DNA of 58,472 bases from an uncultured Candidatus Saccharibacteria bacterium (GTDB lineage Bacteria > Patescibacteriota > Dojkabacteria > SC72), in the NCBI GenBank assembly GCA_964405015.1, contig CAYOME010000002.1, positions 7,702-66,173 of the forward strand, in the 5' to 3' direction. Numbering within the stretch: position 1 is the stretch's first letter; the number at the start of each line of letters is the position of its first letter. This document shows, piece after piece, positions 1 through 58,472 of this stretch. Made by a program: the position numbers and the translations under genes. The notes under the pieces are model-generated. The model searched no databases. It was not told the DNA's origin and saw only the letters and a program-made list of their open reading frames with translations.

Positions 1-5
1 GGGCT

Positions 6-1064
6 GTGAAAATTGAAGAGTTTGAATACAATTTAAGTGAAGAACTTATAGCTAAGTACCCCCCAAAGGTTAGGGGTACTTCAAAGTTATTAGTATTAGA
101 TAGGGGGAATGGTGAAATATTTCATGACAGGTATTTTAATGTCCCAGAATATATTCATGAGGGGGATGTTGTAGTGTTGAATGAAACGAAGGTTCTCAAC
201 AGCAGAACTTTTTTTCTGACACCTAGGGGGAAAAGAATAGAGGTTCTTTTCTTGGAAAATATAGGAAATGATATTTGGTATGTTCTTATAGGAAGAGCTA
301 AGAATGTAAATGTCGGAGATATATTGGTTAATGAACAGGGTAAAGATGTGCAAATAAAAGTATATGAAAGAAGGGACAATGGATTTTTAATATCTTTTGT
401 TCATGGTACTAGCCATATTCTTTTTGAAAAATATGGCCATACACCTTTGCCACCATATATGAAAAGAAGTGATGAGAAAAGCGATAGAGAAAGGTATAAC
501 ACTGTGTTTTCTCGTATCGAAGGGGCTGTCGCTGCACCAACAGCGAGTTTAAACCTTACGGGTGAGATCTTAGAACAGATCCGAAAAAAGGGGGCTAAAA
601 TAGTCAAGGTAGAGCTTAGAGTTGGATGGGGAACTTTTGCGCCAATTCGTGATGAGAATATTGAAGATCACAAGATTCATACAGAATATATAAACATTCC
701 GAAATCAGTTGCAGATACTATCAATAATAGAAAAGGTAAGGTTTGGGCTTTTGGTACTACTGTTGCAAGAACTTTAGAAAGTGTGGCTTTTGAAAAAGAA
801 GGGAGATTTTTTGTAAAAGAATTCTCTGGAGATACTTCTCTTTATATCTATCCAGGATACAAATGGAAAATCGTTGATAATATGGTTACCAATTTCCATA
901 TGCCTGATTCCTCTTTGATTCTTTTGGTAAGTTCCTTTGCTGGAAAGAAATATATTTTAAAGGCTTACAATGAAGCTATCAAGAAAGGATATAAATTTTT
1001 AAGCTATGGAGATAGTATGATGATAACAAAAGAAATAAATAAATCTAGTAAGAAGAAAAAATAA
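6..1064 (+). CDS. queA: S-adenosylmethionine:tRNA ribosyltransferase-isomerase
   Basis: 352-aa ORF with GTG start. The N-terminus MKIEEFEYNLSEELIAKYPP and C-terminal FHMPDSSLILLVSSF...FLSYGDSMMI match QueA over the full length. tgt follows 2 nt downstream. Confidence 0.9.
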   Translation: MKIEEFEYNLSEELIAKYPPKVRGTSKLLVLDRGNGEIFHDRYFNVPEYIHEGDVVVLNETKVLNSRTFFLTPRGKRIEVLFLENIGNDIWYVLIGRAKNVNVGDILVNEQGKDVQIKVYERRDNGFLISFVHGTSHILFEKYGHTPLPPYMKRSDEKSDRERYNTVFSRIEGAVAAPTASLNLTGEILEQIRKKGAKIVKVELRVGWGTFAPIRDENIEDHKIHTEYINIPKSVADTINNRKGKVWAFGTTVARTLESVAFEKEGRFFVKEFSGDTSLYIYPGYKWKIVDNMVTNFHMPDSSLILLVSSFAGKKYILKAYNEAIKKGYKFLSYGDSMMITKEINKSSKKKK

Positions 1065-1066
1065 AG

Positions 1067-2119
1067 ATGGATACCCCAGGTCACTATAATAACCTTTCTC
1101 TCAAGCCATTAGATTTGACTAGGGTCTACCTGTTTATGCCGGATGCGACAAGGGGGGCTGTTAGGTATCTTACAACCAAGCAACTGGTTGAGACTGGAAC
1201 AAAAGCTATTGTTACTAATACTTTACATCTACTGATTCATCCAGGGCCAGATGTTGTTGAGAAGTTAGGTGGTATAAAACAGATGATGGGTTGGGATGGA
1301 TTAGTTTTAACTGATTCTGGAGGTTTTCAAGTTTTCTCATTGATTCATTCAAAAAAATGGAAGGGTAAAGTTCATGAAAATGGTGCGACTTTTAAATCTC
1401 CAAGAGAGGGCAATGTCTATGAATTAACTCCTGAGAGTTCTATAGATATCCAAATGAAGATTGGGTCTGATGTTTTAGTATGTTTGGATGATTGTAGAAA
1501 AACTGATTTAAACAAATATGAAGCTGAAATTTCTGTAGAAAGAACGATTAAATGGGCTCGAAGATGTAAAGATCATTTTGAAAAGGAGTATGGTGGAACT
1601 AAAAAGACTGGTAAACTCTTAACTAGTGTTGTACAGGGTGCGAATTTTCCAGATTTAAGAGCTGATTGTGCGAAGGCCTTAGTTGATATTGGTTTTGATG
1701 GTTACAATTTCGGAGGTTTTGTTGTTGATTCAGATGGTAGGTTAGTTGAAGATGAGCTGTCTGCTGTAATTGAGAATGTTCCAACTAGTACTATTAGATA
1801 TGCAATGGGTGTTGGTAAGCCAGAAGATATTTTAAAATGTGCGAAGATAGGGTATAACCTTTTTGATACAGTATTAGTAACGAGAAATGCTAGGCATGGA
1901 ACCCTATATACATCTGAGGGAGAAATTAGGCTTGGCAATAGTGATATGTCTTTAGATATGAGACCTGTAGATCCTAATTGTTCCTGTGAGTGTTGTAAGA
2001 ATTATTCTCGTGCATATCTTCATCATATGATGAAAAATGGTGAGGCTATTGCCTCGACTTTGGCAACTATTCACAATCTCACCTACTATCAAAGCTTAAT
2101 AAATAGTCTTAACTCCTAG
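1067..2119 (+). CDS. tgt: tRNA-guanine transglycosylase (queuine tRNA-ribosyltransferase)
   Basis: Carries LTDSGGFQVFSL, VCLDDC, MGVGKPEDIL and the zinc site CSCECC..H. An in-frame stop at 1049-1051 rules out a longer N-terminus. Confidence 0.9.
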   Translation: MDTPGHYNNLSLKPLDLTRVYLFMPDATRGAVRYLTTKQLVETGTKAIVTNTLHLLIHPGPDVVEKLGGIKQMMGWDGLVLTDSGGFQVFSLIHSKKWKGKVHENGATFKSPREGNVYELTPESSIDIQMKIGSDVLVCLDDCRKTDLNKYEAEISVERTIKWARRCKDHFEKEYGGTKKTGKLLTSVVQGANFPDLRADCAKALVDIGFDGYNFGGFVVDSDGRLVEDELSAVIENVPTSTIRYAMGVGKPEDILKCAKIGYNLFDTVLVTRNARHGTLYTSEGEIRLGNSDMSLDMRPVDPNCSCECCKNYSRAYLHHMMKNGEAIASTLATIHNLTYYQSLINSLNS

Positions 2120-2338
2120 AAAGTCGGCCTAAAAAATGATATCATTACAAAGTCCTTGATAACCATGTTTTGTGGTTGGTAAAGAAATATTAAAGAATAA
2201 TTGATTAATGAACATTTTGAAAAATATATATACTAAAAAATATATACTACAAGAACTCTTTGATGTAGGAGATCGTAATTAGATCTTCCCATTTTCTTTC
2301 ACCAAAAAAAAGGATATTAAATTTTTAACAATACTCTT

Positions 2339-3859
2339 ATGGAGTTATTAATAGGTATTGTTGCAACGCTTGTAGGTGGTATCGGTGTATTTACTTACTT
2401 AAAATATGTACAGAAGTGGGTAAATATTAAAGATATTCCTGAAGAGGAAATCGAAAGGGTTGCTAACAAGATAATCGGTAACAAAATTGAGGAAACCGAA
2501 AAAGAATTAGAGGAGAACAAAAGAAGGTCTGAAGATAGACTTCGTGAACTTCGAAAAGAAACTCAAGAGCATGAGGAACTTCTTCTTGATAGAGAGAAGA
2601 AATTAAATGAGAGAACTAAGATGCTCGATCAAAAAAGTGAAGAACTGGAGAGTGCTTCTGAGAATGTAAAAAAAATGCAAAGAGGTCTTGAAAATACGAG
2701 GAATCAATTGAAAGAAGAATTGGAAAGGATTTCAGGATTAACTCAGGATGAAGCAAGACAGAAACTTATGAGTCAGGTTGATGAGGATATCAAAAACTAT
2801 GAAGCTAAGAAAATTAGACAAGCAGAGAAAAGAGTAGAAGAAGTTGCAGAGGAGAAGGCAAGACATATTCTTGTTGAATCTATGCAAAGAATTGCAACAG
2901 ACTATGTAGGTGAAACTACTACTTCTGCTATTAAAATTGAGGACGATAAGGTAAAGGGTCGAGTAATTGGTAAGGAAGGTAGAAATATTAGAGCATTTGA
3001 AAAGCTTACAGGAGTAGATGTTATTGTTGATGAATCTCCAAACACAATTGCTCTTTCATCTTTTGATCCTTTGAGAAGAGAGATTGCTTCTGTTGCACTT
3101 ACAAAATTGATTGGTGATGGGAGAATTCATCCAGGATCCATTGAAGAAGCTATTAGAAAAGCAAAAAATGAAATTTCTATTGAAATAAAAAAGAATGGTC
3201 AAATTCTTGCAGAAGAAGCTGATTGGCCAGGTATAGATATCGGATTGTTAAAGCTTATTGGTAAGATGAAATATAGAACTAGTTATGGACAGTCCTTGAT
3301 GTCTCACACTATCGAAATGATGAGAATGGGAGAAGTTCTTGCTGCAGAAGTTGGAGCTGATGTAGGTCTTGTTAAAAAGGCATGTCTTTTACATGATGTC
3401 GGTAAGGTATTAACTCATAAGATTGAGAGTCCTCATCATCATATTTCTGGTCAGGTTGCTCGTAAATATGGTTTAGATGAAAAACTTGTGAATGCTATTG
3501 AAGCCCACCACTTGGATATTGAACCACAATCTGTTGAAGCTGTATTGGTATATATTGCGGATGCAATTTCTGGTGCAAGACCAGGTGCAAGAAAGGATAG
3601 CTATGAACAGTATATTCAAAGGATTGAATCTTTAGAGAATGTTGCAAAGGAATTGGCTGGAGATAAGATAGAAGAGGTGTTTGCTATTAAGGCTGGTAGG
3701 GAATTAAGAATAATTGTTAAACCTGCATTGATATCTGACGATGAAATGACTGTACTTGCAAAGGATATCGCGTCTAGTATTGAGAAGACTCAGAATTATC
3801 CTGGTAATGTAGAAGTTACATTAATCAGAGAAACTAGAGCTATTGAGGTTGCAAGATAG
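2339..3859 (+). CDS. rny: ribonuclease Y
   Basis: 506 aa with an N-terminal TM helix, a long E/K-rich coiled coil, a KH domain (GRVIGKEGRNIRAFE) and an HD domain (LLHDVGK...EAHH). Confidence 0.9.
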   Translation: MELLIGIVATLVGGIGVFTYLKYVQKWVNIKDIPEEEIERVANKIIGNKIEETEKELEENKRRSEDRLRELRKETQEHEELLLDREKKLNERTKMLDQKSEELESASENVKKMQRGLENTRNQLKEELERISGLTQDEARQKLMSQVDEDIKNYEAKKIRQAEKRVEEVAEEKARHILVESMQRIATDYVGETTTSAIKIEDDKVKGRVIGKEGRNIRAFEKLTGVDVIVDESPNTIALSSFDPLRREIASVALTKLIGDGRIHPGSIEEAIRKAKNEISIEIKKNGQILAEEADWPGIDIGLLKLIGKMKYRTSYGQSLMSHTIEMMRMGEVLAAEVGADVGLVKKACLLHDVGKVLTHKIESPHHHISGQVARKYGLDEKLVNAIEAHHLDIEPQSVEAVLVYIADAISGARPGARKDSYEQYIQRIESLENVAKELAGDKIEEVFAIKAGRELRIIVKPALISDDEMTVLAKDIASSIEKTQNYPGNVEVTLIRETRAIEVAR

Positions 3860-3908
3860 GTAACTTCTAGTAGTCATTACTACAGGGCAATGATTAAAGT
3901 TGTTAAAA

Positions 3909-3934
3909 GGGAGGAAAATAAATCCTCCCTTTTT
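3909..3934 (+). terminator. rho-independent terminator after rny
   Basis: GGGAGGA-aaataaa-TCCTCCC hairpin followed by TTTTT. Confidence 0.6.
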
Positions 3935-4286
3935 GTCCTTTCAGAAAGGCTTTTGATCAAATATTGTCCTAGAAAAATATGGGGATTTGAAAACGTTCGA
4001 ATATATTGTAGACATCCAAAAACACTGATAGAACAGCTTTCTCAGAGGGTTTGCTCATGAAACCTTGTGATATCAATATGAATTGCTTCACGGAGTTAAT
4101 ATCTTATTCACAAATATTACCCAACCTTGAATGGGAAACTCTTGACAGTAAAAGCTTTTTAGTAGTCATGAATGAAAAATCCTATAACAATAAGGTTCTT
4201 GATGTGACCCTTTATTTACGCTATTTTAGTCATGTGGTAGCACGAATCGCATGATATCAGGATTCGTGGCACCCGTATCTCTAAGA

Positions 4287-4293
4287 AAGGAGG
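4287..4293 (+). promoter_or_regulatory. Shine-Dalgarno of hup
   Basis: AAGGAGG lies 10 nt upstream of the ATG at 4304. It is preceded by an 8-bp hairpin, CACGAATC...GATTCGTG. Confidence 0.6.
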
Positions 4294-4303
4294 TTTTAAA
4301 CAC

Positions 4304-4576
4304 ATGTTAAAGAAAGATTTAGTAGATAGAGTTGCATCAGCTGCGCATCTTACTAAGAAACAAGCTGGTGAGGCTGTAGATGCATTATTTGATGCAGTTA
4401 CAGATTCTCTTAAAGCTGGCGATCCTGTTTTACTAACAGGTTTCGGTAAATTCGAAGTAAGAGAAAGAGCTGCTAGAACAGGAATCAATCCTAAGACTCT
4501 AGCAAAGATCAAGTTACCTGCAACTAAAGTTCCTGCTTTTAAAGCTGGAAAAGCACTTAAGGTTGCTGTTAAGTAA
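4304..4576 (+). CDS. hup: DNA-binding protein HU
   Basis: 90 aa. [11 protein letters not shown]...[20 protein letters not shown]...KAGK is a canonical HU/IHF fold signature. Confidence 0.9.
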
Positions 4577-4618
4577 TAAGCTCTGCCGGCATTTCTCTCT
4601 AGATGAGGGAAGAAATTG

Positions 4619-4651
4619 GAGACCTGGGTTCCTGACTCAGGTCTTCTTTTT
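4619..4651 (+). terminator. rho-independent terminator after hup
   Basis: AGACCTG...CAGGTCT stem followed by TCTTTTT. Confidence 0.55.
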
Positions 4652-4705
4652 AAGAGGGGTTTGTCAAACCTATAGACCGTCTTCTTCTCGTTTTGTCCTT
4701 TCGTA

Positions 4706-5161
4706 TTAGTAATTCTTTTCTTCCAAGCTTAGGCTACATTCTAAGTACCATCTGTAATATTGTGCATCACTAACCATACCAGCTTTAACGGGATTATTGC
4801 GAATATAGTTTGAAACTAGTTGGAAACCTCTGTCTTTGGTTACATATCTTGCATGGAAAGGACGTTGAAATGTACTACCTACCAAATTGTATTTTTTGTT
4901 GAAATACTTCGAGTATGAAGTTGAGATTCTGTGCATATATTTTGAGAGTTCTTCTGGTTTTGAACCTGAAAATATTAGTAAATGAAAATGATTTGGCATG
5001 AGGCAATATGAATACAATACAAAATTATAATCTTTTTTTATTCTGAATATGGTATTCGCAAATCTAGCGAAATCATTCTGAGAAAGGAATATTTTGCATT
5101 TACGATTTCCTCTGTTATAGATATGATAAAAGCTGTTTGGATAGAGAATTCTTCTTGGCAT
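4706..5161 (-). CDS. IS200/IS605-type Y1 (HUH) transposase, REP-associated tyrosine transposase (RAYT)-like
   Basis: 151 aa with YHIYNRGN, the HUH motif MPNHFHLLI, and C-terminal SNYIRNNPVKAGMV typical of Y1_Tnp/RAYT proteins. No tnpB or other IS gene is adjacent. Confidence 0.8.
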   Translation of the reverse strand: MPRRILYPNSFYHIYNRGNRKCKIFLSQNDFARFANTIFRIKKDYNFVLYSYCLMPNHFHLLIFSGSKPEELSKYMHRISTSYSKYFNKKYNLVGSTFQRPFHARYVTKDRGFQLVSNYIRNNPVKAGMVSDAQYYRWYLECSLSLEEKNY

Positions 5162-5325
5162 AAAGATAATATATATTATAGAGATTAAATAATATTGAAG
5201 CTTGGAATAGTAAAGTCCTATTATTAAAAGAGAAATGACCTAAAATATCTCTTATGGGATATGCAAGCGGCGCTTTATATTTTTATATTTAGATGATAGT
5301 ATTTGTTAATATATGATTTCTGGAA

Positions 5326-6732
5326 TTGCTACTGCCTGTGAGGAAATTTTTTATTCCAAGTAAAGATAATGGGTATAAGCCATTTTTGTTAAGGAAGGTC
5401 GCATTGTCGGTTTATACGATCATTCTTGTTCTTGTAAATATGTTTGGAGGGTTGTTAGGGATACCTGAGGCTATGGCTAGTTCGATTACTCCTGCTAATA
5501 TTATTAATCTTACTAATCAACAAAGGGCTGCTGCTGGGCTTAATACTTTGAATACTGATTCGAGACTTTCTGCTGCTGCTCTTGCGAAGGCGAATAATAT
5601 GCTTGAGCAACAGTATTGGGATCATTTTGGACCAAATGGAGAGTCTCCATGGATGTTTATTTCTGCATCTGGATATCAGTACGTATATGCAGGTGAGAAT
5701 CTCGCTAAGGGCTTTAGAACAGCAGAAGGTGTTCATGAGGCATGGATGGCTAGTCCTACACACAAGGAGAACATTATGAGTGGTAATTACAAAGATATCG
5801 GAGTTGCAGTTGTTGAGGGAGTACTTCTAGGAAAACAAACGATATTAGTTGTTCAAATGTTTGGTAATTTAACCTCACAAACATATAAAGCGGATGCACC
5901 GGTTAAATCAGAAGTTACACAACCACCAGTAACTCCGAAGGCAAATATTGTTGATAAGGGTGAAATAAAGGCAATAAGCATAACAAATCCCAAAAATGGA
6001 GAATTAATAAATGATGCAAATGTTAATATTAAGGGAACTACAGATAATGTATCCGGTGAATATGCTGTACAGATATTAAATAAGGATGTTGTAATAGGAG
6101 AAGTAAAAAGTAATGAGAAAGATTGGGAATATGATAAAGTCTCTGATTGGGAAGAGGGAGAACAAAAAATTGTTGCTCAGATTAAAGATACCTCTGTTCG
6201 TTCATCAGAAGTGGTATTTGATATTGATTCAACACCTCCTGCTATTGAAGCAGAATCAATCTATGTAAACAGGTCTGATACTAATTACGAAATAACCTTT
6301 GTGATACCAGAGGAAGCATCTTCTATTCAGCTTGTTACAGGTGATAAAACTTTTGAGGTAATAATTAACGAAGAGGGTAATGCTGTCTTAGGTATCTCAA
6401 AAGAAGATATTGGGGAGAAATCAGTTCTGATTATTGCTGATAAGGCTGGAAATATTTCAGAGATTGATATATCTGAATATTTTATTGAAGAAGACGAATC
6501 TGTTGCTTATACACCGGATTTGACTCTTTGGGTTAGGGATATGGTGGGAACAACAGATGGAATAAGCTTGGCAATTGTTTCCTTTGTATTTATACTTTTA
6601 AGCATAGAGGTATATGTATATTGGAAAAAAGGTATGTTAGGTAAGAATGCTGGGGGTTTGTTTACATTAGGTGCTTGGTGGTTAATTATATTAGTTGGTG
6701 TATTTAAAGGTTTCGGAGGAATTATTAATTAA
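5326..6732 (+). CDS. membrane-anchored CAP/SCP (YkwD-like) domain protein with C-terminal TM helices
   Basis: TTG start and an N-terminal anchor. The CAP-domain core is NQQRAAAGL...GENLAKGF...AWMASPTHKENI. An Ig-like middle region and a hydrophobic C-terminus follow. Confidence 0.7.
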   Translation: MLLPVRKFFIPSKDNGYKPFLLRKVALSVYTIILVLVNMFGGLLGIPEAMASSITPANIINLTNQQRAAAGLNTLNTDSRLSAAALAKANNMLEQQYWDHFGPNGESPWMFISASGYQYVYAGENLAKGFRTAEGVHEAWMASPTHKENIMSGNYKDIGVAVVEGVLLGKQTILVVQMFGNLTSQTYKADAPVKSEVTQPPVTPKANIVDKGEIKAISITNPKNGELINDANVNIKGTTDNVSGEYAVQILNKDVVIGEVKSNEKDWEYDKVSDWEEGEQKIVAQIKDTSVRSSEVVFDIDSTPPAIEAESIYVNRSDTNYEITFVIPEEASSIQLVTGDKTFEVIINEEGNAVLGISKEDIGEKSVLIIADKAGNISEIDISEYFIEEDESVAYTPDLTLWVRDMVGTTDGISLAIVSFVFILLSIEVYVYWKKGMLGKNAGGLFTLGAWWLIILVGVFKGFGGIIN

Positions 6733-6749
6733 ATAAATACTGCCCAAAA

Positions 6750-7541
6750 GTGAAGAGAAATTTTGAGATTAAAAGTGAATTGCTTTATCTATTATTAATT
6801 ACCATTGTTACGGTATATTTTTCGTATATAACTCATACATCGGGCTTCGCATATCTATTTACAGGAGCTTTAGGCTTAACTCTCTTATTGACTTGGTTTG
6901 TAAGGGCGTTTGCTTTGTATTCAGGGAGGAGGATTTCTCAATATAGTGAAGTCATACAAAGAATATCAGTTAAGGATAGATTCTTTTCTTACTTTATTCT
7001 TCCTGCGATTTTCTATATATCCCTTTTGCTATATATCTACTACAACACTTCTTTTCAGATGGATTTGGTTTTAGTCTTTGTAGCATCTATTCAAATATTG
7101 GTTCTATTCCTAAATGTTAAGAGCTCTTTGAGTAAAGTGTATACCATTGCAAGTCAGACTAGGGCAGTATTTGATTTCGTATGTATTTCGACATTCTACC
7201 TCTTGGTAAGTGTATATATTAGATTAGGTTTGGATATCCTTTTCTTCTTACCATTAATATTTATTACATCATTAATACTATTTTGGTTTGATATAAAGAT
7301 ACACTCAAGAGAAAGTATTTCTGGTTTTCTTCTTTCTCTTTTTTCTTCGCTTTTTGTAGCAATTTTTGCATGTTCATTCTTTTCAACAAATATCTTTGTT
7401 ATACCAGCGATAAGTACATTAGCCTTTTACTTAATACTTTCATTGTGGAATATCCGTTTTTCAGGTAAGGTTAAACTTGTCGATTACATAGTACCTTTTC
7501 TATACTCGATACTTGCATTAATATTAATACTGAAATTATGA
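6750..7541 (+). CDS. polytopic membrane protein, unknown function
   Basis: 263 aa with GTG start and multiple hydrophobic helices. Its stop overlaps the next start (ATGA). Confidence 0.5.
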   Translation: MKRNFEIKSELLYLLLITIVTVYFSYITHTSGFAYLFTGALGLTLLLTWFVRAFALYSGRRISQYSEVIQRISVKDRFFSYFILPAIFYISLLLYIYYNTSFQMDLVLVFVASIQILVLFLNVKSSLSKVYTIASQTRAVFDFVCISTFYLLVSVYIRLGLDILFFLPLIFITSLILFWFDIKIHSRESISGFLLSLFSSLFVAIFACSFFSTNIFVIPAISTLAFYLILSLWNIRFSGKVKLVDYIVPFLYSILALILILKL

Positions 7542-8242
7542 AAAAGAGCATTGTTTTAAAAGTTGGCGGATCTATACTGTATGATCATTTGTTAAATATA
7601 AACTTCGATCTTTTTAGAAGGATTAAGAAGTGGTATTGGGAAGCAAAGAATGAATATGAGAATGTTGTATTAGTAACAGGTGGTGGTGGTATATCTAGAA
7701 GTATGCAGGAGAAGGTTCAGGAGGATATTACTAAAGAAGAGAATCTTCATCAAATAGCGATGATGCTTACTCAAACAAATGCCTCGATACTTGCATCATA
7801 TCTTGATGATGCAGACATTTTCATACCTCATAAGCTTGGCGATGCATATGAATATCTAATATCTGCTAGTGGGAGATATATGGTAAGTGGTGGGTTGAAA
7901 GTGGGATGGAGTACAGATATGGATGCTGCTGTATTTGCAGACATACTATCCGCAGATAGGGTTTATAAGGTTTCCAATGTTGATGCAATCTATGATAAAG
8001 ATCCAAAGGAATTTTTTGAAGCCAAAGCTATTAGGGATATGACTTGGCAAGAATATTTTAATGTGTTCTCAATTTTTCCTGGACAAAATCATGAACCAAA
8101 TGCGCATATACCTGTAGATTCTCATTGTTCAATGTATTGTGAAAAGAAAGGAATATCATTCCATGTGACTGGTGGAAAACTACTAGACGAAATAGATGAT
8201 CTTAAAGGGATACTTAATGAAGGGACATTCTTACACCCTTAA
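7538..8242 (+). CDS. pyrH: amino-acid-kinase-fold UMP kinase, archaeal type
   Basis: Has LKVGGSIL, VLVTGGGGISR and GGLKVGWSTDMDAAVFADILSADRVYKVSNVDAIYDKDPKE. This layout resembles the short archaeal PyrH rather than the bacterial form. Confidence 0.6.
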   Translation: MKKSIVLKVGGSILYDHLLNINFDLFRRIKKWYWEAKNEYENVVLVTGGGGISRSMQEKVQEDITKEENLHQIAMMLTQTNASILASYLDDADIFIPHKLGDAYEYLISASGRYMVSGGLKVGWSTDMDAAVFADILSADRVYKVSNVDAIYDKDPKEFFEAKAIRDMTWQEYFNVFSIFPGQNHEPNAHIPVDSHCSMYCEKKGISFHVTGGKLLDEIDDLKGILNEGTFLHP

Positions 8243-8713
8243 TTATTCAATTTCAATTACTGTACATGAAGTGATACCTGCAGGGGTTTCAATTGTAAGT
8301 TGATCACCTTTTTCTTTCCCCATTAATGAACTACCAATTGGTGAGTTATATGAGATTTTTGAGTCTAAAGGATTAGCTTCATCTATACCAACAATATTGA
8401 AAGTTTTTTCTTTGCCTCCCTCACATTCAATAGTTACTTTGGAACCTATATCAATTTTTTCATTACTCTTTTTCTCTACAATTTCAGCCAATTCTAAACT
8501 CTGTTTTATTTCAAGTATTCTTTCTTCGTTGTTTTGAAAATCTTCGATAGCGATAGAGTAGCCATCGTTCTCTCTTAGATCTCCTTGGCTACGCATTTGA
8601 TTAAGAACATCTTGCAGGTCAGTTCTAATCTTACCCTCTCTCTCTTCTAGTTCTAATTTTAATTTTTTGAAACCTTCTTGTGTGAGCAGTACTTTTTTTG
8701 TAACTCCCGCCAT
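8243..8713 (-). CDS. greA: transcription elongation factor GreA
   Basis: 156 aa with a coiled-coil N-terminus carrying the acidic tip GDLRENDGY, and a C-terminal FKBP-like domain (SPIGSSLMGKEKGD). Confidence 0.85.
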   Translation of the reverse strand: MAGVTKKVLLTQEGFKKLKLELEEREGKIRTDLQDVLNQMRSQGDLRENDGYSIAIEDFQNNEERILEIKQSLELAEIVEKKSNEKIDIGSKVTIECEGGKEKTFNIVGIDEANPLDSKISYNSPIGSSLMGKEKGDQLTIETPAGITSCTVIEIE

Positions 8714-8845
8714 TTGAGTATTTCTTAAATTATACTCGTCGAATATTATATGTAATTAATTAGATTGTCAATTATTAAAAGCTTTTGTATCAATAATATA
8801 TGCATACTATTTCGCGTTTTTATGGTAAAATTCTTACCGAAATAT

Positions 8846-8920
8846 GCCGCTATCGTCTAACGGTTAGGACTCATGATTCTCAATCATGTAATCGGGGTTC
8901 GATTCCCCGTAGCGGTACCA
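8846..8920 (+). tRNA. tRNA-Glu (anticodon CUC)
   Basis: Manual cloverleaf: acceptor GCCGCTA/TAGCGGT, anticodon stem CATGA/TCATG with loop TTCTCAA, 4-nt variable loop, T-arm CGGGG-TTCGATT-CCCCG, encoded CCA. Confidence 0.85.
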
Positions 8921-8930
8921 ATACAAAAAT

Positions 8931-9608
8931 ATGATCAAATTTGATTTAATAACAATTTTCCCAGAGTCTCTTAAAGCGTATATAGATAGCAGTATTGTAA
9001 AAAGGGCCCAAGAGAAGGGATTAGTAGAGATAAATGTACATAATCTAAGAGATTGGAGTAACAGTAAGCACAAAAGTGTTGATGATACTCCATATGGTGG
9101 GGGACCAGGTATGGTCTTCATGCTAGAACCTATATTTAATGTACTTAGAGATTTGAAAAAGGAAGATACAAAGGTTCTTCTTACTTCACCAAAAGGTAAA
9201 AAATTAACACAAGATACTTTGTACGAATTCTCAAAAGGCAATGATTCCCACTATATAGTTCTTTGTGGTCACTATGAAGGATTTGATCAAAGAGTGCATG
9301 ACTACCTTGTAGACTATGAATTCTCAATAGGGGACTATGTACTTTCTGGGGGAGAGTTACCAGCATTGGTATTAGTAGATGGTATTACTAGGTTAATACC
9401 TGGGGTTTTGGGTAATGAGGATTCTCTTGGCTCAGAATCTTTTACAGATGGTATTTTAGATTTCCCTCAATATACCAAACCTTCAGAGTTTAATGGATGG
9501 AAAGTACCAGAGGTTCTACTTTCTGGAAATCACAAAGAGATAGAGAATTGGAGAAAGGATATGTCTCAAAAAGATACAATATCTAAAAGACCAGACATGA
9601 GTAAATAG
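8931..9608 (+). CDS. trmD: tRNA (guanine37-N1)-methyltransferase
   Basis: 225 aa. FDLITIFPE, DDTPYGGGPGMV, CGHYEGFDQRV and SIGDYVLSGGELPA are TrmD hallmarks. Confidence 0.9.
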   Translation: MIKFDLITIFPESLKAYIDSSIVKRAQEKGLVEINVHNLRDWSNSKHKSVDDTPYGGGPGMVFMLEPIFNVLRDLKKEDTKVLLTSPKGKKLTQDTLYEFSKGNDSHYIVLCGHYEGFDQRVHDYLVDYEFSIGDYVLSGGELPALVLVDGITRLIPGVLGNEDSLGSESFTDGILDFPQYTKPSEFNGWKVPEVLLSGNHKEIENWRKDMSQKDTISKRPDMSK

Positions 9609-9618
9609 TTTGCCCTTG

Positions 9619-9633
9619 TTTAGATAATCTAAA
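9619..9633. promoter_or_regulatory. 15-nt perfect palindrome upstream of the second greA-like gene
   Basis: TTTAGATAATCTAAA. The half-site TTTAGATA recurs at 9659-9666, just before the start at 9678. Confidence 0.25.
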
Positions 9634-9677
9634 TATTCTACAATCATATTAGAAATACTTTAGATATTTTCCCTCAT

Positions 9678-10148
9678 ATGAAAAAGCAACATTACAAGAT
9701 AACTGAAGAAAAAAAGTTCGAACTAGTTAGAGAGCTAGAGGAATTAAAGAATCTCAAATTAAAGGAAATAGCAGATAGGCTAGAAGAGACAAGAAAAGAG
9801 GACTTAAGTGAAGATGATATTCAGTTAGGAGAAATATTGGAAGAGAAAGAGTCTGTTGAAAATAGAATTGATGAAATTAATGATATATTAGCTAATGCTG
9901 AAATACTAGTAGAAAAAGATTACTGTGAACCTTACCAAGTAAAATTAGGGTCCACAGTGAAATTAAAGCAGGGGGAAAGGGTATTCGATATTAAGTTAGT
10001 ATCTTCACTAGAGGCAGATCCTGAGAAGAACTATATCTCAAACAAGTCTCCTTTGGGGAGGGTATTGCTCAAATCTAAATCTGGAGATACAGTACACGTA
10101 AAGATTAGGGATAATGTTACAGAATACAACATCTTGGATGTTTGTTAG
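9678..10148 (+). CDS. GreA-family transcription factor, second paralog
   Basis: 156 aa with the same coiled-coil plus C-terminal domain layout (SPLGRVLLKSKSGD) and tip motif EDLSEDD. Confidence 0.75.
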   Translation: MKKQHYKITEEKKFELVRELEELKNLKLKEIADRLEETRKEDLSEDDIQLGEILEEKESVENRIDEINDILANAEILVEKDYCEPYQVKLGSTVKLKQGERVFDIKLVSSLEADPEKNYISNKSPLGRVLLKSKSGDTVHVKIRDNVTEYNILDVC

Positions 10149-10173
10149 AAATTCATGATTTCGAATGTAAAGA

Positions 10174-10206
10174 GGGGCATCCGTGGAGGGTCGGGTGCCC
10201 CTTTTT
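10174..10206. terminator. shared hairpin terminator between the convergent greA-like and glyQS genes
   Basis: GGGGCATCCG...CGGGTGCCCC stem (one G-U pair) followed by TTTTT. The glyQS stop is at 10208. Confidence 0.6.
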
Positions 10207-10207
10207 G

Positions 10208-11497
10208 CTATATTATGGAGTCTAAATCTTCGATATTTACCCTTCTTTGCTCCATAGTATCTCTATCTCTAATAGTTACTGTATTGTTTTCTAAAGTTTC
10301 ATAATCAATTGTAATACAGTATGGAGTACCTATTTCATCCTGATATCTGTATCTCTTACCAATATTTCCTCTATCATCCCAAACGACCTTGTGATCTTCT
10401 GAGAGTAGTTCAAATACCTCTCTTGCTTTCGAAGATATTTCTTCTTTGTTTCCAACTAATGGAAATATTGCAGCCTTGTATGCAGCAATCTCAGGATGAA
10501 TTTTGAGTACAGTTCTTACATTACCATTACCCAAATCCTCTTCCTCATATGCATCAAAAAGCAACATTAGCATAGTTCTATCTACACCACCTGATGTCTC
10601 CACTATCCATGGAATATATTTCTCTCCTGTTTTCGGATCTGTATATTTCAAATCTTTACCACTAAACTTACTATGTTGTGTAAGATCATAGTCACTTCTC
10701 CAGTGGATACCCTCATTCTCTGCCCATCCCCATGGAGAAAGATATTCAACATCAAATGCTTTCTTTGCATAGAAGATTAATTTCTCTTTTGGATGTTCAA
10801 AGAATCTAAGATTATCTTGCTTTCGGTAAAGCTTTTTGTAAAATTTCATTCTTTCCTCTTTCCAATATTCAAACCATTTTTCCATATCATCAGGATGTAC
10901 AAAAAATTGTAAATCCCACTGCTCAAACTCTCTTGTTCTAAATGTCAATTTGTTGGGAGTAACCTCGTTCCTAAAAGCTTTACCAATCTGAGCTATACCA
11001 AATGGAATTTGCTGTCTAGTAGAATCTACAACATTAAGAAAATTCAAATATATTGTTTGACATGCTTCACCTCTTAAATATGCTTCAGTCTTTTCTCCCT
11101 CAATTACACCAACCTCTGTCTTAAAAAGCATGTTGTATTTCCTAGAATCTGTGAATTCAGTACTACCACACTTAGGACATTTACCATCAATATCTTCAGG
11201 TCTAAATCTTTGATGACACTTTTTACATTCTACAACTTCATCAGCAAATCCACTGACATGGCCAGATGCTTCCCATACCTTGGGATGTGTAATTATAGTT
11301 CCATCTATACCCACAACATTCTCTCTTCTATCTACAATATTTTTCCACCAATATCTTTTTAAGTTATTCTTCATTTCTACTCCTACTGGACCGTAATCAT
11401 AGAAGCCTCCAATACCTCCGTATATTTCAGAATTAGGAAATATGATTCCTCTTCTTTTAGCTAAAGCTGTTACTTTTTGGAGTAGATCTTGTGACAT
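10208..11497 (-). CDS. glyQS: glycine--tRNA ligase (dimeric class II type)
   Basis: 429 aa with IYGGIGGFYDYGPVG, the zinc-ribbon insert CKKCHQRF..CPKCG, FRNE and GGVDR motifs. Confidence 0.9.
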   Translation of the reverse strand: MSQDLLQKVTALAKRRGIIFPNSEIYGGIGGFYDYGPVGVEMKNNLKRYWWKNIVDRRENVVGIDGTIITHPKVWEASGHVSGFADEVVECKKCHQRFRPEDIDGKCPKCGSTEFTDSRKYNMLFKTEVGVIEGEKTEAYLRGEACQTIYLNFLNVVDSTRQQIPFGIAQIGKAFRNEVTPNKLTFRTREFEQWDLQFFVHPDDMEKWFEYWKEERMKFYKKLYRKQDNLRFFEHPKEKLIFYAKKAFDVEYLSPWGWAENEGIHWRSDYDLTQHSKFSGKDLKYTDPKTGEKYIPWIVETSGGVDRTMLMLLFDAYEEEDLGNGNVRTVLKIHPEIAAYKAAIFPLVGNKEEISSKAREVFELLSEDHKVVWDDRGNIGKRYRYQDEIGTPYCITIDYETLENNTVTIRDRDTMEQRRVNIEDLDSII

Positions 11498-11576
11498 ATA
11501 TATTTTTATTGATTTAAACTATGAATTATACAATATTCTTTACCCATTAAGAAAATATCTGCTATATTATATGTAG

Positions 11577-12437
11577 ATGAAGAGAAGTGATATTACAAAA
11601 TTGGTTATATTTATTGATGTTCAATTAGCTATACTTTTAGGTTTAGTCTTTTATGACGGTATTTCAAACAAAATTGAACCATCCCAAAACTCAGAAGATG
11701 TCTTAGGTGCAGAGTATATTCCTGAAAATCAAGAATATACTGTTTCAGTATGTAATGTCGAAAATTGTGTATATCTTTCGAGTAATGATGTAATGAAGGA
11801 TGGTGCAGTGGACAAGAACTTAGTATATCAAGCAGTTTTAGAAAACGTATTCCCATACTTTGAAAATACGTATGGAGGGAAGGGGTACGCCTCAAACAGT
11901 GGCGGATCATTCGTATATTGGAAAGAGGATGTAAGACCTGATTTAACAAATGTCTTTGATGAGGTATATCGATCTTTTAAGTCTGGGTTAGATACCAATG
12001 TAGAGGTTTCATTAAAAGATATGGCAAGTACTGATGGGAAATATGCTGAGAAATATATTGAAGTAGACAACTCGAGACAAAAACTTTTTGTATGGAATGC
12101 CGGAGTAGTGGAAAAAGAGATACTGCTGTCTGGACCAAAAGATGGCTACGAGGTCTTTGGTGTGTTTCCAATAGTTGATAAAGGGTTGAATCCAAAAGCG
12201 CCTACAGGCGACTATATGCCTTACTGGATGGCATTTTACTATTCTTCAAGCCAAGATTCTTGGTATGGACTACACTCTCTGATATGGTGGTATGATGCAA
12301 ACGGTAGAGCGGTGTATGAGCCAGAAAGTAATATAGGGGTGAGAAGAAGTGGTGGCTGTATTCGAATGGTTGAAGAAGATGCTAAATATCTCTATGACAA
12401 CTTCCAAAAAGGAGACCTTATCCTCATCCACGAATAA
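11577..12437 (+). CDS. L,D-transpeptidase (YkuD domain), membrane anchored
   Basis: N-terminal TM helix. The C-terminal catalytic motif is GLHS...SGGCIRM. Confidence 0.8.
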   Translation: MKRSDITKLVIFIDVQLAILLGLVFYDGISNKIEPSQNSEDVLGAEYIPENQEYTVSVCNVENCVYLSSNDVMKDGAVDKNLVYQAVLENVFPYFENTYGGKGYASNSGGSFVYWKEDVRPDLTNVFDEVYRSFKSGLDTNVEVSLKDMASTDGKYAEKYIEVDNSRQKLFVWNAGVVEKEILLSGPKDGYEVFGVFPIVDKGLNPKAPTGDYMPYWMAFYYSSSQDSWYGLHSLIWWYDANGRAVYEPESNIGVRRSGGCIRMVEEDAKYLYDNFQKGDLILIHE

Positions 12438-12559
12438 AGCGTCGTTTGCAAATCTCATAGTCTTTGTTAATAATGGAAAATTCTTTTTTAAAAAGACTTT
12501 CTCTTTACCCAAGCTTATTGATATAATCTGCAGTATATATTAATTAATTCATTGCTATA

Positions 12560-14104
12560 ATGGAAGATGCCCAAAGAAGTGATCTCGTAGGTCAGAGGAA
12601 ATTAAGGTTAGAAAAGATTGAGCAGCTTAAGAAGTTGGGATTCAGTCCATATCCAGCAAAATCTAAAAAGACTAATACCATTGGTGAAGTAGTGAATCAA
12701 TACGAGCAATTTGAAGGCAAGACTGTAGTGCTAGCAGGAAGAATTAGAGCATGGAGAACCCATGGTAAACTTATTTTTCTTGATATAAGTGATCAGTTTG
12801 CAAATATTCAGGTGATGATAAAAAAGGATGCATTGGTTGGCAACGATGCAGATTCAACTCTTGATTGGGAAAAACTCGATTTGTTAGATCTATCAGATTT
12901 TGTTGAAAGCATGGGAACCATTGGAGTAAGTAAGAGAGGTGAAATTACGCTATTTTGCAACACTATAAGACTGTTAAGCAAAGCTTTGAGGCCGATTCCT
13001 AGAAAGCTAAATAGTAAGGAACAAATTTTCAGAAGAAGGTACTTGGATTTGATTATCAACGAAGATCGAATGAGAATGTTTGAAAGAAAAGCAGCTTTCT
13101 GGCAAGTACAAAGAGATTTCTTAAGGAACGAAGGCTTTATCGAAGTAGAAGTTCCAGTACTAGAACCTGTTACAGGAGGAGCAGATGCGAAACCTTTCAT
13201 TACACATCATAACTCTCTTGATCAAGATTTCTACCTTAGAATCTCTACAGAGTTGTATCAAAAAAGATTGATAGGTGCAGGATTTGAAAAAGTGTATACA
13301 TTAGGCCCAAATTTCAGAAACGAAGGAATGGATGATGAACATCTTCAGGAATACTACCAAATAGAATGGTATTGGGCATATGCAGATTATAAAGATAACA
13401 TGGATCTTGTAAGAAGACTCTTTCTTGAAATTGCACAAAAGGTATATGGAAGAACAAAGTTTACAACAAGAGGTCATACATTTGATTTAGCAGAGGAATG
13501 GAAAGAAATCGACTATACAACAGTCATAAAAGAAAGATTCGGAATAGATATATTTAAAGACTCGGATGAAAAGATCTTAGAAGTTGTAAAAGAAAACAAT
13601 ATTGAACTAGATGGAGATATTAACAGAAATAGATTAATCGACAATCTTTGGAAAGTAATAAGAGCAACAATATCAGGACCAGCATTCCTTGTAAACCAAC
13701 CGGTATTCATATCTCCTTTAGCAAAAGCACACGAAGACAAACCAGAAATAACAGAAAGATTCCAAGTAATAATAGCAGGAAGTGAATTAGGGAATGGATA
13801 CTCAGAAATCAATGATCCCGTAGATCAACTGAATAGATTCCTTGAACAACAAGAATTAAGAGATTCAGGAGATGAAGAAGCACAAATGCTAGATATTGAT
13901 TTTGTAGAAATGCTTGAATATGGTATGCCACCTACAAGTGGATATGGTCAAAGTGAAAGAATATTCTGGTTTTTGGAAGATGTAACTGGAAGAGAGGGTA
14001 CGTTCTTCCCACAAATGAGAGTAGAGATTGATTCCACGACTAGAAAGGTATATGGAGAAAGAGTTTCTAAATATCTAAAGCCAAGAAACAAGAAGAAAGC
14101 TTAA
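12560..14104 (+). CDS. lysS: lysine--tRNA ligase (class II)
   Basis: 514 aa with an OB-fold N-terminal domain, FRNEG, ELGNGYSE and GYGQSERI motifs. Confidence 0.9.
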   Translation: MEDAQRSDLVGQRKLRLEKIEQLKKLGFSPYPAKSKKTNTIGEVVNQYEQFEGKTVVLAGRIRAWRTHGKLIFLDISDQFANIQVMIKKDALVGNDADSTLDWEKLDLLDLSDFVESMGTIGVSKRGEITLFCNTIRLLSKALRPIPRKLNSKEQIFRRRYLDLIINEDRMRMFERKAAFWQVQRDFLRNEGFIEVEVPVLEPVTGGADAKPFITHHNSLDQDFYLRISTELYQKRLIGAGFEKVYTLGPNFRNEGMDDEHLQEYYQIEWYWAYADYKDNMDLVRRLFLEIAQKVYGRTKFTTRGHTFDLAEEWKEIDYTTVIKERFGIDIFKDSDEKILEVVKENNIELDGDINRNRLIDNLWKVIRATISGPAFLVNQPVFISPLAKAHEDKPEITERFQVIIAGSELGNGYSEINDPVDQLNRFLEQQELRDSGDEEAQMLDIDFVEMLEYGMPPTSGYGQSERIFWFLEDVTGREGTFFPQMRVEIDSTTRKVYGERVSKYLKPRNKKKA

Positions 14105-14143
14105 TCAATTTCTTGAATTAATATTCTCAATATTGTCCATAAC

Positions 14144-14512
14144 ATGGATTCAATAAAAGATATACTTAAAGAATTGAATACTCCGAAAGAGGAATCAAAG
14201 CCTCAAGGAGAGCTTTTTGATGTTGAAAAATATTCAAAGAAAAGAGTACTAATAAATGATAAACATAAGTATATATCAAAAGAATATCAATATTACGGAT
14301 TAAGATTAGCAGGAAAACTTGGAGATACTAAAAGAGTAACTATGTATATTAAATGGGCTAAAGATAAGCCTAGGGTTATCTTAGAACAAGCATTTAGCTT
14401 TGCGATAGACTATCCAAGTGCAAAAGATAGAAGCCGTATCTTTATGTGGAAGGTTAAGGAATTGGAAAAGGAATCTAAGATGAGGGATGATCAGAAAGAT
14501 ACTGGTGTATAG
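14144..14512 (+). CDS. hypothetical protein
   Basis: 122-aa ORF with no recognised family. Its 3' end overlaps the convergent DHH gene by 38 nt. Confidence 0.4.
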   Translation: MDSIKDILKELNTPKEESKPQGELFDVEKYSKKRVLINDKHKYISKEYQYYGLRLAGKLGDTKRVTMYIKWAKDKPRVILEQAFSFAIDYPSAKDRSRIFMWKVKELEKESKMRDDQKDTGV

Positions 14513-15524
14513 TAGTTAATACAATCTCAAGAGCTTTTTCTACATCAGAAGCTTCTACTCTAGCGGCAGATGAATATTCATGACCCCCTCCACCAAGTAA
14601 TAGAGCAATCTCACTTACTTTTTGATATCCTTTTGTACTTCTGAAAGATACTTGCCATATATTCTCTTTGTAATATGAAGGTTTAATAACAAAACCCCAG
14701 TGTATTCCATGTAAATGTCTCAATACCCTATCTCTAACATGCTGTTGTGCATTGTTTACTCCTGTTTTACTTAACTCCAACTCATCGATATCTTTCTTAG
14801 AGATATATGTATATGCCATATCATCTTCAGTATTAATATTTTTTAAAAATATTCTTAATGGCTCTATTGTATCTAGTGGAAACTTACTATTCTTGTAAGT
14901 AAAATCTTCTAAATCTAATGCATATACCTTTCTTAATTTACCAAACATCTCATATGTATCAGGGGTAGCATTCTCATAGAGGAATCTACCAGTATCAGAT
15001 ACAATCCCTATCTGTCCTAATTTAGAAATATCTTCGGTAATCTTAAATTTCCATTTTTCCATTTCAAAACAAAGATTTAGTACCTGTTCAGTTGCAGAAC
15101 TCATATTAAAGTTAATACTTAAATCTGCCACGATATCAACAGTATCATGATGATCAATACTAACAATCTTTGCATTAGAACTTTGTATGTCATCACTATG
15201 ATTAATACATATTTCTAACTTACTTGCATCTGTAAGTATTATTAATTCCTCATCCTCTCTCTCTATTCTCTCCACTACCGCTATCTCATGCATATGAGGG
15301 ATGTTTTGTGTAGGCATTTGTCTACTCTTAAAAACGACATTCTTTTTAGGATAGTAGGTATTAAGGAATTCTTTTAATATTAATGCACTACAGAAGGCAT
15401 CAAAGTCTGGTCCTTTGTGGGTTAATATGAGTATATTTTGAGATTTTTGTATTAGTTTTTTTAATTGTGCTGTTTCTTTTTTCACTAGAGTAAGTATACC
15501 AGATGTAGATATATTGAAAAACAT
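14475..15524 (-). CDS. DHH/DHHA1 phosphoesterase (NrnA-like oligoribonuclease/pAp phosphatase)
   Basis: Has ILILTHKGPDFDAFCSA, SIDHHD and C-terminal GGGGHEYSSAA (DHHA1). I moved the start to the ATG at 15524, because the longer track ORF adds a non-conserved hydrophobic extension. Confidence 0.75.
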   Translation of the reverse strand: MFFNISTSGILTLVKKETAQLKKLIQKSQNILILTHKGPDFDAFCSALILKEFLNTYYPKKNVVFKSRQMPTQNIPHMHEIAVVERIEREDEELIILTDASKLEICINHSDDIQSSNAKIVSIDHHDTVDIVADLSINFNMSSATEQVLNLCFEMEKWKFKITEDISKLGQIGIVSDTGRFLYENATPDTYEMFGKLRKVYALDLEDFTYKNSKFPLDTIEPLRIFLKNINTEDDMAYTYISKKDIDELELSKTGVNNAQQHVRDRVLRHLHGIHWGFVIKPSYYKENIWQVSFRSTKGYQKVSEIALLLGGGGHEYSSAARVEASDVEKALEIVLTTIHQYLSDHPSS

Positions 15525-15572
15525 TATAAATGAATGGTATATTGAGAGAGTAAATTGTATAGAGATATTGAA

Positions 15573-16277
15573 ATGGGAGACCCTATTGATTCTACAAATC
15601 AAACTGATCAACATCAAGGTTCAACAAGCTTCGATCAGAAGGAGCGAGCTGATCTTCTCTACTTTCGCGAATTTCTTCAAAGAAGCCAAGAAGTTTTTGC
15701 AGAATCTGAAAATGAGAGTGGAAATTTTTTGCATGATGTAGAAGCTGCTGGTATTATGATGAATTTAAATACTTTTTTTGAAGAAATTGGTAAACCAGAA
15801 TCAGAGATTAAACCAGGAGATATTGTTAGGGCTTGTCTTTCTGGGGAAACCGAAGAACATGAACCATATATTGCAATCCCTTACACCGGAATTGGTGTTA
15901 GAGGTTGGGTTACGTTCTTAAGAGACTCAAAAGGGTGTTTGAATATAAACTGTGTACCAGAATTTGCCATTAGAGGAGAAGAGGGTAGTAATGGAGTCGG
16001 GGCATATAACAGAATTATGAGAGCTATTTATGAAAGTAAAATCTTCTTTGGTGCAGTTTTTGGAAGGAATCTTTCTTCTGATTCTCATGAAATCCGTGAC
16101 TCGCATTCCAATATTGTGTCTACAGGGAATTTTGTTGAAGGGGTTAAACAATTACGTTTGGATCCGGAGTTCAATTTGATGAATGGAAAATATTCCAGGC
16201 CATCAAGATCTTCCCTTCTTAATCAAAGGAGAGAGGATATTCAAAATAGCATAGCAGTCGTTTCTTCTGGAAAATAG
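15573..16277 (+). CDS. hypothetical protein
   Basis: ORF with no recognised domain. I prefer the ATG at 15573 to the TTG at 15555. Confidence 0.4.
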   Translation: MGDPIDSTNQTDQHQGSTSFDQKERADLLYFREFLQRSQEVFAESENESGNFLHDVEAAGIMMNLNTFFEEIGKPESEIKPGDIVRACLSGETEEHEPYIAIPYTGIGVRGWVTFLRDSKGCLNINCVPEFAIRGEEGSNGVGAYNRIMRAIYESKIFFGAVFGRNLSSDSHEIRDSHSNIVSTGNFVEGVKQLRLDPEFNLMNGKYSRPSRSSLLNQRREDIQNSIAVVSSGK

Positions 16278-16432
16278 ATCTCCTTGCTAATTCACTTCTC
16301 CTAGTAATATAATACAATATGTATATACTAAGGATATTTTCTACTAACACAAACTCCTTTTCATCCGTCCACTAACGTGGACAAATTTCAATACTAAAAA
16401 CAATACAAAGATTAAATTAGAAAAATAAACAA

Positions 16433-17710
16433 ATGTTAGATATAAAACGAATAATAGAAGAAAAAGAAACAATAAAAGAAGCATTACTAAAAAGAGTATC
16501 ACCAGAAGAATTGAATTTGGATGAAATAGTAGAAATATATGAAAAAAGGAAAGAATTAGTAAAACAATTCGAAGAAAAAAGATCAGAACAAAACAGTTTT
16601 AACAATAAAATGGCTACCGTAGAAAAAGGATCTCCTGAATTCATGGAATTAGTTAAAGGATTAAAAGAACTAGCAAATACAGTTAAAGAATTAGAAGAAC
16701 AAGTAAGAGAAGTAGAAGAAGAGCTAAAGGAAAAGTTAGAAGTATTACCAAATTTGCCTGATGAAGATGTTTTAGCAGGAGGTAAAGAAAAAAATGAAGT
16801 TGTTAAAACAAATGGAGAGAAACCCGTATTCGATTTTGAGATAAAAGATCACGTACAATTAGGACAAGAATTAGGACTCTTTGATTTTGAAACAGCATCA
16901 AAGATGTCAGGATCGAATTTCTCTATGTACAGAGGATTAGGAGCAAGATTAGAATGGGCATTGATCAATTACTTCATAGATGCACATATTAAAGATGGAT
17001 ATGAGATGGTAATGCCTCCGCATATTGTAGGAGAAGAGTCTGGATATTGTGCAGGTCAACTTCCAAAGTTTAAAGATGATGTATATTGGTTAAAAGATGA
17101 AAATCAATTTTTAATACCTACTGCAGAAACTGTATTAACAAACATATACAGAGATGAAATGTTAAAGGAAGAAGATCTCCCTAAGAAATTCTTTGCATAT
17201 ACTCCATGTTACAGAAAAGAAGCAGGAACATATCGTGCAAATGAAAGAGGATTAATACGTGTACACCAATTTAACAAAGTAGAAATGTTCCAATTCACTA
17301 AAGATACTGATTCAGAAAAAGCATTGGAAGAAATGATTGGGAAAGCAGAAAGATTAGTAGAAGGATTAGGATTACATTACAGAACTACTAAATTAGCAGC
17401 TGGAGATTGTGCTGGAGGAGCATCTAAAACATTTGATGTAGAAGTATGGTTACCAGCAATAGGGCAATATTACGAGGTAAGTTCAATATCTAATGTTAGA
17501 GAATATCAGGCCAGAAGAGGGAATATTAGATACAAGAGTAAAGAAGACAACAAAACTAAGTATGTAAATACTTTAAATGGATCAGGATTAGCAACTAGTA
17601 GATTAATGGTAGCTATTGTTGAAACATATCAACAAAGTGATGGATCAATATTAGTACCAGACGTATTAAGAAAATATATTGGGGTAGATAAAATAGAGAA
17701 GGTGAAGTAA
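16433..17710 (+). CDS. serS: serine--tRNA ligase
   Basis: 425 aa with an N-terminal coiled-coil arm, LIPTAE, FRKEAG, QFNKVEMF and GSGLATSRL motifs. Confidence 0.9.
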   Translation: MLDIKRIIEEKETIKEALLKRVSPEELNLDEIVEIYEKRKELVKQFEEKRSEQNSFNNKMATVEKGSPEFMELVKGLKELANTVKELEEQVREVEEELKEKLEVLPNLPDEDVLAGGKEKNEVVKTNGEKPVFDFEIKDHVQLGQELGLFDFETASKMSGSNFSMYRGLGARLEWALINYFIDAHIKDGYEMVMPPHIVGEESGYCAGQLPKFKDDVYWLKDENQFLIPTAETVLTNIYRDEMLKEEDLPKKFFAYTPCYRKEAGTYRANERGLIRVHQFNKVEMFQFTKDTDSEKALEEMIGKAERLVEGLGLHYRTTKLAAGDCAGGASKTFDVEVWLPAIGQYYEVSSISNVREYQARRGNIRYKSKEDNKTKYVNTLNGSGLATSRLMVAIVETYQQSDGSILVPDVLRKYIGVDKIEKVK

Positions 17711-17711
17711 T

Positions 17712-18287
17712 ATGAACTTTTTTCTTGGGTTCTTTCCTGATGAAAAAGCTAATTACAAGATTCGTAAGGTAGTAGGAGAAGTAGGAAGAATATTCAATGA
17801 TTTTGATATACCCGTTAGATGGGTTAAACCAGAAACATACCATATATCTATATACATGATAGGGGAGGGGTTAAATCCCATTAGTAAAATCTTTCTTAAA
17901 AGGAAATTACAAAAGATATCCTTTAAACCATTTAATATATCCCTTGGTAAAGTAAAATTAGGAATATCTAGAAAATATCGAGAATTGGTATATATAGATA
18001 TTGTAGATGGAGGAGAAGAATTAAGAGAGATATTACATCAGTTAAGAGCAATATTAAAAGGCATAGATAACTCTACATTTGTACCACATCTTTCAATAGG
18101 GAGAGTAAGTAAAGACCTTTCTGAAGAAGAATACAGAAACTTAGTAAAAGATATACATAACATATCTAAAGATCTGGATATAGAGGATATATCATTTGAA
18201 GTAAAAGAAATGTATTTAGTAAAAAGTGAAGAAGGTAATTACTCTCTCCTTATGAAATTTGATGCTAAATCAAATATGCTTTCATAG
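17712..18287 (+). CDS. 2H phosphoesterase (LigT/ThpR-like RNA 2',3'-cyclic phosphodiesterase)
   Basis: Two HxS/T motifs (YHISIY and PHLSIGR) at the typical spacing. Starts 1 nt after the serS stop. Confidence 0.7.
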   Translation: MNFFLGFFPDEKANYKIRKVVGEVGRIFNDFDIPVRWVKPETYHISIYMIGEGLNPISKIFLKRKLQKISFKPFNISLGKVKLGISRKYRELVYIDIVDGGEELREILHQLRAILKGIDNSTFVPHLSIGRVSKDLSEEEYRNLVKDIHNISKDLDIEDISFEVKEMYLVKSEEGNYSLLMKFDAKSNMLS

Positions 18288-19120
18288 CTATTAACATATA
18301 TACAATTAGGATTTCTCTTAAACCATGTTCTTTGTCTCTTAGCATATCTAAGAGTGTTCCTTAATATCTCATTTTTAACTTCTTCTAAGGTACACTCTCC
18401 ATTAAAGTATTTTTCAAATTCTTTGTAGCCAATACTGTTTAATCCTTTGTCTTTGTAAGTATATCCCATACTTAGTAAATCTCTGTTCTCTTTTTCTAAA
18501 CCATTAGTAAACATATTATCTATTCTTTTCTCTATCCTTTCTCTAAGCACATCCTTAGGAATATCTATTACAAAATAAATATGATCCAATTCCTTCCCTT
18601 TATTTTTTTCTACTGAATTTCTTTGTATAGCCCTTATTAATCTATGCTTATTCTTCCTATCACTTTCATTCATAGAGTGTATAAGTTCTCCTGCTTTCTC
18701 TTGTAATTCGTTCAAAGAGAGATTAGAAAGATCTACTAAGTCATTGTTTTCTTTAAGATCATAGTTAAACACAATACTATCAATATACAATCCTGTACCT
18801 CCTACTAATATAGGAATACCTTTTTTACTGTTTAATATTTTTTGTACTTGTTGTTGATATTCAAAGAGAGAGAATTTCTCTTTAGGGTCTATGAAGTCAT
18901 AGAGGTAATGATTTATTCCAGATATCTCATATGTGCCTTCTTGGGTAATACGGTCTGCAATGGGCTTTGCAGTCCCTATACTAAGATGTTTATATACCTG
19001 TCTAGAATCTCCATTGATTATATATCCACCAATATCATTAGCTAGTTTTAATGCAAGATCAGATTTACCGGATCCAGTAGGTCCTGCAATTACAATTATC
19101 TTACCCTCATACTGAATCAT
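18239..19120 (-). CDS. miaA: tRNA dimethylallyltransferase
   Basis: P-loop IAGPTGSGKS, then GDSRQVY and GGTGLY motifs. The 3' end overlaps the convergent ligT-like gene by 49 nt. Confidence 0.9.
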   Translation of the reverse strand: MIQYEGKIIVIAGPTGSGKSDLALKLANDIGGYIINGDSRQVYKHLSIGTAKPIADRITQEGTYEISGINHYLYDFIDPKEKFSLFEYQQQVQKILNSKKGIPILVGGTGLYIDSIVFNYDLKENNDLVDLSNLSLNELQEKAGELIHSMNESDRKNKHRLIRAIQRNSVEKNKGKELDHIYFVIDIPKDVLRERIEKRIDNMFTNGLEKENRDLLSMGYTYKDKGLNSIGYKEFEKYFNGECTLEEVKNEILRNTLRYAKRQRTWFKRNPNCIYVNSYESIFDLASNFIRRE

Positions 19121-19629
19121 TTAAGTATATTTTTAGATATACCGTAGAGTATCCACACACTTGCTAAGCATGATATTACACTTGATACTAATATTGCTTG
19201 AGTTTGTATAGAGACAAAGAGTAATACAGAAGTACAAAGTAAGAGTAAGAATATTGTTTGTTTTATACTATCACTAAAATATTCAGATCTAACTCTTTCA
19301 ATTGTAAAATTCTTTTTATGAAGTTTGTGTACATAGAAGCCAACAAAAATACCTAAGTTGCTTATTAAAAGGATAGAGGTTAGTACAGGAACTATTCTAA
19401 ATATTTCTGTTATCTCTATCTTAAATACCAAATTAAGTATTACAAAACTTAATATGTTCATTATTGCAGCTATTACAAAAGCTATTAAAGAGAGTAGCAG
19501 TAATCTTTTGTTTTTAGACATAAAATAGATACCTAACAAAGAGACTAGTAATATGCTTCCAAGCAATATTGCTTCTTGAACTATTTCTAATGTACTCCAG
19601 TTGTTTAAAAGGTCAGTAAAGATTCTCAT
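19117..19629 (-). CDS. membrane protein, unknown function
   Basis: 170 aa with about 5 hydrophobic helices. Start and stop are coupled to the neighbouring genes by 4-nt overlaps. Confidence 0.5.
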   Translation of the reverse strand: MRIFTDLLNNWSTLEIVQEAILLGSILLVSLLGIYFMSKNKRLLLLSLIAFVIAAIMNILSFVILNLVFKIEITEIFRIVPVLTSILLISNLGIFVGFYVHKLHKKNFTIERVRSEYFSDSIKQTIFLLLLCTSVLLFVSIQTQAILVSSVISCLASVWILYGISKNILK

Positions 19630-20879
19630 ATTTTTAGTAACTTTCTCACTTTATATGTATAGAAAAGGGCAATCTGTTCAGATATATTTCCAAGTATTAA
19701 TAGGAAGAAGAGGTGGGACGCTAATATTTTTCCATATCCTGTACCTAGTATTGCTACTATTGAAGCAATCAATGCAAGTAATACATTCACTATTATTCTA
19801 GATTCTGTATTTTCAGTAGTTATTCTTAGTAATGCAATCATCATTATTACCTCTATTGTTAGAATGAATGTATCTATTGGTAATGCAGATATTTTTAGAT
19901 ATGCAATCCAAAGAGATATTGTAAGTAGGGATGTTAATGCTCCTACTAAGAGTACTTTTCTATCTGTTTTGTTAACAAAGTAAAGATATGCATATATTGC
20001 TAATACCGCAACTATTACTCCCTCTATGATTTTTACATAGTCTACCTCAATATTCTCTACTGGTTTTTCTTGTTGATCAATGACGGTATATGTAACAGGT
20101 ACTACACCAGAGTTATACAATATCGTAATTAATTCAGCTTCTTTCTTTTCTGTTGTAGATATTGGTAATGCAAATACGTATGGTTCTACAGCAGGTATTT
20201 GTACTGGTGTAACAAAACCATCTATAGATACTCCAACTTCTCTTCCAGCGTTATCACTTAAATATGTACTCCATTTTGTATTCCATGGCCATGTCTTAAA
20301 GAGTGCAAAGTATGAATATTCATTAGAGGAATTCTTTAATTGAGTAATGTAAATATTTCTAAAGGAGTTCCTGCTATATTCTGTTTCATTGTAGTTCTCT
20401 GAAAGATATATAGCGTAGGGGTTTTCTGGATCTTCGAAGTTTACATCCTCTTTCCTATCAACAACATTAATGATGAAAGGATTTCTTACTAACTCATCTA
20501 TATATTCTTGAGGTTGAGAGGCTTGTATTAATACAGAGATATATTCTTTATCATTCTCTGCAAATCTACTCATATCTATCTTCTCAACACCAACTCTACT
20601 TACCCTTTTAAAAATTACAGACATGATCTTGTCTATCTCTTTCTCTCTGTTTTCTGAATTGAAATTGTCAATTTCTAAAGTATATTCTTTTGCCCAGTAA
20701 AGATCTTTTTTAGTATTAAGATCATATGTAACATTTGAAGAAATCCTTTCTGTAAGGGGTAGTGCTATTAATATGGATACAAGTATTGCAGATGTAAGCA
20801 GTATTACTCCTATGTAGTTTAATACATATTTTATATCAATCTTGCGTGTACGAATCTTTGGGAATATTATTTTTTTCAT
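19626..20879 (-). CDS. SecD/SecF-like (RND-superfamily-like) membrane protein, divergent
   Basis: N-terminal TM, a large extracytoplasmic domain, then a C-terminal 5-helix bundle. LGTGYGKILASHLFFLLILGNIS resembles the SecD FGTGPVKGFAVTL segment, judged by eye only. Confidence 0.4.
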   Translation of the reverse strand: MKKIIFPKIRTRKIDIKYVLNYIGVILLTSAILVSILIALPLTERISSNVTYDLNTKKDLYWAKEYTLEIDNFNSENREKEIDKIMSVIFKRVSRVGVEKIDMSRFAENDKEYISVLIQASQPQEYIDELVRNPFIINVVDRKEDVNFEDPENPYAIYLSENYNETEYSRNSFRNIYITQLKNSSNEYSYFALFKTWPWNTKWSTYLSDNAGREVGVSIDGFVTPVQIPAVEPYVFALPISTTEKKEAELITILYNSGVVPVTYTVIDQQEKPVENIEVDYVKIIEGVIVAVLAIYAYLYFVNKTDRKVLLVGALTSLLTISLWIAYLKISALPIDTFILTIEVIMMIALLRITTENTESRIIVNVLLALIASIVAILGTGYGKILASHLFFLLILGNISEQIALFYTYKVRKLLKI

Positions 20880-20881
20880 AG

Positions 20882-21454
20882 CTATATTAAGTCAGTATCT
20901 TTTCCAATTATTAATATCTTGTCATTCAAAAGAGCATTCATGAGTATTGGATCTTTCTTTCTCCTTCCAAATTCATAATCATCAGCCTTCATTGCTGCAT
21001 ATTTAATTACTTTGCCAATTTCTTTCTCTAATGAATTCATTGCAGTAGTAAGATCTCTAATCTTCATATCTCCAATGAAAAGCATATCTATATCAGTAGG
21101 TTGATCATGTTTCTCTTTAAGGAATGCTTCTGTAACTATTGCAACTTGAATACCATCTACTTCTGAAAGTCTCTCATACAACAATTTACCTAAATCAGAT
21201 TCTTTAAAAAACATACCTCTTAATTCCCAGAGTATGGGACAACTCCTATCAAGGGTATATACAATTTTGTTACCATCTTTAACGGATTTAAGAATACCAG
21301 CACTCTTGAGATTGATCAATTCTCTTCTAACAGCATTGATCTCTTCTCCAAGTTCTCTTACCAATCCTCTAACATGGTAATTAGCCTTCATATTAAGCAT
21401 ATACTTCTCGAGTATTCTTATTCTTACTTTTGAGATAAAAAGATTTTTTAACAT
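20882..21454 (-). CDS. winged-helix transcriptional regulator with C-terminal nucleotidyltransferase-like domain
   Basis: N-terminal ArsR/wHTH-like segment (VRGLVRELGEEINAVRRELINLKSAGIL). Confidence 0.5.
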   Translation of the reverse strand: MLKNLFISKVRIRILEKYMLNMKANYHVRGLVRELGEEINAVRRELINLKSAGILKSVKDGNKIVYTLDRSCPILWELRGMFFKESDLGKLLYERLSEVDGIQVAIVTEAFLKEKHDQPTDIDMLFIGDMKIRDLTTAMNSLEKEIGKVIKYAAMKADDYEFGRRKKDPILMNALLNDKILIIGKDTDLI

Positions 21455-21518
21455 AGCCCGTGTAATATAAATATATATTAAATAGGCCTAGCATATTAAA
21501 CTAGGTCCATGGGGCATT

Positions 21519-22832
21519 TTATTGTTCAATTATAGCAAATTTTCCTTCAGAACGAGCAAGAGCACTAATCCATATTCTTCCTCTGTTAAATTGTACCTCA
21601 TTTCCATTGGAATCATAATAGGAAGTTCTGTCTGTTCTACTAATTTTTTCCCATGTACCTTCTGTAATTTTACCATCCATTAGATATACAGCCTTACCCT
21701 TTCCAATAGTATCTTGAATAATTCTACCCTTGTCATCGTAGCTAGGACTCATATTAATCTCTTGAACTATCAAGTTCTTTGCATATACCTGAGTATTAGT
21801 TTCTTGATCTAAAGAAGCATGTCTACCTGTTTGTAAAAGATAGCTGTTTGTTTTACTGTCATATGTCCATACAGTATCATACATTCCACTGTTGTTAATT
21901 CTTTGATGGAATACAATATTTACTTTAGTCTTTTCACCCCTTTCTTCTACAGGAGCATCATTTTTAAATTTCCATGACTCTACATTAGGGAATGAATCCC
22001 AATTCATCTTCTCTGCATATTCCCAAGCATTTGTAATGGATGAATATTCATTGTGAGGAGCATACCTTCTTCCATCATTCCATCTCCATGCTCCAATTGT
22101 AGCTAATTTCTTAATATTATAAGAATATATATTCCCACATGCATCAGTTTTAGGATTGTCTGTTTCTGCACATCCGTCATATATGTAAAGAGGATCATAT
22201 GGACTTAACCATTCTAAGTAATACTGTCTTGCACTTCTAATGGGCCCAACCTTTGCAGGTGCTTCACTCCAAAATATTGCTAGATATCTTGTAATACCTG
22301 ATTCTGCTAATGCTTCATATACAACATCTGCACTGTTTAATCCAGATTGGGGTCTAGCTTCAGAATGATTGTTGATCATTACAGCAACAGGCCTGTTCTT
22401 TTTAAGTTTGTCCATCTCTGTTTTTGTAAACAGTAATCCATTAAGAGGACTAACCTCTGTTTTAGGTTCTTGTGGAGGAACAGTAGGGGTATTAGGTAAG
22501 AATATCTCCCTAGACTTAGATATCAAATATTCACTGTTTAGGTTAATAACCTCGGAGGGCATTACAAATGGTTTAGCTTTGTATATACCAAAATAGTAGA
22601 AAGCAGCAATACCTAGTAACAATGTACATGCCGATACCAATATTATTAATGTCCTTGTTTTAGGTGATAGGGATATTTTCTTTTTAGTTTTTACTTCTCC
22701 AACTGGATTATTCACTTCTACAACATCTTTTTTCTCTTCAACGACCTCTCTCTTTTCCACAACAAGATCTTTCTTTTCTATACTCTCTTCAACAATATTT
22801 CCCTTCTTTTTAGATATGGTTATCTCTTTCAC
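21519..22832 (-). CDS. DUF3048 (YerB-like) secreted/membrane-anchored protein
   Basis: RPVAVMINNHSEARPQSGLNSADVVYEALAESGITRYLAIF is the DUF3048 core. An N-terminal TM anchor is present. Confidence 0.75.
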   Translation of the reverse strand: MKEITISKKKGNIVEESIEKKDLVVEKREVVEEKKDVVEVNNPVGEVKTKKKISLSPKTRTLIILVSACTLLLGIAAFYYFGIYKAKPFVMPSEVINLNSEYLISKSREIFLPNTPTVPPQEPKTEVSPLNGLLFTKTEMDKLKKNRPVAVMINNHSEARPQSGLNSADVVYEALAESGITRYLAIFWSEAPAKVGPIRSARQYYLEWLSPYDPLYIYDGCAETDNPKTDACGNIYSYNIKKLATIGAWRWNDGRRYAPHNEYSSITNAWEYAEKMNWDSFPNVESWKFKNDAPVEERGEKTKVNIVFHQRINNSGMYDTVWTYDSKTNSYLLQTGRHASLDQETNTQVYAKNLIVQEINMSPSYDDKGRIIQDTIGKGKAVYLMDGKITEGTWEKISRTDRTSYYDSNGNEVQFNRGRIWISALARSEGKFAIIEQ

Positions 22833-22940
22833 ATTAAGTAATGGTAATAGATATATATGTATAATTTACCATTAGATGTATACAATGTTAAATCTATCTA
22901 TGATAATATCTAAATATATTAATATGAAAGGCTTTTACAT

Positions 22941-23960
22941 ATGAAAACAAGATATCTTTTGTATATATGTCTAATATTACTTAGTTCATTTCTTTTAACA
23001 GGTTGTACAAAGAAAGATCCTTCATATGATACATCCAAGATAGATATTGTAGACTCTGATACACAAGAGAAACAAGAAGAAGAGAGTAAGGATGAAAATA
23101 CCAATTCCGATGATTTAGGATATATATCTAATCCAGAAAATTTTACAAGAGAGAAGCAAAGTATCGGTGCAGAATCTTCCTTGGAATATACCATTGATTC
23201 TGTAGAGAATGTTCAATCCGATGGATATCATCTTTTTAAGTTCAAAATATCAACTACCTCTGATCAACCTTCACTACCATATGTAATATTAGAACCAATA
23301 TTAGACAAGGGAGTATTTAGAGTAACTGTAAAAGGTGTAGCTAAGGACAACAGTGGTATTGGATATCAAACTAGTGTGGCAGTAGATAAAGGGGCAATAA
23401 CAGGAATATATAGGGCTGTTACATCTGTAGAAAAAACTTCTGTATATGAAATAGGCTTCTTGGGAACGAACAATATGTTGTTAGAATATGAAGAGACTGG
23501 TACAAGTAGCTGGGATATATCTGTAAAAGTATCATATGATTTGAAATATTCACCTCCTAGTATAGATTTTGGTAGTACAGAATTTAGTAGTGAGCCTCAA
23601 AGTATTGAAGGTATGACTTCTTCAGATGGTGCTAGAATATCTTCATACTCTTACAGTGTATCTGGTGGTGTTTTGAAATTTGTATATTCTGTAGCTAGTG
23701 GTACTTCTAATCCAATTCCTTCTGTAGAAGCCTCATATGATGATATGAATATATTAGATGTTAGATTTACTTCTTTAGACTCAGACAAAGTATCTGGATG
23801 GGCAAAAACAATATCTTTACCTAGTGGTATTGTTGTAAATGTATCAAGGTCTGGTGATGTAAGTAGTTACAGGTTTGGTGGTTTAGGTGCTCCAAGACCA
23901 TTCAAATTAAGTGCTACACAGAGTCCTAATAGTGTGATTGTCGAGATTAAATTAAATTAA
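22941..23960 (+). CDS. lipoprotein, unknown function
   Basis: Signal peptide with lipobox LLTGC. Acidic linker, no recognised domain. Confidence 0.6.
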   Translation: MKTRYLLYICLILLSSFLLTGCTKKDPSYDTSKIDIVDSDTQEKQEEESKDENTNSDDLGYISNPENFTREKQSIGAESSLEYTIDSVENVQSDGYHLFKFKISTTSDQPSLPYVILEPILDKGVFRVTVKGVAKDNSGIGYQTSVAVDKGAITGIYRAVTSVEKTSVYEIGFLGTNNMLLEYEETGTSSWDISVKVSYDLKYSPPSIDFGSTEFSSEPQSIEGMTSSDGARISSYSYSVSGGVLKFVYSVASGTSNPIPSVEASYDDMNILDVRFTSLDSDKVSGWAKTISLPSGIVVNVSRSGDVSSYRFGGLGAPRPFKLSATQSPNSVIVEIKLN

Positions 23961-23973
23961 GAAAATTACTAAC

Positions 23974-24555
23974 ATGATATCCAGAGAAAAAGCTCAGGAG
24001 TTAATAGGCAAATATGTAACTACACAATGGTTAAAGTTACATATGAGAGAAACAGAAGTAATATTACAAGGAGTAGCTAAAGAATTAGGAGAAGATCCTA
24101 ATACTTGGGGTATTGCAGGTTTACTACATGATTTAGATTTTGACTATGTTGGTAAAGATCCTGAAAGGCATGTTGTTGAGTTTGATGATATCTTAGCTAA
24201 AGAGAATATCTCTGTTGGAGAAGATATTACTCCTGAAATGTATCACGCTATTAAATCCCACTATGAAGATAACCCAAAGGTAGATCAAAAAAGAGAATCT
24301 AACTTTGACTTTGCTCTTTCTGCTGCAGAAAATTTAAGTGGTTTTTTAGTTGCTTGTGCATTGGTTATGCCTGATAAAAAGATTAGTTCTGTACAGGTAG
24401 ATTCAGTTATAAAGAAGTTAAAAAAGAAAGAATTTGCCAGAGCAGTTAACAGAGAATATATATATGATATTGAAAAAACAGGTATATCTTTAGAAAAATT
24501 TGTAGAGATTGCATTAAGGGAATTGAATCTGATATCTGAAGAGATAGGGTTGTAA
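23974..24555 (+). CDS. HD-domain phosphohydrolase
   Basis: H...LLHDLD metal-binding motif in a 193-aa protein. Confidence 0.7.
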   Translation: MISREKAQELIGKYVTTQWLKLHMRETEVILQGVAKELGEDPNTWGIAGLLHDLDFDYVGKDPERHVVEFDDILAKENISVGEDITPEMYHAIKSHYEDNPKVDQKRESNFDFALSAAENLSGFLVACALVMPDKKISSVQVDSVIKKLKKKEFARAVNREYIYDIEKTGISLEKFVEIALRELNLISEEIGL

Positions 24556-24556
24556 G

Positions 24557-25072
24557 ATGGATATTGTAATTGTACATGGCAACAAGATTCGTAAAGATGG
24601 GAGTATATCATTTGATTACAAGAGTAGGTTAGATACAGCTATTAATACTGCTAAAGAGAATAGCTGTGATTTAATTGTAATTACTGGTGGTTCTGTTAGA
24701 AAGGGTTTTGAATCAGACTCCTACTATGGTTTTCAATATATTAAAGATTTAACTGATATTAATACCATTTTAGAACAGGAGAGTAAGACTTCTGTAGAGA
24801 ATATTCTTTTTACAGTTAATATCCTAAAGGGTATTAAAAAGATTGGGAGGGTGTATGTTGTTTCTTCTGATTATCATATTCTTAGATTAAGATATCTATA
24901 CAAGAATCTTTTTAAGGTTAAGTTTAAAGAGATATTTTTTGTTGGATCTAAATCTAGTTTTAGTATGTTTAAACATATTGTTGATTTTGTAATACTTCTT
25001 TACTATCTTTTTGATATATATGAGGAGTATATACCTAGTATTACGAAAAAGATTTTTAGGAGTGGGGGATAG
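24557..25072 (+). CDS. DUF218 (YdcF/ElyC-like) protein
   Basis: IVIVHGN, LIVITGG and SSDYHILR motifs. Confidence 0.7.
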   Translation: MDIVIVHGNKIRKDGSISFDYKSRLDTAINTAKENSCDLIVITGGSVRKGFESDSYYGFQYIKDLTDINTILEQESKTSVENILFTVNILKGIKKIGRVYVVSSDYHILRLRYLYKNLFKVKFKEIFFVGSKSSFSMFKHIVDFVILLYYLFDIYEEYIPSITKKIFRSGG

Positions 25073-25202
25073 TTCGTGTTAGAAGAAAAAATTCTATGAT
25101 AGACTAAGACTAGGTCAAGATATATAAACCTATACTTAATGCTTAATAGTAATATTTATTAAGTTCACCTTTGTAAATAATTTGATACATCTCTATATCA
25201 AT

Positions 25203-25775
25203 ATGAAGGGGGTTATTAAATTTCTAAAGAAATACTATTTACCAATATTAATAGTTTCTTTAATGAGATTGTTATGTTACATAGTCCTTTTCTTTGATCC
25301 ATTTGTTGGAATACTTCTATCATTTCTCTTAGATTTTTGTGACGCTGGTATTCTTTACATCTTCAATGTTCCTAGAAATGATTACGAAAAAGAATATCAT
25401 CATATTGATAAGCCGTTGGATTACATAATGTATCTCTTAATACTTCCTCTTACATACAATACCCCTATCTTTAATTTGATATTGATATCTTTAATTTTAA
25501 GAACAGTAGCTACATTTATATATGCTAAGAGTAATAACCGTAAAATATTTGTATTGATACCTAACTTCGTTGAGTATATATATCTTGTATATTTGTTAGG
25601 TATAAAGATTGGATATGAGGGTTTGATATTTGATTACAGAGCTTGGATTGTCCTAATTCTCTTTAAATTAGGTCAAGAGATTGTTTTACATATCTATGGA
25701 TTTAAAACAAATCGTGGATATACTATTTGGAAAGCTCTTAAAATACCACAATTCTTCAAGGATTTTAGATATTAA
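25203..25775 (+). CDS. polytopic membrane protein, unknown function
   Basis: Hydrophobic ORF. I prefer the ATG at 25203 to the TTG at 25182. Confidence 0.5.
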   Translation: MKGVIKFLKKYYLPILIVSLMRLLCYIVLFFDPFVGILLSFLLDFCDAGILYIFNVPRNDYEKEYHHIDKPLDYIMYLLILPLTYNTPIFNLILISLILRTVATFIYAKSNNRKIFVLIPNFVEYIYLVYLLGIKIGYEGLIFDYRAWIVLILFKLGQEIVLHIYGFKTNRGYTIWKALKIPQFFKDFRY

Positions 25776-25796
25776 TGTATAATTTGGGTACTCTAT

Positions 25797-25873
25797 CGGG
25801 GTGTAGTTCAGTTGGCTAGAGCGCTTGCATGGGGTGCAAGAGGTCGCACGTTCAAGTCGTGTCACCCCGACCA
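25797..25873 (+). tRNA. tRNA-Pro (anticodon GGG)
   Basis: Manual cloverleaf: acceptor CGGGGTG/CACCCCG, anticodon stem CTTGC/GCAAG with loop ATGGGGT (G37), T-arm GCACG-TTCAAGT-CGTGT, encoded CCA. Confidence 0.85.
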
Positions 25874-25996
25874 ATTAAGACGAGACCCTCCCAAAGTATT
25901 GATACATAGGCATTATCAGTGTGATACATCATATGTATCAGATTTATCAAAATTTCAGTAAAGTAACGCAATATCCCTATATATAGGCATTTCCTC

Positions 25997-26015
25997 CGTT
26001 CAAGTCCTGTCAGGT
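25997..26015 (+). repeat. degenerate copy of the tRNA-Pro T-arm/3' half
   Basis: CCGTTCAAGTCCTGTCAGG versus tRNA ACGTTCAAGTCGTGTCACC. They share a 10-mer (CGTTCAAGTC) and TGTCA, about 125 nt downstream of the tRNA. Confidence 0.4.
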
Positions 26016-26081
26016 GTTATGCTGTTTTCTGTTCGTACAAATCGATATCCTTTGTTCATATAACTTTTTACACAATTATAT

Positions 26082-26315
26082 ATGGATAAGATGGATTTAA
26101 TAGATTCAGAGGTAACTCTGGATGAGCTATTTGAGTGGTTGAAGGACGAGATTGGAAAAGGGAACTTCCCGCAGTTCGAGAATAAATCAGATGGGGAGTT
26201 ACTTGAACTAATTAAGGTTGCGAAGCCTTTGATCGAGATTGAGCTAAAATTGGCTAATGCTTTTGCATGGGAGCAGATAAATTCGATTAAGAAAAAAGAA
26301 GAGAAGTTGATATAA
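26082..26315 (+). CDS. small acidic hypothetical protein
   Basis: 77-aa ORF immediately upstream of the ASCH gene. No recognised family. Confidence 0.35.
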   Translation: MDKMDLIDSEVTLDELFEWLKDEIGKGNFPQFENKSDGELLELIKVAKPLIEIELKLANAFAWEQINSIKKKEEKLI

Positions 26316-26323
26316 TACTTCAT

Positions 26324-26749
26324 ATGAACCACATAGCAATAATGAAAAAATCATGGGGCTTAATACCTAAGATAATTTCGGGCGAGAAAACAATCGAATC
26401 AAGGTGGTACAAAAATAGAATCGCACCTTGGGATCGAATCCACGAAGGGGATACTGTTTATTTTAAAGACTCTGGAGAACCAGTTTCAGCAGTTGCAAAA
26501 GTATCTAATGTCTTACAGTTTAGTAATCTCGACAAAAAGCAATTTACAGAAATTATGACTAAATATGCAGATCAAATCTGTCTCAAAACACGTGAGTACG
26601 ATGATTATTACAAATCGAAGAATTATTGCATTTTGATACTTCTAACTGAACCAAAAAGAGTAGAAAAAACTTTTAGTATAGACAAAACTGGATATGGTAT
26701 TTCATCAGCTTGGATGTGTGTTGAGGATGTAGAAAAGATAAAAAAGTAG
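26324..26749 (+). CDS. ASCH (PUA-like) domain protein
   Basis: 141 aa. IMKKSWGLIPKIISGEKTIESRW...GDTVYFK matches the ASCH N-terminal beta-barrel signature. Confidence 0.7.
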   Translation: MNHIAIMKKSWGLIPKIISGEKTIESRWYKNRIAPWDRIHEGDTVYFKDSGEPVSAVAKVSNVLQFSNLDKKQFTEIMTKYADQICLKTREYDDYYKSKNYCILILLTEPKRVEKTFSIDKTGYGISSAWMCVEDVEKIKK

Positions 26750-26835
26750 TAAAGCTTAGTCAAATCATTAATTCCCTTTCGGTAAACAAAACTTTACTAG
26801 ATTAACCTGTTTTAGTTAGATACAATTGTTTAGAT

Positions 26836-27543
26836 ATGAAGAATATACACGAAATACAACTAAACATTCTGAGAACGCTTTTATTTGCCAAATCAAAACG
26901 ATATTCAGAAATAAAACCAATTGACATGGAAGGTAGCCAGTTCAAATTCCATATGGACACCTTGATATCATCAAACTACATCGTAAAAGACTCAAAAGGA
27001 TTATATTCGTTAACACCTGATGGTAAAGAACTTGCTAACCAAATGGATTCAATAGAAATCCTAATGAAGAAGCAATCCAAGATTACCGCAAAGATATGTT
27101 GTATTAGAAGTATGAATGATGAAAATGAGTATCTTTTGTATAAGAGACTAAAAAATCCATTTTATGGCTCTCAGGGTTTTCCTAACTCAAAGATATGGTA
27201 TGGATCATCCTTTACTGAAGGAGCAAAAAGTGGACTATATAAAGAGACCAACTTAGTTGGTGAACCTGAACTATTCGCAATACGTCACTACACAGTATAT
27301 GACAAAAACAATGGGGATCTCTTAGAGGATAAAACAATGTTCCTCTTTAAAGTAATCAATCCTTCTGGTGAACTTCAAAGTAAAAAGGATGGTGAATTTT
27401 CATGGGTTAAGGAGTCAAATATATCTAACTTTGTGAAGAATCCGCTTCCTGAATTTCGTGAAGTTTTCCAATTATTGAATAAAACTCCTCAAATTGATTT
27501 CTTTAAAGAAGTTGCACACGAAGTTAATATAGATAATTTTTAG
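26836..27543 (+). CDS. winged-helix DNA-binding domain fused to a Nudix-like (degenerate box) domain
   Basis: N-terminal wHTH (IQLNILRTLLFAKSKRYSEI...LISSNYIV). The C-terminal region has a Nudix-fold-like pattern, GFPNSKIWYGSSFTEGAKSGLYKETNL. Confidence 0.5.
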   Translation: MKNIHEIQLNILRTLLFAKSKRYSEIKPIDMEGSQFKFHMDTLISSNYIVKDSKGLYSLTPDGKELANQMDSIEILMKKQSKITAKICCIRSMNDENEYLLYKRLKNPFYGSQGFPNSKIWYGSSFTEGAKSGLYKETNLVGEPELFAIRHYTVYDKNNGDLLEDKTMFLFKVINPSGELQSKKDGEFSWVKESNISNFVKNPLPEFREVFQLLNKTPQIDFFKEVAHEVNIDNF

Positions 27544-27553
27544 AAAAAGTAAC

Positions 27554-28510
27554 ATGAAAACGATAACAATCTGCGGAAGTATGCTATTCCATAAGGAAAT
27601 GACAAAGTTTAAAGAGATTCTTGAAGCAATGGGCTATCACGCTAATGCTCCAAAGTCTTTTGAGGAAATGGGGATCATTAATTACAATAAATACACTCAA
27701 GAGGAAGGGAAAGAATTAAAGATTAAGTATGATCTTATCAGAGATTACTATTTAAAAATTATTGATTCAGATTCAGTATTAATCGCAAATTACGAAAAGA
27801 AAGGCGTTAAAGGATATGTGGGAGGAAATACATTGTTAGAGATGGGTTTCGCTTATTCTAACCATAGAAATATATTTATGGTAAATCCTTCCCCTGATAT
27901 GCCCTATAAAGCGGAAATCGAAGCTATGCAACCAATTGTTATTGGAGAAGATCTTACACAAATTCAAAAGTATTTTGAAGCATTGCCAAAGGTCTTTGTA
28001 AGTTCTGATAACAGCATTAAAGTACAATCAGTTTCATTTAGTTTAAGGGAGAGTGGTTACAACTATGACGTTTTAGGTATTAAAACTTCATCTAAGGTTA
28101 GCGAGCAACCTATGAGCATTGATGAAACATATAATGGTGCAATGAATAGATTAGCAGACCTTAGAGAAAAAGTTAAAGATAAAAAGTATCAATATCTAGT
28201 CTCCATTGAGAGTGGATTGGCAAAATTACATAAGGATCATAATTATTTCAATGTGACGGTTTCCATTGTCGAGGACAGCGAAGGAAATTCAAAAACAAGC
28301 ATAGTATCTGATATCGAATTCCCTAAGGAGATGACAGACTTAGTACCAAGTAAGTATCCAGATTTGGGAGTACTTGTACAGAAAGAGTACAATTCAAAGT
28401 ATAAGGATCCATTTCAATATTATACGGATGGTAAAGTCAAAAGAATTGATTTACTGAAATACGCTGTTAAGAACACTTTGTCTCAATTTAAAACAAATCA
28501 AAATGATTAA
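27554..28510 (+). CDS. fusion protein: nucleoside 2-deoxyribosyltransferase/DNPH1-like N-glycosidase domain + YjjX-type inosine/xanthosine triphosphatase domain
   Basis: The N-terminal half has TICGSM...GYVGGNTLLEMGFAYSNHRNIFMV (compare DNPH1 FCGSIRGG...GVGYELG). The C-terminal half has SSKVSEQPMSIDETYNGAMNRL...SIESGL...TDGKVKR (compare YjjX [20 protein letters not shown]...AIEAGI). Confidence 0.6.
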   Translation: MKTITICGSMLFHKEMTKFKEILEAMGYHANAPKSFEEMGIINYNKYTQEEGKELKIKYDLIRDYYLKIIDSDSVLIANYEKKGVKGYVGGNTLLEMGFAYSNHRNIFMVNPSPDMPYKAEIEAMQPIVIGEDLTQIQKYFEALPKVFVSSDNSIKVQSVSFSLRESGYNYDVLGIKTSSKVSEQPMSIDETYNGAMNRLADLREKVKDKKYQYLVSIESGLAKLHKDHNYFNVTVSIVEDSEGNSKTSIVSDIEFPKEMTDLVPSKYPDLGVLVQKEYNSKYKDPFQYYTDGKVKRIDLLKYAVKNTLSQFKTNQND

Positions 28511-29462
28511 TGTTTTAGAATCACTTAAGAAGGTTTCTGAAAAACTTTCAAAGGTTGAAATCAACAATAATAAAATAGAAGAGTTTGCTACTAAAGTAAC
28601 CTCTGTTGATCTAAAGATCTCAGAGATTGCACTTGCAAAGTATGATTGGACCCTTGAGCAACTGATTGATTTAGTATTTACCTTCAATGTGATTAACTAT
28701 TGTTTTTGGGCAGAGAAAGACTCCCCGAAGTGGACTATTGAACTTGAAGGGAAAATGTTAGATGGCTCAATTGCATTGTTTAGAGCGTTAGAAGTGAAGA
28801 AAAAAGAAGTTGATTCTTTTACCACAGGTGAGTCTTTAGCGAACTTGTCTAGCAATGAGCTCGCAAGAATCCTAAAAGGTAATATAAAGATCCCATTATT
28901 CATGGAAAGGCTCAAAGGTCTTAATGAAACTGGTGGCGTTTTAATTTCAAAATACAATGGTAGATGGAGTAATGTATTAGAAGAATCACGAAATAATGCC
29001 AGTTTATTAGCGGAAATTCTTGCCGACAACTTCCTATCTTTTGAAGACAGTTCGATTTTTAAAGGTGAAAAAATTGGTTTCTACAAAAGGGCTCAATTGA
29101 ACTCTAAAATGATAAGTGATGCACGAGTATTAAAAGGTAGAAGTGAGTTAGCGGATCTAGCGAAATTAACAGCATTTGCTGATTACAAAGTACCGCAGAT
29201 CTTGAGATCACTGGAAATACTTGAATACTCGGAGGATTTTGCTAGTAAAATTGATTCTTTACATGTTATTGAAAAAGATTCAGATGAAGAAAATGAGATT
29301 AGAATTGCTACAATTTTGAGTGTAGAAAAAATGTTAGAGTTATTATCAGAAAAATTTTCAAACGTCACATCTTCACATGTTAATAGCTTATTATGGAATA
29401 AATCTCAGAATTTGAAACGCGATATTAATCCTTATCATAGGACATATACAACTGCTTACTAA
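28503..29462 (+). CDS. queuosine-salvage protein family (DUF2419/QNG1-like)
   Basis: 319 aa with FNVINYCFWAE and FADYKVPQILR motifs, as I recall them for PF10343. The start overlaps the upstream stop by 8 nt. Confidence 0.6.
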   Translation: MINVLESLKKVSEKLSKVEINNNKIEEFATKVTSVDLKISEIALAKYDWTLEQLIDLVFTFNVINYCFWAEKDSPKWTIELEGKMLDGSIALFRALEVKKKEVDSFTTGESLANLSSNELARILKGNIKIPLFMERLKGLNETGGVLISKYNGRWSNVLEESRNNASLLAEILADNFLSFEDSSIFKGEKIGFYKRAQLNSKMISDARVLKGRSELADLAKLTAFADYKVPQILRSLEILEYSEDFASKIDSLHVIEKDSDEENEIRIATILSVEKMLELLSEKFSNVTSSHVNSLLWNKSQNLKRDINPYHRTYTTAY

Positions 29463-29760
29463 CGATTTTTAAGCTTATTAAGGATTTTAGCAAAAGCGTA
29501 CCACAATATCTGGAACGGAAACAAAAACAAACTCATCAAACAGCCGTAATTCCTAAACCCCGAATTGTAATAAACACTCGCCCCTTTTCCTCTTCTGTAA
29601 ATCATAACAATCGCCCTAACAACTTAAATCTAAAGTTGGAAGCTCAAATAGGAACTTCCACTTGTACTCAAACTCTTTAACATATGAGATAATGCTATCA
29701 ATGAGAGGGAGAATCCGTTCGTACATAGTACGATCGCCCCGATTAATACAAACAAAACAT

Positions 29761-30840
29761 ATGAAAATACTACTGTGTGCAGGTACTAGACCAAACTTTG
29801 TAAAGATAGCTCCACTGTATACAGAAGCGATTAAACAAGGTATTGATGTAAAGATTCTTCATACAGGTCAACACTATGATTTTAGTCTCAATCAAGTATT
29901 CTTTGATCAATTAGGTTTACCAAAACCAGATATACAATTGGAAGCACCTCAATCTCAAGGTAGGCAATATGTTGATGATATGGCTACTCTTGTTAAAGAT
30001 TCTTTAAGTAGAAATTCCTTTGACTATGCACTTACTGTAGGAGATGTATACTCTACACTCGGAAGTACATTAGGATGTAGAGCAGCTCATATACCTGTTG
30101 CTCATGTAGAAGCTGGACTTAGGAGCCATGATGAAAGAATGCCAGAAGAAGCTAATAGGTTGGAGGTTGATCGAATTGCTGATTTTAAATTTATATCTGA
30201 ACCTGATGGGGTTATTAACCTCAAAATTGCAGGTCTTTACAACGAAAAAACTTGTTTTCTTGTTGGTAATGTCGTTATCGATAACCTACTAAACAATATG
30301 AGTAAGATTGATAATGCAGAGATGCCAAGTAATCTTGTACTCCCTCCTAAATCATACATACTCACCACACTGCATAGGCCTTCTAATGTTGATGAAAAGG
30401 AGAGGGTTGGTGATTTACTTAGATTCCTAGATGATTTGTCTAAGACAATTAAGATTGTTCTACCACTTCATCCACGTACTAAGTTACATATTGAAGAGTT
30501 TGGGCTTACACATTTGCTTAAAAATATCATAGTAGTAGAACCTTTAGGATATTTCCAATTCTTACATCTTTTGAAAAATTCTAAATTCATAATTACTGAT
30601 TCTGGAGGTGCACAAGAAGAGAGTTCAATATTAAATATCCCTTGTATTACTATCCGTTGTAATACAGAAAGACCTATTACAATATTAAAAGGTACGAGTG
30701 TTTTAGCAGGTGAAGATATTAGGTTATTAGATTACTATACTACATTAGCTATGGAAGGGAGGTTAACTAAACAATTCAATTATGAATTATGGGATGGTAA
30801 GGCTTCTGAAAGAATATTGAATATTTTAAAAGATCTTTAA
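29761..30840 (+). CDS. wecB: UDP-N-acetylglucosamine 2-epimerase (non-hydrolysing)
   Basis: MKILLCAGTRPNFVKIAPL, HVEAGLRS and ITDSGGAQEE motifs. I moved the start to 29761, because the track ORF adds 33 non-conserved residues. Confidence 0.85.
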   Translation: MKILLCAGTRPNFVKIAPLYTEAIKQGIDVKILHTGQHYDFSLNQVFFDQLGLPKPDIQLEAPQSQGRQYVDDMATLVKDSLSRNSFDYALTVGDVYSTLGSTLGCRAAHIPVAHVEAGLRSHDERMPEEANRLEVDRIADFKFISEPDGVINLKIAGLYNEKTCFLVGNVVIDNLLNNMSKIDNAEMPSNLVLPPKSYILTTLHRPSNVDEKERVGDLLRFLDDLSKTIKIVLPLHPRTKLHIEEFGLTHLLKNIIVVEPLGYFQFLHLLKNSKFIITDSGGAQEESSILNIPCITIRCNTERPITILKGTSVLAGEDIRLLDYYTTLAMEGRLTKQFNYELWDGKASERILNILKDL

Positions 30841-30893
30841 TAAAATTCTTTAAGTGCTATCATCTATATATTTAATATTGATATATTTAAAAA

Positions 30894-31412
30894 ATGAAAA
30901 AAGTGTCTCCATTAGTAATAGTAATAGGTATTGTAGGATTACTACTTACATTAGGATTAGTATATTTCTTTGTATTTAACAAAGATGTAGAAATATCAGA
31001 TACAGGTAAAAGGTTGATATACAAATACAATGATTCTTCTGTATCTTCTGAATATCAAAGAAACTATGAAATTACATTAACAGAAAAGGGTGTAAAGATA
31101 GTTGTAGATTCATATGGTGATGTTCTTGAAGAAAAGAGTTTCTCTCTTTCAAAAGGACAAACAAGTAAATTCTTTGATGGACTAGAGGAATATAGCTTAG
31201 AGATATTAGAAGATGGTAGTGAAATGGACAATGGTTGTGTAGGTGGTACATCAGATACTTTAAAGATATATGATGAAAAGAACTCCTTAACATTAGATGG
31301 TGTTAGATCTAATTGTGGTGGACAAACGAATGGTAATATCTCTGGTGATTTTGATTCATTAGTAAATGATATTACTGAATTAGTACCAAACTTTGAGAAT
31401 TTAGTTAAGTAG
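30894..31412 (+). CDS. membrane-anchored hypothetical protein
   Basis: 172 aa with an N-terminal TM helix. No recognised domain. Confidence 0.5.
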   Translation: MKKVSPLVIVIGIVGLLLTLGLVYFFVFNKDVEISDTGKRLIYKYNDSSVSSEYQRNYEITLTEKGVKIVVDSYGDVLEEKSFSLSKGQTSKFFDGLEEYSLEILEDGSEMDNGCVGGTSDTLKIYDEKNSLTLDGVRSNCGGQTNGNISGDFDSLVNDITELVPNFENLVK

Positions 31413-31508
31413 GTATTTCTTACTAAAGGTTTTTTAATATATTTCACATATTGTCTTTTCTTTGGTATGGTAGAACTTGTCTTTGCTTAAATTCAGTACT
31501 ACTAGATC

Positions 31509-31685
31509 ATGGAAAAAGACTTTAACGACAAAATTTTAGGATATCTTTTAATATTTACTCTATTTCTTGTATTAATTACTTTAATATTTGCTGTTATTAA
31601 ATTAACTAATACTTCTGATGAAGTAAGGGGTGTAGTTAGTGATGTTGTTACATATATATTAAAAAGTAAGGATCTCTTACTTTAG
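31509..31685 (+). CDS. possible 58-aa single-pass membrane protein
   Basis: ATG..TAG ORF below the track cutoff (MEKDFNDKILGYLLIFTLFLVLITLIFAVIKL...) in an otherwise empty 330-nt gap. Confidence 0.3.
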   Translation: MEKDFNDKILGYLLIFTLFLVLITLIFAVIKLTNTSDEVRGVVSDVVTYILKSKDLLL

Positions 31686-31746
31686 TACTCATTTCTTTTC
31701 TCAAGAAGGTATATAATATGGGTATATTAATTATGATTTTTCAAAT

Positions 31747-32601
31747 ATGGATTTGACAATAGAAAATAGAGAATCTACGTATGTAGATGGATACAATTTC
31801 TATTTAGGTACTGTCTCTGCGAATTCAGAAGAAATAGAAGAAGAAATTAAAAACTCAAAGAGACTTGTTAAAGCAAATGATTTGAACGTATTTGGTCCTG
31901 TGGGAACATATGTTGATGATGAGAAGAGTCTTTCGACACCAATTTCTACTCAAGGGGGCGAAGCTAACTTTGAGAGTGAGGGAGAGTATCAATTAGCACT
32001 CCTATCTAATGAACCTAGTACAGAATATACTGGCCCCGATGGTTCTAATAAATATTATAAATGCTATATTTCTAATGGCCTTGAGGTCGTTGATTGTTAT
32101 ATCCCTGAGAATTACCTTCAGACGGTATTTAAATACAAAGAGATGCCAGATGAACTTAAAAAAGCTTCTAAACCAGAAGATGTATATGAATGGATTAATG
32201 GCTCAGAGAATTCTTTAGAAAGGGGTATTCGAACAGTTGCTTTTGTTGAGTATACTAGAGAATCTTTTACAAGAGAAGAGTTCTTAAATGTTTTGAATAT
32301 GGTATATGGTGAGATGCCTTCTCTTATATTTAATTCTACTAACTTTGATTTTCTAACTAAAGAATTCCAAAGTGGAGGTATGGATAGTGGTCGGGTTGTA
32401 AGAGATAGTATGGGATTGATTAATCAAGCAGTTGAATATATTAAGAAGAATCCAGATCAAATGCATATAGTTAATGGATATATAGATAATCTTAAGAATG
32501 CTGTATTGGATGGCTTAGGATTAGAAAGAGGAATTGGTGAATATATTACTTCTCCCTATGATGATACTGTTAAACAGTTAAGGGGAAATCAAGGGGTTTA
32601 A
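31747..32601 (+). CDS. hypothetical protein
   Basis: 284-aa ORF with no signal peptide and no recognised domain. Its stop codon overlaps the left outer inverted repeat. Confidence 0.5.
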   Translation: MDLTIENRESTYVDGYNFYLGTVSANSEEIEEEIKNSKRLVKANDLNVFGPVGTYVDDEKSLSTPISTQGGEANFESEGEYQLALLSNEPSTEYTGPDGSNKYYKCYISNGLEVVDCYIPENYLQTVFKYKEMPDELKKASKPEDVYEWINGSENSLERGIRTVAFVEYTRESFTREEFLNVLNMVYGEMPSLIFNSTNFDFLTKEFQSGGMDSGRVVRDSMGLINQAVEYIKKNPDQMHIVNGYIDNLKNAVLDGLGLERGIGEYITSPYDDTVKQLRGNQGV

Positions 32602-32614
32602 AAGAGGTTATACT
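32600..32614. repeat. outer inverted repeat, left arm
   Basis: AAAAGAGGTTATACT is the exact reverse complement of 33612-33626. Confidence 0.85.
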
Positions 32615-32633
32615 TTATGAAATGAGTTAGAGA

Positions 32634-32665
32634 GGCAAGGTGTAGGTCACCAGTTACACCTTGCC
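32634..32665. terminator. perfect 11-bp-stem hairpin after the cassette gene, containing the inner repeat
   Basis: GGCAAGGTGTA-ggtcaccagt-TACACCTTGCC lies 18 nt beyond the stop of the minus-strand gene. It has no clear U-tract. Confidence 0.45.
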
Positions 32666-32682
32666 TCGTCATGGCTCATATT

Positions 32683-33501
32683 CTAAGGTGCTAATTGAAG
32701 CATCATGGGAGAACTCGCTAGTTGTACTAGCAAAATAGGAAACGATACAAACGGGGGGCTCATTAAGTAAGCACCTTGGTCTGATTCCCTATATTCCTCT
32801 AAAAGAGAATTGATATTTTCATTCATCAATTCCAATTCTTCTGGAGTAATGGGGGTTGCAACAATGACCAAAACCTCCCTATTTGGGAATCCGTATCCAT
32901 AGAGTACATTCCCACCAGCTGTTGCAAAGTAATATGCGGGCAGTGCCATATTTACTTCCGGTTGCTTTTGGGTTTCATTCATCTGAACCCACTTTGGCAA
33001 CAACACACCGCCTGGCCCACAATGGTAATTCCGGAAATTTTGATTTTCCGATTCTACAGCATCTGCCCAATTCTGGGAATTTTTTGGTTTAGACCTTTTT
33101 ACTTCTTCCGCAAAACCCTGTGTCTTTACCCTTGCTTCCGTCTTGTCGTTTCCTTGCAGTTTTTGTCCCCACGTACGGGATCGTTCTGTCTCGTACATGG
33201 TTGTACTGAAATCTTCTGCCGTATACGGGGAGGTTAAGAGATAGTGCTTGTTTTTTAGCACAATTTTAACTTCATTCCGGTAGTAAGTTACTGCAGGATC
33301 GTTGCTAATGATCAAATCTAGGATTTGATCGATAATATCCCAGTCGAGAGGGTGGTTCCCACAAAAATTGTGAGCCCACCAGTGTCCAGCTCTCGCTGGT
33401 TGCGCAGCAGCTGGGGCAATGGGCCCTGCAGCAGGAAGTGCTGCACAGCCATACAAACCGACCATCATTAAGATGGTCAACCCGGTTAATAACTTTCTCA
33501 T
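32683..33501 (-). CDS. lipoprotein of unknown function, compositionally foreign
   Basis: 272 aa with a signal peptide ending LYGC and a strong GGAGA SD. It is much richer in G+C and GC-ending codons than its neighbours. Confidence 0.65.
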   Translation of the reverse strand: MRKLLTGLTILMMVGLYGCAALPAAGPIAPAAAQPARAGHWWAHNFCGNHPLDWDIIDQILDLIISNDPAVTYYRNEVKIVLKNKHYLLTSPYTAEDFSTTMYETERSRTWGQKLQGNDKTEARVKTQGFAEEVKRSKPKNSQNWADAVESENQNFRNYHCGPGGVLLPKWVQMNETQKQPEVNMALPAYYFATAGGNVLYGYGFPNREVLVIVATPITPEELELMNENINSLLEEYRESDQGAYLMSPPFVSFPILLVQLASSPMMLQLAP

Positions 33502-33611
33502 TTTATTTCTCCTTTTTTTTTTGTGTTAGTTGGTGACCTACACACTAATATTACTAAATAAATTAGTAACAATAATGTGTAAGCCACATCAATACACAAA
33601 AGGAGAAATTT

Positions 33612-33626
33612 AGTATAACCTCTTTT
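33612..33626. repeat. outer inverted repeat, right arm
   Basis: AGTATAACCTCTTTT is the exact reverse complement of 32600-32614. Confidence 0.85.
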
Positions 33627-33975
33627 TTTAAAGAGCAGATATAGGTATAGTTAGAATTAACATATATTCCTATATGAAGCTTTATTATACCCCATAGTAG
33701 GTATCTGTGTCCATATTACCTTACTTCTTGAGCATACCCATATTAAGCTATAGGTTTGACTAAAAATACATATTTCGATATGTGAACAATATATATTCCA
33801 TAATATTAGCCAATGGACCTGTAGTATGTTGCTTGAAATGCGTAAACATGCCTCCTAAAGCTTTGTAGTACAAAATTAAAAGACAATATAGCATAGCTAT
33901 AACTTAAAAATAGTAGAAATTCATACAAAAGATATATAACATATAGTCATATATAAATTGTCATTGATATTTAAT

Positions 33976-34380
33976 ATGACAAGTAAAGAAAGAGTATTAC
34001 TACTCTCAATATTCATTTCAGTATTCGGGTTCTCACTCTTTAGTGCATTTAATCCATTAAAACAAGAGGTAGGAGTACCCAAGTTTGTAGTAGCTTCAGA
34101 ATATATAACTAAGGTACCAATATCGCAAGAACAGTATGCATATGACGACAATTTTGAAGTAGACAGAAAATATAGTAGGTATGATTCAAGTAAATCTAGA
34201 ATGGTAAATATGTTAAGTATATCCTTGGGTATGTCTACAGAGGATGTACAGGAGGCTTTAGATGGTGGAGTTAGACCAAGTGAGATGTTAGCAAGTAATG
34301 GTATATTGCTTTCAGATTTAGAAGAGGATTTTAATTTTGAATTGGTTGGAGAGAGGGGTTTAGTGAGGTTTTTCAGTTGA
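33976..34380 (+). CDS. membrane-anchored hypothetical protein
   Basis: I prefer the ATG at 33976 to the TTG at 33958. N-terminal TM helix, no recognised domain. Confidence 0.5.
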   Translation: MTSKERVLLLSIFISVFGFSLFSAFNPLKQEVGVPKFVVASEYITKVPISQEQYAYDDNFEVDRKYSRYDSSKSRMVNMLSISLGMSTEDVQEALDGGVRPSEMLASNGILLSDLEEDFNFELVGERGLVRFFS

Positions 34381-34441
34381 GAAATATGCTTAAATTTGGT
34401 ATAACTACATAGCTATATCGCCTTGCGTCATATGACGAATT

Positions 34442-34469
34442 AAAACCGGCCAGCAGTGGTCGGTTTTTT
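34442..34469. terminator. rho-independent terminator (A-tract/hairpin/T-tract)
   Basis: AAAACCGGCC-agcagt-GGTCGGTTTTTT. Confidence 0.55.
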
Positions 34470-34486
34470 GTTAAACCGACCTAAGC

Positions 34487-34622
34487 CTTGTACTAGTTGA
34501 TCGCTAGTACAAAGTACTAAAGAAGAGACGTTTTCTTTAGTAAAACTACCTGTCGGGCAGTGTGAAAGTAATTTCCACTGGAATGGAATTCGTTACATGG
34601 ACGAATTCCATACCCCGAGGGT
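34487..34622 (+). other. hairpin-dense spacer (candidate structured RNA or 5' leader of the ferredoxin operon)
   Basis: Three consecutive perfect stems of 9, 10 and 11 bp (34488-34512, 34515-34542, 34583-34611) plus smaller ones. Confidence 0.3.
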
Positions 34623-34682
34623 TGATATCTTTTTCCTTTTTTGAAAGAATTAGAGATATATATAATTTGAGGGAACTAGAAT

Positions 34683-34886
34683 ATGAAAGTTTCAATAGAT
34701 CAAAGTAAGTGTGTAGCATGTGGATCATGTGTAGCAATATGTCCAGAGGTATTTGAAATGAAAGAAGATGGTACTGTAGATGTAAAAGCCGAGTGGAAGG
34801 GTAAAGAGATTCCAGAAGAGCTAAAAGAGAAAGTACAAGAAGCACATGATATGTGTCCTGCAACTGCAATAGTGATTGAGGAATAG
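34683..34886 (+). CDS. small ferredoxin (single [4Fe-4S]/[3Fe-4S] type)
   Basis: 67 aa with CVACGSCVAICP...CP cluster ligands. GAGGGA SD upstream. Confidence 0.85.
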   Translation: MKVSIDQSKCVACGSCVAICPEVFEMKEDGTVDVKAEWKGKEIPEELKEKVQEAHDMCPATAIVIEE

Positions 34887-34889
34887 GGG

Positions 34890-35483
34890 ATGAAAGAAAA
34901 TCTGCTTAGAAAGATATTGTGCATACAAGGTGATGTACTTTTTAAAGAAGGTAAATGGAATGGTCTAAAGAGTACAGACTTAGAGAAATATCTAGAGTTA
35001 ATAAAGAGTAAGTCAGAGTTTAGAGTAAGGGATACTCTTGAACAGGATCCTTCATACAAACAAATAGTTGCACAAGTAATACTTAAATACAAAGATAAAT
35101 ATTACCTACATAGATTAGTTCAAAGAAATGAAGGAAGACTCAATGGACTATGTCCTTTACCACTAGGTGGACATATTGATGAGGTCAAGGATTACAAGGG
35201 TGATGACTTAGTGGAGCATGCTTTAATGCAAGAGCTAAGTGAAGAGGTTACACTTAATTCTAAAATATTAAGTAAAGAATTCTTGGGATTAATATATCTT
35301 GAAGATGAAAATCCTGTTAATCATTTACATGTAGGTTTTGTGTATGTATTTGAATTAGATGGTGATGATGTACATGTAAAAGAAGAGGGTTTGGAAGATA
35401 TTGGTTTTGTTAGTTTAGATTACCTAAAGACTAACAAAGAAGAATTAACATATTGGAGTAGAGTAGTAATATATCATTTATAG
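34890..35483 (+). CDS. Nudix-family hydrolase-like protein
   Basis: GGHIDEVKDYKGDDLVEHALMQELSEEVTL approximates the Nudix box. Confidence 0.55.
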   Translation: MKENLLRKILCIQGDVLFKEGKWNGLKSTDLEKYLELIKSKSEFRVRDTLEQDPSYKQIVAQVILKYKDKYYLHRLVQRNEGRLNGLCPLPLGGHIDEVKDYKGDDLVEHALMQELSEEVTLNSKILSKEFLGLIYLEDENPVNHLHVGFVYVFELDGDDVHVKEEGLEDIGFVSLDYLKTNKEELTYWSRVVIYHL

Positions 35484-35487
35484 CTAT

Positions 35488-35901
35488 ATGGAAGACTGTG
35501 TATTTTGTAAAATAATTAAGGGAGATATACCTTCATACAAGATATATGAAGACGAGTATGTAATATCTTTCTTAGATATTTCTCCAACAAGTAAGGGACA
35601 CACACTTGTAATACCTAAAAAACATTACAAGGATATCTTAGAAATATCAGAGGAAGATCTCTGTAATACAATGAAAGCTCTTAGAAAGGTATGTAGTAAT
35701 ATTAAGGAGAAATACAATCCTGAAGGATTTGTAATAAGGCAGAACAATGGAGAGAAAGCTGGTCAATCAGTATTCCATATTCACTTCCATATTAAACCAG
35801 TATATTCTGATACAAAAGTACTCTCTGATGAAGATAGTAGAACTACTTTTACTAATGAAGAGATGGGAGATTTTGTTAATCAATTAAAAATGATTAATTA
35901 G
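35488..35901 (+). CDS. HIT-family nucleotide hydrolase/transferase (Hint-like)
   Basis: CVFCKII and the histidine triad HIHFHIKP. Confidence 0.85.
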   Translation: MEDCVFCKIIKGDIPSYKIYEDEYVISFLDISPTSKGHTLVIPKKHYKDILEISEEDLCNTMKALRKVCSNIKEKYNPEGFVIRQNNGEKAGQSVFHIHFHIKPVYSDTKVLSDEDSRTTFTNEEMGDFVNQLKMIN

Positions 35902-36787
35902 AGAAATATTCTAATATATCTTCCATATATTCAATATCTAAATCCCAATGGGTTTTACCCTCTAGAGTAATGAAGGTAACTTCCTTACCGTATTTCTTTA
36001 ATGTATTTACAAATGTATTTGTACTACTGTAAGGAACATTAACATCTGCATTACCATGCCATATCTTCATATCAATATTCATAATCTTGTCTACTCTAGC
36101 TTGATTCCATTGAGAACTTTTAGTAGTTGGAGCAAGTAATGCTATCTTTGATATTAATTCAGGATATTCAGAAGCAAAGTTCATAGTAGGTAAACCACCC
36201 ATACTATATCCAATCATATATATGGTAGGTTGGATAGGGTAATTAGCCTCTACCCAGTTTTTTAGGTTTAAGGTATCTCTTACGGAAGATGCGTTACCCC
36301 AGTTAACACCATGCTGATTAGAAGCAGAGAATATATAGTTGTGTTGTGTGAAATATTTCCCATATTCTAATAGATCTTTCATAAAGGGATCATCCATATT
36401 CTGTGTAACAGTAGTATTTGATCCATGACTATATATCACCAATACAGGAGGATCATCTCTGTCTATTTGAGATGGTAAAACAATATATGCTTGTTGATCA
36501 TCTATTACTGGAAAAAATTCTTTGTACGCATTCTCTTCGTCAATTACCAAAATATCTCTCTTTGGTTCTTCTTCTTGTGTTTGGATATCTTGCTCTTTAT
36601 CTACTACCTCAATATTTGTGGGTATTGATACTTTGTCAGCAAAGAATGTTTTGTAACAGTAATATGCGGGGATGAGCAACAGTAATACAAGTACTACTAT
36701 TAGTAATATATTTATGAAAACATCCTTTATATTCCTACTACTGTTTGTCCTCATATATCTGAGTATATCATATTTTGAAATTGACAT
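35894..36787 (-). CDS. membrane-anchored alpha/beta hydrolase (esterase)
   Basis: N-terminal TM helix, nucleophile elbow GYSMGG, and C-terminal H in GKTHWD. Confidence 0.7.
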   Translation of the reverse strand: MSISKYDILRYMRTNSSRNIKDVFINILLIVVLVLLLLIPAYYCYKTFFADKVSIPTNIEVVDKEQDIQTQEEEPKRDILVIDEENAYKEFFPVIDDQQAYIVLPSQIDRDDPPVLVIYSHGSNTTVTQNMDDPFMKDLLEYGKYFTQHNYIFSASNQHGVNWGNASSVRDTLNLKNWVEANYPIQPTIYMIGYSMGGLPTMNFASEYPELISKIALLAPTTKSSQWNQARVDKIMNIDMKIWHGNADVNVPYSSTNTFVNTLKKYGKEVTFITLEGKTHWDLDIEYMEDILEYFSN

Positions 36788-36852
36788 ACTTTGATATATG
36801 AAATATCATTCTAGTTAATTGCCCTCGATTTAATCTATTATATTTTTACCCA

Positions 36853-37599
36853 ATGTCTAAAGAAAAAAGTACAAGTGTAGAGAGTAAGGAGATAGTGTTG
36901 GATATGGATAAATTACTTATCCCAATGTCCATAGTGTTAGCTGGTGTAATAATTGCAGCTACAATATTTTTAACTAACAAAGACAAGACTCCACAAGTAG
37001 AAGGAACAAACGATGGTGGAAATGTCGCTCAAGAAGAGTTCCCTGCAGCAGAAACAGTAATTGCGGATGCTCCATATATTGGTAATATTGAAACTGCAAA
37101 GGTAGCTATTGTTGAATATACAGATTACCAGTGTCCATATTGTCAGAGGCATGATCAAGAAACTAAGTCTGATATTGTTAAAAACTATGTAGATACAGGT
37201 AAGGCTATCTATGTATTTAGAGAGTTCCCATTGGATTTCCATGGTCAGATAGCTATTGATAGTGCAAATGCAGCTCTTTGTGTTAATGAGATTGCAGGTA
37301 TTGAAAAGTTTGTAGAATATCATTCACAAGTATTCTTGGTTGCTTCAAAAGATGAACTTACAACTAAAGCTCAAGCTTTAGGAGTAGATATGAACAAATT
37401 TAATACATGTGTATCAGAGAATAGGTATCAAGCAAATATAGATAAGGGATTAGCTGATGGTGCAAGTGCAGGTGTAACAGGTACTCCTGGATTTGTAGTC
37501 GGTGTATTAGAAGATGATGGATCAGTTAAGGGTAAGTTAGTAGCTGGTGCATATCCATATGATTCATTTGCTCAGATAATTGATGAGTATTTGAAGTAA
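36853..37599 (+). CDS. DsbA-like thiol:disulfide oxidoreductase, membrane anchored
   Basis: TM anchor, CPYC active site and the GTPGFVVG cis-Pro loop region. Confidence 0.8.
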   Translation: MSKEKSTSVESKEIVLDMDKLLIPMSIVLAGVIIAATIFLTNKDKTPQVEGTNDGGNVAQEEFPAAETVIADAPYIGNIETAKVAIVEYTDYQCPYCQRHDQETKSDIVKNYVDTGKAIYVFREFPLDFHGQIAIDSANAALCVNEIAGIEKFVEYHSQVFLVASKDELTTKAQALGVDMNKFNTCVSENRYQANIDKGLADGASAGVTGTPGFVVGVLEDDGSVKGKLVAGAYPYDSFAQIIDEYLK

Positions 37600-37617
37600 G
37601 GATATCTTTAGTAAATG

Positions 37618-37647
37618 AAAAAGGGGGCATATGCCCCCTTTCTTTTT
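37618..37647. terminator. bidirectional rho-independent terminator
   Basis: AAAAAGGGGGC-atat-GCCCCCTTTCTTTTT between convergent genes. Confidence 0.7.
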
Positions 37648-37655
37648 CTTTACAT

Positions 37656-38792
37656 TTACTTCTTGTTTGTTACCTTCTTGGGTGTAACTTTTTGTGATAC
37701 TTTGAATGAATCATATTTCATTCTAGCAACAGCTCCAACAGTTACCATACTAAGTAATACTGAATATATACCATTCACGATAGGGACCAATCTTACAACG
37801 GAAGTAATCAACCTACCAATTAACAAAGATACATACCTATGGCTATCCTTTTGATTAAAAAGCTCTAACAATTTGTGACCCATTGCAGCCTCTGTCCAGA
37901 GAGTACCAAAGGTTGCTAAGAATACGAGTACTGCTAATATTAAGAATGCTAGAGGAGCACCTACCAATGTTAAAGCAAGTATGAACAGTGGAAGTGGAAT
38001 CATGAAAAGAATTAGTAAACCGATTGCAAAACTCTTTAGTAAATCATCCCATGAAGATACTATCTTTTTCTCTATACTTAATGTTTTAACAGGAGCAGAA
38101 TATATTAATATTACTCCAACTATATACATACCAACAAAACTAATCATTGCTAGACCTAAGTTAAAGCCCAAAAGATCTCCCTTTTGAATATTTACTTGAG
38201 TATTAACATGTTGATTAGTACTAGCTACTACAAAATCTCCTGTAATACTCTCTTCGTCCAAACTATAGCTTTCAGAGGAAAGAAGCATATCTCCAGCAAC
38301 AGTAGCTTCTGAAGAAAGCTGACCAGTAGCAACTCTAACATCATCACCAACACTACCTAAAATCTTTGTAGTACCAGATCCGATATTAAGATCTTTACCA
38401 ATATTTGCATCTACATCAACCATCATACCTGCTAAATATACACTCTGTCCTAATGTACCTTTTACAATTACATTAGATCCAGCAGATATTACATTTCCAT
38501 ATATACTTCCATTAATACTTACTGAATTACCAAACACATACAGATCTCCTGTAACAGTACCATCTATAGTTAATGTCTGTCCCATAACTATTAGATCTCC
38601 ATCAACTACACCTTTTACAATTACATTATCACCAGTTACATACAGATCATCCTCTATGACAGATTCCTTCTCTAGTGTGTAATCTCCTGTATGAAATTGT
38701 GCTGCATATGTTTGTATTGGTAATAATGCTCCTATTACTACTGTCAATATGGGTAAAAGTATGTATTTTTTTATCATTTGATAAATCCACAA
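37656..38792 (-). CDS. beta-helix repeat (bactofilin/polymer-forming-like) protein with signal peptide and C-terminal multi-TM domain
   Basis: Repeated units such as GDLYVFGNSVSINGSIYGNVISAGSNVIVKG over about 180 aa, followed by about 4 hydrophobic helices. Confidence 0.55.
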   Translation of the reverse strand: MWIYQMIKKYILLPILTVVIGALLPIQTYAAQFHTGDYTLEKESVIEDDLYVTGDNVIVKGVVDGDLIVMGQTLTIDGTVTGDLYVFGNSVSINGSIYGNVISAGSNVIVKGTLGQSVYLAGMMVDVDANIGKDLNIGSGTTKILGSVGDDVRVATGQLSSEATVAGDMLLSSESYSLDEESITGDFVVASTNQHVNTQVNIQKGDLLGFNLGLAMISFVGMYIVGVILIYSAPVKTLSIEKKIVSSWDDLLKSFAIGLLILFMIPLPLFILALTLVGAPLAFLILAVLVFLATFGTLWTEAAMGHKLLELFNQKDSHRYVSLLIGRLITSVVRLVPIVNGIYSVLLSMVTVGAVARMKYDSFKVSQKVTPKKVTNKK

Positions 38793-38916
38793 AATTTATT
38801 TTCCCTTCTAAAATATATCATATATATTCATTGTTAATATATATCGGTTCTGAATATATTACCCAGTTTCTTTTACTAGAATGGTATAATAATTGAATAA
38901 GATTACTCTAAGAGAT

Positions 38917-39864
38917 ATGAAATTGATAATATATATGCCTGCATTAAATGAAGAAGATTGTATTACAGACGTAATTAAGTCATTACCAAAGAAAATATCA
39001 GGAATAGATGAGATTAAGGTATTGGTTGTAGATGATGGAAGTAAAGATAATACTGCAAAGATAGCTAAAGAAAGTGGTGCAGATGTAGTAAATCACAATG
39101 TTAATAAAGGAGTAGGTAGTGCATTTCAAAGTGCTGTTACATACTCTTTAGAAAAGGATGGAGACATATTAGTAAGTATTGATGCGGATAGGCAGTTTAA
39201 TAGTGATCAGATACCAGAAATAATTAAACCGATATTAGAAAATACTGCTGATATGGTAACAGGTAATAGGTTTGACAGTGGCATTCCAGAGAATATGCCT
39301 AAGAGTAAATATTGGGGTAATGGACAGATGTCTAAACTAATCTCCGTTATCAGTGGTCAAAAGTTTAGAGATGTATCTTGTGGTTTTAGAGCATACAACA
39401 GAGAAGCATTACTAAGATTAAATCTTTTAGGAGCTTTTACATATACACAAGAGAGTATCTTAGATATGGTATTTAAGGGTATGAGAGTAGTGGAATTTCC
39501 TGTAGATGTAATATATTTTCCAGAAAGGAAATCTAGAGTAGCTGGCAGTATTGTTAAATATGCATTTAGAACATCCAACATTATCCTTAGCACACTAAGA
39601 GATTACAAGCCAATGATATTCTTTGGAGGTATGGGTGGTATGTTAATACTACTTGGTCTCGTTATGGAAATATTCCTAGGTATTCACTATTTAATCTCTG
39701 GTGATTTTACTCCTTTTAAGTTTGTTGGTTTTACTGGATTTGGTTTCTTAGTATTTGGATTACTCCTCTTTATCGTTGGACTACTTGCCAATATGTTTAA
39801 CAGAGTAAGAATTAATCAAGAGAAAATCCTGTATGAGTTAAAGAAACAGAGGTATGATAGATAG
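38917..39864 (+). CDS. GT2 polyprenol-phosphate glycosyltransferase (GtrB/DPM1-like) with two C-terminal TM helices
   Basis: IYMPALNEE, VVDDGSKDNT and SIDADRQ motifs plus a C-terminal hydrophobic hairpin. I prefer the ATG at 38917 to the TTG at 38893. Confidence 0.8.
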   Translation: MKLIIYMPALNEEDCITDVIKSLPKKISGIDEIKVLVVDDGSKDNTAKIAKESGADVVNHNVNKGVGSAFQSAVTYSLEKDGDILVSIDADRQFNSDQIPEIIKPILENTADMVTGNRFDSGIPENMPKSKYWGNGQMSKLISVISGQKFRDVSCGFRAYNREALLRLNLLGAFTYTQESILDMVFKGMRVVEFPVDVIYFPERKSRVAGSIVKYAFRTSNIILSTLRDYKPMIFFGGMGGMLILLGLVMEIFLGIHYLISGDFTPFKFVGFTGFGFLVFGLLLFIVGLLANMFNRVRINQEKILYELKKQRYDR

Positions 39865-40717
39865 TATGAAAACTCTCATAGTTATCGTTAATTACAATGG
39901 TTTACACTTACTTAAGAAACATTTACCTTCTGTATTAAAAACAGAATATTCTACATATGATGTACTAGTAGTAGACAATGGGTCTAGTGATGATTCGGTA
40001 TCTTTTCTTCAAAATGAATATCCTAATGTAAAGATATTACAAAGTGAAGAGAATTTAGGTTTTGGAAGAGGTAATAACTTAGGGGTATATGAATATCCTC
40101 AATATGATGCATATGTATTTCTTAATAATGATATTTCTGTAGATCCTAACTGGTTAAGCGAATTAACAAAAGTTGTAAATGAGAATGAAAATATAGGTGC
40201 AGTAGGTCCTAAGATTTTGTATTCAAAGAAGAAAGAGGGAAAGTATGTAATCAATTCTGCAGGGATTGTATTAGACAAACATTACCTAGGATATGATAGA
40301 TATGATGGTGAGTATGACAGTGAGAAGTACAATATTGTTGAAGAGGTTGATGCCCTATGTGGGGGTGCATTACTCATCACTAAGAAAGCATGGGATACAG
40401 TAGGTGGTTTTAATTCACATATGTTCATGTATTACGAGGATGTAGATATTTCTCTAAGGCTTAGAGATTTTGGTTTTAAACTGTATTACTGTGGTAAAAG
40501 TACTGTATATCATGATCATATGGGTAGTACAGGTAATATGGGTAGTTTTAAAAGAAATTTCTTAAGTATGAAAAACAGATATATTAGTATTGGAAGCAGA
40601 CTAGGATTTCTGGTAGGATTAACGGAAACCATTTGGTATATTTCCCATTGGTTAATATGGAAATTAATATATTCTAAGGATATTACACTTAAGGAATATT
40701 TAGAAAAAAGAAAATGA
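39854..40717 (+). CDS. GT2 glycosyltransferase (rhamnosyltransferase-like)
   Basis: IVIVNYNG, VVDNGSSDDS, NLGFGRGNN and YEDVD motifs. Confidence 0.8.
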   Translation: MIDSMKTLIVIVNYNGLHLLKKHLPSVLKTEYSTYDVLVVDNGSSDDSVSFLQNEYPNVKILQSEENLGFGRGNNLGVYEYPQYDAYVFLNNDISVDPNWLSELTKVVNENENIGAVGPKILYSKKKEGKYVINSAGIVLDKHYLGYDRYDGEYDSEKYNIVEEVDALCGGALLITKKAWDTVGGFNSHMFMYYEDVDISLRLRDFGFKLYYCGKSTVYHDHMGSTGNMGSFKRNFLSMKNRYISIGSRLGFLVGLTETIWYISHWLIWKLIYSKDITLKEYLEKRK

Positions 40718-41487
40718 ACAGAAACGATTTAGACCTCTACAAACAATTTGTAAAGACAATCTTTAAGATGAGATACAAAGGATCTCTTTTAGGATTCCTT
40801 TGGGTGCTTCTTAAGCCATTCTTTCTTTTCATGATATTGTATGTGGTGTTTTCTTCTTTCTCTAGTTCAATTGCAGATATTACTGCTAATCAATATGCAA
40901 TATATCTACTCTCTGGATTAATCATATATACCTTCTTTAATGAGGGTATTACATGGGGATTGAATTCGATAATGGAGAGGTCTAGTTTGATTGTGAAGAT
41001 TAATTTTAAGAGAGAGATTGTAGTTATCAGTGCTCTTACAATGTCTTTGATAAATTTGTTCATCAACTTCTTTATCATCTCCATTGTTGCATTGTTTTTA
41101 GGAATAGATTTCTCCTTACTACATTTAGGATATATATTTCTTGTATGCTTTACAATGTTTTTGGGTATGTATGGAATATCATTTTTTACGAGTATTTGGA
41201 TGGTACATCTAAGAGATTTAGCACATATATCTGAATTAGGTCTTCAACTCCTCTTCTATGCTTCTGCGGTATTCTTCCCTGTAGCAATGATTCCTCAACA
41301 GTATCAATTCATAGTGAAGTACAATCCGATTGCTTTGTTCATTCAATCTGTTAGAGAAGCTTTAATACATCAAGATATTGTTAATTTGAAATTTGTATTA
41401 ATATCATTGATATTTTCAATACTTTTAGTAATAGTTGGTAGATTGTATTTTAAAAAGAATATATTAAAGATAGCGGAGCATTTCTAA
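40714..41487 (+). CDS. ABC-2 type polysaccharide export permease (Wzm/TagG-like)
   Basis: 257 aa with six hydrophobic helices and an N-terminal RYKGSLLGFLW motif. Overlaps the upstream stop. Confidence 0.8.
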   Translation: MNRNDLDLYKQFVKTIFKMRYKGSLLGFLWVLLKPFFLFMILYVVFSSFSSSIADITANQYAIYLLSGLIIYTFFNEGITWGLNSIMERSSLIVKINFKREIVVISALTMSLINLFINFFIISIVALFLGIDFSLLHLGYIFLVCFTMFLGMYGISFFTSIWMVHLRDLAHISELGLQLLFYASAVFFPVAMIPQQYQFIVKYNPIALFIQSVREALIHQDIVNLKFVLISLIFSILLVIVGRLYFKKNILKIAEHF

Positions 41488-41488
41488 T

Positions 41489-42220
41489 ATGGAAAATATT
41501 GCAATTAGTGTAAAAAACGTAAGTAAAGAATTTAAAATACCAGTTAATGGTCAAAGTAATACTTTACAGGAGAAGTTTCTTAATCCTTTTAGAAAGATTG
41601 AGTACAGAGAATTTAAAGCATTAAAGGATCTTTCTTTTGATGTAAAAGAAGGAGAGTTCTTCAGTGTAATTGGTCCTAATGGAGCAGGTAAATCTACATT
41701 ACTTAAGATTGTATCTCAGATATATGTTCCTGATGAGGGAAGCGTAGAAGTAAACGGTAAATTAGTTCCATTCTTAGAATTGGGTGTAGGATTTAATCCT
41801 GATCTTACCGCTCGTGAGAATGTATATCTTAATGGAACAATATTGGGTTTAACAAAAAAAGAATTAGATGAATATATTGATGATATTTTTGATTTTGCAG
41901 AGTTAAGAGAGTTTGCAAACATGAATATAAAGAATTTTTCATCTGGTATGCAGGTTAGGTTGGCTTTCTCTATAGCTATCAGAGTTAAATCAGATATTCT
42001 CATATTAGATGAAGTATTAGCTGTTGGTGATGGTGAATTCCAAAAGAAGTGTTACAACTATTTTGAAAATATTAGGGGTAAGAAAACAATATTGTTTGTA
42101 TCTCATGGATTAGATTCTGTAAAGAAATATTCAGACAGGGTATTGTGGTTAAAGGAAGACAAAACATATGAGATAGGGAGTCCTGAGGATATGGTCGGAG
42201 AATATAGTAAGACTTTTTAG
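41489..42220 (+). CDS. polysaccharide export ABC ATPase (Wzt/TagH-like), nucleotide-binding domain only
   Basis: Walker A GPNGAGKST, signature FSSGMQVRLAF and Walker B ILILDE. No C-terminal extension. Confidence 0.85.
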   Translation: MENIAISVKNVSKEFKIPVNGQSNTLQEKFLNPFRKIEYREFKALKDLSFDVKEGEFFSVIGPNGAGKSTLLKIVSQIYVPDEGSVEVNGKLVPFLELGVGFNPDLTARENVYLNGTILGLTKKELDEYIDDIFDFAELREFANMNIKNFSSGMQVRLAFSIAIRVKSDILILDEVLAVGDGEFQKKCYNYFENIRGKKTILFVSHGLDSVKKYSDRVLWLKEDKTYEIGSPEDMVGEYSKTF

Positions 42221-42295
42221 GTTTGTAAACCTAAAAGTATGTAAAAATTGAAAGTTTTAGGTTTGCAAGACTAAAACTTCTTCAAAAATTGAAAG
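42215..42295 (+). repeat. two-unit tandem repeat (40/41 nt)
   Basis: TTTTAGGTTTGTAAACCTAAAAGTATGTAAAAATTGAAAG followed by TTTTAGGTTTGCAAGACTAAAACTTCTTCAAAAATTGAAAG. Confidence 0.75.
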
Positions 42296-42316
42296 AAATA
42301 TCAAATAACTATAACT

Positions 42317-44191
42317 ATGAAAATTTTAGATGTTTCCAAAAGGATTGTAAGTAGATTACCAATATATTTCACTCAATTTAAAACCTTAGTAAGAAAACAG
42401 GGCTTGTTTTTTACAATTAAAAAAGTACTAAAAAAGATATATAGGTATGTTGTAAGTGGGGGTAAAGCATCAAAATTAATGGATATTACATATGGTGAAT
42501 GGATGAGTAATGTAGAGGGTAAATATCTAAATGAGCAGAGTATGTTAGAGGATTTAAAATCTCTTAAGATTAATCCGAAGTTTAGTGTCATATTTCCTGT
42601 ATGGAACAAGAGTGAAGAGATGCTAACTCAGGCTCTAGAGAGTATTGTAAACCAAGTATATGAGAATTGGGAGATATGTATCTCAGATGGATCTAATGAG
42701 CATGTAGAGGAGACTAGGGAGTTTCTAAGGGGGTATGTAAGTAGGTATGAGGGTAAGATAAAATTCTCTACCATTGATGTAGATGGTATTAATATTATTG
42801 AGAACAGTAACAATGCACTCTCGCTAGCTACTGGTGAGTATGTAGTATTCATGGATTGTGATGATGAGATATCTGTTAATTGTTTACTAGAATTAGCTAA
42901 GAGTATTAACAGTAATCCTAAGGTAGAGTTTTTGTACAGTGATTTTGACAAGATAGATGAGAAAGGTAAGAGGTTTGATCCTTCTTTCTGGCCTGATTGG
43001 TCTCCACATACTTTAACTGCACAGATGTATACTACTCATGTTACTTGTTACAAAAAAGAAGTAGTAGAAGAGTTAGGTGGATTAGTTAAGGGTACGGAAG
43101 GTGCTCAGGATTGGGATTTAGTACTTAGGTATGTAACTAAAGGTAAGTGGAATGTAGTACATATTCCAAAGATATTGTATCACTGGAGAGTGTATCCTGG
43201 TTCTACTGCTTTAGCTAACAGTGGTGCTAAGGATTGGGCATATGAGAATCAAAGAAAGGTATTAGAGAGGTATTTAGAAAGAAGAGGATTAAAGGGGGAG
43301 GTTCATGAGGGTCCTTTCGAAGGGAGTTGGAGAGTTAAGTTTGATATTATTAGTAATCCTAAGGTTAGTATTGTTATTCCTACTAAGGACAAGGTTGAGT
43401 ATTTAAGTAGGGCTATAGAGAGTATTAAGGAACATACTAAATATGGTAACTATGAAATAGTTATTGTTAACAACAGGTCTGAGGAAGAAGTAACTAAGGA
43501 ATATTTTAAGGAGATTTCTAAGGGAGAGAATATTAGGGTTATTGATTTTGATCAGCCTTTTCATTTTGGAAAACTCTATAACTGGGCTAGTAAGGAAGTT
43601 GATGGTGAATATATGTTGATATTGAACAATGATATTAAGGTGTTAAATGATGGTTGGTTAGAATCAATGTTAGAGTGGGGACAGTTACCTGAGGTTGGTA
43701 GTGTTGGTGCTAGGTTATACTATGAGGATGGTAGGATACAACATGCTGGTGTAATTGTGGGGGCAGGGGGTGCTGCAGCACATAGTCATAGGTTATGTGA
43801 TGGTGATGACTTTGGTTACAATGGAGCTGTTGCCAATGTTAGGAACTATTTAGCAGTTACTGGTGCTTGTGTATTGGTAAAGAGGAAGTTGTTTATTGAT
43901 ATGGGTGGTTTTGATATTCAATTTGATCCTGCTTATCAGGATGTAGATTTAGGTATTAGAATATTTGAGAAGGGGTTATACAATGTTTATACTCCTTATG
44001 CGCAGTTAATACATTATGAATCTGTTACTAGATTTAGTACTAAGGAGAAGCTGGAGAGGGATGAGGAGAATGCATTAAAGTTAAGGAAGAGATGGAGTAA
44101 GTATATTATTAAGTACAAAGGTGGTAATGACCCATTTTACAATCCAAATCTTTCATATTCCCATGAAGATTATAGATTAAGAACTAATTAG
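42317..44191 (+). CDS. bifunctional glycosyltransferase with two GT2 domains
   Basis: Two GT-A modules: FSVIFPVWNKSE...ISDGSN...DCDD, and VSIVIPTKDK...VNNRSEE...NNDI. Confidence 0.8.
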   Translation: MKILDVSKRIVSRLPIYFTQFKTLVRKQGLFFTIKKVLKKIYRYVVSGGKASKLMDITYGEWMSNVEGKYLNEQSMLEDLKSLKINPKFSVIFPVWNKSEEMLTQALESIVNQVYENWEICISDGSNEHVEETREFLRGYVSRYEGKIKFSTIDVDGINIIENSNNALSLATGEYVVFMDCDDEISVNCLLELAKSINSNPKVEFLYSDFDKIDEKGKRFDPSFWPDWSPHTLTAQMYTTHVTCYKKEVVEELGGLVKGTEGAQDWDLVLRYVTKGKWNVVHIPKILYHWRVYPGSTALANSGAKDWAYENQRKVLERYLERRGLKGEVHEGPFEGSWRVKFDIISNPKVSIVIPTKDKVEYLSRAIESIKEHTKYGNYEIVIVNNRSEEEVTKEYFKEISKGENIRVIDFDQPFHFGKLYNWASKEVDGEYMLILNNDIKVLNDGWLESMLEWGQLPEVGSVGARLYYEDGRIQHAGVIVGAGGAAAHSHRLCDGDDFGYNGAVANVRNYLAVTGACVLVKRKLFIDMGGFDIQFDPAYQDVDLGIRIFEKGLYNVYTPYAQLIHYESVTRFSTKEKLERDEENALKLRKRWSKYIIKYKGGNDPFYNPNLSYSHEDYRLRTN

Positions 44192-46130
44192 TACTGTATA
44201 TAAACACAGAGATATCATTAAAAGTTTTATCTAATCTCAGACATTCTTCATTTAATGGTTTTGTTGAAAGGAAATATTTGATTCCCAGTTTTGATAATCG
44301 GTCATCACATGGATCTATATTTAACGTTAGAGCATCCATCGCTGTAAGTTCAACTAGTGATTCACCTTGAGTAAATTCAGAGACCATAACATGTGCATAT
44401 CGATTATAAATATCTTTGTGCTTTCCTTCTGGATCTAATACTAACCATGTCTCAAACTGAGGATATATATGTATTCCATTAAAAACATTGGCGTTATTTG
44501 CCAGGGCATATTGAGCAAAGTAATGATTATTGTAGAAGATCCATTTTGAATCATCTTTTGTACTAACTTCTTCTATATAGTTGGCTAAATCAGTATTTAT
44601 CAATATATCTAGACCTCTATACAATGGATTTATATAAACAGTTGAAATAAATGCATACCCAAGGAAGAATAAAAGAAATATCTTTCTATATCCCATAAGT
44701 AATAAACCTAAAAGTAGTGGGACAAAGATCGATACCATTAAGATTTTCATGTTTGAACTGACAATCTCGGGCCAAAGGAAGGATATTGGATTAGAATTGT
44801 ATAAATACTTACCTGTAAAATACATCGATACTCCGGTAATTGACACAAGTAAAATAGTTAAAATCCAATCAACTAAATCCTTCTTTTGAATAGAATATGT
44901 TTTTTTACTAAGTGTGTAGAAGATTAGAAGATAGTTCATAAATCCCAAACCAATGATTAATCTCTGTGGAGGGACCATATACAAGAGCGAGTATTTTGAA
45001 AAGAAATCCGGAAGTGGAAGAAAATACCAAAGACTCATTAATATGAGATAGAACGATATTGATAATCCGAAGACATCGATCTTCTTCCTTTGAATATAGG
45101 TACGAATATTTTTATAAAAGATCCATACTAATAAAGGAATATATAACATGAAAAAATTTGAGGCTTCACTTTGATTTGCATATGGAGCTCCATTAGAATC
45201 TTTTTGCATTAAAAGATTGTAAAAGCCATTATTTAGATGATGAATATAGCCTTGCCCTGGAGGTATAAATCTTGCTCCTGGATACACAGTATTGGTCATG
45301 ATCTCAATTACTTCTTTAAACATGTTCATATAGGTAATCGTGAACAATGCAACTACAAGAACTATTCCTAATAGTACAAACACTAACCTTCTTACTTTCT
45401 CTTTGTTTAATAGAAGTCTCTTTTTTAATAACATTCCAAGAGCAATAAATATTGAAGCGTACATCATAGGTATCTGGAATGGTGGATACAATATCAATAC
45501 GAAGGAGATGATCCAGTATGTTAATCCAAATCCCCATATTAAATCTGAGAGTATTTTTTTAGATTCCAATAGCTTAACAAATGAATATAGACCAAAGGAT
45601 ATTGTAATTATTCCATCAACAGGGATCCACCATTGAATGAATGGTGTGAAAAAGAATAATAAAGATCCCGTTATTGATAATAAGAGATTCTTCTTTGTTA
45701 ATTGAAGTAGTAGTAAATATGTAGATATTAATAATAAAGCGAATCTAGACCACCAGTAAAAACTAAAATTAAATTCAATATTGTTCGAAAGAAAGAATAT
45801 CCATACATTTGGTCTAAAAAAGGTAAAGATACTTTTTGTTGGCTGGTTATTTGTACCTAGATTAGTTCCATCTGCCATATCAGTATTTACCAATGGTTCA
45901 TTGTTAATATCCTGGGATACTAAATTAGGAATTTCTATTAAATATTGGTCACTTCTTATTGCTCTTGGAGATCCAAAAAGGATATTAGTTTCAGTAGTTG
46001 AAGGGAAAAGTTTTATTCTATACATTCCAACTGATGAGGAATGTAAATGAAAAATACTAAGAATTATTAAAAGAATGAAGAGAACAAATGGGTATATCCA
46101 GTATTTATATTTACTTAGAAAACTAATCAT
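44184..46130 (-). CDS. large polytopic membrane protein, candidate GT-C-type (YfhO/ArnT-like) glycosyltransferase
   Basis: 648 aa with more than 10 predicted helices and a soluble C-terminal domain, in a glycan locus containing GtrB-like GT2 genes. The assignment rests on architecture and context only. Confidence 0.45.
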   Translation of the reverse strand: MISFLSKYKYWIYPFVLFILLIILSIFHLHSSSVGMYRIKLFPSTTETNILFGSPRAIRSDQYLIEIPNLVSQDINNEPLVNTDMADGTNLGTNNQPTKSIFTFFRPNVWIFFLSNNIEFNFSFYWWSRFALLLISTYLLLLQLTKKNLLLSITGSLLFFFTPFIQWWIPVDGIITISFGLYSFVKLLESKKILSDLIWGFGLTYWIISFVLILYPPFQIPMMYASIFIALGMLLKKRLLLNKEKVRRLVFVLLGIVLVVALFTITYMNMFKEVIEIMTNTVYPGARFIPPGQGYIHHLNNGFYNLLMQKDSNGAPYANQSEASNFFMLYIPLLVWIFYKNIRTYIQRKKIDVFGLSISFYLILMSLWYFLPLPDFFSKYSLLYMVPPQRLIIGLGFMNYLLIFYTLSKKTYSIQKKDLVDWILTILLVSITGVSMYFTGKYLYNSNPISFLWPEIVSSNMKILMVSIFVPLLLGLLLMGYRKIFLLFFLGYAFISTVYINPLYRGLDILINTDLANYIEEVSTKDDSKWIFYNNHYFAQYALANNANVFNGIHIYPQFETWLVLDPEGKHKDIYNRYAHVMVSEFTQGESLVELTAMDALTLNIDPCDDRLSKLGIKYFLSTKPLNEECLRLDKTFNDISVFIYSTN

Positions 46131-46217
46131 ATATTTTCTTCAGAGGTTATATAGAGATTTTTCTTCTCTTAAACTATAATCTACATATTAACAGAATTAA
46201 TTTCAATCTAAGACATA

Positions 46218-47150
46218 TTGAAAAATTCACTATCTGCAATTGTAATGTTTGCATATGCAAGACTAGAGCACACGATAGCTACTTTAGAGGCCTTAAGTAT
46301 GAATGATGGTTTTAAAGATCATTCTGTCATTATCTTTTCTGATGGGCCTAAGGCTGGTCATGAAGAGAAGGTTGAAAAATTACGAGAATATTTAAGAGAA
46401 TTCAAATCGAGATATTCAAATGTTCAATTGCTCGAAAGGGACAAAAATATGGGTTTAGAAAAATCCATAATTACAGGTGTTACCGAAACACTAAAGGAAT
46501 ACCCCTCAGTAATAGTTGTAGAGGATGATATTAAGACTTCGCCTAAGTTCTTAACGTACATGGAAAGTATGTTAAGAAAGTATGAAAAAGATATGAAAGT
46601 AGGGGGAATCTCTGGTTACAATGTTCCTGTTGAAAGAATGGCAGTTCCAAAATCATATGAGTACGACATCTTCTTTGCTCCTAGAACATGTTCTTGGGGG
46701 TGGGCTACATGGAGGAATCGATGGGATAACGTTGATTGGAAAGTTGAAGATATTGAATCTTTCATCAAAGATAGAAAGATGCAAAAAGAGTTTAATAAAG
46801 GTGGAGATGATCTCTCAAGGATGCTCATCAATCAAGCTACAAAGGGCATCGATACTTGGGATATACAATGGTGTTATCATAATTTCAAAAAGAACAGACT
46901 AACAATATATCCAACTATTTCATATGTAGAAAACATTGGTATGGATGGAACAGGTGCTCATTGTGGTAAAACTTCGGGATTTAAAAATAACAGTTTGAAT
47001 ACAAAGACAGATATCAAAACACCTAATAAGGTAGAAATTGATGAATCAGTACTCAGAAGTTTTAAAAGGGCTCAATCTCTTACTTTAAAAATGTATGCAG
47101 AATTAATCTATGATAGGGGAATTAAAATACTTAAATCATTGTTTAAATAA
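46218..47150 (+). CDS. GT-A fold glycosyltransferase (EDD motif, GnT-I/GT2-like)
   Basis: IVMFAYARLEH...IIFSDGP...VVEDDI. TTG start. Confidence 0.6.
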   Translation: MKNSLSAIVMFAYARLEHTIATLEALSMNDGFKDHSVIIFSDGPKAGHEEKVEKLREYLREFKSRYSNVQLLERDKNMGLEKSIITGVTETLKEYPSVIVVEDDIKTSPKFLTYMESMLRKYEKDMKVGGISGYNVPVERMAVPKSYEYDIFFAPRTCSWGWATWRNRWDNVDWKVEDIESFIKDRKMQKEFNKGGDDLSRMLINQATKGIDTWDIQWCYHNFKKNRLTIYPTISYVENIGMDGTGAHCGKTSGFKNNSLNTKTDIKTPNKVEIDESVLRSFKRAQSLTLKMYAELIYDRGIKILKSLFK

Positions 47151-47969
47151 ATGAAAATCTCAATAATAACAACAAACTTTAATACTGACAAATACTTAGA
47201 AAGAACAATTAGAAGCATTCTCAGTCAAAAAGGCAACTTCAAGTTAGAATATATAATTACAGATGGGGCATCTACTGATAAAAGTATAGATATAATTAAA
47301 AAGTATGATAAAGAAGTAAAAGAAGGTAAATGGGGAAAACATATTACATATAAATACATATCAGAAAAAGATAAAGGACAATCAGATGGAATAAATAAAG
47401 GATTAAAGATGGCTACAGGAGATTTAGTAGCATTCCTTAACTCTGACGATGTATATACAGAAGGGACATTAGATAAGGTAGTAAGATATTTTGAAGAGAA
47501 TGAAGAGTGTATGTGGTTAACAGGATATTGCAGAATTATTAATGAGAATGATAAAGAGATAAAGAAATATATCACTTTATATAAGAATTTCAATTTAAGG
47601 AGATTTACATTCGAGAAACTTTTAATAGAGGATTCTATACCTCAACCTGCTACATTCTGGAGAAGGAAACTACATGATGAGTTCGGATATATCGACGAGA
47701 GTTTACACTTTGCTATGGATCAGGACCTATGGGCAAGGTTTGCTAGCAAGTATGAATTACATTTAATAAGGGAGTATTTAGCAGAGTTTAGATTTACATC
47801 TGATACGAAGACAGGCTCTAGTGTACATAAAACATTAAGAGAGTCTAAATTGGTTGCAGAGAGATATACAGACAATAAGTGGGTATTAAGAAAACAGTGG
47901 TTTAGTAATTTAAAGAGGATTGTGGTATATAAATATTTAGATCCAGTATTGAAAATGATAAAGAAGTAG
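47151..47969 (+). CDS. GT2 glycosyltransferase
   Basis: ISIITTNFNTDKYL, ITDGASTDKS and LNSDD motifs. Confidence 0.8.
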   Translation: MKISIITTNFNTDKYLERTIRSILSQKGNFKLEYIITDGASTDKSIDIIKKYDKEVKEGKWGKHITYKYISEKDKGQSDGINKGLKMATGDLVAFLNSDDVYTEGTLDKVVRYFEENEECMWLTGYCRIINENDKEIKKYITLYKNFNLRRFTFEKLLIEDSIPQPATFWRRKLHDEFGYIDESLHFAMDQDLWARFASKYELHLIREYLAEFRFTSDTKTGSSVHKTLRESKLVAERYTDNKWVLRKQWFSNLKRIVVYKYLDPVLKMIKK

Positions 47970-47970
47970 A

Positions 47971-48309
47971 CTACTTTTTTTCTTCTTTTACTTCATTCAA
48001 AGCTAATTTCCTATTCAACAAAGTAATCTCTCTCTTTAATTCATTCATATGTATTTTTTGATTAAGAGATACATAGAGTAGGTATACAATAGATAAATAT
48101 ACAAAAGCATCTATACTTCTTCCTACACCTAGGCCACTACCAATGAAATCTATTATTTCAGGAAACCATATTATCACTAATCCTATGGCCCAAAACAATA
48201 TCCATAGTCCAGCACCAAATGGTGTTAAAGATTTCTTCTTGTATGAGGAATATATACTTGGTAATACTAATACTAATACTCCTAATGTAACTACTATTTG
48301 AATAATCAT
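47971..48309 (-). CDS. DUF2304 small membrane protein
   Basis: 112 aa with 3 TM helices and a C-terminal amphipathic helix. It sits directly downstream of a GT2 gene, the usual DUF2304 context. Confidence 0.65.
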   Translation of the reverse strand: MIIQIVVTLGVLVLVLPSIYSSYKKKSLTPFGAGLWILFWAIGLVIIWFPEIIDFIGSGLGVGRSIDAFVYLSIVYLLYVSLNQKIHMNELKREITLLNRKLALNEVKEEKK

Positions 48310-48319
48310 ATATATGTGT

Positions 48320-49024
48320 TTATTTAATTAAAGAATTCTCTATTAACCTTATTACCATCTTAATACCATTTGTTAATCCTTGAGCTGAGAACTTACTCAT
48401 ATGTTTGTATTTGCTCTTAGAATATTCTGTATATATTACTTTAATGGGTACTTCTTTTATCTTTAGATTAGCATCTTTAATCTGTCCTAACATCTCTGAT
48501 TCAAATTCATATCTATCCATATATGTATATACAGAGTTATATGCTTTCTTAGAATATGATCTAAATCCAGATTGACTATCCTTTACCATTATTCCAAAGA
48601 ATATATATGTAACGATATTAGCTATCTTGTTCATTAGTATTCTTGATTGAGGCATATCCTTGTTATCTATCATCCTACTACCTATTACTACATCTGCTTT
48701 TTGATCTATTATCGGTTTTATCAACTTCTTTATATCTTTAGGATCATGTTGTCCATCTGAATCCATTGTTACAATGATATCTGCATTTAGTAACTTAGCA
48801 GCATCTATTCCTGTTTGAGTAGCTGCTCCTTTTCCTCTGTTTATTGGATGACTTATGGTTACTACTCCAGTACTCTTAGCTTGTTCATATGTATTATCAT
48901 TACTTCCATCATCTACCACAATGATATTGTTATATCCTTCTTTTTTTATTGATTCTATTACTTCTTTTATTACCTTACCTTCGCAGTAAGCTGGGAGTAT
49001 TATGTAGGTTTTTGGTGTTTTCAT
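48320..49024 (-). CDS. GT2 polyprenol-phosphate glycosyltransferase-like (DPM1/GtrB-like, no TM)
   Basis: ILPAYCEG, VVDDGSNDNT and TMDSDGQHD motifs. Confidence 0.8.
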   Translation of the reverse strand: MKTPKTYIILPAYCEGKVIKEVIESIKKEGYNNIIVVDDGSNDNTYEQAKSTGVVTISHPINRGKGAATQTGIDAAKLLNADIIVTMDSDGQHDPKDIKKLIKPIIDQKADVVIGSRMIDNKDMPQSRILMNKIANIVTYIFFGIMVKDSQSGFRSYSKKAYNSVYTYMDRYEFESEMLGQIKDANLKIKEVPIKVIYTEYSKSKYKHMSKFSAQGLTNGIKMVIRLIENSLIK

Positions 49025-49082
49025 ATTGTGTGATTATACATTATTTATAGACTACAAGAGGAGGGTATTGTATTATCTCCAT

Positions 49083-50198
49083 ATGCAAAGGAAACTAAAA
49101 ATCTTTATTGATCATCAGATCTTTACAATGCAGAACTTTGGAGGAATATCTAGAGTATTTACTGAGTTATATAAAGAGTTTGAAAAGAATCCTGATGTTG
49201 AACCTCTCCTCCCTATCTTACTTTCTGACAATGAATATCTTGTTGAGATTAAGAAAGTATGGTCTATATTTCCAAAGAACAAATCTTTTTTAAAGAGACT
49301 CTTCTATTATGCAATTAACAGAATATATTCAACCTTTGTATTGATGAAGGGAGATTTTGATATATTTCAACCAACCTACTATGATCCATATTTCTTACCT
49401 TTTCTAAAAAAGAAACCATTCTTTTTAGTACTACATGATATGACTCATGAGATATTTCCCAATACTGTATCCAAAAAAGATATGACAATTCAATGGAAGA
49501 GGATGCTAATTAACAAGGCAGAGAGAGTTATTACTATTTCTGAAAATACAAAAAAAGATATCCTTAAATATTATGATATTGATAAGGATAAGATAAATAT
49601 TGTATCTTGGGGTACATCGATTAAGGTACCTAAAGAAGAATTAGATATTGAATTACCAGATAAATATATTCTATTCATTGGAAATAGGGCTACTTACAAG
49701 AATTTTGAATTTTTTGTTAAATCAATATCTCCTTTGTTAAAAGGAAAGGAATCTCCATTTCTTGTATGTGCAGGTAGCAGTGGTTTTAATGAATATGAGT
49801 TATCTATTTTCAAGGAGTTAGGTATTGATGAGAAGGTTAAGCATGTAAAATTCAAAGATGATGAACAGTGGGGATATATATTTAATAATGCAACGTGTTT
49901 TGTATTTCCTTCTTTGTATGAAGGTTTTGGTATTCCTGTTTTAGAAGCTTTTGCTTGTGGTTGTCCTACAGTACTTAGTAATTCTAGTTCTCTTCCTGAA
50001 GTAGGTGGAGATGCTGCTGTATATTTTGATCCTGAGGATAGCGATTCTATTAAGAATGCGGTTAGGCAAGTCATTGAAGATTCTAAGCTTAGAAAAGATA
50101 TGATTAGGAAAGGTAAAGAAAGGTTTAAGTTGTATAGTTGGAAAATAGCTTCTGATAATTTTATTTCTATATACAGAAAAAATGAAAGAATTTTTTAA
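49083..50198 (+). CDS. GT4 (group 1) glycosyltransferase
   Basis: EGFGIPVLEAFACGCPTVLSNSSSLPEV. I moved the start to the ATG at 49083, because the TTG at 49026 abuts the divergent gene. Confidence 0.8.
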   Translation: MQRKLKIFIDHQIFTMQNFGGISRVFTELYKEFEKNPDVEPLLPILLSDNEYLVEIKKVWSIFPKNKSFLKRLFYYAINRIYSTFVLMKGDFDIFQPTYYDPYFLPFLKKKPFFLVLHDMTHEIFPNTVSKKDMTIQWKRMLINKAERVITISENTKKDILKYYDIDKDKINIVSWGTSIKVPKEELDIELPDKYILFIGNRATYKNFEFFVKSISPLLKGKESPFLVCAGSSGFNEYELSIFKELGIDEKVKHVKFKDDEQWGYIFNNATCFVFPSLYEGFGIPVLEAFACGCPTVLSNSSSLPEVGGDAAVYFDPEDSDSIKNAVRQVIEDSKLRKDMIRKGKERFKLYSWKIASDNFISIYRKNERIF

Positions 50199-50907
50199 AA
50201 AATTGTTAGGTAGGAATTTAGCATATAAATTATATATGCTTAAGAGGGAATATATAGATGGATTTACTACAAAAATATACTCTCAAGAAGGTGAAGACAT
50301 TATTTTAAGTGAATTCTTCCCAAACAAAACTGATGGTTTCTATGTGGATATAGGTGCACATCATCCAATGAGATTCTCTAATACATATATGTTTTACAAA
50401 AGAGGTTGGAGAGGTATAAATATTGATGCTATGCCTAACTCTATGAAAGCTTTTGAAAGAAAAAGACCAAGGGATATCAATCTAGAGATGGGAGTATCAG
50501 GAAAAGAGGGAGAGATGACATACTACATGTTTGATGATCCTGCACTAAATGGATTCTCCAAGGATTTATCGAAAGAGAGAGATACAAATTCTAATTTTGA
50601 GATAGTTGAGGAAAGGAAGATAAAGACATACCCATTATCAAATATTTTAGATGAGTATCTACCTAAAGGACAAAAAATAGATTTTATGAGTATTGATGTC
50701 GAAGGATTAGATTTAATGGTATTGAAATCAAATGATTGGAAGAAGTACCCTCCAGAAATTATTCTTGTAGAGAGTATTGGAGATGAAATGGATAGTATCA
50801 TGCAGGAACCTATATACCTTTTTTTAAGAGAAAAGGGGTACAATATAGTAGGGAAGACTTATAGGACGATGGTATTAAAAAGGAAATCCAAGAAAACTAT
50901 TATTTGA
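50182..50907 (+). CDS. FkbM-family methyltransferase
   Basis: FYVDIGAHHPMRFSNT...GINIDA and a DVEG motif. Confidence 0.75.
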   Translation: MKEFFKKLLGRNLAYKLYMLKREYIDGFTTKIYSQEGEDIILSEFFPNKTDGFYVDIGAHHPMRFSNTYMFYKRGWRGINIDAMPNSMKAFERKRPRDINLEMGVSGKEGEMTYYMFDDPALNGFSKDLSKERDTNSNFEIVEERKIKTYPLSNILDEYLPKGQKIDFMSIDVEGLDLMVLKSNDWKKYPPEIILVESIGDEMDSIMQEPIYLFLREKGYNIVGKTYRTMVLKRKSKKTII

Positions 50908-51931
50908 TTTTAAATAATTTCTTTATAAAAGATCTCAATTTTATCGGAAGGAATATCCTCCATAATCGGCGAAGGCGTCTTGGTTGTTGAGGAGCTATTT
51001 CTTTAGTTCTTGAGGGATTAACGTAGAAATTATTTATGGCTTTATATAAAAGATCGAGTGCAGCACTTTCATTAAATATTCTATAATTGTCGTTAATTTT
51101 ATAGAGAGGTTTGACCATTTGAAGTGCAAGATATCCAGTTAAAAGATTGTTTTCTTGGAAACAGGAATTGATACTTTCGAGAGATTTTAATAAGGATTCG
51201 TGAGTAGATACCTTGTTCATTTCCTGAATATATTTATCTAGTATAAGGATTAATTCAACTCTAATTCTATTATTGTTTACGCTTGTCTCATTTTTATCGT
51301 GCCATCTATAGTATGTCAGAATGCTGTCTACTCTAGTGACTTTTGCTTTTTTAAGCATTCTTAGCCATAATTCTAGATCGTATGCAGTTAACAGCTCTGT
51401 ATTAAAATCTCCATATTTTTCAAATAAATCCCTTTTTATCATTAATGAAGATTTACAGAAATAATTTTTGTGTAAAAATTTGTATATCATATCCTTCCCA
51501 AAAATTTCATTTTTATCATATAAATTCCACGATTCATTAAAATGCTCTAAGGGAGAATTCTCATCATGTCCGTCAATTGCTTGTACTTTCGAAGTAACTA
51601 TATCAAACCCAGCATTCATAGCTTCAATCTGAGCCATTAATTTATCTGGATGGTATTTGTCATCAGCATCTAAGAAACATATAAATCTCCCCTTTGAGAG
51701 TTTTAGACCTTTATTGAGTGTTTTGGTAACACCTTGATTCTCTTGTACAAAAAGGTGAATTCTTTTATCTTTGTATGTTTTAATTATCTCTACAGAATTG
51801 TCTTTTGACCCGTCATCAATAATTATTAACTCCCAATTAGTAAAAGACTGATCAAGGACAGAATCAATAGCTTTTCGAATAAATGCTTCGTAGTTATACG
51901 AGGGAAGTAGAATGCTAACCTCTGGTTTCAT
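50900..51931 (-). CDS. GT2 glycosyltransferase
   Basis: VSILLPSYNYEAF, IIDDGSKDNS and LDADD motifs. Confidence 0.8.
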   Translation of the reverse strand: MKPEVSILLPSYNYEAFIRKAIDSVLDQSFTNWELIIIDDGSKDNSVEIIKTYKDKRIHLFVQENQGVTKTLNKGLKLSKGRFICFLDADDKYHPDKLMAQIEAMNAGFDIVTSKVQAIDGHDENSPLEHFNESWNLYDKNEIFGKDMIYKFLHKNYFCKSSLMIKRDLFEKYGDFNTELLTAYDLELWLRMLKKAKVTRVDSILTYYRWHDKNETSVNNNRIRVELILILDKYIQEMNKVSTHESLLKSLESINSCFQENNLLTGYLALQMVKPLYKINDNYRIFNESAALDLLYKAINNFYVNPSRTKEIAPQQPRRLRRLWRIFLPIKLRSFIKKLFKIK

Positions 51932-52007
51932 GATTAAGTATATAAATTTATAATATATCTATTTATAATATTTCTGGTACAATAGGTCAATCTTAGTTAT
52001 TGTCAGT

Positions 52008-52994
52008 ATGAAAACCGAGCAATTTGAAAAAAATAAACAATTTGTTTATAAAAATATAAATAGATTTCTTATAGGAATTTATTGTCATATACATCACAAG
52101 ATTCCTTTTCCTAATGATGTTGAACTTGTATCAGTCATAATGTTAAGTTTTAATCGGGTTGACGATACAATATTTTCAATAAAACAACTATATAAACACA
52201 CAAAAGTTCCATTTGAATTGATAGTTCTCGATAATAATTCCGAAGAGAGTCAAAAGAAAGCTTTGAAAAATTTTCTAAGTGAAATTCCCAATGCAAAACT
52301 TATAGAGTCAGATACAAATCTAGGTTGTGCAAGGGGTAGGGTTGTTGCTGCTCAGTATGCACTTGGGGAATACCTCTTATTTATTGATAATGACATTGTT
52401 GTTACACCATACTACTTAGAAAATATGCTTGAAACACTTATTGGTGACCCTAAGACGGTTGCAGTATCCTCAATGGTCGTTTTCCCTGATTGTACTATTC
52501 AATTTAATGGGGGAACAATGGTTGAAGAAAGTGATGCGGATATTTATAACTTACGAGATTCTGGAAAACTTCTCTGGGAGGATGATGTAACTAGAGAATC
52601 AATAATGTGTCCATGGGTACCTGGAGGATCGACTCTTTGGAAAACTGAGTTCTTTGAAAAATTCCCAATTGACGAGAAGATGCAGGGTAGCTTTGAGGAC
52701 AATGAAGTATCAAGGAGGATAGGTAAAGTGGGATATAATGTCAGAAATTGTCCTCATTCTATAACAATTCATTATCATATGAATTTTAAAGATACTCAGT
52801 TCTCAATAAGAGAAAAGCAATATATAAATGGTAGATATGATAATGATAGAACAAAAAATGCTTTGAAAAGATACTGGCAAGTACATAATAAGATTTTTAT
52901 CTTCAATTGCGAGGAAGCTGTATATGGTTTCTTAAGTGATCTCTCTAGAAAAACAATAAAAAAATTCTTAAATAACACCAATGAGGAGAATTAA
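52008..52994 (+). CDS. GT2 glycosyltransferase
   Basis: VSVIMLSFNR, VLDNNSEES and IDNDI motifs. Confidence 0.75.
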   Translation: MKTEQFEKNKQFVYKNINRFLIGIYCHIHHKIPFPNDVELVSVIMLSFNRVDDTIFSIKQLYKHTKVPFELIVLDNNSEESQKKALKNFLSEIPNAKLIESDTNLGCARGRVVAAQYALGEYLLFIDNDIVVTPYYLENMLETLIGDPKTVAVSSMVVFPDCTIQFNGGTMVEESDADIYNLRDSGKLLWEDDVTRESIMCPWVPGGSTLWKTEFFEKFPIDEKMQGSFEDNEVSRRIGKVGYNVRNCPHSITIHYHMNFKDTQFSIREKQYINGRYDNDRTKNALKRYWQVHNKIFIFNCEEAVYGFLSDLSRKTIKKFLNNTNEEN

Positions 52995-53907
52995 AAATTT
53001 CATAGAAAATTATAGAAAACTGGGAAAAAGGAAAGTTCTTGAATTCTATAGTAAGAATATTTTGTTTAACGAGCAAGTAAATTTTAACTCTTCACCATTA
53101 CTCAAATGCATAATTAAGGATTTAATTTTAATGCTTAATAAAAATTCGAGAAACATTGTTCAAAGAATTCTTACCAGTTTACGTATCATACCTAAAGTTT
53201 CGGTACTAATGTCTGTCTACAATAGCCAAAATTATTTGAAGGAATCAATCGAAAGTATCTTGAATCAGAATCTGAGAGATTTTGAATTTTTAATTATGGA
53301 CGATGCAAGTTCTGATGGCTCATATGGCATCCTGGAAAATTATGCTAAGAAGGACCGTAGGGTTAAACTTTTTAGAAACGAAAATAATCTAGGATTAACT
53401 AAATCCCTAAATATTCTTTTACGTTATGCTAAAGGAAATACTATCGCAAGGATGGATGCTGATGATATTTCTCTTCCCACAAGGTTATCAAAAGAATATG
53501 AGTTCTTAGGAAAAAACAAAAATGTGTTCCTTGTAGGAACAGGGATATATCATATTGACATTAAAGGGGCAGTTATTTTGAAGCCAACCTTGCTAACAGG
53601 TACTTTGGAAATAGCGGAAATGTTACCTATTAATAATTGCCTTTATCATTCGACGATTATGTTTCGAAATGAAGGCTTTCGATATCGAGAAAAATTCCTT
53701 TATGCTCAAGATTATGATTTCTATCTTTGTCTTCTCTCTGCTAAAAAAAGAATGTGCAACTTAAAAGAGAGATTATTACTATATCGAATTTCAGACAGTT
53801 CAATATCGAAGAAAAAGAAAAGAAATCAAGACAGGTTTGCTCAAAAAGCAAAAAGATTTTACTATGAAAGACTGAGCTCAAAAAAGGATAGTTATGAAGT
53901 TTTTTAG
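52981..53907 (+). CDS. GT2 glycosyltransferase
   Basis: VSVLMSVYNSQNYL, MDDASSDGS and MDADD motifs. Confidence 0.8.
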   Translation: MRRIKNFIENYRKLGKRKVLEFYSKNILFNEQVNFNSSPLLKCIIKDLILMLNKNSRNIVQRILTSLRIIPKVSVLMSVYNSQNYLKESIESILNQNLRDFEFLIMDDASSDGSYGILENYAKKDRRVKLFRNENNLGLTKSLNILLRYAKGNTIARMDADDISLPTRLSKEYEFLGKNKNVFLVGTGIYHIDIKGAVILKPTLLTGTLEIAEMLPINNCLYHSTIMFRNEGFRYREKFLYAQDYDFYLCLLSAKKRMCNLKERLLLYRISDSSISKKKKRNQDRFAQKAKRFYYERLSSKKDSYEVF

Positions 53908-53931
53908 GACATTTCCGAATGCTAATAGCTT

Positions 53932-54912
53932 TTAATTATTAAGAATTTCATTTCTATTAATTATGCGAAGGATTTCATTCGCAATTTCTGTATCTACATC
54001 GATTGCCCCAACCCTTTCTTCATATTTATTGCCATTCTTTTCTAGATGTGTTGGGCAGTTTAGTGCAGTAAGTAATCCAAAATGAGTAACCTGATATTCA
54101 CCTAGGTATATTTTGAATTTACTTTCCATAATATCTAGTGATACCCAAGGACAATTTAGGGCATCTTTAACTTTAAATGCAAAGTCTAAAATCTTTTTCG
54201 AGGGAAATATGAATTGGAAATTTCCACTTCCGCTTGCTCTAAAATCGTTCGAACGAACCTTTCGGTATAATGTAGATACTTTATTCCCAAATATAAGTAT
54301 CTTCCAATCTCCTTCGAGATTCTTAATATATTTCTGAATTATCATTTTTCCGACTTTTGATTCTGGATAATCTTCTGAAGTCATATAGTTATTTATTAAT
54401 CTCTCACCATCTTTGTAATCTAATACTAAATGAACACCAAGAGAACCCCATCCCTCAGATGTTTTTAATACAACTGGGAAATCGGCTTTCTTCAATACAT
54501 CAAGACCTTCGTGAATATTGGAGATAATTCGACTTCGTGGGTAGTGGATATTTTTATCCTTTAAAATCATTGATTGAAATGCTTTATTCTCATGGGCTAA
54601 AAAATGCTCAATTCCAGGTATTAAATATTTACCTTGTAACGAAAACCTTAGAATATGATCTAAAATAAAATCTTTATATATATGATTCTGGGAACTACAG
54701 TAAAAAATATATTTAAACGATTTCGCTAAATTGGGGTTATTATTTAATTCATTATAATTGATAACCTTTGCTTGAATAGAATTTTTGTTGAGGAAGTCCT
54801 TGATTTCCTTTATATCTAGGCTCTCTGTAAAGCTAATTCTCTGGGGGAAGATGTCTAAATAATTCGTAATAATTAATATTTTATTAAATTTTCTTTTCAA
54901 GGGTATTTTCAA
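53932..54912 (-). CDS. ATP-grasp ligase (RimK-like)
   Basis: FPVVLKTSEGWGSLGV, QKYI and GDWKILIFGNKV...NDFRASGSG parallel RimK DIRCLVVGDEV...GDFRSNLHRGG. Confidence 0.7.
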   Translation of the reverse strand: MKIPLKRKFNKILIITNYLDIFPQRISFTESLDIKEIKDFLNKNSIQAKVINYNELNNNPNLAKSFKYIFYCSSQNHIYKDFILDHILRFSLQGKYLIPGIEHFLAHENKAFQSMILKDKNIHYPRSRIISNIHEGLDVLKKADFPVVLKTSEGWGSLGVHLVLDYKDGERLINNYMTSEDYPESKVGKMIIQKYIKNLEGDWKILIFGNKVSTLYRKVRSNDFRASGSGNFQFIFPSKKILDFAFKVKDALNCPWVSLDIMESKFKIYLGEYQVTHFGLLTALNCPTHLEKNGNKYEERVGAIDVDTEIANEILRIINRNEILNN

Positions 54913-55611
54913 TTATTTTTTCATAATAAATATCTGCCCATTAGAGAAATATATCCCATGTATCATGCTTTTCAAATTAGCCAACTCATGATTTGATTGT
55001 TTTATGTCATCAATTGCTAATTCGTCAATTAATTGTTTCCCAAGTCCTACCATTCCCATATTATGACTACAGTAGCTTTTTTTATTAGGATAATCATAAC
55101 TGTTGTCTAAAGTAAATTTGCGCCGTAATTTGCATATTAAGTGATCCTCAGATAAATGGAAGTTTTCTCCATCTGGCCAATCTTTCCAATATCCTGTGCC
55201 CCAATCCTCAATCACAAAAATACCCCCAGATTTTAGTAATCTCGTAAAACAAATTAAAAATGTGGCTTCTGTAAAATTTGCATAATGCGATGCATCATCA
55301 ATAATAATATCGAATCCTGCTTTGGTATACTTTGTATTAATATAATTTAGAAATTCTGAATCTCTTTGGTCGCCCAATTCAAAGTATACATTTGATGGTA
55401 ACTCGATTTGTGGATCTTTGATATCTACACCAACAATTTTTCCATTAATAAAATATTCTCCCCACATCAATATTGAGCCCCCTTTCAAAACACCAATCTC
55501 TAAAAGGTTTATTTTTTTTCCTTTTAAATGTGAAAAAAACATTTCATAATTATTTAGAAATTTCGAACTTTTGTCAGTATTAAAGCGTTTGAAATTTAAA
55601 GAATCTGTCAT
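54913..55611 (-). CDS. class I SAM-dependent methyltransferase
   Basis: LLEIGVLKGGS (motif I), GVDI and IIDDASH motifs. Confidence 0.7.
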   Translation of the reverse strand: MTDSLNFKRFNTDKSSKFLNNYEMFFSHLKGKKINLLEIGVLKGGSILMWGEYFINGKIVGVDIKDPQIELPSNVYFELGDQRDSEFLNYINTKYTKAGFDIIIDDASHYANFTEATFLICFTRLLKSGGIFVIEDWGTGYWKDWPDGENFHLSEDHLICKLRRKFTLDNSYDYPNKKSYCSHNMGMVGLGKQLIDELAIDDIKQSNHELANLKSMIHGIYFSNGQIFIMKK

Positions 55612-55733
55612 AATAATTTATACGAAATGCATTTAAATTATATTGTTACTTGAGTATATAGCATAATTATCAAAGAGTATATATGATATAATCCTACTAA
55701 TTGGGTATTGATAAAATATATTATTATTACTTT

Positions 55734-57950
55734 ATGATAGATTATTCAATAATAGTTTCCTCAGATAGCCAAGGAATGTACACGTATCAAACCCTTAGAA
55801 ATATCAAAGAAATTATAAATATTACTAAGCAAAGGATTGAAGTTATATGCCTAGTGAATAAGAAAGATCGTGAAACTATAAGATTCATAAGTAAGGCCAA
55901 AGAATTTTTAGAGAATTTAACTATTCTTGAGCATGAATTTACTGAAATAGGAATTGCAAAAAATTTTGGTGCAGAGCAGTCCAAGGGGAAATTTCTACTA
56001 TTTCTTGATGGTGGAGAATTTGTCTCTTTTGACATAATTAATCAATTTATTTCGGCTTCCAATCTTTTTCCTTTTGAGAATACACTTTTTGTACCAGAGG
56101 TGAAGATATATTTTGGAAAGAGAAATGCCATAGAAGAAAATATTGATTCGAAAGACCCTTCTTTTACTAAGAGTGTTTTACTCTTTAGAAATCCTTGGGG
56201 TAAAAACTTTTTAATTAGCAAGGTTAATTATAACAAAGTTAGATTTAAGAAGACGAATGTTGCTTATAAGCTTGATCCTCCTTTATTAACTTTTTTTGTT
56301 GATTGCCTTGATAAAGGATTTCGTGTTTCGCCGATTCCGAAAACTGTAGCATTCGTAAGGATATTAAATGACGGAAACGATGAAGAATCCTTAATATTAT
56401 CACCAAATAATCTATTTAATGAAAAGGGCTTTAAAAAATCTAAAGAAACGAAGGAGGATATTAGTTTAATCGACAATAGGGCTTTTATTAAGAGATTTTT
56501 TTCTTCTAAATTCCCCAGTTTATACAAAGAACTTTTCATAATAAAGAGAGAAATAAAAACTATCGTTGAAAAAATCAAAAATAAAGGAGATAACAGAAAT
56601 ATTCTAAAAAAAATTGCGTCCTTATTATTTCCTAAAATTTATATTAAGTTATTTATTTTAAAAGAACGATTTTTAAGTAAAACAAAGCAAACCCAAAACT
56701 TTGAATATCCCAATTGGCTGAGAAATAATTGGATCAAGATTAATTCAATTGAACATACTCTTTTCCCGCCAATGGGAAAAATTGAAGAGTATAAATTCGG
56801 GATTAATCCCAACTTTGGTTCTTACCTTATGGAAATGCTTTCAAGTATACCTGAAGAAATTGATTATTTGATATTTTGCCCATGGCTGAAACTCGGTGGT
56901 GCAGACAAATTGAGCTTAAACCTCGTACAGGGTCTAAGAGAGAATTTTCCTGACAAAAAGATTGGTATAATTATCACAGAGAGAGTCAATTCTGAGCTAT
57001 TAGGAAATTTGCCTGAAGACATTTATTTTTTTGATTTCGGAAATAACTTCATTGATCTAAACTATCAAGAAAGAGAGATCTTATTTCTTAGATTTCTTAT
57101 TCAGGTTAGAGCTAAAAAGATTGTAAATATAAATTCTCACACATTATTTAACTTGTTGGGGAAATATAGCAAAACGATTTCGTTCTTTTCAGATATTTAT
57201 ATCTTTGGTTTTTGTGTTTACATAACAGAAGAAGGACAAACACTCGGATTTGTTTTGGATCCACTGCCCTTAATCTTTGATGATATTAAAATGGTTTTGA
57301 CTGACAATAATTTTATTATTCAATATCTCTGTGAAAGATATGGGTTAGAAAGAAAAAAATTCATTACCGTATACCAACCGGTAGATACTGACAAATTTAC
57401 ACCAAGAAGAATAGATAATAAGGATGTTATAGATATTTTATGGGCTTCTAGAATTGATGATCAAAAATTACCCTATGTGTTGGAAAAAATCATTGAAAAA
57501 AGTCAAAATAGAAATTACAGATTCCATGTATATGGAGGGTTGGCAATGAATTATTCTTACGATACAAAGAATATGGAAAAGTACCAGAATGTAACCCTTT
57601 ATGGCCCTTATAGAAATGGTTTACAAGGGATTCCGGAGCAAAGCAAATATGATCTCTATTTATATACCTCCCAATTTGATGGTATGCCAAATGCTTTATT
57701 AGAAGCAATGAGTTTGGGCTTCCCCGTAATAGCCTCGGATGTCGGGGGTATTCATGAAATTGTACGTGATGGAGAAACTGGGTTTTTAGTTAAAGAAATT
57801 TTTAATGAAAAAGAGTATCTGCGTAAAATAGATAGAATCTCAAAGAATCCGTTACTTATTAAAAAATTAACAAAAAATTCTTTAACCGCTATCAAGGGTC
57901 AACATTCTTGGGCGGCTTATATTCGTACTATAAGAAAAATCTTTATATAA
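55734..57950 (+). CDS. multidomain glycosyltransferase (N-terminal GT-A-like, C-terminal GT4)
   Basis: N-terminus YSIIVSS...FLDGGE. C-terminus DGMPNALLEAMSLGFPVIASDVGGIHEIV...GETGFLV. I prefer the ATG at 55734 to the TTG at 55701. Confidence 0.7.
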   Translation: MIDYSIIVSSDSQGMYTYQTLRNIKEIINITKQRIEVICLVNKKDRETIRFISKAKEFLENLTILEHEFTEIGIAKNFGAEQSKGKFLLFLDGGEFVSFDIINQFISASNLFPFENTLFVPEVKIYFGKRNAIEENIDSKDPSFTKSVLLFRNPWGKNFLISKVNYNKVRFKKTNVAYKLDPPLLTFFVDCLDKGFRVSPIPKTVAFVRILNDGNDEESLILSPNNLFNEKGFKKSKETKEDISLIDNRAFIKRFFSSKFPSLYKELFIIKREIKTIVEKIKNKGDNRNILKKIASLLFPKIYIKLFILKERFLSKTKQTQNFEYPNWLRNNWIKINSIEHTLFPPMGKIEEYKFGINPNFGSYLMEMLSSIPEEIDYLIFCPWLKLGGADKLSLNLVQGLRENFPDKKIGIIITERVNSELLGNLPEDIYFFDFGNNFIDLNYQEREILFLRFLIQVRAKKIVNINSHTLFNLLGKYSKTISFFSDIYIFGFCVYITEEGQTLGFVLDPLPLIFDDIKMVLTDNNFIIQYLCERYGLERKKFITVYQPVDTDKFTPRRIDNKDVIDILWASRIDDQKLPYVLEKIIEKSQNRNYRFHVYGGLAMNYSYDTKNMEKYQNVTLYGPYRNGLQGIPEQSKYDLYLYTSQFDGMPNALLEAMSLGFPVIASDVGGIHEIVRDGETGFLVKEIFNEKEYLRKIDRISKNPLLIKKLTKNSLTAIKGQHSWAAYIRTIRKIFI

Positions 57951-57971
57951 TAAGTTTTTAGAGCCAAATAT

Positions 57972-58472
57972 ATGAAACTCCTAATAACAGGTGGTGCAGG
58001 ATTCATAGGATCTAACTTCATAAGATATTGGTTAAAAAAATATCCCAATGACCATATTACTAACCTAGATAAACTAACATACGCAGGAAATCTAGAAAAT
58101 CTCAAAGACATTGAAAACAATCCCAACTATAAATTCGTTAAAGGAGATATCTGTGATAAAGAATTGGTAATGGAATTGACTCGGGGAATGGATATCATTG
58201 TACACTTCGCAGCAGAATCACACGTAGATAGAAGTATAGAAGGACCTGAAGAATTTGTTAAAACAAATGTAGAAGGAACACTAAACTTACTAGAAGCAGC
58301 ATTAGCGAATGGAGGAATCAGATTCCATCACGTATCTACAGATGAAGTATTTGGAGAACTACCCCTAGATGAACCTAAAGCTAAATTCCATGAAGAATTG
58401 GCATATGCACCAAAGAGTGTATATTCTGCATCCAAAGCAGCATCAGACCACTTAGTAAGAGCATATTTCCAT
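57972..58472 (+). CDS. rfbB: dTDP-glucose 4,6-dehydratase, 3'-truncated by the window end
   Basis: Open frame to the last base and absent from the ORF track. Translation gives MKLLITGGAGFIGSNFIRYW...HFAAESHVDRS...YSASKAASDHL (Rossmann GxxGxxG and YxxxK). Confidence 0.85.
   Translation, partial: MKLLITGGAGFIGSNFIRYWLKKYPNDHITNLDKLTYAGNLENLKDIENNPNYKFVKGDICDKELVMELTRGMDIIVHFAAESHVDRSIEGPEEFVKTNVEGTLNLLEAALANGGIRFHHVSTDEVFGELPLDEPKAKFHEELAYAPKSVYSASKAASDHLVRAYFH

What the first reader, a model, noticed from the sequence alone, without database searches (positions are those of the whole stretch)
25797..29760. tRNA-Pro-anchored accessory segment encoding a modified-nucleotide salvage/sanitation module
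Housekeeping synteny stops directly after tRNA-Pro(GGG). A same-strand run then encodes a small acidic protein, an ASCH (PUA-like RNA/nucleobase-binding) protein, a wHTH::Nudix-like protein, a DNPH1/deoxyribosyltransferase-like::YjjX ITPase fusion and a DUF2419/QNG1-like protein. The last two genes overlap by 8 nt. Every recognisable domain acts on nucleotides or nucleosides: N-glycosidic bond cleavage of nucleoside 5'-monophosphates, hydrolysis of non-canonical NTPs, and a Nudix-type ligand pocket fused to a DNA-binding domain that could be the sensor or regulator. I do not know this combination as a described operon. The segment looks richer in CpG and G+C than the flanks. It lies between a tRNA gene and a 300-nt non-coding spacer, both carrying tRNA-3'-end-like fragments. 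In a reduced genome that must scavenge nucleotides, it could strip bases such as queuine or other 7-deazapurines, or damaged purines, from imported nucleotides. A nucleotide-targeting anti-phage role cannot be excluded.
Basis: partly seen in the sequence, partly recalled or inferred. Interest (0 to 1): 0.7.

Follow-up and report, generated by a model that had tools for sequence, protein, structure and literature searches.

The report
Regulated nucleotide-cleanup operon in CPR bacterium
Next to a proline tRNA gene, this tiny-genome (CPR) bacterium carries a probably imported gene cluster that most likely breaks down unusual nucleotides into free bases and sugar-phosphate under its own nucleotide-sensing switch, and its "queuosine salvage" enzyme has lost the pocket that recognises queuine, so that annotation is probably wrong here.

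Summary
tRNA-Pro(GGG) is followed by five same-strand genes, and every domain call holds at family or fold level: ASCH, wHTH plus Nudix-like, NDT/DNPH1-like fused to a YjjX NTPase, and PF10343/QNG1. The segment is not richer in G+C, but its CpG and GC3 are clearly higher than in the CpG-depleted flanks. The tRNA-like fragment claimed in the 3' spacer is at chance level.

New findings:
1. A palindrome, GTAAA-N6-TTTAC (26782-26797), lies 52-68 nt upstream of the wHTH-Nudix gene in 9 independent lineages, with variants in two more. The window copy has a degenerate Nudix box. Together these point to an NrtR-like sensor-regulator with reversed domain order.
2. The conserved core is operator, regulator, NDT-like gene, then QNG1-like gene. 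ASCH is loosely linked, and acid77 is strain-variable.
3. The QNG1-like enzyme keeps the residues for nucleoside-5'-monophosphate glycosylase chemistry. It has lost all six queuine-pocket residues and two of three relay residues, and it evolves under relaxed constraint.
4. The window also encodes a preQ1-type TGT plus QueA.

Best reading (about 0.55): a horizontally acquired, self-regulated operon that disposes of or salvages non-canonical nucleotides. It is a new variant of known kinds.

The parts
25797..25873 (+). tRNA-Pro(GGG). It forms the left landmark of the compositionally atypical segment.
   Evidence: ARAGORN; Rfam RF00005, 56.4 bits. Metagenome contigs carrying the identical flanks break inside it: L171 ends at 25832 and L166/L167 start at 25844.
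25900..25940 (.). Two tandem 19-bp palindromes, TGATAC-N7-KTATCA, in the strain-variable stretch. Function unexplained.
   Evidence: These are the only exact matches in the window. The region is absent from variant-B strains.
25997..26012 (+). A 16-nt copy (15/16) of the tRNA-Pro T-arm. It is a possible integration or rearrangement scar, or a remnant of another tRNA gene.
   Evidence: repeat D18. It is the best non-self match to the tRNA 3' half in the whole window, score 27.
26082..26315 (+). Small acidic ORF (77 aa), strain-variable. It is not part of the conserved cassette.
   Evidence: No hit in Pfam, NCBIfam, PADLOC or PHROGs. Present only in contigs identical to the window. Variant-B strains carry type I R-M, DUF1801 and a 303-aa gene in its place. 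It has the most atypical composition of the run: GC3 0.47, CpG 0.91.
26324..26749 (+). ASCH-family (PUA-like fold) protein. It lies upstream of the operator and is loosely linked to the module.
   Evidence: PF04266 at E = 0.0035 for this protein; 17 of 36 homologs hit PF04266 (best 1.7e-5). The family profile hits PDB 2z0t, 1s04 and 5guq. The SGEKTIESR motif is present. The gene is also linked to module genes in L030 and L109. pN/pS is 0 against variant B.
26782..26797 (.). Palindromic operator GTAAACAAAACTTTAC, the predicted binding site of the wHTH-Nudix regulator.
   Evidence: Single occurrence in the window. In 1.9 Mb of loci there are 18 exact hits against 4.2 expected, and 15 of them lie 52-68 nt upstream of wHTH-Nudix genes. 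That covers 9 independent lineages, plus variants in L147 and L092. DNA homology with L081 and L082 starts here.
26798..26826 (+). Promoter-like element: TAGATT, a 17-nt spacer, then TACAAT. It abuts the operator and ends 9 nt before the ATG.
   Evidence: Read from the alignment of upstream regions. The same geometry, TAGA(T/A)(T/A)-17-TA(C/A)AAT or TATACT, appears in the window, L165, L081, L082, L091 and L100. Inference only; it was not picked up by the consensus scan.
26836..27543 (+). wHTH (N-terminal) plus Nudix-like (C-terminal) protein, the predicted ligand-sensing transcription regulator. The Nudix box is degenerate in this clade.
   Evidence: HTH_45 at 4.7e-4 and NUDIX at 6e-3. The family comprises 27 clusters. 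The alignment shows SKIWYGSSFTEGAKSGLYKETNL here against GKVQYGERVQDTAKRELLEETHL in distant members. PDB profile 2b06 at 5e-8. AF2 pLDDT 88. Foldseek matches 2b06, the NrtR Nudix domain 3gz8, and MTH1. pN/pS 0.12.
27554..27988 (+). N-terminal domain of the fusion: a divergent member of the nucleoside 2-deoxyribosyltransferase/DNPH1 fold, predicted to be a (d)NMP N-glycosidase.
   Evidence: PF05014 at 0.0067-0.035, sub-threshold; 12 of 36 homologs hit it. AF2 pLDDT 93. Foldseek matches 2a0k, 8rqd, 4p5d and 6qai with probability 0.99-1.0. E96 is invariant within the GGNT-x-x-E-x-G-x-A motif. Family neighbours are Nudix, Maf, YfbR-like HD and RNR genes.
27989..28510 (+). C-terminal domain of the fusion: YjjX-type NTPase (the inosine/xanthosine triphosphatase family).
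   Evidence: PF01931 at 1e-23, covering 2-161 of 162 profile positions. TIGR00258 at 3e-16. Foldseek matches 1zwy and 1u5w at E 1e-11 to 1e-12 with TM-score to target 0.80-0.86.
28503..29462 (+). PF10343 (QNG1/DUF2419-family) nucleoside-5'-monophosphate N-glycosylase of an uncharacterised specificity subtype. It overlaps the fusion gene by 8 nt.
   Evidence: PF10343 at 2.4e-60. StQng1 (7uk3) at 1.4e-45. Residue mapping: the catalytic, ribose and phosphate residues are kept; the queuine pocket scores 0 of 6; the relay shows D69N and D207M; N294 stands at the D298 position. pN/pS 0.65. The gene is lost or truncated in L081 and L082.
29463..29760 (-). 298-nt spacer. It is conserved in relatives and holds two decayed coding-like blocks on the minus strand (29468-29608 and 29625-29729). 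It has no tRNA-like element.
   Evidence: 97% identity to L084 and 71% to L081. tblastx shows blocks in different frames or with stops. No intact homolog in any fetched locus. No Rfam hit. Similarity to the tRNA is at chance level.

Best explanation
The segment is a horizontally acquired, self-regulated operon of a CPR (Woesebacteria-like) bacterium that disposes of or salvages non-canonical or modified nucleotides.

Proposed mechanism:
1. The wHTH-Nudix-like protein has a catalytically degenerate Nudix pocket and so acts as a sensor. It binds the palindrome GTAAA-N6-TTTAC, which abuts the promoter in front of its own gene, and so controls the tightly packed genes downstream.
2. The YjjX-type domain dephosphorylates non-canonical purine NTPs of the ITP/XTP type.
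3. Two N-glycosidases act on nucleoside 5'-monophosphates: the fused NDT/DNPH1-like domain and the translationally coupled QNG1-family enzyme. They cut the base from the sugar-phosphate and yield free base plus (deoxy)ribose-5-phosphate, both of which a cell without de novo nucleotide synthesis can reuse.
4. The ASCH protein just upstream probably acts on, or recognises, a modified nucleoside or RNA fragment that feeds the same route.

The QNG1-family enzyme here is not a queuine-releasing enzyme in the characterised sense; its base specificity is unknown.

Shown here: the domain and fold identities, the conserved gene order, the conserved operator, the residue replacements, and the composition. 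Inferred: the DNA binding, the ligand, all substrates, and the order of the steps.
For: - Domain and fold calls.
- The order wHTH-Nudix, NDT-like, QNG1, with 1-10 nt gaps or overlapping stop and start codons, recurs in the window clade and in L030, L038 (WWE3), L057 (Saccharimonadales) and L091. wHTH-Nudix is directly followed by QNG1 in L100 and L147.
- The operator is conserved at a fixed distance in 9 lineages, with variants in 2 more. There are 18 hits against 4.2 expected, and 15 of the 18 lie in front of the regulator gene.
- The Nudix box is degenerate in this clade but near-intact in distant members. The closest structures include the ADP-ribose-sensing Nudix domain of NrtR and the MTH1/MutT enzymes that bind modified purine nucleotides.
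- The NDT-like family sits beside NTP/NDP-cleaving house-cleaning genes across CPR and DPANN: small Nudix (17 loci), Maf (6) and YfbR-like HD (4). It also sits beside RNR and CTP synthase in Saccharimonadia, and it occurs fused to YjjX, Nudix or a nucleotidyltransferase. This fits an enzyme that takes the NMP product of those enzymes.
- CPR QNG1-family genes most often neighbour a small intact Nudix (10 loci). They never neighbour tgt or a Q-precursor transporter.
- The QNG1 residues for catalysis, ribose and 5'-phosphate are invariant across 109 CPR members.
- Three of the four cassette genes are under purifying selection.
- Foreign-like CpG and GC3, with context differing in every relative, support acquisition.
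Against: - No substrate is established for any of the four enzymes.
- The NDT-like domain falls below Pfam's threshold, and fold alone cannot separate a hydrolase of the DNPH1 type from a transferase of the NDT type.
- YjjX enzymes are reported to yield diphosphates (my own knowledge), so a further step, such as a Nudix hydrolase, would be needed to reach NMPs. The only Nudix in the operon looks inactive.
- QNG1 shows relaxed constraint here (pN/pS 0.65; Fisher P = 0.006 against the other genes) and is lost in L081 and L082. It may therefore be dispensable or decaying and not an integral step.
- The same window encodes TGT and QueA, which keeps a link to the queuosine pathway open.
- Linkage of QNG1 with the partner genes is found in only about 11 of 80 family loci.
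- The CpG-normal signature is not unique to this segment; 51-58 kb shows it too.
Confidence: 0.55

Rival explanations
1. 7-deazaguanine (queuosine-precursor) salvage. The QNG1-family enzyme, possibly together with the NDT-like glycosidase, frees a Q-pathway base from scavenged nucleotides. The base would be preQ1, preQ0, or queuine that is later trimmed. It would feed the TGT-QueA pair encoded 24 kb upstream. The other genes support or regulate this route.
For: - The protein is a full-length PF10343 member, with E = 1e-45 to characterised StQng1 and the catalytic Asp/Lys, the ribose and phosphate contacts, and the C-terminal Tyr all conserved.
- The family (though not the window copy) keeps D298, which reads the guanine-like edge of the base.
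- The window encodes TGT and QueA but no preQ1-synthesis genes among the ORFs I annotated.
- A transporter encoded next to a bacterial qng1 unexpectedly carried preQ0/preQ1 and not Q (PMC11130926), so family members linked to smaller 7-deazaguanines are plausible.
Against: - All six residues of the queuine 7-substituent pocket are replaced, as are D69 and D207 of the relay proposed to activate a 7-deazapurine leaving group.
- The window copy has N294 at the base-reading Asp and evolves under relaxed constraint.
- The TGT is of the preQ1 type (C158 and V233 kept) and sits next to QueA, so queuine itself could not be used directly.
- No tgt, YhhQ-type or ECF-type transporter recurs beside CPR family members.
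- No abundant natural source of preQ0 or preQ1 nucleotides is known (my own knowledge).
- QNG1 is dispensable in sister lineages that keep the rest of the module.
Confidence: 0.2
2. Deoxynucleotide supply and not clean-up. The NDT-like domain is a true deoxyribosyltransferase, or a dNMP-processing enzyme, that rebalances scavenged deoxynucleosides for DNA synthesis. The YjjX domain guards the pool, and the QNG1 and ASCH genes are incidental neighbours.
For: - In 15-19 of 29 Saccharimonadia genomes the fusion lies directly after the ribonucleotide reductase beta and alpha genes, with CTP synthase nearby.
- The best N-domain structural hits include genuine nucleoside 2-deoxyribosyltransferases, 2a0k and 6qai.
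- CPR bacteria cannot synthesise nucleotides (abstract of bioRxiv 10.64898/2026.07.13.738296, listed).
Against: - In the window clade and four other lineages the NDT-like gene is translationally coupled to a QNG1-family NMP glycosylase and shares a dedicated regulator with it. It is not next to RNR.
- Its recurrent fusion and neighbour partners are NTP/NDP pyrophosphatases, whose products are NMPs and not nucleosides.
- As far as I recall, the N-terminal CGS motif looks more DNPH1-like than NDT-like. This was not tested.
Confidence: 0.12
3. Anti-phage defence. The module depletes or destroys nucleotides, for example modified or 7-deazapurine nucleotides that phages need, when the sensor detects infection.
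For: - The segment is accessory-like, and in variant-B strains it lies directly downstream of a type I R-M system.
- The ASCH protein has weak hits to the PADLOC candidate PDC-M11B (1e-4) and to phrog_3136 (2.5e-5).
- Nucleotide-depleting defences are a known class (my own knowledge).
Against: - No PADLOC hit for the regulator, the fusion or QNG1.
- No QNG1-family gene and only one NDT-like gene in 2.9 million viral contigs, which gives no sign of an arms race.
- Orthologs of the fusion sit in housekeeping nucleotide-metabolism neighbourhoods.
- There is no abortive-infection effector, nuclease or NTPase sensor of the usual kinds.
- The module is widespread in genomes too small to carry many defence systems.
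Confidence: 0.06

Closest known systems
Qng1/QNG1 (DUF2419, PF10343), the queuosine-5'-monophosphate N-glycosylase (S. thermophilus StQng1, human C9orf64; PMC9881137)
   Same: Full-length homology (E = 1e-45). The HhH Asp nucleophile (D231 equivalent D227) and Lys (K199 equivalent K195) are kept, as are the ribose contacts (F75, Y232, W302), the 5'-phosphate contacts (K233, Q306, R80->K) and the C-terminal Tyr whose carboxylate enters the active site. It therefore very probably performs the same chemistry on a nucleoside 5'-monophosphate.
   Different: All six residues lining the queuine 7-substituent pocket are replaced by small or aliphatic residues (P46, W48, H53, Y93, W94, W299). Relay residues D69 and D207 become N and M, and the window copy has Asn at D298. 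A control clade in the same search keeps the StQng1 signature. The genomic partners are Nudix and NDT-like genes, not tgt or transporters.
NrtR, the Nudix-related transcriptional regulators of NAD metabolism (PMC2330246)
   Same: A Nudix-fold effector domain with a degenerate catalytic box is joined to a winged-helix DNA-binding domain. The NrtR Nudix domain (3gz8) is among the top structural matches. A palindromic operator lies in front of the regulator's own operon.
   Different: The domain order is reversed, with wHTH at the N-terminus and Nudix at the C-terminus. The operator motif is different. The regulated genes are nucleotide N-glycosidases and an NTPase, not NAD genes. Among the named hits the family is confined to CPR bacteria (27 clusters). 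The effector is unknown.
DNPH1 (Rcl) 2'-deoxynucleoside 5'-monophosphate N-glycosidase and nucleoside 2-deoxyribosyltransferases (PF05014 superfamily)
   Same: The fold matches (Foldseek 8rqd and 4p5d with TM-score to target about 0.6; 2a0k; 6qai). A Glu is invariant in a G-G-N-x-x-x-E-x-G motif, at the position where these enzymes carry their catalytic Glu; that equivalence comes from my own knowledge and was not checked by superposition.
   Different: Sequence similarity is below Pfam's threshold, and no PDB sequence hit appears even with a family profile. The domain is fused to a YjjX NTPase here and stands alone in most CPR and DPANN genomes. Its substrate and its reaction type (hydrolase or transferase) are unknown.
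YjjX / VC0702 inosine/xanthosine triphosphatase (PF01931, NTPase_I-T)
   Same: Strong profile match over the whole domain and a close fold match, with TM-score to target 0.80-0.86.
   Different: It occurs as the C-terminal half of a two-domain protein. It scores below NCBIfam's equivalog cut-offs (60 bits against 117), so it is a divergent member.
ASCH domain proteins (PF04266; for example PH0355, the Z. mobilis ASCH ribonuclease, and E. coli YqfB N4-acetylcytidine amidohydrolase, the last recalled from my own knowledge)
   Same: The family profile hits the ASCH-fold structures 2z0t, 1s04 and 5guq. The GxKxxExR-type motif SGEKTIESR is present.
   Different: The window protein is below Pfam's cut-off (18.5 bits against 21.2). 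Its activity is unknown, and it lies outside the operator-controlled core.
tRNA-gene-associated genomic islands
   Same: It is adjacent to a tRNA gene and has atypical CpG and GC3. Gene content next to the tRNA varies between strains, and a short copy of the tRNA T-arm lies nearby.
   Different: There is no integrase or other mobility gene. There is no tRNA-3'-end direct repeat at the distal boundary, and no empty site was found.

Membership tests
Qng1/QNG1 (PF10343), queuosine-5'-monophosphate N-glycosylase | Full-length sequence membership of PF10343 and homology to characterised StQng1 and HsQNG1 | tested here: met
   PF10343 at 204.9 bits against a cut-off of 25. StQng1 7uk3 at E = 1.4e-45 over residues 6-319, and human 7ugk at 1.2e-35.
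Qng1/QNG1 (PF10343), queuosine-5'-monophosphate N-glycosylase | HhH-motif catalytic Asp (D231) and Lys (K199), plus the C-terminal Tyr carboxylate in the active site | tested here: met
   D227, K195 and the C-terminal Y319 in the window protein. All three are invariant in 109 CPR members. Their roles are taken from PMC9881137.
Qng1/QNG1 (PF10343), queuosine-5'-monophosphate N-glycosylase | Ribose and 5'-phosphate contacts (F75, Y232, K233, Q306, R80) | tested here: met
   F68, Y228, K229 and Q302 are kept. R80 becomes K76, a conservative change found in 109 of 109 members.
Qng1/QNG1 (PF10343), queuosine-5'-monophosphate N-glycosylase | Hydrophobic/aromatic specificity pocket for the queuine 7-substituent (P46, W48, H53, Y93, W94, W299) | tested here: not met
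   The window protein has S40, I42, Y47 (a poorly aligned position that is a gap in the second alignment), S89, I90 and S295, so none of the six residues is kept. The same holds across the CPR clade. A control clade (L123, L126, L158 and others) keeps the StQng1 residues.
Qng1/QNG1 (PF10343), queuosine-5'-monophosphate N-glycosylase | Proton-relay network D69-N72-D207, and D298 which reads the base edge | tested here: not met
   N62, N65 and M203, so only N72 is kept. The window has N294 where 107 of 109 family members keep Asp.
Qng1/QNG1 (PF10343), queuosine-5'-monophosphate N-glycosylase | Releases queuine from Q-5'-MP and is inactive on AMP, GMP, CMP and UMP | not testable with these tools
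   This is an enzyme-assay property (PMC9881137).
Qng1/QNG1 (PF10343), queuosine-5'-monophosphate N-glycosylase | Operates with a queuine-accepting TGT | tested here: not met
   The TGT at 1067-2119 keeps Cys158 (DDC) and Val233 and sits next to QueA, which marks the preQ1 type. The residue-to-specificity rule comes from my own knowledge; the paper that would support it (PMC3660597) was listed but not read.
YjjX / NTPase_I-T (PF01931) | Profile match above the curated cut-off, and the YjjX fold | tested here: met
   84.4 bits against a cut-off of 25, covering profile positions 2-161 of 162. Foldseek matches 1zwy, 1u5w and 1u14 at E 1e-10 to 1e-12 with TM-score to target 0.80-0.86. It is below NCBIfam's equivalog cut-offs.
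YjjX / NTPase_I-T (PF01931) | ITP/XTP-specific phosphatase activity | not testable with these tools
   Needs an enzyme assay.
Nucleoside 2-deoxyribosyltransferase / DNPH1 superfamily (PF05014) | Profile match above the curated cut-off | tested here: not met
   14.7-17 bits against a cut-off of 28.8. 12 of 36 family members give sub-threshold hits (best 2.8e-5). The family profile gives no PDB sequence hit.
Nucleoside 2-deoxyribosyltransferase / DNPH1 superfamily (PF05014) | Flavodoxin-like NDT/DNPH1 fold | tested here: met
   AF2 model with pLDDT 93. Foldseek matches 2a0k (E = 1.8e-3), 8rqd, 8rpt, 4p5d and 6qai with probability 0.99-1.0 and TM-score to target 0.48-0.62.
Nucleoside 2-deoxyribosyltransferase / DNPH1 superfamily (PF05014) | Catalytic Glu nucleophile | tested here: inconclusive
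   E96 is invariant in 34 fusion proteins and 36 standalone proteins. Its equivalence to the catalytic Glu of DNPH1/NDT is inferred from motif resemblance and was not checked by residue-level superposition.
ASCH domain (PF04266) | Profile match and ASCH fold relatives | tested here: inconclusive
   The window protein scores 18.5 bits against a cut-off of 21.2. 17 of 36 homologs match (best 1.7e-5). The family profile hits 2z0t (3.4e-4), 1s04 and 5guq. No structure was predicted.
NrtR-type Nudix-related transcription regulators | Nudix-fold effector domain with a degenerate catalytic box | tested here: met
   In the window copy five of the six signature positions are substituted.
NrtR-type Nudix-related transcription regulators | Domain order: N-terminal Nudix, C-terminal winged helix | tested here: not met
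   The wHTH occupies residues about 5-76 and the Nudix-like domain residues about 82-230. The NrtR domain order is taken from PMC2330246.
NrtR-type Nudix-related transcription regulators | Conserved palindromic operator upstream of the regulated operon | tested here: met
   GTAAA-N6-TTTAC lies 52-68 nt upstream in 9 lineages, plus 2 variants. Actual binding was not tested.
NrtR-type Nudix-related transcription regulators | Controls NAD metabolism genes and responds to ADP-ribose | tested here: not met
   The regulated genes are NDT-like, YjjX and QNG1-family, and no NAD gene is adjacent in any locus. The effector cannot be tested here.
tRNA-integrated genomic island | Integrase or recombinase gene | tested here: not met
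   None between 25874 and 29760. The only transposase in the window is the IS200-type gene at 4706-5161.
tRNA-integrated genomic island | Direct repeat of the tRNA 3' end at the distal boundary | tested here: not met
   The spacer's similarity is at chance level. The only real copy (25997-26012) lies 148 nt from the tRNA.
tRNA-integrated genomic island | Composition unlike the host, and variable presence or context | tested here: met
   CpG and GC3 differ. The effect is not intrinsic to the cassette. Context differs in L081, L082 and L165. No empty site could be recovered.
Known anti-phage defence systems (PADLOC) | Match of the component proteins to a described system | tested here: not met
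   The only hit is ASCH to the candidate PDC-M11B at 1e-4.

The most novel reading that the evidence does not exclude
PF10343 may not be a single-function 'queuosine salvage' family. It may be a radiation of nucleoside-5'-monophosphate N-glycosylases with different base pockets. The CPR subtype, together with a DNPH1-like glycosidase and a new reversed-order Nudix-wHTH sensor-regulator, would then form a previously unrecognised pathway. Ultra-small bacteria would use it to harvest a specific non-canonical base from scavenged nucleotides, under direct nucleotide-sensing control. Candidate bases are a preQ0/preQ1-type 7-deazaguanine that feeds their own TGT-QueA, or xanthine/hypoxanthine downstream of the fused XTP/ITPase. 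The Asp-to-Asn change at the base-reading position would fit the second option.
Probability: 0.2. Interest if true: 0.75.

Novelty: new variant of a known kind. Interest (0 to 1): 0.55.

Why it matters
CPR bacteria make up a large share of bacterial diversity, cannot make their own nucleotides, and live on scavenged material. How they sort usable from harmful nucleotides is poorly understood. This locus offers three concrete, testable leads.

1. It defines a new family of nucleotide-sensing transcription factors with a known operator, which is rare for CPR, where almost no regulons are defined.
2. It shows that proteins routinely annotated 'queuosine salvage family protein' in CPR genomes lack the queuine pocket. 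Metabolic reconstructions that infer queuine salvage from this annotation are therefore probably wrong for these organisms.
3. It reveals a widespread DNPH1-like family in CPR and DPANN, often fused to or next to NTP pyrophosphatases. That arrangement suggests a two-step NTP to NMP to base route for clearing or recycling non-canonical nucleotides.

None of this changes a paradigm, but each point can be tested directly with recombinant proteins.

Tried and rejected
- **Higher G+C in the segment:** rejected. It is 0.328 against a window mean of 0.324.
- **tRNA-like fragment in the 3' spacer:** rejected by Rfam and by a Smith-Waterman scan against the whole-window background.
- **The 48-aa minus-strand ORF in the spacer as a real gene:** rejected. 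It is not conserved as a protein in L081, which has an in-frame stop. Within the clade its amino-acid identity is lower than its nucleotide identity, and no intact homolog appears in 1.9 Mb of loci.
- **The palindromes at 25900-25940 as the regulator's operator:** rejected. That stretch is absent from variant-B strains, which keep the cassette. The truly conserved site is 26782-26797.
- **The fusion plus QNG1 pair as the conserved unit:** rejected. 29 species-representative genomes carry the fusion with no QNG1 within 10 kb. The recurrent unit is wHTH-Nudix, then NDT-like, then QNG1.
- **High CpG as an intrinsic property of the cassette:** rejected. In relatives the cassette's CpG equals that of its flanks.
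- **Empty-site test:** failed.
- **Contig breaks at 25832 and 25844 as evidence of integration:** rejected as uninformative. They are more simply explained by the tRNA sequence being shared between organisms in the sample.
- **Phage origin or defence role:** no support from PADLOC, PHROGs or viral contigs.
- **Sigma-70 promoter and terminator scan:** not enriched over shuffled sequence.
- **Family profile of the NDT-like domain against PDB sequences:** found nothing.
- **Literature searches** linking Qng1/DUF2419 with CPR, Nudix or deoxyribosyltransferase: found nothing relevant.

Full report
**1. What is at the coordinates**

ARAGORN finds tRNA-Pro(GGG) at 25797-25873. A local Rfam scan confirms it at 56 bits; the whole-window gathering-mode scan had missed it. 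Five ORFs follow on the + strand:
- acid77, 26082-26315
- a 141-aa protein, 26324-26749
- a 235-aa protein, 26836-27543
- a 318-aa protein, 27554-28510
- a 319-aa protein, 28503-29462

wecB (PF02350, TIGR00236) most plausibly starts at 29761, which leaves a 298-nt gap. Named homologs place the organism in the Patescibacteria/CPR, closest to Woesebacteria.

**2. Domain calls**

Two calls are strong for the window proteins themselves: PF10343 Q_salvage (E = 2.4e-60) and PF01931 NTPase_I-T (E = 1e-23, residues 151-312). The other four are below Pfam's cut-offs for these proteins (ASCH 0.0035, HTH_45 4.7e-4, NUDIX 6e-3, PF05014 0.035), so I tested each at family or fold level.

- **ASCH.** A search of the 1.84-billion-protein library found 971 relatives. 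17 of 36 aligned homologs hit PF04266. The family profile hits the ASCH-fold structures 2z0t and 1s04 and the Z. mobilis ASCH ribonuclease 5guq. The consensus carries SGxKTIESRW.
- **Nudix.** The family is small, with 27 clusters. Its profile hits MutT/Nudix 2b06 at 5e-8. An AF2 model (pLDDT 88) matches 2b06, the ADP-ribose-binding Nudix domain of NrtR (3gz8, ranks 2 and 4) and many MTH1 structures.
- **NDT/DNPH1-like domain and YjjX.** The AF2 model of the fusion has pLDDT 93 and pTM 0.88. Its C-terminal half matches YjjX/VC0702 (E 1e-10 to 1e-12, TM-score to target 0.80-0.86). Its N-terminal half matches T. brucei and L. mexicana nucleoside 2-deoxyribosyltransferases and human and rat DNPH1 (probability 0.99-1.0, TM-score to target 0.48-0.62). 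12 of 36 standalone homologs give sub-threshold PF05014 hits, and the family profile finds no PDB sequence. A Glu (E96) in a GGNT-x-x-E-x-G-x-A motif is invariant.

Three of the families are divergent branches.

**3. Is the combination conserved?**

Starting from the fusion, I fetched 80 loci from species-representative genomes.
- The 29 loci with a full-length fusion, mostly Saccharimonadia, have no QNG1 within 10 kb. Instead the fusion lies directly after ribonucleotide reductase beta and alpha in 15-19 of them, with CTP synthase and a G6PD-like gene nearby.
- The N-domain also occurs alone in many CPR and DPANN genomes. There it sits beside small Nudix hydrolases (17 loci), tandem paralogs of itself (11), Maf (6) and YfbR-like HD proteins (4). 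It is also found fused to Nudix or to a nucleotidyltransferase.
- In L030, L038 (WWE3) and L057 (Saccharimonadales) the order wHTH-Nudix, standalone N-domain, QNG1 is the same as in the window, with 1-nt gaps or overlapping genes.

For the reciprocal test I fetched 80 QNG1-family loci from metagenomes. Partner genes lie near QNG1 in about 11 of them: L091 has the full run; L100 and L147 have wHTH-Nudix directly followed by QNG1; L109 has QNG1 followed by ASCH. The commonest direct neighbour in the CPR clade is a small Nudix with an intact box (10 loci). No tgt and no Q-precursor transporter recurs.

The conserved core is therefore wHTH-Nudix, NDT-like, QNG1. The YjjX fusion and ASCH are lineage-specific additions.

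**4. A conserved operator**

I aligned the 150 nt upstream of wHTH-Nudix genes from lineages whose proteins are only 35-50% identical. One conserved element emerged: the palindrome (A)GTAAA-N6-TTTAC(T).
- In the window it occurs once, at 26782-26797, 54 nt before the ATG.
- In 1.9 Mb of fetched loci the exact pattern occurs 18 times against 4.2 expected from composition. 15 of those lie 52-68 nt upstream of a wHTH-Nudix start, covering 9 independent lineages.
- L147 has a one-mismatch version. L092 has a symmetric variant, GTGAAATCAATTTCAC, at the same place.
- The three unassociated hits lie inside unrelated ORFs.
- In most lineages the palindrome is followed directly by TAGA(T/A)(T/A), a 17-nt spacer, and TA(C/A)AAT or TATACT. 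In the window these are 26798-26803 and 26821-26826, and the −10-like hexamer ends 9 nt before the ATG.
- DNA homology between the window and L081/L082 begins exactly at the palindrome.

The Nudix box supports a sensor role. It is near-intact in distant members (GKVQYGERVQDTAKRELLEETHL in P0243) but reads SKIWYGSSFTEGAKSGLYKETNL here, which loses five of the six signature positions (the motif definition is from my own knowledge). Together with the structural resemblance to NrtR, this supports a ligand-sensing, probably autoregulatory transcription factor. NrtR has the opposite domain order and controls NAD genes (PMC2330246). DNA binding itself was not tested.

**5. The QNG1-family enzyme is not a standard queuine-releasing enzyme**

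The protein aligns end to end with S. thermophilus Qng1 (E = 1.4e-45). I took the residue roles from the structural paper (PMC9881137) and mapped them onto the window protein and 109 CPR relatives.

Kept:
- the nucleophile D231 and the Lys K199
- Y232, K233 and Q306
- F75 and W302
- the C-terminal Tyr
- R80, conservatively changed to K

Replaced:
- every residue of the pocket for the queuine 7-substituent: P46->S, W48->I/L, H53->variable, Y93->A/S, W94->I/T/V, W299->S/D/N
- D69->N and D207->M, two residues of the network proposed to activate the 7-deazapurine leaving group

In addition, the window copy has N294 where 107 of 109 relatives keep the base-reading Asp.

An internal control shows that the alignment is sound. 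A non-CPR clade in the same metagenome search, which has MurE/MraY synteny, keeps the StQng1 signature. Several intermediate signatures also exist.

StQng1 and human QNG1 do not cleave AMP, GMP, CMP or UMP, so their specificity resides in that pocket. I conclude that the chemistry is conserved (N-glycosidic cleavage of a nucleoside 5'-monophosphate) but the base is probably not queuine.

Between the window and the 97%-identical variant-B strain, pN/pS is 0 for ASCH, 0.12 for the regulator, 0.16 for the fusion and 0.65 for QNG1. That is 15 nonsynonymous and 6 synonymous changes in QNG1 against 11 and 23 in the other three genes pooled (Fisher P = 0.006). QNG1 is reduced to an internally deleted remnant in L081 and is absent in L082. 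In this clade the gene is the least constrained part of the module.

**6. Queuosine context**

Annotating the rest of the window showed QueA (6-1064, E = 2e-105) and TGT (1067-2119, E = 1e-105). The TGT keeps Cys158 and Val233 (the assignment of these residues to preQ1 specificity is from my own knowledge) and sits next to QueA, so it should insert preQ1 and not queuine. Its GGFVVDS motif, in place of GGLAVGE, is unusual. No other que gene is among the ORFs I annotated.

This keeps a link to 7-deazaguanine salvage open. A transporter encoded next to another bacterial qng1 unexpectedly carried preQ0/preQ1 (PMC11130926). It argues against simple queuine release, however.

**7. Accessory or core?**

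Total G+C is unremarkable, but CpG observed/expected is 0.58-0.91 for acid77 through QNG1. Among the flanking genes I tabulated it is 0.07-0.46, apart from memb197 (0.55) just upstream of the tRNA and the outlier hyp272 (0.64). GC3 is 0.28-0.47 against 0.17-0.26, again apart from hyp272 (0.42). The segment has 79 CG dinucleotides against 42 expected (P = 2e-7). The five genes rank 1, 2, 3, 4 and 6 of the 29 genes tabulated.

The effect is not intrinsic to the cassette. In relatives its CpG equals that of its flanks. The other CpG-normal block in the window is a glycosyltransferase, ATP-grasp and methyltransferase cluster at 51-58 kb, which is typical accessory DNA.

Context differs in every relative. 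Among near-identical strains there are two variants:
- **Variant A** equals the window, continuing through to wecB.
- **Variant B** carries an XRE-like gene, a type I R-M system, DUF1801 and a 303-aa gene in place of acid77. Homology starts at 26323, one base before the ASCH start codon.

Against an island: there is no integrase, no distal att-like repeat, and no recoverable empty site. The 16-nt T-arm copy at 25997-26012 is real but unexplained.

I read the segment as relatively recently acquired DNA in a rearrangement-prone spot next to the tRNA. I do not read it as a classical integrase-borne island.

**8. The spacer**

The 298-nt gap is 97% identical in L084 and 71% identical in L081, where it follows the QNG1 remnant. 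tblastx shows two minus-strand blocks, in different frames or interrupted by stops. The 48-aa ORF is less conserved as protein than as DNA, and no intact homolog exists in the fetched loci. It looks like a decaying gene remnant that has travelled with the cassette.

**9. Alternatives**

- **Defence:** PADLOC gives only a weak ASCH hit to a candidate family. PHROGs gives only a weak ASCH hit. No QNG1-family gene and only one NDT-like gene occur in 2.9 million viral contigs.
- **Deoxynucleotide supply:** the RNR linkage in Saccharimonadia suggests this. It remains possible for the fusion, but it does not explain the coupling to QNG1 and the dedicated regulator.
- **Q-precursor salvage:** this is the most interesting rival. 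See section 6.

**10. Verdict**

The best-supported reading is a horizontally acquired, self-regulated operon for disposing of or salvaging non-canonical nucleotides (confidence about 0.55).

The genuinely new elements are three:
- a CPR-specific wHTH-Nudix regulator family with a defined operator
- a PF10343 subtype without the queuine pocket
- a widespread divergent DNPH1/NDT-like family, here fused to YjjX

The papers I could search describe none of these.

Noticed in passing
window 6-2119: QueA (6-1064) and TGT (1067-2119) lie adjacent at the start of the window. The TGT keeps Cys158 and Val233 but has GGFVVDS where bacterial enzymes have GGLAVGE, so the Glu235 position is Ser. That is an unusual variant of a well-studied active-site segment.
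   Followed up: partly
window 4706-5161 (-): An IS200-type Y1 transposase (PF01797, E = 1.7e-13) sits in a moderately CpG-rich patch at 4-8 kb.
   Followed up: no
window 25900-25940: Two tandem 19-bp palindromes, TGATAC-N7-KTATCA, lie between tRNA-Pro and acid77. They are the only exact matches in the window. They differ from the wHTH-Nudix operator and are absent from variant-B strains.
   Followed up: partly
whole window; 17-24 kb, 35-43 kb and 47-50 kb against 25-30 kb and 51-58 kb: CpG depletion is strong but patchy. Observed/expected is 0.1-0.3 in the first three blocks and 0.6-0.8 in the segment studied and in a glycosyltransferase, RimK-like and methyltransferase cluster at 51-58 kb. 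The cause of the depletion is unknown.
   Followed up: partly
window 32683-33501 (-): A 272-aa hypothetical protein has G+C 0.444 and GC3 0.42. It is the strongest G+C outlier in the window and has no Pfam domain.
   Followed up: no
window 34890-35901: A second Nudix protein (PF00293, above the cut-off) is directly followed by a HIT-family nucleotide hydrolase, 5 kb downstream of the module. The Nudix gene contains no CpG at all.
   Followed up: no
window 8243-10148: Two GreA/GreB-family paralogs on opposite strands flank tRNA-Glu (8846-8920) and TrmD (8931-9608).
   Followed up: no
L002-L029 (Saccharimonadia loci), around position 10000: The NDT-like::YjjX fusion lies directly downstream of the class I ribonucleotide reductase beta and alpha genes in 15-19 of 29 species-representative genomes, often with CTP synthase and a G6PD-like gene after it.
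   Followed up: partly
L085-L164: PF10343 proteins fall into several discrete active-site signature types: St-like with D/D at the relay positions and an aromatic pocket; N/M with no aromatics; N/H; N/D; and N/M with three aromatics. This suggests several substrate specificities within the 'queuosine salvage' family.
   Followed up: partly
L165 1-8926: Variant-B strains carry an XRE-like HTH gene, a type I R-M system with an extra 122-aa gene and a DUF3644 gene between hsdM, hsdS and hsdR, then DUF1801 and a 303-aa protein whose stop overlaps the ASCH start codon.
   Followed up: partly
L053 8474-9431; L099 79-1038: QNG1-family genes are split into two adjacent ORFs, which suggests frameshifts or pseudogenes. 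Together with the deletion remnant in L081, this indicates frequent decay of this gene in CPR.
   Followed up: no
window 25797-25873: Tool behaviour: the whole-window Rfam scan at gathering threshold reported only tRNA-Glu and missed tRNA-Pro. The same tRNA scores 56 bits, well above the 29-bit threshold, in a local scan.
   Followed up: yes
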